This document shows positions 1 to 64,000 of a DNA stretch of 64,000 nt, one piece after another; position 1 is the first letter of the stretch; every line of letters starts with the position of its first letter. The stretch covers positions 5,830,001-5,894,000 of the forward strand of contig CM097885.1 of NCBI GenBank assembly GCA_044892525.1, in the 5' to 3' direction. Under the pieces are notes generated by a model that was given only the letters and a program-made list of their open reading frames with translations, was not told where the DNA came from and did not search any database. This stretch comes from Schmidtea polychroa. Its lineage: Eukaryota. A program made the translations under genes and the position numbers.

Positions 1-570
1 AATGAAACGGACATAGGCCAATAGTACGGCCTCACTGTCACGAACGGTAGACTCATCTAATTGCATGGTGAAATGTGTGCCTTGCAACTTATGCACAAGC
101 TGCTCCTCAATGTTCGCTGCCATTACGTCTATTCGACGGGATACCGAGTTGTTGGACAACGGCAATTGGGAGAGGACGTCATGCGGATCTATTTTCATCA
201 TAGTTTTCATCACCACTCTAAGTGCAGGAATTATGAGGTTCTCCCCGATCGTGTGTGGCTTCCCAGATTTGGCAATTAGCGCTGCTATTTCATAACTAGC
301 TTCCAATCCGTCCTCGTTCTTTGAATTTTGTGCTTTGAACAGTGAAGTAATTGTTGCATGTTCCTGGTATTCTTTTCCCAATTTCTGGAAATAGGCGAGA
401 CTTTCAGTAGCCTTATCAGAATGAACTCGACTGAGATGGTCTTTCAGGCGTGAGGGCTTCATTGCTTCATTTGAAAGTCTTTTTACAGAGCAAACACAGC
501 GGAATGCGCTCATCATGGCAAGCAGTAATGAAGCCAAATTTGAGGTAGTCAATATTATAGCTGCGGGTCA
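1..570 (-). mobile_element. hAT (Buster/ZBED8/SCAND3-like) transposase N-terminal part, frameshifted, runs off the window start
   Basis: Manual minus-strand translation: YNIDYLKFGF..PLCLLC / LSNEAMKPSRLKDHL..IAKSGKPHTIGENLIIP..LPLSNNSVSRRI..QLDEST. 1-nt frameshift near 480. Confidence 0.85.
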
Positions 571-589
571 CAATTTTAATTTTAGGAGT

Positions 590-2456
590 AACTAGATGTA
601 TTACCCTTTTTATTCAAAATAAGTTAATATTCAAATATAAGTCTTTTAAAATATAAAAATTATTCCATAAAAATTTCCATCTAAAATTACCATTGAAAAA
701 TATTTCAATAAAATTTCTATTAAAAATTACTTAAAAAATTATTTCATAAAAAATTTCATTAAAAAATTTCAATTCTCAAACACCTACTATTATTCCAACT
801 TTTTGTTAATAAATTTGAAAATCTTACTTTAATTTACTTATTAGATTACTTTAATTTAAAAATTATTACTTTCATTTACTTATTTAACTTTTATTTAATT
901 TTTTGGATCATTGATTACTTAATTTTAAAATTTGGACCTTAATTTACTTTAATTTTAAATTTTAGACCATAATTCAATTTTTAGGCCCATAATTGACTAT
1001 AATTCCAAAATCTGAACCTTAATTTACTTTAATTTATTTTTTGGACCATAATTTACTTATATGAACCCATTTGTTTAAATTCAAGATACATAAGATCAAT
1101 TTTATTGTCATCAACATGTCCAGCTACAAAGCCACTGGGATCAGTTTTGAATAATAACGGTTTGTCCATTTCAATATCATAAGATAATGCTATCATTGAA
1201 CAACCTAATGGTCGCATCTCAGCCGATTGGGTGTTAAGCTGATTAATATCCGCAATACAACGACATATTATGTCACAAGGCATTTCATATCCATTTTTAT
1301 ATTTAAATCGAGCTGCTTCCATTTGTACACGACATACTTGAGATCGACAATCAGGGATCATACCAATCATAACACCTCCAGTACTTTCAGTAATATTAAA
1401 CAATCTTGTAGCTGAACTCTTCTCAATCATTTTATCTGGAACTTTTCTTTGTGTAGCTACTACACCACAATTATTGCCTCGAATACCAACGGAAAGCAAT
1501 CTACCAAATAAATTTGATATTAGTTTGCCAAAGACACCATTAACGTTATCAGGATCTCTTGGGGTCATAAAAAAGGAACCATCTGTTTCGTTTGTCGTAT
1601 TTCCCATTTCCATTGAGTTATCAGATTCAAAAGAACATTTATCCTCGATTATATTGCTTGATTCATAAATTTCTTCATTAAAAGCAGCCATATTTTATCG
1701 GAAAAAATAATTATTCCATAACCTGAAATCGATCAGTAAAACACAAACCAAATCGACACCAGTAACAACTCAAAATTTTTGAAAATACTTGCAATTCACA
1801 ATTAAAACAATGCCAGTTCAGAAGAAAATAAAAATTCCATCCAATCCAAGTTCCAACCACAAAACCATTTTCACCATTTTACGCGTCTGTGTGCACACAC
1901 AACCAAAACACAAAGAAAGTAAAAAGCGCACACAGACGCGAGCATCGACAATTAATCACCATTGATTACTTTAATTTAATTTTTAGACCAATCATTTACT
2001 TTAATTTAATTTTAGAATTATAATTTACTTTAATTGAAAAATCTGAGCCCATAATTTACTGTAATTCAATTTTTATACCCATAATATGCTTTATTTTAAA
2101 TATTTACTATGATTTTTTAATGTAGACCACCTTTTCTATTGAAATTCTCAGGACCATCGAGACCCACTCACTATAGTCTGAATAATCCATGCTTTTTTAT
2201 TGAAGACCACCTTTACCTATTGAAATTCTCAGGATCAAGGAGATCCACCCAAATAATAATGACTTATCCTTGGCTTTTTGTATTGAAAAAAAGTTTTGTA
2301 TTGAAAATCCCAAAAAAAAACATTGGGCATTACGCCAGCAATTATGTAATCAAATAAAGCAAAAAATGTCGACGGCAACAATTATGTTATCAAAATTTGC
2401 AACATTTTCTACCCCCCCCCTTTTTTTATGCTGTCGTACGCTACTATCTACCTACT
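590..2456. mobile_element. Non-autonomous Polinton/Maverick-like remnant (one terminus) with AT-rich tandem subrepeats
   Basis: Ends in CTACTATCTACCTACT at 2456 (reverse complement AGTAGGTAG). Blocks 700-1050 and 2110-2320 recur at 10150-11250 (inverted) and 14630-15070. The terminus truncates the adjacent piggyBac ORF. Left boundary is approximate. Confidence 0.5.
1053..1691 (-). pseudogene. PSMA6: Chimeric intronless ORF: unrelated acidic N-terminus fused to a truncated proteasome subunit alpha type-6 segment
   Basis: LSVGIRG..VVATQRKVPDK..RSQV.R..EAARFKYKNGYEMPCD..RIAD-like..TQSAEMRPLG..KTDPSG matches alpha-6. The N-terminal alpha motif and the C-terminal third are missing. Confidence 0.8.
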
Positions 2457-3685
2457 TAAATGGGTCGAAATATTACCACATCTTTATAATACGAGCGAAA
2501 ATATAACAATCGATGAGCAATTGGTTCCATACCGCGGAAAATGTCCATTTCGACAATACATGCCAAAGAAGCCGGCTAAATATGGGATTAAATTTTGAGT
2601 GCTGTGCGATAGCAAAAATAATTATGTATGGAATATAGATATATACACTGGAAAAGTAGCGGGTGAAGAACCTGAAAGAAATCAAGGAAGGCGGGTGGTT
2701 TTAGATTTGTGCCAACAACTAGAAGGGAGGAATGTAACAGTTGACAACATTTTCAGTTCTTATAAACTAGTTCAAATATTACTTTCCAAAAAAATACTAT
2801 GCTTTCCACTATTCGAAAAAATATAACGTCAATTCCAGACGTATTGCTCCAAGTAAAAGGCAAGGCAAGTTTTACTTCAAAATTTGCATTTACAAAGGAT
2901 ACAACCTTAGTGTCATACATTCCTAAAAAAATAAATGTGTTGTCCATCAGAGTACTCTTCGCAAAACAAAAGAATTGTCAGGTGGTTCTGAAAATAAACC
3001 TAATATTATATTAGATTATAATGCACGAAAGGAGGAGTTGATACCTTAGACAAAATAATAGCCAATTACAGTACTCGAAGAAAAACAAATAGATAGCCAA
3101 TTACTGTTTTTGCAAATATATTAGATATATCTATATCAAATGCATTTTTATTTTATTTACAGCTGTTTGTCCAGATTGGAATATAAAAACAAATTATCGA
3201 AAGGATATTTTCATTGAAACAGTGGGCGAATTTTCATTGAAACTGTGGGTGAATTATTGATAAAGGAACAAATGACAAGAGGGACCCATTTGCCACGAGC
3301 GGATTAATTGCTAACAATTTATGTTAGAACAAAAATACACAACTACATCTCCTTTAGAAGTACCAACAGCAAGGATACATGGTCAAAAAAGAGGCAGATG
3401 TCACATTTGTCCAAAATCGGACAATAAACATTCATAAGAATGTAAATATTGTAAAAAATTTATTTGTAAGGCACATTCCTATACCGTATGTAATAAATGT
3501 AATAAATAAATAATTAAGAGATAAATCACTCTTTATAATTCCTAAACAGTCAACATTACCGTTACTAATAAAACTAATTAAATTATTTGCATTTTGTTTC
3601 TTTTAAGTCAACAATTTCTACCTAGGTCGAAAAAGACCCGAGAGACTTTAGTGTACAGTCGATTTAAGGGACGGATGAAGGTTAA
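2457..3685 (+). mobile_element. piggyBac (PGBD4-like) transposon, 5'-truncated and degenerate, with intact right end and TTAA
   Basis: ITIDEQLVPYRGKCPFRQYMPKKPAKYGIK, NVTVDN, DYN..KGGVDTLD and a C-terminal Cys-rich domain (RCHICP..C..C). Ends GGATGAAGG|TTAA at 3681/3682-3685. Contains stops and frameshifts. Confidence 0.9.
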
Positions 3686-3999
3686 TCACTATAAATAGGT
3701 AAGGTAAATAAATAATTACTATAATTCGGTCTGTCTTGTTCGTTGGGATTAAAATTCTAGAGGGGAAAATATTAGGAACGTTAGATCACTTTACTTTAGA
3801 ATTTAGTGGCATTTTTGGGAAACACATTTATCAATTTGAATATTTTGTGCATAATTAATACATTTTTAAAAACAATGAAAGTCTTAGTTAATTCATATAT
3901 TTATTTATATTTACACGCACATATATTTATATATCTTTGGCGTCAGATATATCAGTTTGTGTTAGTAAGAATCTACCCACCAGGTCAGAACCTAACACA

Positions 4000-4257
4000 C
4001 CAATCAGTTTTTTTTCTCTAGAAAGATCCTTCAAAGAATACGTTTCGCCAAGACCTCGATCGATACACAGCTGAGGCAACAAAGGAGGTTAACAGGACTC
4101 AACAGTACCAACATGATGTGAATCATGGATGTCATGGTGAGAAAGCAGTCATGTGGATTCTTGACTAGCGGTCGAGGAATTGTACCAGTTGAGTTTCGAT
4201 GGACCTTCATCCCCGAACGACAAACGAACATGTGTCGACCCAGTTGGTATCCCAACA
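4000..4257 (+). mobile_element. 3' end fragment of a giant-LTR family relative
   Basis: Ends CCCAACA. Its reverse complement shares CATGAC..CATGATTC.CATCATGTTGGT.CTGT with 54388-54422. Confidence 0.5.
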
Positions 4258-4821
4258 CGAGTTGATTAAAAGGTTTTTTTGAATTAGTATAAAATATTTA
4301 GTTATCATCAATAGGGTGGCCACCTTGGATGAATAAGGTCTCATTACTATCAGAGTATTAAATCATCATATTTATCATTATCATAATTATCTTGATGTTA
4401 ATACCATTATTGCTACTCTAATATTCATTTTTACTATACTGATCATTGCGCATAAGATTTGAGCTTCAGATGAAAGGTATCTTTGAGATGATCACCATCA
4501 TGATTGTTGCAACGGAAATTGTGATTATGATTGTCGGGACAACAGCGTTAATGGTCATTTCCAAGCCCTTTCAGAAATTAAGTTTATATCATTGATAATT
4601 TAATAAAAATAATATTTTATAGTAAAATGTTACCCACCTATAGCTCTTTTATCAATTTATATTGCTATTACCAATGATAGTATCATTATCATTCCCGCTA
4701 ATGTAGTCAAACCAATAAAATCAATATTTATAATAATAACATTAAAAACTTTGTTTTAATTGGTTATTAATTTGTTTATAATAGAATTTGAAAATCTGTC
4801 TTACTTTAATTTAAAACGAAA

Positions 4822-6050
4822 ATGCAAAGTAATGTAGAAGACAACATTGGTTTCAGAAACGTGGATCAAAAAGGTAGTCACATTAAAATGAAAATGCCAA
4901 CCTTCGACAATGTGATAGATTGGTTCAAAGAAGTGTATACAGCATTAGAACTGGCCTCAATTAGAAACAAAAAACCAAATACTTTCACTTGTTAACCAGC
5001 CTACCATCAACAGTTCTCGAAGAATACTCGGATATAATGTAACCACATATCAAGCAACCATATTTAACACTTAAAGAAGCAATTATTAATGACTAAAAAG
5101 GATCAACATTGGAGGAAGCAAACAAACATTTACAGAAACAGGAACTTGGGGATCGTAAACCAAGCCAAATCCTTAGAGAATTAAATAGAAAATCTAAAAT
5201 AATGGAACCCAATGGTAACTCAGAAATGAGCAAAATTCTCAGATATCAGTTTATTAACTTCACGCCAGTTCACATTCAACACCTGCTAATATCGAGCAAC
5301 TTTGGGATTCATGAGCTGGCCAACATCGCCAACTTGAACGAAAGCTTTATTGATCAGTATATCTCAACGATAATAAATCATAATATTGGCTGAAACGTCC
5401 ATCAGCTTGCAATAGAGAGTTTGCAAGACAAAAGCAATGCCATAAGAGCAAACAGAAACTCTACTCGAAAGGAACGTCATTCCAGTGAAACAACGATGTA
5501 GCATATGTAGCAAATGTAGCATAAAAGCACATGGCTCAAAAGCTTTACGTTTTACGATGGTAAGTCAAAGGCAGCATTTTAATGTGAATTCTTCGTAACA
5601 GATATCTCTCGCCCAATTCTGGGGACAGACTTAATATTACACTATAAATTTCTTCATTGGAAATACATCAGCAAGAAATGTCAATAAAAAAGCAATTCAG
5701 TCAGATCTGAACATGCAATGGCAATCGAAACTATTGGGCCACCAATTGCTCAGACAGTAAGTCACGCCTTGGTGGACGCATGCTTGAGACCGTTCAAACT
5801 GAATTCGATACCTTGAACAAAGGACATCCTACGGGAGAATAAAAGTTACTGGGCGTCACCACTGGTAATAGTCAAAAATAAAGATCGAACAATACGCCCA
5901 TGCGGTAATTGCAAACTTCTGAACTCAGTCATGAAAGTCGACAAATATCCTCTGCCCAGAATAAGGGACATCATAGATCTACTCGTGGGAGGCAAAATAT
6001 TTTCAACAATTAATCTGGAAAAGACAAATCACAAAATTTCAATTGAAGAA
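4822..6050 (+). mobile_element. Degenerate Ty3/Gypsy gag-pol remnant
   Basis: Gag motif ELGDRKPSQILREL; protease end FFVTDISRPILGTD; RT start YWASPLVIVKNKD..RPCG..LNS..DKYPLPRI..IFSTI. Many stops and frameshifts. Confidence 0.85.
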
Positions 6051-7820
6051 AAAAAAGCTGAGATGATTTATTGAAATTGTAACATTCTATCACTGGATAA
6101 TACCGAATTTGGTGGATAAAATGGCTCCTTTACAGGAACGGTTATCAAACGAAGCAAAAGACAAACTTAATTATGTTGAGGATACCTAAATAATAATTTA
6201 TAAATGAATAAATAAAATTACCTGGGGTAGATCGCCATGACAAACGGGACGATCTATAGAAACTCAGAAAAGAAAACGGAAGTGAAAAAAAAATTAAAAA
6301 TGAGAAAGAGAAAGGAAATAAAAGTTATCAAAAATAGAAATCAAGGTCAGTATTAATTAATTAGTACAAAAAGGAAAAGGAATATTGAAATCGGGGAAAA
6401 AGGAAAACAACAATATCCTTATCACGACAGCTTGCCAGTGATAATAGAATTGATAGGAGAAGGCGGTCAAACAAAAAAGGGAAAAGGGACAGTCGGGGAA
6501 AGCAGGAGAAGGAAAGTGAAAAAAACACTTGATTATCCGGAGTGCCACTAGAGAAGCGAACTATATAAGGGAAAATTGGTGAACATGAAAAGAGAACAAA
6601 ATTAGAAGAAAAATTAGAGACAAAACGATTTGGGAGACGATTTGAGATACAATTTGAGAGACGATTTGAGAAATAAAATTATTGGAGAAAATTAGACGTT
6701 GGACGAAACGTTGTTGGACAAACAATTGTCAAAAATAATTGTAAAAGAATTAATTGTGGAAAATAATTTTTGGAGAAGAGTTGAAGAAAAGAATCAGTTG
6801 AATAATAAAACGAAAAGAAGTTATTTGATTATTTGAATAAAGTTTGGAAGAAAGTCAAAGAAAACAACCAGCTCAAAATCCCAGTTTAGAAACCAATCAG
6901 TAATTTTTGATCTTTTAATCCGGTGTTATACACAAGTGCTATTCCTCACCGAGTGTTGTAATAAGCATTGTATAGTCTAAAATCTAAAGATTACCATCTA
7001 AGAGCAAGGCTATTCGACATAAGAGCAGACATTCAAGTGAATATTGACATTCAACCTACCCATTATTGTCTCCGACATCACAACATTGACTTCCTACACT
7101 GAAAACAAGAAAACAGCAAAGCCTTGTCCCAAAAAGCAAAAGTGAAAAAGGATCCAGAAGCTGAAATCTGCACGAACGAGTCTACCCGATTGGAAACAAT
7201 GAGAATTTGATGCTTAATGTAAATATCCTTTTACTTTTACATTTACATTTGATTCTGTCGCTTGCGTAATTTGAAATAAATTTGTTTTTTAATCCAAATG
7301 AAATTTAAAGCAATCATTTTGAATCAAAATAAAATTTAAACCTAAATCCGTCATAAATGAAAATTAGCCATTGATAGGAACCAAATGACAGTTTAATCAT
7401 GCGTTTAAAATAACACGCTTGCGAGATTCTGAATTATTTGTTAATTGAAACTGTTAATATCCCACTACATGTAAGTTTGATTTTAACAACTATTTACTTC
7501 TGATGTACCTAATGAATTTTAGGTTCAATTATATTTTCTTGTATCCTTTCCAGTTAAGATCCACTTGCTTGTCTTATTATCTTATATATTTAAAATTTTC
7601 GGGATTTCATGATAAATTTCGGTTTTTATTAATAAGTAAAATTCCCAAAATTAATTTACATGAAATCTTTTTTGTTTTAATAATATTGTATTTGAAAATT
7701 TATGGAATGAAAAAGTGAATAAATTAATGAAATGTTACATTATTTAATATTAAATCATTTCATTAGCTATTAAAAAGGATCTCATCACAAATGCAAATAT
7801 TATTATCATTATTATATTAG

Positions 7821-8310
7821 CAATAATATGATCAGCAAATCCGACCCGAAACCTTTAAGAGATCCAAATTTCATGAAAGATTCAAAGCAAAAATTAATTA
7901 AAGTAATTCATTTAATGATTAAAAGAATGCGTAACAGAATTTGATAGAGCTTAGAAAGCACCGATTGCCCTCATCGCATCGACAGCTCTCATTTTGGTAA
8001 ACTTACCCAAACTGACGTGAAAGCAATTTGGAACATTTTATCAGTGTTGTTGTTGCGGATTGCGTTGAAATGCCTCACAAATAGCTGGCGGAGGTGAAAT
8101 GTTAAGGCATTAATCAATTTGATATAAGGCAATTTTAGTATTGCATTTAGGTGCATTTTACTGCCATTCAATACAGCAATAATTTCTCCACAACTCATAT
8201 AACATCAGCAGCAGCAGCGATGGCGGGTTTCTCGTCGGTTCCATTCGTCATAGGAGCGCTTGATTTGTTGAGGCGATTTGTCAGCGCTTATATTCGGATG
8301 GATTTTGATT
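7821..8310 (+). pseudogene. NDC80: NDC80/HEC1 calponin-homology-domain fragment with short introns
   Basis: Splicing 7903-7947 gives DPKPLRDPNFMKDSKQKLIKSLESTDCPHRIDSSHFGKLTQTDVKAIWNIL, which aligns without gaps to the NDC80 DPRPLxDK..L..FL....Y..S.KDF..IF..L pattern. Downstream FTAIQYSNNFS..PFVIGALDLL resembles the CH-domain end. No coiled coil follows. Confidence 0.6.
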
Positions 8311-8525
8311 GGATTATTTCTTTCACATTAATTATTAATTTAATTATAATAAATATAATGATAATATCTGATGGAAGGCGCGCGGGGGGGGGGGGGGGGG
8401 GAGAATGACAATGATTATCGCAATGATTAGCTCATATAATAAATCAATAATAATAATAAGGCAAATAATAAATCAGATAAGAAACCAAAATAAATCAATT
8501 TTTATTGAAATGTTTTTCTAATTTT

Positions 8526-9994
8526 TCATAATTTTTCAATTCTGCACCTGAGTAGCAATTTGTCACTTTTGGCTGCTAATTCATTGATTGAGCGATCATC
8601 ATAAATGCAAATTGGATTATTTCTGTCACGTAACGTTTTCCTCCATCCAGCATGACGAGGGCGATCTGAATATTTCATTGACTTGCTCACATAAATGCTG
8701 CCATTTGCTGGATCGATCACATCGATTGTCACGGATTGATTGAACGGCCAATCCAATTGCTCATCATTTGCCCCGCGCATCACACAGAAACCAGCCCAAA
8801 CCCTTTCACCCCCAATCCACACCGCCAAGCACATTTTGTAACCGATTGGCCCGGAATAAAATGCCTCGCTGTAAATATATTCATTTCTCTTTTGTTGTGA
8901 AAATTTATCAATTTGCCATTCAAAAAATCCATAATTTAAATATTTTTCATTTGCTAATTTTCTTTTTTTCAGCGGAATTTCATTGGCGCATTTCGCCATT
9001 TCAAGCTGCAACTGAATCTCAAATTCAAATATTTCAATAAATCAATAAATCACCTTTTGATTTTCCCGTTGCAGCCGCTGCTCGCATTTCTCTTTCATCT
9101 CATCAATTTGCTGTTGACATTTTGATTCAATCACCTCAATTTGCTGTCTGATCTGCTTTGCATCAATAACAAATCAATAACAAATCAATAACAAATCAAA
9201 TCAATAATCAAACTTGATTGATTGATCCAATATTTGTCTCCATCTCCATTCTCAATGAACGATTCTCATTCTTCAATGCCACCAATTCCTCATTCAATTC
9301 TTCTATTTCTCCTCTGCTCTCCACCTCTTTCCTTTCAATATTGCATAATTTCACCTACAATCACAAATAGCAATTAAATTAATTACAAATAAAATTTACA
9401 TTGATGTTATCAAATTGTTGTTTGAATTGCGTCATTTCTCCTTTCAATTCGATAATTTCGTTGCGCAATTTCATATTCTGATCTCATTGCCTGCATCTCA
9501 TTGCATAAATTAATGATCTGATCAATCAATAATTTGCTATGACCTTCATTGTTCTCATTGAGATGGGCTTTCATTTCGTCCTTCTCTACATCATACATTT
9601 CACATCCAATCCTATTGAACGGGCACCTGATTGGCTGCTTGTTGCATGTCCTCATGTGGCTCTCCATCACCTCTAATTCATCTTTGAATTGACAATTTTG
9701 CATTGGGCATCTCACTATCACTTCTGAAATCCTTAGATTGATCGCATGATCTTCAGAAACATCCTTATTGAAATTTATCATTTTCTTTCCACAATGTTTT
9801 GCTGCTCCTGGACAGAATTTATCTTTTCCATCCAAATAATGCTCAATGCAATCAGAACAAAAGCGGCAACCGCAAGGAGGATTGCAAGCTTTTATCATTA
9901 AACATTTGCAAATTCTGCATATCAATTCATTGCTGATTTCATTATCAAATTCAAATTTATTGATCTTCATCATTTCCCATACGCTTGCAAACAT
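8526..9994 (-). CDS. TRAF-family protein (RING, TRAF zinc finger, coiled coil, MATH) with a 1-nt frameshift; pseudogene or assembly error
   Basis: Exons 9994-9400, 9354-9214, 9152-9054 and 9011-8526, with GT-AG introns. RING CRIC..PCGCRFCSDC..CP; MATH WQIDKFS..YSEAFYSGPIGYKMCL..MRGANDEQLDWPF. Exon 1 is 595 nt and needs a frameshift near 9470 to avoid the stop at 9410. Confidence 0.85.
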
Positions 9995-10149
9995 TTTATC
10001 TAAAATTAAAAAAATATTTCAACATTTTACAACATAAATCACAAATTCATACTTATTATATTAATTATTTCCTCTGACGTTTACAATTTCAATATTTATA
10101 ATTTGTATTTTAATGTAGATAAACAAACAATTTATAAATATTGTATTTT

Positions 10150-13100
10150 ATAAATTTTTTAATTAAAGTAATGAGTAAATTAAAGTAAGATTTTTAAATT
10201 TATTAACAAAAAGTTGGAATAATAGTTGGTGATTGAGAATTGAAATTTTTATGAAATAATTTTTTAAGTAATTTTTAATAGAAATTTTAATGAAATATTT
10301 TTCAATGGTAATTTTAATGGAAATATTTATGGAATAATTTTTAAGATAATTTTAAATGAAATTTTTATGAAATATTTTTAAAAGACAAATTTTAATAATA
10401 ATTCAACAACATACCAACAACTTAGTACCAACAACCAGTAACTTATGAACATGTATTTACAACCAGATACCTAGCACTTACAACTAGATACCAAGTACTA
10501 ACAACTAAAAACAACCAGCTAACAACTAGCTACCACCTACCAAGTACATACAACCAACATCAACCAGGTACTAAGCATTATCAACCAACTACTAAGTACC
10601 TACAATTAGATACCAAGTACTAACAACCAAAAACAAGCAACCAACTAGGTACCAGATACCAAGTACTCACAACCAAGTAATTTACCTAGTAATAAGCACT
10701 GTCAACTAGATACCAAGTACTTACAACCAGATGACCACATGAAATTATTGGTTAAATAGATAAAATAATGTTTAATTTTTAAATTAACTAATCAATGATC
10801 TAAAATATTAAAGTTAAAGTCAATTTAAGATGAAAGTTTTCTGGGATTTTCATTTTAATTTTAGATGCAAATCTTCGTCAATTAATCAATGACCACATGA
10901 AATTATTGGTTAAATATGAAAATAAGGATTATATTTAGTTGTTAAGTAAATTATGGTGTAAATTAAGAAATAAAGAATAATTAGGTAAATTAAAGTTAAA
11001 AAGTTTAAATAAGTAAATTAAGGTTCAAAATTTAAAATTAAGTAACCAATAGTTCAAATTTTAAATTAAAGCTAAATAAGTAAATTAAAGTATGATTTTT
11101 AAATTTATTATCAAAAGATTGAATAACCACCAACTTTTTTGAGAAATGTAATTTTTAATGAAAATTTAAATGGAAAATTTTTTTTAGGTTAATTTTAAAT
11201 GTAAAATTTTTTAAGTTAATTTCAATGAAATATTTTTCAAAGTCAAGCGAAAATTTAATGGAATAATAATAATAATAATAATATTAATAAAAAAAATAAT
11301 ATTAATAAAAATAATTATAATAATAATATTAATAATAATAATTCAACAGTTACCAGCAATCGGTTACTAAATATTTTTAACTAGGTGCTAACAAATAAGT
11401 ACCAAATACTTTCAACATGATACCACGTACTAACTAACTCTCAAACAACCAGATACTTACAACTAACTACTTACAATCAACTAAATATTCTTTATTGTAT
11501 TTTATGAAATATATATTTTTTAATTAATTTTTTTTTATACAGCTTCTATAATAATTTTAATTACAATCAGTAGAAAAACGTTTTCAAAATGTCTAAATTT
11601 AACAAAAATATTGATTTTCATCAAAAATGAATAATTGTCAACTCATCACTACGTGGAATTGATGATAATTTAAATTACAATGAAAGACTAATGAATTCTA
11701 ATTTACAAAACATTCTTCTTTTAAATGATAACTACTGACTTATTATTGCAAAGTAAAAATCACATTCAATAAATACTTATTGTTGATCAGTTTTATTATA
11801 TATACTCTGAGTTTATCCGACAGGATGTTTTGACCCTCTACGGGTATTGGTCGTAGGGGTACTGGTCGTAAGGGTATTGCTAACACTCAACCACCACCTA
11901 CCCATTAACTAGTATCCATGTACTAAACACTAGGTTTCAAACAACAAAATACTAAACACTAACAACCACGTACTAACAACCACTATCAAAACCCATCGAG
12001 AAATTAACAAATATCAACCTATAACTAGATACTAACAACATCGCACCAACTACCAAGTACAAGATACCAACAACTTAATATCATCTACCAGTAACTATAA
12101 ACACCTATTTTTAACTAGATACCAAGTACTTACAACAAGATACCAAACGCTATCAGTTAAGTACTTACAACAAGATACCAAGACTAGCAGCAAAATACTA
12201 TCAACCAGATACCAAGTACCAACAATCAACTTACAACACATAAAAATAATAGCAATTAAATACAAAATAATCTTCATCACATACAATATCTTATCAAAAT
12301 CTAAAAAGTCGATCAGATACCAACTACCAAGTACCAAGTACTTACAACTTACAACCATGTACTAACAAATTGATCTTTAAAAGAAAATACTTATCACTTG
12401 AAAAATCGGATGAAAAATTAATTGAACTCAAGGCATCAATAACTAGGTAAAAATTGATTAAATAATTGCAAAAATTTAAATTTATTCAAAATATACCAAA
12501 TAAATATTATAAAAATGTAATTAATGGACAGAAAAGAACTTTAAATTCTAGTCATTAATCATCAAGTAAATAAAAAAAAATACTGATCATTCAAGTTAAT
12601 ATGAATCGACTAAGTTAATAAGAATTTTGAAATAAGATCTAATAAATAATTGATTTAGATTGAATAAATAAATTAAAATTAATTAATTTTAATTATTTTT
12701 TTAAAAGTAATGCATGTACTCAAATTGATTGACTGGTTGCTCAATATATTCAAAATAAAATCAGTATAAATTCATTACAGTTATCAAAGTCAGCAATCTA
12801 CAATAAAAATAATTATCATTAAATTCCAAAAGAGACTGATAACTAATGATAACATCTAACAAACCAGTAAATTCATTTAAATGGCAATAATTGGTATATC
12901 CAAGTGAATTCTCCAATAAAATCATCTAAAAAGAATCATTTTCCCCTAAATATATCAATATTTAAAGATTGGTATTTTATTGATAAATACTTGTTAAAGA
13001 TCTCAAACTAATAAGATTCCTTAAAATCCCTTAAATGACTATATTTCAACCCTTAATTCATATTATTACAAATATCATCTAAAAAGCATCAAATTTCCTT

Positions 13101-15139
13101 GAAATAACTATATCTTTAAAGATTGATATTTTAATGATAAGTACACGTAAAAGATCATATATTCCCCTCAGGCTAATAAGATTCCTTAAAATCCCTTTAA
13201 ATGACTATAGTTATATCTTTAATTCCTATTATCATACATATTTCACTATTGATAAAACCAGTTATAATTAAATTTTTGTTCTAAATGTAAATGACTACTC
13301 GAAATTTAAAATAAATATAACTGACTAGGTCCCATTGAAAGATTAAATTTATCCATTCAATGAAATATATTTCTTCAAATGATCATTTTTACCGATATTC
13401 AACCGATTTAATTACTAATTAAAATCACACGATAAATTTCTTCCAATAAAGATCAATATTTCTAAACTTTTGTCGTTGTCCGTCTAAATAAAGATAAAAA
13501 TAATTTAAAGTTGATAGCAATCCCAATTATCTGTAAAGATTTCATTGTCAAAACTCAGTAAATCGATCATTATCCCTACTTAATAAAACATTGTTCTAAA
13601 TTAATTTACTGTGCATTAATCACAACCTAATAAAACGATATAATTTCACATTATTAATGATTCATAATTGACTAATGTTTCTCAATTTCCCTTAAAACAT
13701 TGATATTTTACCAACACCACCCTTAAAATAATCATATATTCTCATCTTAACCGATCCCTCAATTAATCTAACCGACTATATCTCCCTTAAAAGATCATAT
13801 TTTCCCATCTTAACCGATCTCTCATTAAATCTCACCGACAATATCCCATCTTATCCGATCTATCACCAAATATTTCTACCCTTTTAAACATCTAACCGAA
13901 TATATCCTTTAATTCTACCCGCTTGGGGTTATATCCCTTTTAATTCAGGCAATCCACTTAAAATTCTTAAAGAACTTCAAAAATATGACTTTTCATTAAC
14001 TGTTATAGGCACCAAATATTCTTCCATTGAAATAATTTAGTAGCTATGTAGTAAGAGTTCACTAAAAGATCAAAATTCACTAAAATTTTCTACAAATATA
14101 TACCATCAAATAAGTAACTGGAGATGATATATATTGATTGATCATAATTCTTCAGCTATTCAACCAATCATTTTCAAGCAATAACAGCAAACTAAATTTC
14201 TGTATATTCTACAATAATTATCAAGTAAATTTAAAGTCCTTCATAAAGTTAACTGGTTTCTTAGCTTATGTTTTTTAATGTTTATAAATGTGTAAATATT
14301 CTTAGAAAATTATTGAAAAAATTATTTAGTCAAATATATTACAAAGTTATCATCAAAAATTTATTCTATCACTTAATTATTAACCTAATTGTCAATGAAA
14401 TTAATTTTTATTTAAAGTTTAAAAACAAGTCAATAAAAATGCATCCAATTATCAAGAAATTAATTAAATTTACCTTTAAATTAGCATTAAAACTTAAATA
14501 TTCATTCAATAAACATGAAATTTGGAAATATGATGGAAATCCACAAAAAACGTTAAAAATTCACAAAAATGATAGAAATCCGCAAAAATAATAGAAAATT
14601 ATAAAAATGATGGAAATTCATAAAAAAAATACCATGCTTTTTTATTGAAGACCGCCTTTTTCTATTGAAAATTCTAGGACCATGGAGACCCCCTCACTAT
14701 AGTCTGAATAATCCTTGGCTTTTTAAGTGTAGACCACCTTTTTGTATTGAAATTCTCAGGACCAAGAAGACCCACCTTAATTTACTTTGAAAATTCCATG
14801 CTTTTTTTAGTGATAGTCGGATTTTTCTATTGAAAATTTTTTTTGTATTGAAAATCCCAGGACCATCGACACCCGTCACTATAGTCTGTAAAAAATCCCT
14901 GCTTGTTTAGTGTAGACCGCCTTTTTGTATTGAAAATATCCTAAGACCTTAAATTACCATGCCATTTTATTGAAGACCGCCTTTTTCTATTGAAAAAATT
15001 TTTTTGTTTTGAAAATCCCAGGACCATCGAGACCCCCTCACTATAGTCTGAAAAATCCATGCTTTTTTAGTGATAATAAAAAGTTGCAGCAGAACCCCCT
15101 CCCGGGGTCATTGCTGCGGTGGGCTCCTAACTACCTACT
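10150..15139. mobile_element. Non-coding Polinton/Maverick-like remnant built of several tandem subrepeat blocks
   Basis: Ends CTAACTACCTACT at 15139, preceded by CCCCCTCCCGGGG, which is also seen near the ends of 34330-35751. 11800-11885 resembles the reverse complement of 35150-35220. Degenerate CAACTAGATACCAAGTACT arrays at 10400-10740 and 11900-12370; subterminal repeats at 14630-15070. Confidence 0.5.
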
Positions 15140-15627
15140 CAAGTATTTTTATATAAAAATTTTCAAATTTAACCAGACACTTTTATTTTTCAAGTGGTGT
15201 GAACTTCACTTTAAAGTACATTATCAAAAAATTTTCTATGTCAAGTGGTGTGACCTTCACTTTAAAGTACTTTCATTTTTTTAAAAATATTTTTCCAAGT
15301 ATTTTATTAAAGCATTTGTTCATTGTCCCAACATGTGTTGAAGAATATGATTTTATTTCTATAATATAAGATTTTCTATGTTTGATAATATATGAATGAT
15401 GTTAAATTATGTCATTTGATGTTGAAGTTTGAGACTTTGGAGGTCATTTTCCATGGAAACTATGCATTTTTTCTATATATAGACAATATAATTTTATGTT
15501 CGTTATAAAATTCCGAGTTTAAAAAACATTTTTCTCCATGTAGTGGTGTCGATGGGACACTACCATGCACGATAAATCAACCCCTTCACCATATTTCTTT
15601 TATACTTGAATTCACAAAAACTTTCGG

Positions 15628-15684
15628 AAGAAGTATAGAGACCTCCCCACGGAAGCGAGGGAGGCCCCGCAAACAGCCATTATG
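15628..15684 (+). pseudogene. AT-hook-coding 3' end of an LTR-borne ORF
   Basis: Translates RSIETSPRKRGRPRKQPL*; homologous to the end of ORF 40465-40668. Confidence 0.55.
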
Positions 15685-18062
15685 ATCCAAATATGATCGT
15701 TAACCACGACTTGCAACGACATTGATAGCGTTTAATTTGTATTGAGAAAAACTAGCTCATACGTTTCTTTAATTGTATCATTTCCTTTATTTTTCATGAA
15801 ATTTCGCGTAATAAATCATTTGAGTATCGCATTGTTAGCTTTGTCTGTTGTAGTACACCTTTGCGGCCAGGCAACTAGATATTAACATACAATTAATAAT
15901 TTTGCTGTGCGATTAAATTAATCTTTCTTTTATGTATATGGATGCGAGTAATAAATTTTCTTATTATCATTCCTTTTTAGTGTTAAAATGGTTCGAGAAT
16001 TTACGCAAAGACCGCGAGCAGGCCCAACAACAATCCGAAGACCTCCGGGTCCGAGTCGAAAAGCTCAAGGGGAAGTGCCGAGAATTCGAGGGCAGCTGGT
16101 TCAGCCCGGCAGAAATGAAGAAACGAACAGTACAGATCCTGCAACTTCAGACCCAGACAGAGCAAGATCAAATTGAAATACGGGCGCTAAAGTTACAGGG
16201 CCGCGCGCTCGAAGTCAAACTAAACGAGAAGTTCATCCAGGACACCCTCAAAGATGTTGGGCTAGAACTGATTTCTGGACCCAAAATACTAATTGTGACT
16301 GAAATGTGTAGGTACACAGCAAGTAAAAAAGCACCAAGTAAAGTTAAATATTAAAACCTACACCAAATAAACAATGGTAATTAAACAGAGAAAACAACAA
16401 AAATAATAAACACACAAATTAAATAAAATCATACAAAAGCAAGAAGTTATGCAAAATCTAACTCAAAAATAACCAAATAAACATAGAATTACAAAAAGCA
16501 AACTCGAATAACTTAAAAGATGGTAAAAACAGTAAAAAATTCCAGAAAACCCAGAACATTCCATTAAAATGGCGATGACCATCACAGAAGCCATAAAGGT
16601 TAGAGAAAATAAATAAATTAGTATTAAAAATAATAAATCTTAAAAAGAAATTCATAAAACACCAGTTAGAATAAAAAGTAAATTAAAAGTAATATAGAAT
16701 GTTCTGGAACCGTTCCAAATCCATCATGGACGTCAAATTAACGAAAAATAATAAAAAAATAAAAGTTTAAAAATAAAAACAAAAATTATGGCACAAAAAT
16801 CGCCATTAAAAATATCAAAATCGCAAAATAGAAAATTCTGGAATAAAAAGAATTCGAGTTTGTTTTAATGCATCAATACATACACGTGTACTAAATAGGT
16901 ATATATACTGACACGTTTCAGTCAGTATTTAGTATTATTTTTATGCCAAATTTTGAACAAAATTTTTCCAACCTACATAGTAAGTAGATTTGATTGAAAT
17001 TTTTTTATGTAGTTATGATTTACTTAAAATTAAAGTATTCCATATTTGATTTTTGTTTCTAAAATTTTTGTTGATGTACGAAGGTTCAACGGCGTACCGG
17101 TATTCCTGCGTCGTTGTTCAGTCCTACATTCGATTTTGTTAATATCCTCATAGTACATGCACACATACATTATTTATATTATACTAATCACTTATTATAC
17201 GGCTGTTTTTGTGTTCGGGTCCTTCGGAGGTCGAACTACTTCATGGTCCTGCCATGGAGTTAGGTCGAGGAAAACCTCCGGCTGACTCTTTGTATTTATG
17301 TAAGGTCGACCGTAAATGGTTGACTCAACACTCAACACTAAGGTTTGTGGAAGTGGTCACAGTGGGGCCATGGAAGCAATATTCTTCCCGACCTTTTACG
17401 TAACACATATTTAAATTCAACATTTAAAATCAGTGCTACAAAAAATACCCTAAGGTTGGTAAATTGAGTAGATCTCATACCTAAAATTCAACAAATCACA
17501 CTTAGTATAGACGGTTGAGTTCCTAAAAATTGACTCTGCCCATACATTGTCGAACCTAGATAAATTTTTTGAATAAAGTAAAGAATTTTCATAATGATTT
17601 AGTTCGTAACTAAGGTTCGATAGATGTATTGGCAGGGCTTGGATTTTTCATTAAATGCAATTAACTGAATACGAATCATATACCTTTAGAACATAGAATC
17701 CCGTCATAATCTTATGAAGTGTTGAAGAATAGTTATAGTTGGGCCCTTCTAAAGGATGGTTATGGATAAATTCGTCGCTAAAAATGTGAATTACCAGTAG
17801 CTGTAGATAAATGCTGTTACAGAAATAGATGGAAATTTTTATGAATTATAGATAATTAGAAACATAAATTAAAATTGCGAAAGTACTTTATACCTAAATA
17901 TATCAATTTTGATCGTAAAAGTAGGAATTCTAAATTGTCATGGGTAAAATTTGCTTACAAAACCATAAATTACAGATCGTTACATGAAAGTTTTATTAAA
18001 ATATAATAATTAGATATGAATTTTTAGCATGAACCTCAACTGCAAAGTCAAAGTTTTAAAAT

Positions 18063-18367
18063 CCAAAATTTTAAATATAAAACATAAATTTCAACTATAA
18101 AATATAAATTAATCCAAAATTTTAAATATAAAATATAAATTTCAACTATAAAATATAAATTAAACCAAAATTTTAAATATAAAATATAAATTTCAACTAT
18201 ATAATATAAATTAATCCAAAATTTTAAACATAAAGTATAAATTTCAACTATAAAATATAAATTAAACCAAAATTTTAAATATAAAATATAAATTTCAACT
18301 ATATAATATAAATTAATCCAAAATTTTAAACATAAAGTATAAATTTCAACTATAAAATATAAATTTT
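18063..18367. repeat. 51-bp AT-rich tandem repeat (~6 copies) inside the giant LTR
   Basis: Unit CCAAAATTTTAAATATAAAATATAAATTTCAACTATAAAATATAAATTAAT; copies start at 18063, 18114, 18165 and onward. Confidence 0.9.
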
Positions 18368-18429
18368 GGTTATGAAAGTATTAACTTCAATTTAAAAATT
18401 TTAAATTATAAATTATATACATACTCTTA

Positions 18430-18465
<36 letters not shown>

Positions 18466-18472
18466 GTTGTTG

Positions 18473-18534
<62 letters not shown>

Positions 18535-18697
18535 ATCATTATTATTATTATTATCATTATTATTATCATTATAATTATTACTAGGATCACTCTTCCTAGT
18601 GTTATTCTTATCAACCGTATGATTATCATTATTATTATTATTACTATTATTTCATTATTAATTTCCAAAAATCAAAATTTGATTGAATTTTATCTAG

Positions 18698-19128
18698 TGT
18701 TCAAACTATTGGAAAATTTGCGAAAGGACAGGGAAGAAGCTCAAAAACATGCCGAGGAGCTCCGCATACGGGTAGACAAGCTCAAGGGACGGTGCCGGGG
18801 ACTAGAAAGCACCTGGTTTAGTCCCGAGGATATGAAAAAGAAGGTGGCGCAGGTCCTTCAACTGCAGACTCAAGCCGCGCAGGATCAGATGGAGATCCGG
18901 GCACTGAAGCTCCAGCTCCGCGCGTTAGAAACCGAGCGCAATGAACAAGTAGTACACGGAGCCGCCATAAGCCAAATCCGGCCGTTGACCGTGGAACTAG
19001 CAGCAATATACCCTCCGGCCGCGAAAGAGAAACCCAAAAGAAAGCGGTTAGGACGGAACATCCGGGAGAAGTTAAAGAAGGCTAGGTTAGCCGAGTATGA
19101 GCGACAAGAAAAATCTACACCAGTGTAA
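18698..19128 (+). CDS. LTR-encoded coiled-coil protein exon with basic C-terminus (unknown family)
   Basis: Open, GC-richer than the flanks, and preceded by an AG acceptor conserved in three copies. FKLLENLRKDRE..LESTWFSPEDMKK..EIRALKLQ..VELAAIYPP..KPKRKRLGRN. Confidence 0.6.
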
Positions 19129-19534
19129 TTTCCGCGATGTGAACAGTCACTTATGCTAGATACATTGAGTTTTCCTTTTTTTTTGTTGTTTATTGTTAAT
19201 GTCTAAATACAAATTTAGTTAAATTAATGTATGAAGTATGTTGTTTGCAAACGTTGAGTGACTGAAAATCGAGGTGTTGAGAGTTGGGAAAACAATTTCG
19301 AATAGGGGACCTGAGGAAATCGGACACATACCTTCTAACGGTAGTCCGTGAACCCGTGGAGTACTCGACAATTATAGTGCTTTGATGCGCTCACTTTTTG
19401 TGGGTACTCAACCCTTGGTACAGTACCAACGTTGATCACTCAACGGGTACCAAGCGGAAAAACAATGTTGTATTTTGGGTTACGCTGGTAACAGCACTCA
19501 CTCATTCAACCACCAGTAACCCACCATACAAATT

Positions 19535-19552
19535 TGGGGGCTCAGTCGGGAT
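19535..19552 (+). promoter_or_regulatory. Primer-binding site, tRNA-Pro type
   Basis: TGGGGGCTCAGTCGGGAT is a 15/18 match to the canonical tRNA-Pro PBS TGGGGGCTCGTCCGGGAT and lies just after the LTR end. Confidence 0.7.
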
Positions 19553-20218
19553 TTGAAAATTTAATTGGTGAAAGAACCCGAGAATAGATATAAGGGGGAG
19601 AGCAAAAGCTGATATAAAGTGATATGCATTCAGGAACGAGCAAGTTGTTTTCCCAAACACTTAAACCTAGTACATGGATGTATGAATATGATGAAATATA
19701 TGTGGAATGTCTTAATGAGTGATGGAAGTTTTAAAGTATGACAACATATGAATATATTGAAAGTGAGTATGAGAACACTGTACGAATAGCGTAGTAATAG
19801 AATGAATGATGATAAACGAAAATTAATACGAAAACAAAAATATAATAAAAATTGTAAATAATTAGCGATTAGTAAAATGTAAATATAAAGAAATAATAAA
19901 AATTTTAAAATAGGGAAAAGGGGAGATAGCGCGCTAATAAAGATAGAACGAATGAACAATGTAATTAAACTTAGTCGGAAACGTGTAAAATAGGGCGATA
20001 ACGAATGGGATATGGGTTATATATAATGAAACGATTATAATAAAATCACAAAATCATGAGAGAAATTTGCGCAGGATAGAACATTAAACAGAGGGAGACG
20101 GGGATGTTGAAGCACTAATAAAATAAGGTATTCTGGATATTAGAGGGAAAATGATAAAGGGAGAAAATGACGCGGAATATTAATAAAAAGAGAACTTTAA
20201 TTAATAAATCTTAATTAG

Positions 20219-20603
20219 ATGGAATCAACCGGCTACATTACAAAGAGACTCGAAAAATTCGTAAATCTAACACACAATTCGTTACAACGGCTAAATCGCA
20301 AAGTAGACCAGTTGATGAAAATCCAAGACGAGATGAGCTTGAATCCAAGACCGCAAGCTGAGGAAATATGTGTAATGATGAAAATAGCAACACCTAATGC
20401 AGAATTGACCACTAAAAGAGTTTATCAAATTCAAAATTTACAATTAGATAATGCCAAATTTAACATCAAATGGCAGGAGATAATGATGAAAATGGAGACG
20501 ATCGAAGAAGAAATTAAAGAAGCGATCGAACGTCAAGTGAAAGACTTTAGAAAATGCTTCATATGCAGAACCAATGAAATACGAGTAATGACGATCCCAT
20601 GTG
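20219..20603 (+). pseudogene. Retroelement accessory ORF: coiled coil plus truncated IAP-type RING
   Basis: ..EEIKEAIERQVKDFRKCFICRTNEIRVMTIPCG, then a deletion junction into the 3' LTR end. Confidence 0.6.
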
Positions 20604-21214
20604 GTTACGCTGGTAACAGCACTCAATCATTCAACCACCAGTAACCCACCAAAGATCAGATTCACCCATACCCGTGGAACTGGCCGAGATCTACCCACCC
20701 GTACAGACGAGCAAGCCAAAACGCAAGAGGCTAGGGCGAAACACCCGACAAAAGCTGAAAAGGGCCTGGTTAGCAGAACAAGAGAAGTTAAGAAAACCCG
20801 AGTCAGCTCAATCATCCTTAATCGCGAGTGAATGCATGGATTCTAATATAGTGATACACATACTGTCGAAACTTGTGATAATTGAATAAATAGTGTTAAC
20901 AATCTAATGTGTATGAGGTTGAGTCGTGTGATCGCTGAAGACAACGAAGTTGGCATAAGGGTGTTTGGGAAAACAATTTCGGTAAGGGACCTCAGAAAAT
21001 CGGACACAATCCTTCTAACGGTAGTCCGTGGACCCATAGAGTACTCGACAATTATAGTGCTTTAGTGCGCTCACATTTTGCGAGTACTCACCAACTTGAT
21101 ACAGTACCAACGTTGATTACACAACGGGTATCAAGCGGTAAATAATGTTGTATCTTGGGGTTACGCTGGTACCAGCACTGAATGACAGATATTTGATCAC
21201 CAGTAACCCACCAA

Positions 21215-21484
21215 TCGCAATTATTCGGATATGTTTTCGGTTGTTTGTATGTTTTTCTGTTATATATGAGTAAGATTTTGTGCAATACTTCTTGTTTGGT
21301 TTCATTTTATTTTTTTTTGTATGTTTTAGTTTTCGTGTGTCATTTTCTTCATTATTAATGTTTAATTGGCGTTTTATATGTTTTGATTTTTATTAAACTT
21401 AATGCTGAGTTGCCGGTTGTGTATTGACACATTTCAGTCACGAAATTGGTTTCTTGGGTCTTAGAAATCAGTTCTAGTCCAACA
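21215..21484 (-). mobile_element. 5' end fragment of the giant LTR family (inverted)
   Basis: Reverse complement reads TGTTGGACTAGAACTGATTTCT.. and is similar to 16255-16500. Confidence 0.75.
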
Positions 21485-22196
21485 CCGGTTTCAAGTTTTT
21501 GATGTTAAATGGGTTCTTTGCCTTTATCCGACACTACTTGCTCTAAGAATGTTACTCTTTCTTTTTGTTTTACTGTCGTTTAGGTGTTTCTTCAGCATAC
21601 TTGAATATATCAGTAATATACCTTAATCATTAAGGCTTTAAAAATGAAAGTTCTTTGATAGGATCTTTTCGTGTGCTTTTCTTGAATCACATGTTGTATT
21701 TGTTTTCATGGAACTGCTTTTTCTATCAATTGATCTATGGACATAAAACTTAAGGAAAATAACTCATTCCAAACAAGCATGTTTTTTATTTTAAAAATAA
21801 ATTGTTTTTAAAAAGATTCTCAGCGGATCATATTTATATTTTCTTTAATGAGAGTCATTTCAAATCATTTATATTAAAATTATATACTTGACAGTAACAA
21901 TTGCTTTATTTAACACTAGAACTAAAAACATGTCAAAATGAAGGATTTCACATTTTTTAGTTTAATTTTATTAACACTTTCATGAATTTCTGTAAGATTT
22001 TACGATTAAATTTAAAGTAATTAAAATATTATTTGATTTAAGATTTAAGTACGATAATTTCAATGATAGCTTTAACATATACATAAATGCACCAATCAAC
22101 ACTGATAGTTCTTGTGTAAAATATATGTCATTTAAATATTTTCTATAAATTTAAATTTAAATATATTACTTATCTATATTAATCAATTTTAAAATT

Positions 22197-23645
22197 ATGG
22201 CATGTTTAGGAGGAGAAGCTCAAAAACGCCATGAATATTTCTTGAAAAAAATAACAAAAAAGAACAACGAAGTGAAAAATATTCACAGAATAATTTTAAT
22301 AGGTACTGGTGAATCGGGAAAATCAACTTTCGTTAAACAAATGAAACTTTTATCCTCGATCAACCAAACATTTCCTGACGTTTATCGTGCTAAATTTATT
22401 CCGGAAATACAGCGGAATCTCGTTCAAGCGTTGACGGCTATTTTGCAATTTATGGACCAAGTGAAGCTTGATTTCAAACAACCCAACGCCCATTTGCATA
22501 CAGCAAAGAAGGAATTGTATGAAATTCGCGATCAGATTGATAAAAATCCTGATACTATTGAGAAGTATGCCAATAGTAGCGAAATTGACGTGCGAAATAT
22601 TTTTTATGATAATTGCAAGGCTTTATGGAGAGATCCAAACATACTCGATACATTTCAAAGATCGAACGAATACCAACTGATTGACAGTGCTCAATATTTT
22701 CTTGATAAGATAGATTTGATCCGCCAGCCTGATTACAAACCATCTGATGACGATGTCCTTCAGTGCCGAACAAAAACTCTTGGAATTCATACAGAGATTA
22801 TTAACTATAATAATGTCAATTTCGAATTGGTTGATGTTGGTGGCCAAAGAGATCAAAGAGCAAAATGGATAGAAGCATTAAGCGATGGGGTAACAGCGGT
22901 GATATTTTTAACAGATGTTTCTGCGTATGATATGGTTTTAGCCGAAGATCAAACTACAAATCGCTTAAGAGAATCGGTAAGCTTATTGGGACAAGTGTGG
23001 ACAAAAAATCCTTTACGAGATAAATCAATTATCCTTTTTCTCAATAAGCAAGATAAATTAGAAATGAAAGTACGAAAAGGACGAACTCAAATTGAGACAT
23101 ATTTTCCAGAATTTAAACAAGAAAAATGCAAACATATTTTTGAATTAATTAAAGACCTCAAAGCTGCTCGTGGAAAACGAAGCAAGAAAGAGAGTGATAT
23201 TTGGGAGAAGTATTTTTCATATTTTCTTCCCCAAATGCGGGATCAGAAAAAAACAGAAAATCCTGAAGATGCAACACGCCAACAAAGAGAGACTCAAATT
23301 ATTAACGAGTATTCACAAATTCAGTCGCAAGTCGCAAAAGTTTTTAATGACGGTTCGGTGGATAAATGGCTAACGGATGGAGATGATGATGACATATTTT
23401 CTCATTTGATGAAAAATGACGAGTTTATCAGTTTTCATAAAAGAATAATGAATATAACATTTTATCAGGTGGTTAGCATAACTTTCTTCATAGAAAATCA
23501 ATTTCTGCACCAATGTGAACAGACAAGCAATCGACATATTTATCCGTATCCGACTACAGCCATTGATAAGAGAAATGTTGATCGAGTGTTTGAGTCTTGC
23601 AAAGATATCCTCCAAGGCAAACTTCTCACTGAGATAATGGCGTAG
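22197..23645 (+). CDS. Heterotrimeric G protein alpha subunit, divergent Gs-like, intronless, 482 aa
   Basis: GTGESGKSTFVKQM, RSNEYQLIDSAQYFLDK, QCRTKTLGI, DVGGQR, IILFLNKQD, YPYPTTAID..RVFESCKDI. N-terminal MACLG resembles Gs MGCLG. Confidence 0.95.
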   Translation: MACLGGEAQKRHEYFLKKITKKNNEVKNIHRIILIGTGESGKSTFVKQMKLLSSINQTFPDVYRAKFIPEIQRNLVQALTAILQFMDQVKLDFKQPNAHLHTAKKELYEIRDQIDKNPDTIEKYANSSEIDVRNIFYDNCKALWRDPNILDTFQRSNEYQLIDSAQYFLDKIDLIRQPDYKPSDDDVLQCRTKTLGIHTEIINYNNVNFELVDVGGQRDQRAKWIEALSDGVTAVIFLTDVSAYDMVLAEDQTTNRLRESVSLLGQVWTKNPLRDKSIILFLNKQDKLEMKVRKGRTQIETYFPEFKQEKCKHIFELIKDLKAARGKRSKKESDIWEKYFSYFLPQMRDQKKTENPEDATRQQRETQIINEYSQIQSQVAKVFNDGSVDKWLTDGDDDDIFSHLMKNDEFISFHKRIMNITFYQVVSITFFIENQFLHQCEQTSNRHIYPYPTTAIDKRNVDRVFESCKDILQGKLLTEIMA

Positions 23646-24155
23646 TCTCGTTTTATTATTTATTTTTTTTAGTGTTTTCCAAAGTTGAATCGTTGGTCAT
23701 TATAAAATATATTTAGTTGTATAAAGTATGACTACATTTATACTTAACACTTGTGAAGAAACTAATATTATTTTCTTTTTGTTAATAAGAAAGGATTCTT
23801 GATCAAAGATCTTACAATCAAATGACTACAGTTAAATAATAGTTGTAACATTAGTTTTCGATAAATTTTAATCAGGGATTTACTTTAATCAAATAGAAAT
23901 ATTAAAATGTAAGTATGTTATGATTTAATAAATATAAAACTAATACATGATCATAACCAAAAATCATTGATACAAAATTTTACATTCATAAATTTTCAAA
24001 AATGAAAGCAAATAGTTTTGTTTAAATTCATCAGAATTGATTTTCTTTTAAATATGAATCTTAAAAACAATTAGTAACTTTAATTTAAAACTTCATTATT
24101 TATTTTGTTTGCTATATTTTGGTTAAATAATATTATATATAGAATTAGTTCAATT

Positions 24156-24742
24156 ATGACTTATACAAATGAAAAGTATACTATGTTTTATAAAAATTCA
24201 GTTTTCAGTCAATTTTATGCTTGCAATTTTACTGTTAATAATCAGAAATTCAATTGCTGTTTGCAATATATGATGTATAAAAAAGCATGTACAACTATTT
24301 GTCAGGTATTATTATTTATTCATTGAATTTAGTATTATTTCACGATGAAAAAATCGCAAAAAAAATATTAAAAGAAAGAAAGCCGATAATTATCAAAGAA
24401 CTTGGTCGACAGGTTCATGATTTTAATGAGATTGTTTGGCAAGAAAATCGAGAGAAAATTGCTAAAGAGGGAAATAAAGCGAAAGTATTGTAAATAAATT
24501 TGACAGACAATTTTATTTTATTATAATAGTTTACTCAAAATAAGGATCTTTTATTGAACTTATTAAGCACAAAGGGTTCGAAGCTCGTGGAAACGAATCC
24601 AAATGATTTGATATGGGGTATCGGATATTCTGAAACCGACCCAGAAGCGTTCGATGAGACAAAATGGCGAGGATTAAATTTATTGGGGAAAATTATCTCT
24701 GATATTCGAGATGAAATATTATCTGAAAATTCAACTAATTGA
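24156..24742 (+). CDS. NADAR/YbiA-family protein, copy 1 (3 exons, 165 aa)
   Basis: Exons 24156-24288, 24333-24484 and 24530-24742 (44- and 45-nt GT-AG introns). FSQFY, MMYKKALLF, LGRQV, KFTQN, LVETNPNDLIWGIG, WRGLNLLG. Confidence 0.9.
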
Positions 24743-24789
24743 TTTTAATAAATTTTGTTTGTCTTTATTTCTATTTTCCCATTGGTTTG

Positions 24790-25450
24790 TTATTGGGAAG
24801 GCGCAATTCGACCTTTCCGTATTGATATTGGCTCCATTGCAGGGAGAATGATCAAGCTGTTATTGTGATGTTTAATGGCAGTTAAATTATATATGAGTAC
24901 ATAACAATATGCATGCAACGCGGTGGGTTTCAGCTGATCTGGATTTTGCGTTATTATGTTGTTTCCAACGCAATCCAGAATACGATGTGACTCACCCGTT
25001 ACCGGAGCAGCGTTTGCATTATTCCGGGTAGGTGAATACTAGGGAAAGCAGCGTAACTTTGTAAGCTATCGTGGGTTACAAGTAATCCATATTTTAGCCT
25101 TCCGTGTCGTTTCCGACGTAACCTAAAATGCAATAGTTTATTTTACTATCCGATACATGTTGAGAAATCAACGTTGGTGCATCTTCCCACGGCCTGCTGA
25201 TAGAGGACTATGTCGGACTTCATTTAGATCACCTTGTTCTATGTTTCATCAATTCAAACCCATGTCATTCATATTGAAATGCATTTAATTCCCTGTACTG
25301 TGTCGTGAGTTAATAATTACACCGAGGAACGTTTTTTACTGCACCACCAAATTCATAAACACCACACAAAACAGTACACAAAAGTGAGTCTGTTACCAAC
25401 CACGCGATCTGATTCATTAGGATAGTTTAGAGCATGATTAGAGTGTCCTA
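24790..25450 (-). mobile_element. Diverged relative of the giant-LTR 3' region
   Basis: Reverse complement of 25070-25185 (CACCAACGTTGA..GGTTACG..GTAACCCAC) matches 19424-19525. Boundaries are approximate. Confidence 0.5.
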
Positions 25451-25688
25451 AGATTCGGGCATTCGTGCGCGCTAACCACCTAGCGCGTTTCGTGTATAAA
25501 AGTACGATAAAATATCCAAATCATATAAAATTAATTAATTTAAAGCGATAAGTATTTACTCTTGTCTCGAAATTGTCATCTTCGTTCGCATTTCCTGATC
25601 ATCCATTCATTAATCGTAACTTCTATGTATAATCCTTTCTTGTCCGATCTTTAGCTCTAATTTGAGTCATTTCATCATTTTATAATAT

Positions 25689-25930
25689 TGTTGGGCTAGA
25701 ACTGATTCCTAAGCCCAAAGTTAGGAATGGGACGAAATGTGTCAGTACACAACACGCATACCCAGCATTAAGTTTACTTAAATAAAAATATATAAAACAC
25801 CAAGTAAACAATGATAATAGAGAGATAATATACCCAAAAATAAAACATCTGAATTAAAAATAAAATAAAACACGAGCAAGAAGTAATACACAAAAACTTA
25901 CTCAAATATAACCGAAAGACATAAAACAAT
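25689..25930 (+). mobile_element. 5' end fragment of the giant LTR family
   Basis: TGTTGGGCTAGAACTGATT..GAAATGTGTCAGTACACAAC.. Confidence 0.75.
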
Positions 25931-26591
25931 CCTTTTATAATATGTTAGATGACATGGGTTTTTAAGTTTATCCTTTAATTATGTAAAGGATTTTAACTTC
26001 TTGCGCTTATCATTTAATTTATAGGTATTTATTTATTCTCTATATGCTATGTATTTTCCGTTGTATTGTTTGATGTATTTGAATTTTTATTCTATTTTTT
26101 TATTTCTAATAGATTTCCATGCTATTTTTCTGGCTCATTTAAAAACGCTATCAATTTTTCTGTGTAGCTCAGCACTCATCACGAATTTCCTACACATTTG
26201 TGGATTCCATGACTCACCTTTAACGTCCGGCTTAGAAAAATGATTCAGCTACCGTTAATAATCGATGTGTCTCACCTTTCAGGATTCTGAAGCCCACCAT
26301 CCCTCGGTGAGGGCCAAGGTTCACTAAAATAATTCTAAAATTTTGTCATTGTTAGAAGCAATTAAATTCAAATCTTTCATAAAAATTTATTCAATAATAA
26401 AATTCAATTACTCTAAATTTGTTTTTAATATTCAAACAACTAGGATTTGCAATTTTGATATTTGTCCAAATATCACCCACAATTATGTCAAATTGATAAA
26501 TATAAAATATGCAAAATTAAAATAGTTATTTTAATTAATATAATTTACTTTAAATTCCTTAGAGATATCTTAAGTAATTGCATAATAATAA

Positions 26592-27946
26592 AGTTAAATC
26601 CATCTTTAGATCCATCTTTAAATTTCGCAGAAAAATCTTGAGACTAACAATATATATTTATTCATAGAATTTATAAATAACAAGTTTTAATTAATTCACA
26701 AAAAACACCAATTCCGAATTTTTTAAACAAAAAGATAATTAACTCTCCCCTTCTTAAGACTTTTTCCACTTCTTCAGCCACTCGATTCTTCTTTCTTTCG
26801 TTCCTTCTTGTGAATGTAGTTCGACTCGATGAGGTGATAGAAATCTGGCGATTTTATATGGGCCATCGTATTGCATACCATCCTTGTACCTGTTCTGCGG
26901 CTCTTTACGTACGAGTACCTCCTCCCCCACCTCGAAAACACGAGTGCCCCTCTTTGTCTTATCCATAGCTCCCATAGTGTCTGCGGCTTTACTCGAGTCA
27001 AATCTCGCGTCTTCGATTCTTTCGCTTCTTGATATCTCGGCGTGTTTCAGGTTAGAGTGTAGGTTAACACTCCGTCCATAAATTATCTCAAATGGTGATA
27101 AACCTGTAGCACTTTGTCGACTGCTATTTATAGTGAACTCTATTCTGGGTAGAATTTCGTGCAGTTTCTCTCTTCACATCCACCTTCGAATGTTGCTGTA
27201 ATAAGATCTCTTATCGTTCGTATGGCTCTTTCGGCTAAACCATTTGATTAGTGCTGATAAGGTGAGCTGAATTCCTGTTTGATTCCAAGTTTCTGTAGCT
27301 TCTGTCTTAGGAAATTCCCTTCGAAATTTCGGCCTCTATCTGTTAAAATACTCTTCGGTCTTCCAAATCGATAGATCCAACTATTAAGTATTGTTTTGAA
27401 AATGGTCCCTTCGTCTTGCTTTGTGATTGCAGTTAAAGAAATCAGTTTGCTAAAACGGTCCACCATTACTACCATATATTTTTTATGGCGTTTATTTCCA
27501 TGTAAGCCACATCAATAACAATCTGTTCTAGGAATTCAGAGATATATCTAGAAATAAATGTTTCTTTGGTTCTTGTTTGATCGATCTTTCTCTTAGCACA
27601 GATCTTGCAACATCGTAAACAGAGTTGGATTGTTTCTTGCATTTTCGGCCAATAAAATATCTTTTCCATATAATGAATTAATTTCTTAACTCCAATGTGA
27701 CATAGTTCTTCATGTAGCGTTTTTGTTAACAGGCCTGCAAATGTTTCTGGGACTAACATTAAGATATTTTTGTTCTTTTCTACTGTTATTAATCCTCCAT
27801 CAATTCGTGTATTTTTTACGTTAAAAGGAAAGCAATTCTTTTTCTCCCGTGTACATCCATTTTCCAATATCTCTAGCAGCTCTCGAAACCGAATGTCCTT
27901 TTGTTGTTGTTCCCATACTTTTTCTATAGCTTCTGTTCTTTGGATA

Positions 27947-27995
<49 letters not shown>

Positions 27996-30759
27996 CTTTG
28001 ATTTTCCTTCCTTAGCTTCTTCATGTCTTGTTTGGCACTGGGTGCAAACAATACTTTTTAATCTTGATAGTCCATCTGCATTCGAGTGTTCTTCGCCTTT
28101 CCGATATTTTAGTTCAAAATCATATTCCGACAGGTATGCTAACCATGTTTGGAACTGCGGACTGATTGGCGTTTTTGTAGTGTTCATGAAAACCAATGCT
28201 TTGTGGTCGGTGCGAATTATGAATTTTTCCCCATACAGATATTCTCTAAAATGCATGACGTATTCATGTACGGCGAGCAGTTCTTTCCTGGTTACACAGT
28301 ATCCCTTTTCATGTGATGACATATGTTTCGAGCCATAAGCTATGACCGATTCTTCTCCATCTTCTGTAATTTGACTCCGGAATGTCGCAGGAGCTGTTGC
28401 TAAGCCAAACGGTAGTCTATTGAAGCAAAATTGTCCTTCTCTTGTACTGAATGCAGTCATTTCTTGAATTTCTGAAGCCAACTCCACTTGATAATATGCC
28501 TGACCTAAATCGATTGACGAAAATATTTTTGCATTCGCGAGACAGTCTAGTAAGAATTTGGTGTTAGGCATAGGAAATGACTCTTTTTCTGTTATGGAAT
28601 TTAATCCACGATAATCTACACACATCCTGATAGATTCATCTTTCTTTGCTACTATCACTAACGGGGCATTCCAAGGACTCTTGCAACACCGAATAAAATT
28701 TGCTTTCATTAACTCTTTTATCAGTTCTTCAATCCTTTTCTCCATGTGCATCGGTTGACGTCAAGGATGTTGCATTATTAGGCCTCCTGTTATCCGATTC
28801 TCATGTCGAACTAAGTTTGTAAATCCCAGATCGAATTTCGATGTCATAAAAATTCCGCCGAATTCCCTGATCATTCCTTCAATATCTTTATTATTCTCAC
28901 CTGCCATCGCCACTAGTGCTTTATTTATTCTTTCTTCATCAGTGTAAAATTTGTTTATCAATGACGTTTCTATATTATTGATTTTCATTAACTTTACTCC
29001 AAACTCTTTCATTGTATCAATGCCCCCTATGAATTCGGGTTTGATCTCTTTTACCACTACTACTGTGATTATTTTGGTCTTCTGATTCCATGTGGCCGGT
29101 ATAGTCATGATTCCCATTGCTTCTTCACCTCCAGTTGAAAAAACTCCGCACAATAATATCATACTACGTTTAAGTTCTGGTTTGCCTATTTTCTCATACA
29201 AATTCTTGCTCATGACTGTTACTGATGCTCCAGAATCCCATAACATCTCTGTTTCGGCATTATTCAACATTATTTTACTCCAATTTCTTCCATCTTTCGT
29301 CTGGTACATCTCTTCTTCTGCTTCGTCTTATTTCACAATTTATTGTCTTAACTCCACCGACGAAATGAAACCCATGGAGTCGCTGATGTTTTTTCCGTCT
29401 TCTCTCAATATAGTATATTTCTCAGGGACATAGTATCTATCTTCCATATTGCTGTGATCCATTCTGAAATCCTGGCTGTTTTCCGTGTAATCTCTATTTT
29501 CAGATTTTGAATCTTCTTCTTCTATGCACGCTATTCTTTGATATCGGTGTGGAACATCTTTCCGTTACGAAAAACAATCTCGGAACCCGTGTCCTTCCTT
29601 GCCACATATCAGGCATTTATTTCCCCGTCGACATTCATACCTTCTATGTCCCCTTTCGCCACAGCAAAAACAATCACCTACCGTTAATTTTGGGACCGAT
29701 GCTTGTGGTAGTCCCCTACTTTTGTTTTACAGCCTCCTTGCAATATTCTTCATGTATATTGTTGGCAGCTTTCTTTCTGAGCTATTCAGGATTCTCGTAT
29801 TTCTCAAGAATTGTTCTGTTGAAGATTGTTCTCGACGACCATCTCGACGACCATGGTTATTTCCTTCGTATTGTATTGGTCCGCGTATAGGATGTTCGTC
29901 TCTTCTTGATCTGTGGTGGCTAAATGTGTCTTCTGATAGTCTTCTTTTAAATGATGTAGGCATGGGATCTTGGGTATTCTTTTGAATTCTCATCTTCCCT
30001 CCCTCAGTCACGCTAGCGTATGTTCTTTGACCGATTGCTTTAACAAATTCTGTTTTATGGTTTCCATTTTTGTTACTTTCAAAAATTTTCGCCAATGATC
30101 TCGTTTCTTCAATTTTTGTTTCTGGTTTCGTCAATAGTATCTCCCGCAGTCTCGCATCGCGTGCTTTATTTGCGATGAGGTCTTGAACAATATCTTCTTC
30201 TGATCGTCCTGAATTTACAACTTCAGCTAAAGCTTTTCTTAGCCGTATCTCAAAAGCTGCAAACCTTTCATCATCTTCCTGTTCCATAGCTGCCAATTCT
30301 CTGATTTTGTCAGTTATAGATTTTGTAATTGTGAACGTATTTAAGAACCACGCTTTGGCTTTTACATCTGTTGTTTCTGTTTCTCTGACGTTTCCCCACA
30401 ATGTCTTTGCTTCTGCCACTAATAACACATCGAAAGTGCTTGTCAATCGCTGTCCATTTGTCAGCAACCATTCTTTTATATCACTGATCCATTCTTCGGC
30501 TTCTTTAAACCTCGTCCATCATATCGTCTGATGTTCAGTATGAACATGTCTTGGCATGATTTCCGCAGGCATTCGATTTCGAAATGGCGTTGATATTTTG
30601 ATTTTCGGCGTGGTCGCTAGTTAAATCCATCTTTAAATTTGCAGAAAAAATCTTGAAACTTACAATATATATTTAATCAAAGAATTTATAAATGACAAGT
30701 TTTAATTAATTCACAAAAATCGCCAATTCCAAATTATTTAAACAAAAAGATATCTTACT
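26592..30759 (-). mobile_element. Ty3/Gypsy LTR retrotransposon, both LTRs present, internally deleted and degenerate
   Basis: LTRs 26592-26744 and 30619-30759 with AGT..ACT termini; 5-bp TSD AATAA; PBS T(A)GCGACCACG (tRNA-Arg-like); PPT AAGAAGGGGAG. Gag ~30560-29727, protease LWDSGAS, RT truncated at RLPFGLATAPATF and fused to RNase H (RKELLAV, TDHKAL, NADGLSR), integrase H..H..C..C and ILTDRG. Confidence 0.93.
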
Positions 30760-31009
30760 AATAATATAATAATTTTTCTAAAATAACCAATTAATAATCT
30801 CAATTAAAAAAATATTGACAAAAATTTTGAAAAGTTAAGTAAATATTTCTTGTTTAAATTTTTTTTCTTGTTTAAACTTTTATTTATTTATATTTTTGTA
30901 TAATACAAATTTTTATAAAAGCTTGTGACTTTAATTTGTGACTTCTTGATAATTGACTTTTTTTATTATATATTGGTTAAGTTAAATAATATTTAGAATT
31001 TCTTCAATT

Positions 31010-31599
31010 ATGTCTATTAAGAATGAGTATACTATGTTTTTTTCAAGATCAGTTTTTAGTCAATTTTATTCAAGTACTTTTACTGTTAATAATCAGAAAT
31101 TCAATTGTTGTGAGCAATTTATGATGTATAAAAAAGCATGTTTGACTTTTTGTTATGGAATGAATTATTTATTCTCCTAATATAGTATTATTCCATGATG
31201 AAGAGATCGCCAATAAAATATTAAAAGAAAGAAAGCCGGGAAATATAAAAAAACTTGGTCGACAAGTACATAATTTTAATGAACAAATTTGGAAAGAAAA
31301 TCGGGAAAAAATCGTTAAAGAAGGAAATAAAGCGAAAGTATTGATGATAAATATGATAAATTTATTTGATAAATTTATTTTAAAAGTTCACTCAAAATAA
31401 AGAGCTTCAAATGGAATTATTAGCTACGAAAGGTACAAAACTTGTGGAGACGAATCCAAATGATTTGATATGGGGTATCGGATATTCTGAAACCGACCCA
31501 GAAGCGTTCGATGAGACAAAATGGCGAGGGTTAAATTTATTGGGGAAAATTCTCACAGATGTTCGAGATGAAATATTATCTGAGAACGCAATTAATTGA
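31010..31599 (+). CDS. NADAR/YbiA-family protein, copy 2 (3 exons, 164 aa)
   Basis: Exons 31010-31139, 31186-31337 and 31387-31599 (46- and 49-nt introns at the same positions as copy 1). CCEQFMMYKKA, KFTQN, LVETNPNDLIWGIG, GLNLLG. Confidence 0.92.
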
Positions 31600-31799
31600 T
31601 TTTCATAAATATAATTATTTTGTATGACTTCGTTTTATTGATTTTTACCATTGGTTATTAAATTTACTTTTTCTGCATTTCTATTGGCTGGATTGTAATA
31701 CACCCAAATCTTGCCTTCTGAGTCAAGTAGTTCAAGAGTGCATTGTATATTATTGTTAGTGGAGTTTGCATGTGTCAAGATTATAATGAGAAGTACCGT

Positions 31800-32420
31800 G
31801 GAGACTTAAAAAATGTCATCGTTGTATCTTTTCCACATCAGGATTTTATCTCCAAAAAATGATCTAATATTTGATTCTGCATGATGCATGCAGAAAATGG
31901 GTAAAACTGTTCGGACAAAACGAAAAAACAAGAAACTCTGGAAAACTTTAAAACACGGTTCTTACAAAATGGATACCCAAAGTAGTTCGTAGAAAAATAC
32001 TTTTTGAGTGAATATAACTCTAATAGGCATAATACACAAAATAAACATGTCAATAAGCCAGTAATATACCTACGCTTCCCTTTTTTAAACAATTGGACAT
32101 ATAACACAATCAGAGCTTACATTCGCAATATGGAGTTTCCTGTTCATATTCGCCCAATTTTTATAACTGCTGCAACTTTGAAATCGCAGCTTCGTAAGTC
32201 TCGAAAATTTCTAACATCAGACCTATTTCATCGAGATTGTATTTGCCAATCCTCCACCAAATGTTTCTGCTTCTCAAAGAACATTGTTTACCAAATTACT
32301 TGCACAATATGTGATGCATCGTACATAGACGAAACACATAGAACGTTCCAAACAAGACTCAACGAACACGTCAAGAGCAAAACCAGCAATTATCACGAAC
32401 ACTGGAAAAAAGTGCACACT
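31800..32420 (+). mobile_element. Penelope-like element 3' fragment (RT tail plus GIY-YIG endonuclease)
   Basis: FLQNGYPK*F, YLRFPF, NIVYQITCTICDASYIDETHRTFQTRLNEH. Confidence 0.8.
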
Positions 32421-32482
32421 CTTACACGAAACAAAATGCAAAATGTTACAAGATGCGTTCAAAAAATCATTGCAAAATATGT

Positions 32483-32610
32483 TGTTGGGCTAGAACTGAA
32501 TTCTAAACCCAAATCTTGGAAATATGATGAAATGTGTGTCACACAACACGCATACCTAGCATTAAGTTTATTTAAATAAAATATATACAACACCAAGTAA
32601 ACAATGAAGG
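32483..32610 (+). mobile_element. 5' end fragment of the giant LTR family
   Basis: TGTTGGGCTAGAACTGAATTC..GAAATGTGT..CATACCTAGCATTAAG. Confidence 0.7.
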
Positions 32611-34329
32611 CCTCCGTCGAATCGGGCGCTTGTTTTAAAGATCGGTGTGTTGAGGTTTTAAAAGTAAATTATTAAATTTTATCAAATCGAATAGTTCAGA
32701 ATAAAAGGAAAACCGAAATTGAATGGCGGTCAAGCAGAGAGGTAATGGCGTATAAAGATATGATAAAATCAGAACTATAAAAGGGTACAATCAGACACGA
32801 AATGGAAAAATGCACAAACCTGAGGAAGTGGAATAAAGCGAAATGTTATCAAAATTGAAGCTGAAAAACGGGAAAGGGGTAGATTAAGAGATGGTGAAGA
32901 AAACAGTGGGTGGGAAATTGTTAGAAAATGTTAAGAAAGAGTCGTAAAACAGGCAAATGTGATAAAACACAAAACATTAATTAATTAATTAATTGGCTAA
33001 TGGGAAGCCCAAGCCAAAGGAGAATCTGAGCGATGAAGAAAACCTGAGCGCGGCAATTTGGAAGGGTAAACAAACGGGGAATTCACAGGGCAATTATCCA
33101 AACAGCCAGATAAACGAGGATAAACAAACGAAGGGGAATTACAAAGAAGGTCAACAGAAATAGCTAATTAGAGAATGATAGCTAAAGAAGTCAAAACCAA
33201 TTAGGTCAAAAATGGGGCAATTACAACGATTATGAGAACGTTGGGCTAGAACTGATTTCTAGACCCAAAACTTTATTTTGTGACTAAAATGTGTTGGTAC
33301 ATTACGCACATACCTAGCAATAAGTTTAGCTAAATATAAAAATAAAAACATCAACTAAACAATATTAATTAAGAGAAAAAACAACAAAAAATAAAAACAC
33401 TGAAATTAAATAAAATCTCACAAATGCAAGAAGTATTGTAAGAAAATGAACTCAAATACAACAAAGAAACATAAAACTACAAAAAACAGACTCGAATGAC
33501 TTTGAAAGATAGTAAAATACTAAATTCTAGAAGAAATTCCAGAACAGTTCATAAAAATTGCGACATCCATCATAAAAGCCATGTAAACCAACAAAAGTTA
33601 ATAAAAATAAACCAATTAGTTTTTAAATAAAAATTTGAAAAAAAGAATTTAGTAAAATGACCTTAAAATAAAAATTAACTTTAATTTAATATAGAATGTT
33701 CTGGAATTGCCCAAATCCATCATGGAGGCAACTTTAACAAAAAATAATTAAAAAATAAAAATTTTAAAATAAAAAAAAATTATGGCACTAAAATCGCCAT
33801 TAAAATCATCAAAAATAGAAAATTCTAGAATAAAAAGAATTCGAGTTTATTTTAATGCATCAACGCACACACACGTACTCGCACACACAAAAATAGGTAT
33901 ATATACGTTTTCGTCACAAATCACTCTTTATATCAAATTTTTTGAACTATATTTGCCGATTTTCAATTCGAGATCTATCAATAGTAAGTATGTTTGTCTA
34001 ATATGTTTTGTATTATTTAACCATAATTATAATACATTGATTTTATGATAACGTTTTTCTTTTCCACAAGAGTGACTCAGGTCGTGGTGCTCGTATTCTG
34101 ACACGCGAACTAAGCCAGTCTTGTGTCTTGTTAAAAGTAAAAAATCATCGTCGTCATTGAGCCCACACCCCTTGACCACTGCCTGACATGCATTTATTCA
34201 TATCTATATGGAGCGGGGTCGTCGGAGGTCGTACTGACTCGGTGGTATAAGCCGCTGAGTTCGTCGATAAATACCCTCTGGTACGGCGAAGTTCTCGGAA
34301 ATCGTTATAGTAATATTTATATCTCGGTA

Positions 34330-35751
<1,422 letters not shown>

Positions 35752-37294
35752 TCGGTAGTATATTGCCGATTCATATAACACTCGGGCTTGTCGTAGTAAG
35801 CCCAGTGTGGCCACGAAAGCAAGCAACTTTCTGTAATCGACTCTTCATTGCACTAATAATCTACATAATAAACTCAACACTAAAAATCACATCATCACAT
35901 CACACTAAGACACAATAAACAGAGTAAAGCTCCAGACGTAAATCAATCACAATTTTGTTGACGAATAACGTAGCCGGTTAAATCTAAAATTCATACTCTA
36001 AAATCATACTAGGGATGGTATTACATACGTTTATGTCGAAATCAAATCTAAACTTCGAAAATCTGCTAACTAATCTATAGTATGCTGTTAAAAAATTGAG
36101 GGCATTTGAATACTATGAAATGAAAATTTGGTAAATTCTTCTCGATATTATAATGATCCTAAATAAGCGTTGTATTCATAAAGTGAAAAATCTCGGTTTC
36201 CAACGAATGGACTCTGGGAAATAGGTATAAGAACGACAGTATTGAAAACCTTAATTAAAGATCTCGACATATATGTACGCATTCCAAGGACAACGATCTA
36301 GATCTACTCAACTGTATATTAAACTATGATCAAATTAAGCTGAAGATCCTCTATTTATGTGTTTGATTAGAATTTCAATTTATAAATTCGTAATTGCTCA
36401 AACTTGCAGTCATCAACTATTATTCAGACGATTTCATTATACTCTCTATAAAATTATATTGTAAAATACAAACCAAAACCCTCATAACTAGCCATGACCT
36501 TAATTGTTGGTCATGCATATGAAATGGAGATGATATTAACGAATATTTTAGATCATACTATAATTTGAAATATAAATGATGAAAACTTTTATTAATGACC
36601 CTCTCGAATGTTATAGCCCTTGACTTTACCTATTTGCACTTAATCGGGCTATATTGATGTATATTTTGACTTATAATATATTTAAAAATATAAATTATAA
36701 AAATTTTATAGATACCCCTCAGGTACTCTAGCCCGCTAATATTGACTAACTGCACTTAATGGGACTATATTGCTATGTGCTTTAAATTATATTATATTTA
36801 GAAATATAAATTATAAAATCTTCATAAATACCCTCTCGAGTACTGTAACCAGTCGATAATGCCTAAATGTACTCAATCAGACTATGTTAATATATCTTTT
36901 AGTTCATACGATGTTTAAAATACAACTTATAAATTTTTTTTATACCCCCCAATAATTATCAACACCACCCGTTATCTAACTATACTGACTCGCCTCATCG
37001 TAATCTATAGTCAATGTATATTTTACTTCAAATTACCGATAACCCCCCAAAATCATTTAGTTATCAAATATCACCTAAATATGCTCGAGTGAATTATCCC
37101 AATATGTATTTAGTTTGCAAACATCTAACTTGTAAATTTGATATTTGACCCCTCTTACGTCACAAAGCGGCAACACCAATGTTGATAATACCAAAATACT
37201 AGATGCACAAAGACATTCAAACCTTAAATTACTAACTGATAAATTTATATTTTTTACTCCCTAATTCGTAATTATCGCAAAATTGGGCCTCACA

Positions 37295-38811
37295 CATGGG
37301 CGTCCGCAGGAATTTTTCCAGGGGGGGGCGAGCAAAAAAAACAAAGTAGAGAACTTCTACATATTAATGTAATACTTAAACATACAACAATTAGTATCAT
37401 TTAAATTCTTGTTATGCTCATTTACGAAAAAATAGTGTTACTATATACAATCAGATTAATAATAGTATATTGATGATTTAAATAAAAGTCATTTTTATTG
37501 TTGAAATATCAATATGATTTTAGGAATAAACAGAATCAAAAAACGTTAAAAAAGTTCTTTGTTGTATATTTTCCATAAATATTTATTCAATTATAAAACA
37601 AAATTGCAGATTTATTCATAAATATTACTTTTTGAAAAGAAACTGCAAACGTCTGTGATCTTGACCAAATTTATTGATCTCTTTGTCCATTACTTTTCGC
37701 TTTTTTTACTGTCATTGATTCTGTCACGATGAACACTAGAAAGTCAATTTTCACACATTGTTGACCTTAGCCACGTTTTGACTCTTCTCAGTGTGCTAAA
37801 TGATCTTTCAACAGTGCAAGCTGACACTGGCAATGTTAAAGCAATAAGAACTACTTTCTTAATCGCTGGAAAAAGATCTGGGAATTATAATAAATCCATG
37901 ATTCCATCGCGACTTTTGATTTCAAAATCCGACTTTTTATTTGACCACATCTCAAACCAAGTGCTTGCCTCAACATCAAAATTTTCAATTTGATACTCCA
38001 TTATGATGTTTTCTCTTTGAGTTTTGAATTCATCTTTTGAAAGTTTCAACATTTCCACTGGGTGAAGTGAGAATAAACTAAAATTGATTTTGTTATTATC
38101 ATTGAATCTGCTCTCCAACGATGAGATGATTGAATGGTATAAAGTATGGTATAAAGACAGATCTTCGAAAGTATTCTTCAACAGTTGAATCACCATTATT
38201 TGAACGGTGTGTTTGCCTCTTAGATTGTCTGGGAATTGTCAACTGGATGTTTAATTGTTCTGCCAATTTCTCACTTTGAGAAATAATGGTCTTAAAAAAC
38301 TCTTCGGCATTTTGTCTGTGCTGCATTTAGCTCCATTCTTTTTTATCAAAACTCACAAACCTTTCATCTTTATTTTCTCAAGTAAAATAATATTGTTCGA
38401 CAAACACTTCAAAAAATGCAAAAAAATGAAAAAAAATATTGATCTATAGTCGAAAATGAAGATACATAATTTGAATTTAAAAATAATCAATCAGTAAATA
38501 AGAAAATAAAGGATTTATTGATAATTATTAAGCTTTACAATTTATCGATAAGTTCCTTTATTATTTTCATTATTCATCAATTTATTTATAAATCAATATT
38601 TGAGTAAAATAAATAAAAAACAGTATTTTACTTAAAAATAACAGGAAGTCTCTTTAAATTAAATGTTTTTATTAATTTTTTTTGTCTTCGGTTTTTCCAA
38701 CATTGTTTGAGCGCGTATATTAAAATGTGTTTAAATTAATCGAAAAATATAATGGTTTGGGAAATCCAGGCGGGGCAAGCGCATCTCTTGTCCCCCTTGC
38801 GGACGCCCATA
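37295..38811 (-). mobile_element. hAT transposon, internally deleted
   Basis: TIRs CATGGGCGTCCGCA / TGCGGACGCCCATA; 8-bp TSD GCCTCACA on both sides. Transposase remnant IPRQSKRQTHRSN..EEYFRRSVFIP and hATC-like ERSFSTLRRVKTWLRSTM. Confidence 0.92.
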
Positions 38812-40464
38812 GCCTCACATTATTAATACCATTATTATGGTTATTATTCTTCTTACTATTATTATTATTAATATTATCCTTGATATTATTATTAGTGGGC
38901 ATGTTATTGTTACCACCTTATTCTTATGATTACAATTATTATTATTATGTAGTGGTGGGCCTTAATTTTATTGAAATTAATTATTATACAGTATTAGCAT
39001 TAATTTAATTATTTTAATTAATATTAAAACAAATTATTGATTTGGGAATCACCCTACTTCTAAATTTAACTTTAATAGTCCTATCCCCTAATAACATCAC
39101 AGTAAATTGATCTATATAGACGTAACAAAAGACGAGGGTAGCATGTATACACCTACCGACCAATCATAGTCACGCGCGGTATCGATAATAACAACCACAT
39201 TATCTAACCAAACAGGTATACCCCCCCCCCTCCTTGAACAAAATCTACAGCCATTAAAATACGACGATACCCAACTCTTATAGTTGAACAGAATACTTCA
39301 AAATCTATTGCTATGCCAAAAAAGAAAAAAATTTCTTAAATCCATTAAAGTCACTCCTTCTAAAACTGAGTTCTGCTAAACCAATCTTATCAATATGATT
39401 CTATTTTGTTTGCATACGGATTGTAAAATATTATTATATCTATTTGAACCAAGAAAAATGATTATTTTTTTGTGGAAAGCTACACAAACATTAATGCAAA
39501 ATTTATTGATAAAACAAAATCACTCGACCCTTCTGACCCAGCAGAGCACATGAACTATCTGGAGTCCCTGTAATCAAAAATATCTTTGCCTCGAAGAGCA
39601 GAATAATTCGATTAAAAAATTCCAATAGTAGACGATAAGAGCATCAGATAAGAAATAACTGGAACCAGAAAGAAGTATAGAGGTAAACAAATGCACCAAG
39701 TATGGCTTAGATAAAATGTAATTACACTTAACTACATTATTTAAACTCAAATGTGAAGTAATCAAAATTCACCGCGTGGGCACATGATCGTCAATTTATT
39801 TGAGTCTGTTTTCCATTTCGGTGAATCAATCTCCCTAAGGTTTCTTAAGGAAACGTTAGTGCAAATAAAATTACTCAACGCCCAATCCAAATTTTCACTC
39901 ACTGAAACTCAATTAGACCAAAATCCGGATTGGTGATGGTTGTGCCTCTTTGAACAGTCACAACTGAAAAAGTATGGACCTCAAGCGTATAACTTGGTCC
40001 GAGCACTTTTCGACAGAGTAACCGATCGTTTAGGCATTGTACAAAAAGAAATGGAAATATCATTATAAATTAAATTGATATATTTATAAATACATCGTTT
40101 GAATAACGCGCGTATATGCATAATAACAAAAGAAATTTTAAAACAATTAGATTCAACTAAAACTATTTCTAAAATAAAGTAAATTTTAGTAATTTATCAA
40201 AGGAAGCATCAAATTATTAATAAAAACTAATTGGAGATTAAAGTAGGTAGAACAATCAATATAAAATATTAAGCAAAATGGAAACATTGCTTAAATTTAC
40301 TATATGAATACCGTTAAATTAAAATTTATAAATGTCCCAACATAGTGAGGAGGATCAGGACGTGATACGTATGGTATAAAATCCATAAATGGAATCAAGG
40401 TCAAGATCTAGACAATTTTGGTCCCGTCATTCGAAGTGGGCCGGAACCTGAAGCCCCGGCGTGG

Positions 40465-40668
40465 ATGAAACAAGGGCCGGACAACAACAGGCTAGTGAAG
40501 GCCCGAGATCAGGCCATGGTAGCGATCAAAAAGGCCCAATACCAGCTCCGGTTGATTGAGGCACAGATTCGAATGGCCGCAGCCGGTAGACTCATCGAAG
40601 AAGCTGAGGTCGAACTGATTTCCCCTAAGAAACGCGAGAGGCCCCGGAAAACCAGCCCCGAAAGCTGA
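40465..40668 (+). CDS. LTR-borne short coiled-coil ORF ending in an AT-hook-like motif
   Basis: ..RDQAMVAIKKAQYQLRLIEAQIR..ISPKKRERPRK. GC-rich island; paralogous end at 15628-15684 has an intact RGRP. Confidence 0.45.
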   Translation: MKQGPDNNRLVKARDQAMVAIKKAQYQLRLIEAQIRMAAAGRLIEEAEVELISPKKRERPRKTSPES

Positions 40669-41574
40669 AGTCAAACCTGTGATGCCTGTTTTAATAACCG
40701 CAACCATTTATTTGTATTGTGACCATTTTCTTTTGTATTTCTTAGTCTTGGTGCCATATTTAGCAATAATAAACTGAATTATTTGAGATCTTTGTTTTAA
40801 AACTGTTTTTCGAATAGTAATTATCGTCACAGTAGCAATATAGGATAGTCCTAAATGAGTAATATTAAACATGCACCTATACTATATTGAAATTGATGCT
40901 ACTCTCAAGCAGAAGAGAAGAATATTATATGTAGAAAATTCCCATAACTATATATTTTTTTAACCTTTAGTGTTCAAACTCTTCGAGAATCTGAGAAAGG
41001 ACATGATACAAGCCTAGCGACTGGTCGAAGGCCTCCAAGGGGCGATGTAGAGAACTGGAACACACCTGGTTTAGCCCCGAAGACATGAAAAAATGTCTAC
41101 AACAGATCGAGATGCTGCACCTTCAAAGCGCACAGGACAAAACCGAAATCCGCGCTCTAAAAGTACAAATTCGCGTAATGGAGACGAAATTAAACCAGAG
41201 AGCCGTCGACGAACATGTTGCTACAGCCGTTCGCTCAATATCCACTGAGTTGGCAGGAATCCGCGCAGCTAAGCCAGGCAAGCCCAAGCGCAGAGGCTAG
41301 GTCGGGATGGAAGAGAGCGCTTGAAGCGACTCTGAATGACCAAACAGGGCACCCGGTCGAATCAGGATCGTCGCAACCCAAATCATCTTACGAACAATAA
41401 GGTGTTAATAAAACTAGAGTATCAATAAAACTGTCGTATCTTCCTACTCGTATGTTGCATGTTAGTTAGCTGAGTTAGAAAGAATGGGTTATAGAGCTTG
41501 GGAAGATCATTAAAATAAAGGACCGAAGCAAATCGGACACATATCTTGTATCGATAGTCCGTGAACCCAAAGAG

Positions 41575-43291
41575 AAAGCTTCTGTTTTTACTTTGCACCG
41601 TGAATGTTTCGTTGTCTCCGAATGTTGGTGCCGTTATTGGCGACTTTAATTGTTTTCCCTACTTTTGTATTGGAAAGAGCAAGGGCTGTTGCATTTGAAA
41701 GCCTTGCCTCCGAATTTGTTGTGGTAGTAGCACCAGTTTTGATTCATATTGTAATTGCTGTTTGAAATGTTTGTGTTGTCGAATCGGTTGTTAAAGTTTA
41801 TTTTTTGTTCAATGGGTATGTTTTGGTACTTTTGGTTTTTCCTTGTATCTCTCCTTTGTGATTCTTGTAGATCAATCCAAAGATACTTGTTTTCTGTTAT
41901 TACACCATCTACTTTCTTTATTAGAAAATTTTGTAGTTTATTTGTTTCATTGTTAGGGTTTTCTTGTTCTTGAAAACTTTCTCTCTTATTTTTCCACTGG
42001 TTTTGTTTTCTGCATGTCTTACAGATTGTTGAGAATATTTCGTCGTTTATTTTGTTACATATTTAGGCTAACGTGTTGAGGTCTGTGCAGTTGTTTGCAA
42101 CGAGGATGCGCCTAATTTCCGGTGGCATAGCCCTCATAAATAATTCTTTTACGAATTCATTAGGTCCTGAGCTTGATATTTTGGGCTGTAAGTATTCTAA
42201 TTTTCTTTTGAGGTTCCTTAAGAATTTTCTAGGTTTGTCGTTTCCCAGTTGTATGTCTTTTAAGCAGGATTCCAGTATTTCTCTTCTTATTTTCTTTGTC
42301 TTATTTCTATTTAATAGGGTTTTGTATAGCATTTCGAAATGGTTGTCGTTTATTGCTATCTTGTCGATACTGTTTGCTATCTCATTTACAATATTGTTGG
42401 GCAGTGCGGCTATTATATGTGAGCGTAATGTTCTTGATGATTTTATGCCTGATAAGCTTAATGTCAATTTGGCAAAATCTAGCAATTATTGGGGTGTGCC
42501 ATAGTTGTCTGTAAAAAAATTGGGTATATTAGCCTTGGGGTTTATGGTGTGAGTGTTATCTGAATTGGTGCTTTCGTTAGGTTGGCGGTTGGAATTTTCC
42601 ATTGTTTGTATGATGTTGTTGTTTGTTGGGATTGTTTGGTTTGATGCCATTTCTTTGTTTGATTGTGTGGCAAAAGAATTTAGATTATTAGAAGGGTATG
42701 GCTTACTGTGTTCAGCCAAAAGTGTTATTATCCTTTAAACCTCTATTCTAAGTATGCTAAAAGGCGTAGAGAATGAAGAAAAAAATGTTGAATGCGAGTT
42801 TTGTTTGTTCTTTACTTCTGACACCAGTTATTATGTGGATTTATCAATGATAGAGTGGTTTTGTTGTTTAGAGGAAATTGTAGGGTCCAACACAGTCATC
42901 GTAAAAACTTGTTTGGGACAGTTGAAGTGTTTGTATGTTAATAGGATTTACAATAAAATTTTGTTAATAAAATTTATTTTACAATTACAATAAAAATTTA
43001 AAGCAACCTTTGCTATTTTCTTGGTAGTTTATTTTCACTTTTCTTATCAGGTAGATTTGCGGATCGAAGAAAGTTGTCATGAGGATTACATACTGAACAA
43101 TGACAGATGGTGAACAATGATTGGTGGCCCAAGTGTAATATGAAAAGTAACCCATCTCTTATTTTCAATTTGCTTAAGTTGATAATATTTGTTAAGTTGA
43201 CCACCAGAATGAATAAATGCAGACCCTAATGAGTAGTCTCAATAATTGATGTCTAAATTTAATATTTTAAAGTAAACTCTTTATCATAACT
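41575..43291 (-). mobile_element. Ty3/Gypsy 5' portion: LTR, tRNA-Leu PBS and degenerate gag
   Basis: LTR 42826-43291 with AGTTAT..ATAACT termini; PBS TGGTGTCAGAAGT. Gag QLGNDKPRKFLRNL..KELFMRAMP and WCYYHNKFGGKAFKCNSPC knuckle; pol absent. Confidence 0.85.
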
Positions 43292-43778
43292 TACAAGTTA
43301 AACTACTTTTAATAAATGGTCATTGACCTCTAGCCAAATGCGTGAGCACATTAAAATATATTATTATTATTGTCTTACTTTTTAAGTTGAAATTAATTCA
43401 TTAATACAAATAGAATTATTATTTTTTCATTTATATTTTTAAGATATTATCAATAATTTTTACACAAAAAAAGTATTATAGCTATTATAAATATTACTAA
43501 GAACACTATGTTTGTATTTTATTGACTCTTAATTAATTAATTTAAAGTTTAAATTCAATTAATTATTTAAATATTTTTAATTATATAAAATTAAGTTTGT
43601 TCGAATAATATTAAACAAAATTTAAAAATAATATTTTGCATTATTTAAATTTAAATTATGAAAATTTTAAAATTATTTAATATTCTTAGTTTTTTAATTG
43701 ATCAATAATAATATAATATGTAGTTTTAAATTTTAATTTTAGACATTAGCTTCCTTGAAAAAATCTGTTAATCAAGTT

Positions 43779-51371
<7,593 letters not shown>

Positions 51372-52841
51372 GAATATCTTTGTGGAAATCCTTTGGCTGT
51401 TTCAGATAGAATCTTTTCTGATTTCCAAAATATTCTACTGAGTTAATATTTATTTGGTAAGCTGGCAAATATATAAATATATATATAATGTTTCCCATAG
51501 ATTATTTGTTTCCTTTGCCATTCATTTCAATTGCATTTCTTTAAGTTTTTTGATTTTTATTATTAAATTTCGATTTTAATTAAATTTTATTAAATCAATA
51601 AAAATAAATTTTGGAAATATTTATATGATTGAAAAATATTAATTCGGATAGGCCATTTTTAATTGGGAATATTTGAACAGTTAAAATAATTTAAATCGAA
51701 TTTAAAGAAAGATTTAAAGAAGGAATTAAATTTGACAAATTATCCATAAATGGAATAGTTGCTGAAGAACAGCAAAATGTTATCTAGGGTAGCCAAATCT
51801 AGATTTGCACTGAAGGTACCTACTATTCATGAGTTGCACAAGCAATCTAATCTTTTATCAGTTTCACTATTGATCGATTATTTTTTCATCAATTGTGATC
51901 ATAAATCTTTTTTTATTTTTAATTATTTTATATAAATTTTCTTTGCGGCTTTTTTGTTTTTGAAAAATAATGTAGCAAATATTTATAGAAATAAGAATAA
52001 AGGACAACTTAAGTTAGGAAAAGTGTCAACACTAGATCAATCGATAAAAAACCTCGATTTTTTATTCTTCCCTTAGATATTACTTACTAAAAATTTAAAT
52101 TTATAAGTAATATATATTAATTAATTTTTAACTTATACTATATACATGATTTTGACACTGAATTAAGCAGCATATTTCAAGTTGACTGGTGTCTCAAATA
52201 ATCGGGATTGTCACCAGGTTTAAGCTCCGTGTCCCAGTGTCCCGAACTATATATTGAAAATTATTATTTTTTGAAAAAAAATAGAAAATATTGATTGATA
52301 GTCCTGCAAAAATGTGAATATTAAATTGTAAAAAGATCAGTGATAAAAGAGATAAAGAGATTTTACTCCTGCAAAATGAAATATTTTCAATGTATAATCT
52401 AATGCAAACATCAATAGTGCTTACATCAATTTTATGGCACAAAGATGATTTTAGTTCTGGTTCAGGGCTTTCAATTCCGTATGGTATTCAGTTTTTGGGC
52501 ATAAACGGATATTTTACCTTATTTTATAAATTTGTTTTCATTATGTTTAGGTAGATATGAGCCTACAACGTCACCATCAGTTACCGCGCACTGGTTGGCA
52601 ACACAGACCCCTTCCCCCTCACCTTCAAGGTCAAGTCGTAATTATTGACTAAAAATTATTTTTATTGATTCAAAAGTGCATTTATTGGTTTTTAAGTGCA
52701 ATTTTATTTAAAAAGAAATTCAAGTATTTATTAAAACGTGGAAATATTGATTTTAAAATCAAAATTTGACTTTTTAATGAATTTTTTTATTATAAATGTT
52801 ATTATAATGTCACGTAGATGAGGTAATAATAATAATAATTA

Positions 52842-53650
52842 TGTTGGGGTTCAATGTAATGGGCACAAAAATGAAGTGAAAATTAATAAAAGCATTAAAT
52901 TCACAATAATAATTGAAGTACAAAAGTATTAATTAAAAATCAAAAGAAATTAAAAAAAAACTAATATGGGAGAATGTCATACAATGAGACGAGTTCAAAT
53001 ATTATAAAATCAATGGGGGCAGGGGTCTCCAGAATGAAATATTTACAAAAAACTAAAATTAATTATCTAATGGAAAACACGAGCAGAATAACAAAATCAT
53101 TTAATTAAGTCACGCAAATTTGAGGAATGGGGAAAACCCGAGAGAAAAGACTAAATTAAATTCGGGTAAATTTATAAAAATAACTGAATTTTTTGTAAAC
53201 CTAAAAGCTCCAAATTGAAAACAAATTAGGTAAATATGGGGAAGTCTAGCTTGAAAATGCTAAAAATGACAAAATCAATTTGATTGAGAAAGAATTTAAT
53301 TATATGATAAGTATAAAAATTGCAGCCAAGTCAACATAATTGCCAATTGGTCAAAGAAAGAAGCTTGGTATATTCTAAAGTAATTGGAAACGATTTTAAA
53401 TTTAGTAATAACCCAATCGAGTTGAGTCTTAGGGTAACTGAAATGGACATCTCCCATTGGAAGACACATTCCTATACCAGACTAAAAGTGTTATTGACAA
53501 TTGTGTAGAATAAAGTGTTACGTAAAGTGGTGCAAAGTGAAATTTTTGTATTAAAGTGTGAGGCTAATAAAAGTACTTGTGGTAATTTCGAATAAATATT
53601 ATTGTGTTGGATTGTTCGATTTAAAAGGACATGAAGAAGTCAGACTTACA
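52842..53650 (+). mobile_element. Solo LTR (~810 bp) of a second family
   Basis: TG..CA termini (TGTTGGGG..GACTTACA) flanked by TAATTA on both sides. Related sequence at about 32648-33238 and 60372-61116 (shared GGGAAGYC motif; GTCAGA..ACTTRCA end in the latter). Confidence 0.6.
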
Positions 53651-54920
53651 TAATTACATAATAATTTAATTTGATATTTTAATCAAATTACAATGGAAAA
53701 CTAGTTTCGAGCATATTTGGTTCTCGTAGGTGCCATGTCAGACTTCAAATTCTCCACAAAAATTTGGTGACAAGGATAATATGGGGATAAGCCTAGTTTG
53801 TGTTATCTAAAATGAATTTATAAATTTGATAAAAGCAGTACAACTGTTATCTACCGGTGGGGCCTTATTATGGATTTATTCGATTCTGGATCTGATTGCA
53901 AAGTGATGGAGTTTGATCCAAGGTTGAATCAAGTTTCTTGCATGTTACTCATGAGAGCTAAATAAGTTTTAAAATAGTATTCATCCGAAAAGGAAAACCA
54001 TTTGATCTCAATAATGTATTATACACTTCAGACAAAATGACAATACTAACTAGATTGTTTTCCCTTTAATAGGATGTATTCTTATCAATAATTTCTCATT
54101 GTGAAATTCCACATTAATGAAATTTTCTAAAGCAAACTAAATTATTATTTTAATGATAGGTCGCTTTTTATTGATTTTCGCCATATCTAATTGGGGTTCA
54201 TTAGTCTTTCTTCACTTGGCAGGCTGTAAACATACAAGCTTATTTATGGTTTTAATTAGCTGTTGGGCAGTTGGTCGGGTCTACGAGAGATTTCCAAGTA
54301 ATAGGGGATGATAGTCCTCAACGCAAAGTTATCATACTACATTCATGACGGACCCTTAACCAAATGCCCACACAATTACATTCCTAACATGACACCCATG
54401 ATTCGCATCATGTTGGTGCTGTGCCATGCCGGCGAGCTACGATGAAGCAGGTGAGCCCCTGCCTTAGGACTACTCCTTCATCCCAACTCGACTGAACCAT
54501 TTTCCGACTGCCGCTAGAAGGACTTACGTCATTTTCTATCGCTCACGGTATTAGTGTTGCTCATATCATTTTAATCATCGATTATCCCGCTATCATCGCA
54601 ACTTTTTATCTACGACGGACTTCTGACAATCATACAACACAAAAGTTCATGATACTCTAGTTACAAATTACCACAGAAAGTTTATTTTTACCCCCTGTAC
54701 TCATGTCATTACTAACAGCTACCAACGGTTTTTATACAGAAAGGTCTCAACATCAACGAGGTCATTCAAACTTATCATTCAACAACAAGTAATGTATTTA
54801 GTATTTACAGCATTATATTGATCACTTATTACAAAGTGTTCGGCGACGTTCCTGCAAAGATCTCGTCGAGGTCAAAGAAATCCCGGGCATCTTCTTCCCA
54901 AGAGGCCTTCGTAGGAGGTA

Positions 54921-55589
54921 TTACTCGAAACGCAGGTGGAGAGCGAGCTGTTTCCTCTGCCGGAAGTGCCGGGGCGGCTGCTTAGCTGCGGCGATGAAGT
55001 TCGTCTCTCTTTCGGCTTGGAGAGCTGTTCGTTTCTTAGTTTGCTCGGCACGAAACGGTTGCCGGCGCTTGGTAGTCTTTACCGCCTCCGGAAGAGTGAC
55101 CGGGGACAATGTCTTGGTTACTTGCGGAGCCGCTTGGCTGATACCGGTAAAAACGACGTCGGAGGAGGTTGTTGGCCGCGGGGCGTCAGAACGACTAACA
55201 TTTGCCGGATTTTTGGATTTTGCCAAACCTATCAGCTGATAATGGTGATGCGGGAAGACATTATCTTCCTCTGCGATGTGGATGTCGACGATTTTCTTTG
55301 TGATAGACGCCTGCACATAGACTTTGTACAGCGCCTCTGACTGTTCCTTAATCAGAGCTCACAACGCGCCGCTCTCTTCGGTCAGTTCGTCTCGGCATCG
55401 TTCTGCGCGAGTCAATTCCAGTCTTATCTCCTTCATTTGAGCGGGGGAGAAATAGGTCCTCTCTAGATGATCGGATTTTTTCTTTAAAAGACCGTTCTGT
55501 GTCTGGAGTGTTTTGATCAAGAGGTTTTTATCGGCGCAGGAGAAGCATGGCCGCAGGCTGGTTATGGTTGTTGGGGTTTTTGACATATC
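54921..55589 (-). pseudogene. Diverged LTR-borne coiled-coil/basic ORF with one in-frame TGA
   Basis: ORFs 55359-55601 and 54921-55316 are in the same frame, separated by one TGA (L*ALIK vs IRALK in paralogues). LERTYFSPAQMKE motif; basic C-terminus. Confidence 0.55.
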
Positions 55590-57277
55590 TAAATGAATCA
55601 AACGTAGGTATTAAAATCATGCTTGCTACTAATAGTCATCACAACAGTCATCATCCCCAATCACACTTCGTGGTATAACGGTAGATTTTAAAATAAAATA
55701 AAGAAAAACAATCACCCTCGCTTTCCACACATGCATCGGAGAAGTCTCGGAGTTTTGACAGTTCTAGCCCGTGGCTTACTCAATTTTGCCTCATTAATTT
55801 ATTTATACATTTGATTTTCCTCCTACTAACTGGTGCAGTAAACTTTCGCAGAAAACGATGGGTTTTAGGTTAAACCAAACCAAAATGTATAAAATCAATT
55901 CTTGTGATCTAATTTCCTCTGGCGCAATACCTATAGTCTTTAACTACACGAGAACAAGCTTCCATAATGAAAAAAATTAATCCGGATCAGTGATGAAGGA
56001 GTTGGTTTTTAACAGAAAGAGCAGCAAATCAGATCATTTGACATTATAGGTGGCTTGTAATATAAGAATGTAGAACAATTGAAGTTTGAAGAAAAATCAA
56101 GTTTTCATCTATACCCAGGCTACACCACTCCCTTATACAAACGCTACACCTATTTTGCATTCCATAAGAAATCCTAATCAAAGTTTGCAATCTCATTCCC
56201 AGTACAAAGATGAGGAAGACGTCTGAACCCCGCCAATCTAATTCAAGCATACTAATGTCGTCAGGGGGTCTTTATTGTGTATTCAATAGTTGATAAATGT
56301 GATGACGAGAAGAATTAAGTTGGAAACCCGTACTGATAATCGCAACATCCCTTTACGAACTTAAGATCAGTAATAGAGAATAATCAATTTAAAATAAGAA
56401 TGAAAACCTTTATATTAAATTCACCATTCGAAACGAATAAAAATTATTTTTCTTTATATTTGATAGTTACCTTGGTCAATTAAATAAACAGTTATAAAAT
56501 TTTTCAAGAATATTAAAAAAAAAAATCAAATTTTATTTTATGTAAATCGAACTGGCACAAGGCCGAAGAGGAGAACGGTTCTCGCCCTTATTAGACTGTA
56601 ATTTTTATGTGTATTCTCTAAGGATGCTGAAGTTAGGAACTCTGGCATCAAACGTGGTTATTACAAAATATTTTATCATCAAGCTTTAATTCGCAGGATT
56701 AGTTTCGGTTTTTTCTTTCTTATTATCGGTTAGTAGAGGTATCTTATCAGCATGCATCTTGGGCGCATATTTATATATATCGGATATTAGTTCGGTGGCT
56801 TAGTTTCGGATTTTTCTTTCGCAATATCGGTTAGTGGAGGCTTTCAGTCCAACCAGCATATGCTTCCTGTCTAGTAAGATTAAAATATCGGAGTAGGAAG
56901 ACTCCATTTGTGATTTTTGTAACGTTAATAAATGATGTACTTGTAATATAATAAGAATTGAAAGGATGTTGTATAAAGTAACAAGGGTTTAGTATACTAC
57001 AGATATGAACAACTAAAAAGTATTATCCTATGGGCGGGACCCCTACAAGGACCCCTACATTTACCCATCAACAATATATATCTATTTATATTTAATTTTA
57101 TATAATTGTAAATAAAGATTATTAGTTATTGATAATTAAAGGGGATAGAGTTATGTTAGTAGTTGAGGCAAATAGCAAAGCATTAATAATTAAATTAAAC
57201 ATTAAAAAACCTAAATAATTAATATTAGTATAATAGTAAAATATTTGAGCTATATAAATACACATACATACACATAT

Positions 57278-57864
<587 letters not shown>

Positions 57865-60800
57865 TCATTATTATAGGTACTTTCAATCCCTGGAGGAGAC
57901 ATATGAAATTCTGAACAACTACGTATTTATCGTATTACGTTTATAATAACCATAGTGTACAAATAAATATGGGTATGCTTTGACATTATATACTATAAAT
58001 ATAAATATATTATAAATATAAATATTACTCGAAAGTGTTCCGTAAATTAAAATCGGGATAATACCATCTGGTCGATAAACAATGCTTTATTTATTGAATG
58101 ATTTTAAATTTAGTGCTAGCTGTGCCGTTATTTGGATAAGATGAGATCCGCCGGGTTACTGGCTTTACTGATTTATACGAGTTACTGATTGGGCTCGTAC
58201 CGGTATAAAAATTTGGAATAGGCGTAAAAAAAATATATCTGTTAGTTGCCGTGAAAATTCTCAGGTGTCGATTTTACCAGCGCACATTTGTTTAGAATTG
58301 GCGATTAGACGTTGACTTATCATAATCAGTAGATAAATTGGTCCTTATGGCGTTCACGTATTCGGCTAAAACGTCAATTCTCGTGCCTCCATACACAACT
58401 ATATTCGGGTCATCCGAGGCATATCGTTCACTTCACCTGAAAATTTTACCAAATGTTCGTGGTACACTCAAAAGTTAAAAGTACAAATCCGCTATCGAAA
58501 ATCATGTTGAACTGGGCGGGGTAGTTCTATACGTGCAGAAAATTTGGTTTTTCGTTAGATAATCTCATCCAGGGATACCCTCTATCCTTAGATCTGTCTG
58601 AAAAATTTGGTAACTCAAACTAACTCCTAAACATCTGGTTTTCAGCTGAAATAACAATGCTAGAATATCTAATAGAATTTCTAAAATGACGATAAGACCT
58701 TATGAGTACAGCTCGCGATAGTCCGGACCACAGTTGTAGAGTCAGATAAATCGATGCTAGAAGTAACTCTCGGAAGATCTGTAGTGATGACGGGTGATGT
58801 TTCGAGTACGGCAGTTTTTTGGAAAAATGAACAGAACGGGAGTTGGTTACTGAGAAAATCATCGAAATGCAGACCTTAGGAAAGTAACGAACGAGAGTTA
58901 ATTATCATGCATTTTTCGACTCCCCTAGTCATTGCGAGGGCCCATTCACACAAATAGCATTATTGATAATTGTAAAAATTCATTTACAGCGACTTCTGTC
59001 TTTCTTTTAAAGTTTTTATCTTTCATCTCCTGTGGCGACAGATCAGTTGGGAAACCCCCACAAATGACCCGATTCCAGCCACTACGATGCTGAAGAATCA
59101 TCCGACCTTCTGGCAAGAGGAACAAATTGTGTCCCTCAAGCTGTGGCCAGCTGAACCTCAGTGTCGTGGAATACATATAAAATCATTGAAACTATACCTC
59201 ACTATTCTACTGTCATTCTTACATTGTATTTACAAAAATAGCATTCTAATCATATATTGTTTATTCAAAATTTATTTAATAAAAGTTATATTAAATTAAA
59301 TTTACTTTTCTACAGTTGAAATAGGTTGGCTGCTAAAAACTTCCAAATGCTTGAGCTCCGAGTGATTTGTTAGAGTTATCGGCTGGTTTCGAATTAGTCC
59401 TTGATGAATCGCTAATTGAGTCCTTAAAATGCTTGAAATGCTTAAAATGCTTTGGGTTAACTCTGGTAGTTAGTAAAGAAAAATTTTACCTTAAAATGCT
59501 CTGGCTTAACTCTGAAAATTTTATTTCAGTGTCTCCCTTATATACCTAATTGTGAATGTGTGCGGACCAATCAGAATTGAGGTGCTTTTTAATTATTTAT
59601 TTTAATTTAATTTCTCTGTTTTTCGTTAATTTTCCTATTGTTTCTTTATTTTTCTTTATTTTTTATTTATTTTCTTATTAATTATTTGATTTTTATGTTA
59701 TTTTCCTATTTTTTTCGTTTTTCCTATCTTGGTTTTTTATTTTTATTTTTTGTTTTAATTCTCTATGTTTAATTTATTATTACCTATTTACTGTGTTTCT
59801 TAATTTGTTTTTCTAATTTTTAATTTATTTTTCTAATTAATTTATAATTTTTGTATTGTTTCTTAGTGTTTTTCCTCTGATTTTCTTAGGTTATCTCGTT
59901 TTTTATTTCAGCCCAACATAACTAATAATTTTTAAATAACATCATCTGGGAGTTCCTAATCAAATTTCATATTTCATTTGCTACTCGCTTATCCTTTATT
60001 TTATTAAACTTTTAATTAATTTCTCGAATTTTTAAAAATTATCTTTTTCATGTGTTGTACAAAACCCTTTGCACCTCTTTTTATACAATACAAACAAATA
60101 TTTATGAAATCAAATGTATGTTCGTCGGTTCATTCGGCTATCCGTTCGTCCCGCAACAAAGTAAAGCAATAAATTATCAACAAATCATGCATGTAATAAA
60201 AATAAAAAGTATATGTGAAATTTCTCCTCAACAGAATTAGAAATGAAACTTAATTTTAATTAATAAATGTTAATAAATTTAAATAAAACAATTCAGATTC
60301 CAGTTTATTAACTAATAAGTCAAGTTAAAGTTGTGGAATCTCTTGAATTTTTACGAGTTCCGACTAGATTATGTCGGGGTTAGTACTAAAACCAATATAT
60401 AAAAGGAAGGTGTAACAAATATTGTTAAAATAAATAAAAAGCTCCAAAAAACAAAAGTACAAAATCAATTAAAATTTACTAAAAATCGAAAATCAATACG
60501 GAACTGGGGAAACCGTTGTGGTTGAAAGCCAAATTGAGAAATTATAATGAAAATTTAATAGGGGTTTCGCAGGGAAAGTTATAACGAAAAAACAAATTAA
60601 ATAAAGTTAATTGTAATCTGTAATGGGAAGTCCGAGCTAATGAGGAACTCTAAGTGCATTGAGACCTGACCGACTAGATAGGAAAGTGAACTCACTCGAG
60701 CCCCAACAAATTAAAATGATTTAACAACCCTCAAAATATTTACCCAAGATTCTCGAAAGCTAATTTTTTCAATAATCCTAAATTCTGTAGGTAATTGCCC

Positions 60801-61227
60801 TTTTAGAAAAGTTTAAAAGAGAGCTCAAAAACAGACAATCCGCCAGTTTTCGAAGAAACAAGAAAAAAACTGAGTGAATAAGTAAGTCAGCGATCAGAAG
60901 ATAAAATCTAGTAATTGAAAGCAATTTTTACTGTCGCACCCGAAAAGGTGATTGCCCATTGTGTTGTCTACCCTAGGGAGCAATATTTATTAGAGAGAAA
61001 GGTGCAAATCTAGTGACGAATTGAAATTGTGATTGAAGTTTAATAAAGTTAATCCGTGGTGGTTTCGATTATTTGTTTAAATAAGAACACGAGTAGTCAG
61101 AGAAAACCGACTTGCAAAATATGGAATATTTTCTCTATATCTCAAGGGTGTTGGTACTTCATAAGCCCTCCTTCCCCTTGATTGTAACTGTATAACTAAT
61201 AAATGAGAAAAAAATTATTATTTGTAT

Positions 61228-62610
61228 TTATTGAAACACCAATAATAAAGTATCAGTTTCCTTTTGTAATATTTTCTGGATTTTTTTCGCTTTCACTGTT
61301 TGTGTAATCTGAAATGTCGATTAAAACAAAATTAAATCTTATCTAAGAAATCACCGTAATAAACACGACTAAAAGTGATTCCAGGACTTGCTTGATTGGA
61401 ACTGTAATTTTAATTAAATTCATAACAATAAGTCAACTCTAATCTACCTTCGACAGAAAATTCCATTGTTCAAGGTTGGATTGACTTCCGATTTGAAAAA
61501 CGGAACCCTGGGTATTACATATAGGAAATAATTTCCGTTTCCGTTGTTACCGAACACCTGATGAGCCGCCCAACAAATTGGACTCGCCTGGAAGAGATAT
61601 TTCAAAAAAGAAAACTCTTTAAAAATTTACTGTTGAATAAACTTTGAAGCCGACACAAATTGAGGATGAGTTGCAGGTCGTTGGGCAAGAAACACTCACA
61701 GGTCCTTCGGTTTGGGAATTCTGCAATTTTTCATTCGTTTCAAATGATTCACGACAATCGTCAATCTTCATTGTCGCTAAATTAATTACATTTCAATAGA
61801 AAATTAGTAATAAAAATAATGATATTACGGGAATATTGGCAGTTATGCATTACAGACAACCTGATGCTTGAGCCTTGCTCTTTGTCTGCATGTAGAACTA
61901 GTTTCAGTTCTTCAGCAGGTACCGGGTCAAATATTAAAACTTTATTTTCATTATTTGCAGAAAGACCGAGATTATATCCCTAAATCAAGTGATTTAGTAA
62001 AACAAACATTCAGAACCGAATATAACCAGCTCCCCTGTTGTTGGAACTGCTACAAGATTCCAAGGACCTTTTGATGAACCTTTCCATATTATTTCAATAG
62101 TTTTAATAACATCCTTTCCATCCTTTCCTGGTCTAATTAGTAAACCACAAACGTTACTATTATTTCGTGGCAAAATCACCTTTTTAAAAATATATAAATA
62201 AAAGCATTAAAATGCAAATTTCAAATGAATACGTTAAGAACAATTGGTGTTTCACTGGGCTTGAATGATATCCCATTTCCCGAATTGAACTTTCCATCAT
62301 TCTGAATGTTGTCCACAGAGCTTGTAACTGATTCCCCATTGGTTTGGAATTTTAGATTTTCCTCGTAAAAATCCGCGCCTAAAAGTTATTCTCATCCAAT
62401 CAAATTCCAGTAATTTTCTACCTGTCAAAATGAGATCATTTGGAAGTCCAATTGTCCGTTTTTCTCTCAATTCTCCCGACACGATTTGCCACAAATCCTG
62501 ATCAGAATCTTTACAATTTATCCCAATTAAACCTTGAGAATAAAATTCAAAATTAATGATATAAATACAAAATATTAACTCAGCGCAATAATTATTAGCA
62601 AAAGTTTCAT
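61228..62610 (-). CDS. Secreted protein with a possible discoidin/F5-8C-like beta domain and an LCCL domain (9 exons, roughly 335 aa)
   Basis: Manual splicing over eight ~45-50-nt GT-AG introns gives an open frame: signal peptide MKLLLIIIALSLIGINC; ..IFDPVPAEELKLVL..SSIRLSVMHNC; LCCL-like C..VSCPTTC..VGFKVYSTASPICWAAHQ..NNGI. Confidence 0.7.
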
Positions 62611-63589
62611 TTTTGATTACTACTCATAAACAATAAACATATTTCTGGAGCAACCTTTATACCATTTCTTACCTCCATCTGGTACATAATCTCCAGGTAA
62701 CACGTGGAGACCTAACTTGATTTTTATTACAAAAATAATATTTTCCCACCAAAAATATTCTATAAATGGAACTTTGTTTTTTTCTGGCGGTTTTATGATT
62801 GTTTACGTATGCGATCCTTATGGAGCTTTGACAGTCTTTTATTAATGCACTGTTACGTTTATTTATGTGTAAACAATAATTTATTATTATGAAATTTACT
62901 ATTTTGTTTTATTGAATGACTCTTAAATAATTTTCTAGGGAAAAATTAAAAAATAAACGAAAACTTTCGAATTGAGTTGACTTTTCAAACGTCGGTTTAA
63001 AATTTGTATTGGATATTTCACCCGCCATAAGGATAAAGTGTCGAAGCCTTTTTTTGGGATTCAAGAGTTAGAGTTGGGAGTAATTATTGTTTAATTAAAG
63101 CATAACGAAATATAAATTTGTCCTCGAACAAACATCACCCTAAAACATTATTTAGGGCCTAGTTTCAGCTCCTTTACATCCACTCTCACCGTGTGATATC
63201 TTGAAAGAAACATTGAGGAGGATAATCTTTTTTTTCATAACAAACACTCATTTAAATTTCATTCAATCCTTTTAGTATTAAATACTTCACCTCAATGTTA
63301 CCTTTGACTGACTCTTGCTTTCCTAATGAGAATGTGATTGTCATCCGTGAGTGGTAAGGTCTTACGTATAATATAATAAGGTAAATAATGCCGGGTAAAA
63401 TTCACCTACATAAATGAAGAGGCTCTTTCAATTAAAAAATAACCGAATATAAAATATAATATCCTTAAAATAGTATTAAATTAAAAATCAAAAATTTTAC
63501 ATGTTGTTAAAAGCATTTCATTGTCTTTATGAATCGTAATTTTTATTGTAGACTTCTAAAAAAGGAGAAGATGGATGGTGGAAATCTGT

Positions 63590-63870
63590 CTTTACCTAAA
63601 ACAGGATAATGTTTGACCACATGCCTCTTTCAAAAGCTTAACAATTCCAACTCAATATCTTGCCCACCCCTTATTCATCCGACGTGGTACCGCCAAACTT
63701 GTATTTTTTCGCCCCTATGAAAATGGTATTATGTGGTTAGAGTTTCATCTCTGCTACCGAAGTACAAATAGAGTTTCAAGTGTGTGTTGATTCAAAACCA
63801 CCCACATTTTTCGAAGGTGGTAATTTGCTGTTGTTTATGGTGGGAGATATGTGGCCAAACCAGTTTATCA
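63590..63870 (+). mobile_element. Degenerate mariner transposase C-terminal fragment
   Basis: QDNV*PH, HPPYSSDV.P...F..MK..L.G..F....EV......SKPP.FFE.G resembles mariner HDNARPH / HPPYSPDLAP.. Confidence 0.65.
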
Positions 63871-64000
63871 TCTACCAAAGTCATTAGGCAAGACTATTGT
63901 TTAAATAATGGAGGAGTCGGGATAATACTTCTAAGGAAAAAAAATGGCAGATGCGACATAAAATAAGAAATTAATATAATAATTTCAAATCCACGGAGAA

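Follow-up and report, generated by a model that had tools for sequence, protein, structure and literature searches.

Lone long terminal repeats (LTRs) are usually regarded as non-coding promoter relics. The locus described here, in a 64,000-nucleotide window of the Schmidtea polychroa genome (assembly GCA_044892525.1, contig CM097885.1, positions 5,830,001 to 5,894,000), raises the question of why an LTR should contain a conserved coding exon, and whether that exon belongs to a gene housed entirely within the LTR. The explanation that we favor, with a probability of roughly 0.6, is that it likely forms exon 2 of a spliced gene complete within the LTR, which would encode a regulator of the element's RNA and is seen here in a deleted, nested copy. 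Coordinates are those of the window, and stranded features are on the forward strand unless stated otherwise.

The repeat at 16255-20651 is a single insertion, nested in an older LTR of its own family. The termini given in the initial annotation (TG at 16255, CA at 19526 and again at 20651) are confirmed, as is the AAGA target-site duplication on both sides (16251-16254 and 20652-20655), a 4-mer with a frequency of ~0.5% in the window; the LTR ends form a short inverted match (TGTTGGG versus TGGTGGG). The complete 5' LTR (16255-19526; 3,272 bp, TGTTGGG...CCCACCA) contains the 51-bp satellite, in six copies, and the open coding stretch (18700-19125) that had been assigned to it. The LTR end does occur twice, with 48 of 49 bases identical, and these last 49 bp (20603-20651) are all that survives of the second direct repeat, the rest being deleted; a short microhomology marks their junction with the internal region. 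What the initial annotation overlooked is that the copy is internally deleted, with the 3,272-bp LTR followed by 1,076 bp of internal sequence and the 49-bp end of the second LTR, and that the deletion cuts a RING-finger accessory ORF. Normal reverse transcription is unable to restore a 3' end of 49 bp, and a short element replicating as such was rejected because of this remnant; a Penelope-like pseudo-LTR was rejected in view of the tRNA primer site and the 4-bp duplication. In Penelope-like elements, moreover, an RT and GIY-YIG ORF is part of the repeat and a tRNA primer site is absent, whereas the GIY-YIG pieces nearby lie outside the repeat. Ty3/Gypsy elements are recognized by a pol in the order protease-RT-RNase H-integrase and by RT phylogeny; the element itself is without gag-pol, and none is linked to the LTRs of its family within the window, the gypsy gag-pol at 26.7-30.6 kb being unrelated and flanked by its own short repeats.

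Eight bases past the first LTR end, the proposed primer binding site is present as 24 nt (19535-19558) complementary to a tRNA from the CCA to the T-loop; the label Pro-type denotes resemblance (compare the Cer1 site) and reflects complementarity to a tRNA 3' end, not the host tRNA set. Further into the internal DNA, the accessory ORF (20219-20605) encodes a coiled coil and a C3HC4 RING, inside which the deletion cuts; the ORF is intact in the database relatives P0001 and P0002 (160 aa, 95% and 83% identity; Pfam zf-C3HC4_3, E ~3e-12).

The host of the insertion is itself an LTR, with the same terminal CA motif at 21213. Its left part (15644-16250) carries, at 15644-15685, the tail of a second ORF that includes an AT-hook-like motif and, from 15981, the start of the coiled-coil exon; its right part (20656-21213) carries the remainder of the exon with one frameshift, AATAAA at 20885, the conserved 3' block and a CA end with no primer site after it. 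The host ORF is collinear across the insertion, as expected if the element had entered the same ORF of an older family member, and the anchor spacing, 57 bases in the host once the insert and one duplication copy are removed versus 58 in the young copy, fits the single host frameshift. A decayed sister LTR, of ~5.4 kb net (33239-41574), is broken up by two elements, one with inverted repeats (34329-35752) and one of hAT type (~37.3-38.8 kb), and is cut at its 3' end by another element; it retains a TATA box and the donor, and further on an extra ORF at 40366-40668 and, starting at 40971, the exon. There are also three 5' LTR fragments of the family, one inverted, on the reverse strand, at 21221-21484, 7 bases from the end of the host LTR, and two at 25689-25926 and 32483-32606. 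Of six family-like termini proposed earlier, five match the first 14 bases with at most two mismatches; that at 59918 (16 of 36 bases) was rejected as a subfamily member, as was one at 52843 (12 of 36 bases, possibly one base out of register).

The coding terminal exon of the LTR (18698-19128) specifies a coiled coil, a CRxxExxWFxPxxM motif and a basic tail. Judged from codon comparisons between copies, it is under strong purifying selection with saturated synonymous sites. For the young copy versus the host, pN/pS is 0.23 over 86 codons (95% bootstrap interval 0.15-0.32, Fisher p 2e-20) and 0.24 over a second segment of 39 codons; versus the copy at 41 kb, it is 0.26 (55 codons) and 0.41 (22 codons). 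The shifted-frame controls give 1.5 and 1.9, pS in the longer segments is 0.84-0.95, and GC3 is 0.51-0.62 in the exon versus 0.30-0.39 in seven other ORFs. The motif is kept, from about the same first residue, in two distant relatives, P0003 (41%) and P0005 (28%), and the basic tail is conserved. Purifying selection reveals use during the replication of the family; expression of lone LTRs does not follow from it.

Upstream of the exon, the LTR contains what read as the signals of a promoter and a splice. A TATA box block (16893-16908, with TATA starting at 16900) is identical in the sister LTR (TATA at 33898), a 15-mer being exact in both copies, and both have an initiator-like TCA(G/C)T 24-25 bases downstream of it. 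The predicted first exon (16924-16979), whose start is placed from the TATA box, ends in A; it has an in-frame ATG at 16943 in the young copy only, the sister exon 1 being without an upstream ATG. The sister copy also begins CG instead of TG. A predicted intron of 1,718 bp (16980-18697) would run from a GTAAGT donor at 16980 (homolog at 33984) to an AG acceptor at 18696-18697; within it lie the satellite (18060-18365) and a following TTA microsatellite (18427-18660). There is one GTAAGT per LTR, at homologous positions in the young and sister copies, in an island of 10/10 identity within a stretch whose 50-base blocks are 52-58% identical, and the base before it is A in both, versus 6 of 25 such motifs window-wide. 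Since the 9-mer donor motif occurs at least twice in 17 of 100 window shuffles, it is informative by homologous position alone, and the conservation of donor and TATA box is that of two copies. The acceptor reads AG/TG in all three copies; window-wide, 56 of 666 acceptor-like sites are followed by TG. Donor and acceptors share the same phase, such that the predicted splice would create an ATG. A further AG/TG is located inside the predicted intron, at 18600. Downstream of the exon, a poly(A)-like hexamer occupies the same place in all three copies, 74-80 bases before the conserved 3' block; it is AATAAA in two sister copies and AATACA, a weak hexamer, in the young one (19206-19211).

The splice, start and poly(A) sites drawn from these signals are predictions. 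Given the conserved TATA box, donor, acceptor and poly(A)-like signals, the whole two-exon gene likely lies within the LTR, with the satellite in its intron. Transcription would start ~25-30 bases past the TATA box at 16900, and a ~55-base first exon would be spliced from 16980 to 18698, the joining of A and TG yielding either the start codon or the extension of a 12-codon leader; the resulting short mRNA would end soon after 19206 and could be produced by every LTR, lone LTRs included. Since the intron persists in the LTRs, it must be retained in the genomic RNA, which must also read through the poly(A) site of the 5' LTR; if the same promoter drives it, the R region would be ~2.3 kb. The likeliest task of the protein would then be Rev-, Rem- or CERV-like, a nuclear control over spliced versus unspliced element RNA. 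Of all the steps in the explanation this is the weakest, and we put it forward tentatively. The earlier proposal that genes reside in the LTR and are dispersed with it holds in so far as the LTR is several kb long (3.27 kb here, ~5.4 kb net in the sister) and contains coding DNA under purifying selection; the notion of a complete gene borne by lone LTRs gains support from the predicted promoter, the splice signals at both ends of the intron and the poly(A)-like hexamer.

For the exon product, a coiled-coil dimer bearing a basic tail is predicted. The homodimer model scores 0.55 versus 0.01 for the best control, with runs agreeing on at least 96% of contacts and pLDDT of at least 83. The mark employed was reached by 21 of 30 pairs and none of 23 single chains in a microbial benchmark, and in eukaryotes by 17 of 29 pairs (7 of 16 from animals) and none of 30 single chains, with only 1 of 7 eukaryotic pairs without an older solved relative reaching it; the pass may stem from a generic memory of coiled coils. 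Searches with the exon protein point to an orphan. No match was obtained among 50 candidates; a profile search of 4,185 candidates, of near lengths only, returned P0003 as the sole match; and among 1.84 billion representatives there were three matches, one of which, the WD-repeat protein P0004, was dropped as a chance match over 25 residues only. The Atlas searches gave weakly recognized matches or none, no Pfam family was above cut-off, Foldseek found no match in the PDB or viral models at E up to 0.001, and no fold or family match from the Pfam, Foldseek and Atlas searches points to a function. No related loci were found in metagenome or viral contigs, the sole DNA match, L001, lying in a helicase-like bacterial or phage contig and having no similarity to the window. 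As a separate observation, the P0005 model is a piece of a calponin-homology protein fused to the LTR exon, a hint that host transcripts can be captured through the acceptor or, at the least, that it can lead gene annotation astray.

A protein of this kind might instead act on the host. The gene model would then be right, and the product would be an anti-silencing or chromatin factor, part of an anti-apoptosis and ubiquitin toolkit like that of Burro, with a sister AT-hook ORF in the longer LTRs. The second LTR ORF of the host copy does end in an AT-hook-like motif (Pfam AT_hook E 0.011, short of the curated threshold), the ORF that follows the primer site has a RING of IAP type, and accessory domains of the apoptosis and ubiquitin kind are described for Burro (PMC6431247). 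The exon is, however, without homology to any host protein or fold, and retention of the intron in the genomic RNA would provide a direct reason for an RNA regulator; we thus regard a host-directed role as somewhat unlikely.

A second donor, GTGAGT, is present in the internal leader at 19763, raising the alternative that transcription begins close to the 3' end of the 5' LTR and that the LTR exon is no more than the last exon of the resulting element mRNA, a leader or gag donor being spliced to the U3 of the 3' LTR; lone LTRs would then spread acceptor and exon only. There are precedents, in that CERV joins gag-region exons to a 3' exon (PMC10309623) and MMTV sag is encoded in an LTR (PMC11998498). 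The conserved, non-coding 3' block (19284-19526), likely U5, could house a short R-U5 with a TATA-less promoter. It is 88% identical to the host copy, versus 62% directly upstream, and is moderately structured, with a folding z of -3.1 with the primer site and -2.2 and -1.8 without it. Compensatory changes were found at none of its 63 pairs in an alignment of two sequences, which lends no support to an RNA response element there, and there were no Rfam matches and no ARAGORN genes. A very long R region is unusual, which favors this alternative, but upstream of the exon the LTR has kept a canonical TATA box and its sole GTAAGT donor, in phase, and the poly(A)-like hexamer precedes the 3' block in all three copies; on balance, we judge it unlikely. 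Very improbable is the proposal that the repeat is a BEL/Pao-type or non-autonomous large element with a captured piece of a host gene, and no gypsy accessory gene, since, despite the lack of gag-pol linked to the LTRs in the window, the 4-bp duplication and the Pro-type primer site suit gypsy better, the exon has no host homolog, and the saturation at synonymous sites shows that selection within the family has been long.

If the two-exon LTR gene is real, the LTR is a complete, selected, intron-containing gene, with a protein-coding unit scattered at every recombination, and the family is a second invertebrate candidate, after CERV, for RNA control in the style of complex retroviruses; a gene so housed could account in part for the length, several kb, of some flatworm LTRs. 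A broader joint reading, which we consider distinctly improbable as a whole, is that the 2.3-kb R region is a spliced regulatory gene with alternative terminal exons, all of which would receive the first base of their start codon, A, from one tiny exon 1. One would encode the coiled-coil/basic protein and another, present in longer LTRs, an AT-hook protein, and each would have a poly(A) signal to itself; a Rev/CERV-like switch would set short mRNA against unspliced genomic RNA, and lone LTRs would supply the product in trans or trap host genes. The selection on the exon, the conserved TATA box and donor, the in-phase acceptors and the shared poly(A)-like hexamer are new here. No intron-containing gene wholly inside an invertebrate LTR was found among the titles and abstract openings returned by literature searches, and Burro LTR ORFs may already figure in the Burro extended data or Repbase.

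The family invites comparison with giant gypsy-like elements. Burro/GYPSM1 of planarians has an internal region of up to 25 kb, a total of >30 kb, and a giant polyprotein with BIR, BCL2, MATH and env-like parts (PMC6431247). Multi-kb LTRs like those here are implied by these sizes, and the RING ORF after the primer site fits the upstream accessory ORF and apoptosis and ubiquitin domains of Burro (PMC6431247); the polyprotein, env and total length are not visible in the internally deleted copy, and section 7 of the Burro account (PMC6431247) describes no gene inside the LTR, where one is predicted here. Plant Ogre elements likewise have multi-kb LTRs (1.9-6.5 kb) and extra ORFs, of unknown function (PMC6431247); these ORFs are internal, whereas the exon under selection here sits in the LTR, together with a predicted promoter and intron of its own. 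The combination of multi-kb LTRs with an accessory ORF upstream, being common to Burro and Ogre, is not diagnostic of Burro.

Export factors of the Rev, Rem and CERV kind are made from spliced mRNA of the element, oligomerize, carry a basic stretch for RNA binding or localization, and export unspliced RNA through a structured response element. With respect to the expression strategy, MMTV encodes Sag in its LTR, as with the exon here, and Rem, a Rev-like export protein, from spliced RNA (PMC11998498); MMTV differs in being a vertebrate retrovirus and Sag in being a membrane protein, and here promoter, intron and poly(A)-like signal apparently all lie within one LTR. In errantiviruses of the springer subclade, the env start codon is completed by splicing, AU + G (bioRxiv 10.1101/2023.08.03.551782), yielding Env from an internal ORF, whereas the join predicted here is A + TG, inside the LTR. 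Cer1 is a Ty3/gypsy element with a tRNA-Pro primer site, and its CERV, an orphan product of spliced mRNA, combines a leucine zipper with a basic localization signal and is required for export of the unspliced RNA (PMC10309623); set beside CERV by description, the present family shares the Pro-type primer site and would share an orphan coiled-coil/basic protein made from a spliced mRNA.

The element at 16255-20651 is a real, young, deleted member of a long-LTR family that carries selected coding sequence in its LTR. Its boundaries, the duplication, a repeated end of some 50 bp, a primer site after the first end and a location within the same ORF of an older family member had all been proposed in the initial annotation, and all are borne out. 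The element starts with TGTTGGG at 16255; its terminal motif is found at 19526, 20651 and 21213, and the ends at 19526 and 20651 are identical at 48 of 49 bases. AAGA, a 4-mer at about 0.5% of window positions, flanks 16255 and 20651. The primer site (19535-19558) begins 8 bases past the LTR end at 19526 and comprises 24 bases complementary to the 3' end of a tRNA, spanning CCA through the T-loop; we take it to be of the Pro type, from its resemblance to the Cer1 and MLV sites. The host ORF is collinear on both flanks, its anchors lying 57 bases apart when the insert is subtracted together with one copy of the duplication, versus 58 in the young copy. Given the matching ends, AAGA flanks, primer site and collinear host ORF, 16255-20651 is a single insertion.

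The insert consists of a complete 3,272-bp LTR (16255-19526), an internal region of 1,076 bp and only 49 bp from a second LTR. The internal part terminates in an ORF (20219-20605) truncated within a RING finger, whereas two 160-residue database proteins, 95% and 83% identical to it, extend through the entire C3HC4 RING; short microhomology is present at the junction of internal DNA and second LTR. With the RING ORF cut here but whole in two relatives, and with microhomology at the junction, the young copy is an internal deletion from which gag-pol is gone.

The element sits in an older LTR of its own family (15644-16250 and 20656-21213), which ends at 21213 and has no primer site there. A decayed sister LTR, the third of the family, spans 33239-41574, or about 5.4 kb after subtraction of two nested DNA elements. 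Alignment places its 5' part on 16256-17015 and its middle on 17334-18005 (for the middle, score 110 versus a null of 47 +/- 8 in 60 resamplings), and pairs its exon and 3' block with those of the young copy. Of six family-like termini listed initially, those at 16255, 21484, 25689, 32483 and 33239 match, but 59918 does not. An inverted 5' LTR fragment (21221-21484) is separated by 7 bases from the end of the host LTR at 21213. Within 25678-25945, a 240-bp 5' LTR fragment is bounded by an 11-bp direct repeat, which reflects either microhomology at a deletion or a long duplication made by an insertion that did not use integrase. On the reverse strand, 25104-25178 is a distant copy of the 3' block (71% over 75 bases), ended near 25070 by a near-copy of the terminal motif, and 54802-55600 holds a decayed, GC-rich ORF in which a short segment resembles the LTR exon motif (11 of 2,000 shuffles scored as high), possibly from a distant LTR family, perhaps beginning near 59918.

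Other elements and genes share the window. Penelope-like RT and GIY-YIG pieces lie at 47313-48773 (reverse), 31986-32480 (forward) and 15562-15643, one of them bordering the host LTR on its left. An unrelated decayed gypsy element (26606-30752, reverse), with gag, protease, RT/RNase H and integrase-like pieces, is bounded by short repeats (26606-26737 and 30621-30752). An intron-less open G-protein alpha ORF (22197-23645, forward; 482 codons; Pfam G-alpha E 2e-84), whose C-terminal half contains a long insertion, is possibly a retrogene or a lineage-specific paralogue. Two copies, 80% identical, of a small intron-containing gene (24018-24753 and 30868-31610) bear a resemblance to the NADAR/YbiA family. 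A TRAF-like gene with RING, zf-TRAF and MATH domains (8526-10018, reverse) and part of a phytochelatin synthase gene, including a short intron (43743-44195, forward; Pfam E 3.5e-11), are also present.

The LTR exon (18698-19128 in the young copy) is genuine coding DNA; the coding exon that had been suggested inside the LTR is under purifying selection, with pN/pS of 0.23-0.41 across window copies. Comparison of the young and host copies gave a pN/pS of 0.23 for a segment of 86 codons (bootstrap 0.15-0.32) and of 0.24 for one of 39; comparison of the young and 41-kb copies gave 0.26 for 55 codons and 0.41 for 22. In the longer of these segments synonymous sites are near saturation, and shifted-frame controls gave 1.5 and 1.9. 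Exon GC3 is 0.51-0.62, versus 0.30-0.39 in seven other window ORFs. Among 1.84 billion representatives searched, only two relatives are credible: P0003 (157 residues, 41% identical) and P0005, whose last 155 residues match at 28% and whose front part contains a calponin-homology domain. Both alignments begin at about exon residue one and keep the CRxxExxWFxPxxM motif and basic tail. A further match, P0004, was discarded as due to chance. The P0005 gene model fuses a parvin-like calponin-homology part to the exon homolog at residue 262, reflecting either exon trapping or an annotation chimera.

We consider it probable (about 0.65), from sequence features, that this exon belongs to a self-contained gene inside the LTR. 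The exon frame opens at an AG/TG acceptor in all three window copies; window-wide, TG follows 56 of 666 acceptor-like sites. The young and sister LTRs each have one GTAAGT, at 16980 and at the homologous 33984 respectively, both in a 10/10 identity island within 50-base blocks 52-58% identical, and both immediately preceded by A; joining donor to acceptor would give A + TG. An ATG at 16943, in the exon frame, is present in the young copy and absent from the sister. A TATA block, exact in these two copies, lies 80 and 86 bases upstream of the donor, with identity high upstream of the block and falling downstream; the conservation of donor and TATA is a comparison of two copies. A poly(A)-like hexamer followed by GT-rich sequence occurs 74-80 bases before the conserved 3' block (19284-19526) in three of three copies, and the 51-bp satellite (18060-18365) and a TTA run both fall within the predicted intron. 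Against the gene model, two or more occurrences of the donor 9-mer turn up in 17 of 100 shuffles, the internal leader contains a further donor and the predicted intron a further AG/TG. The host and 41-kb copies have in common an extra upstream ORF absent from the young LTR (score 59 versus 29 +/- 5), ending in the host with an AT-hook-like motif (E 0.011, below the cut-off); since this ORF has a weak in-frame AG/TG near 40346, alternative terminal exons are possible in the longer LTRs.

The AlphaFold model of the exon product has three helices (mean pLDDT 83, pTM 0.35, six-row alignment), and Foldseek searches of PDB and viral models (E up to 0.001) gave no fold match. For residues 1-100 the prediction is a parallel homodimer, with a score of 0.55 versus 0.01 in the best of three controls, agreement between runs on 96% or more of contacts and a pLDDT of 83 or more. 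The dimer mark used was passed by 21 of 30 pairs of microbial proteins, with 0 of 23 single chains doing so, and in eukaryotes by 17 of 29 pairs (7 of 16 among animals), with 0 of 30 single chains; because only 1 of 7 eukaryotic pairs without an older solved relative reached it, the pass may reflect coiled-coil memory. Since the LTRs keep the intron, genomic RNA would have to escape both splicing and an early poly(A) site in the 5' LTR, and an orphan, dimeric, basic LTR protein from spliced RNA could let it do so. Complex retroviruses and Cer1, as described in parts of PMC10309623 and PMC11998498, handle unspliced RNA with a protein of this type, and by analogy we tentatively propose, at less than even odds, that the exon protein controls spliced versus unspliced element RNA. 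The 3' block, 88% identical versus 62% upstream of it, is most simply U5; its folding is moderate (z -3.1 when the primer site is included, -2.2 and -1.8 when it is not), with 0 of 63 compensatory pairs in an alignment of two sequences.

The coding LTR has a counterpart in MMTV, whose sag protein is LTR-encoded. Its combination of a multi-kb LTR and an accessory ORF is also that of Ogre and Burro, as covered in part of PMC6431247; the portions of PMC11410931, PMC8532177 and PMC13238120 consulted add nothing further on Burro LTR content. In a search mostly of titles and abstract openings, we found no publication describing a gene with an intron that is contained entirely within an LTR of an invertebrate element; Grohme 2018 may already show LTR ORFs. 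The start codon completed by splicing that is predicted here for the LTR gene resembles that of springer-type env, as outlined in part of bioRxiv 10.1101/2023.08.03.551782.
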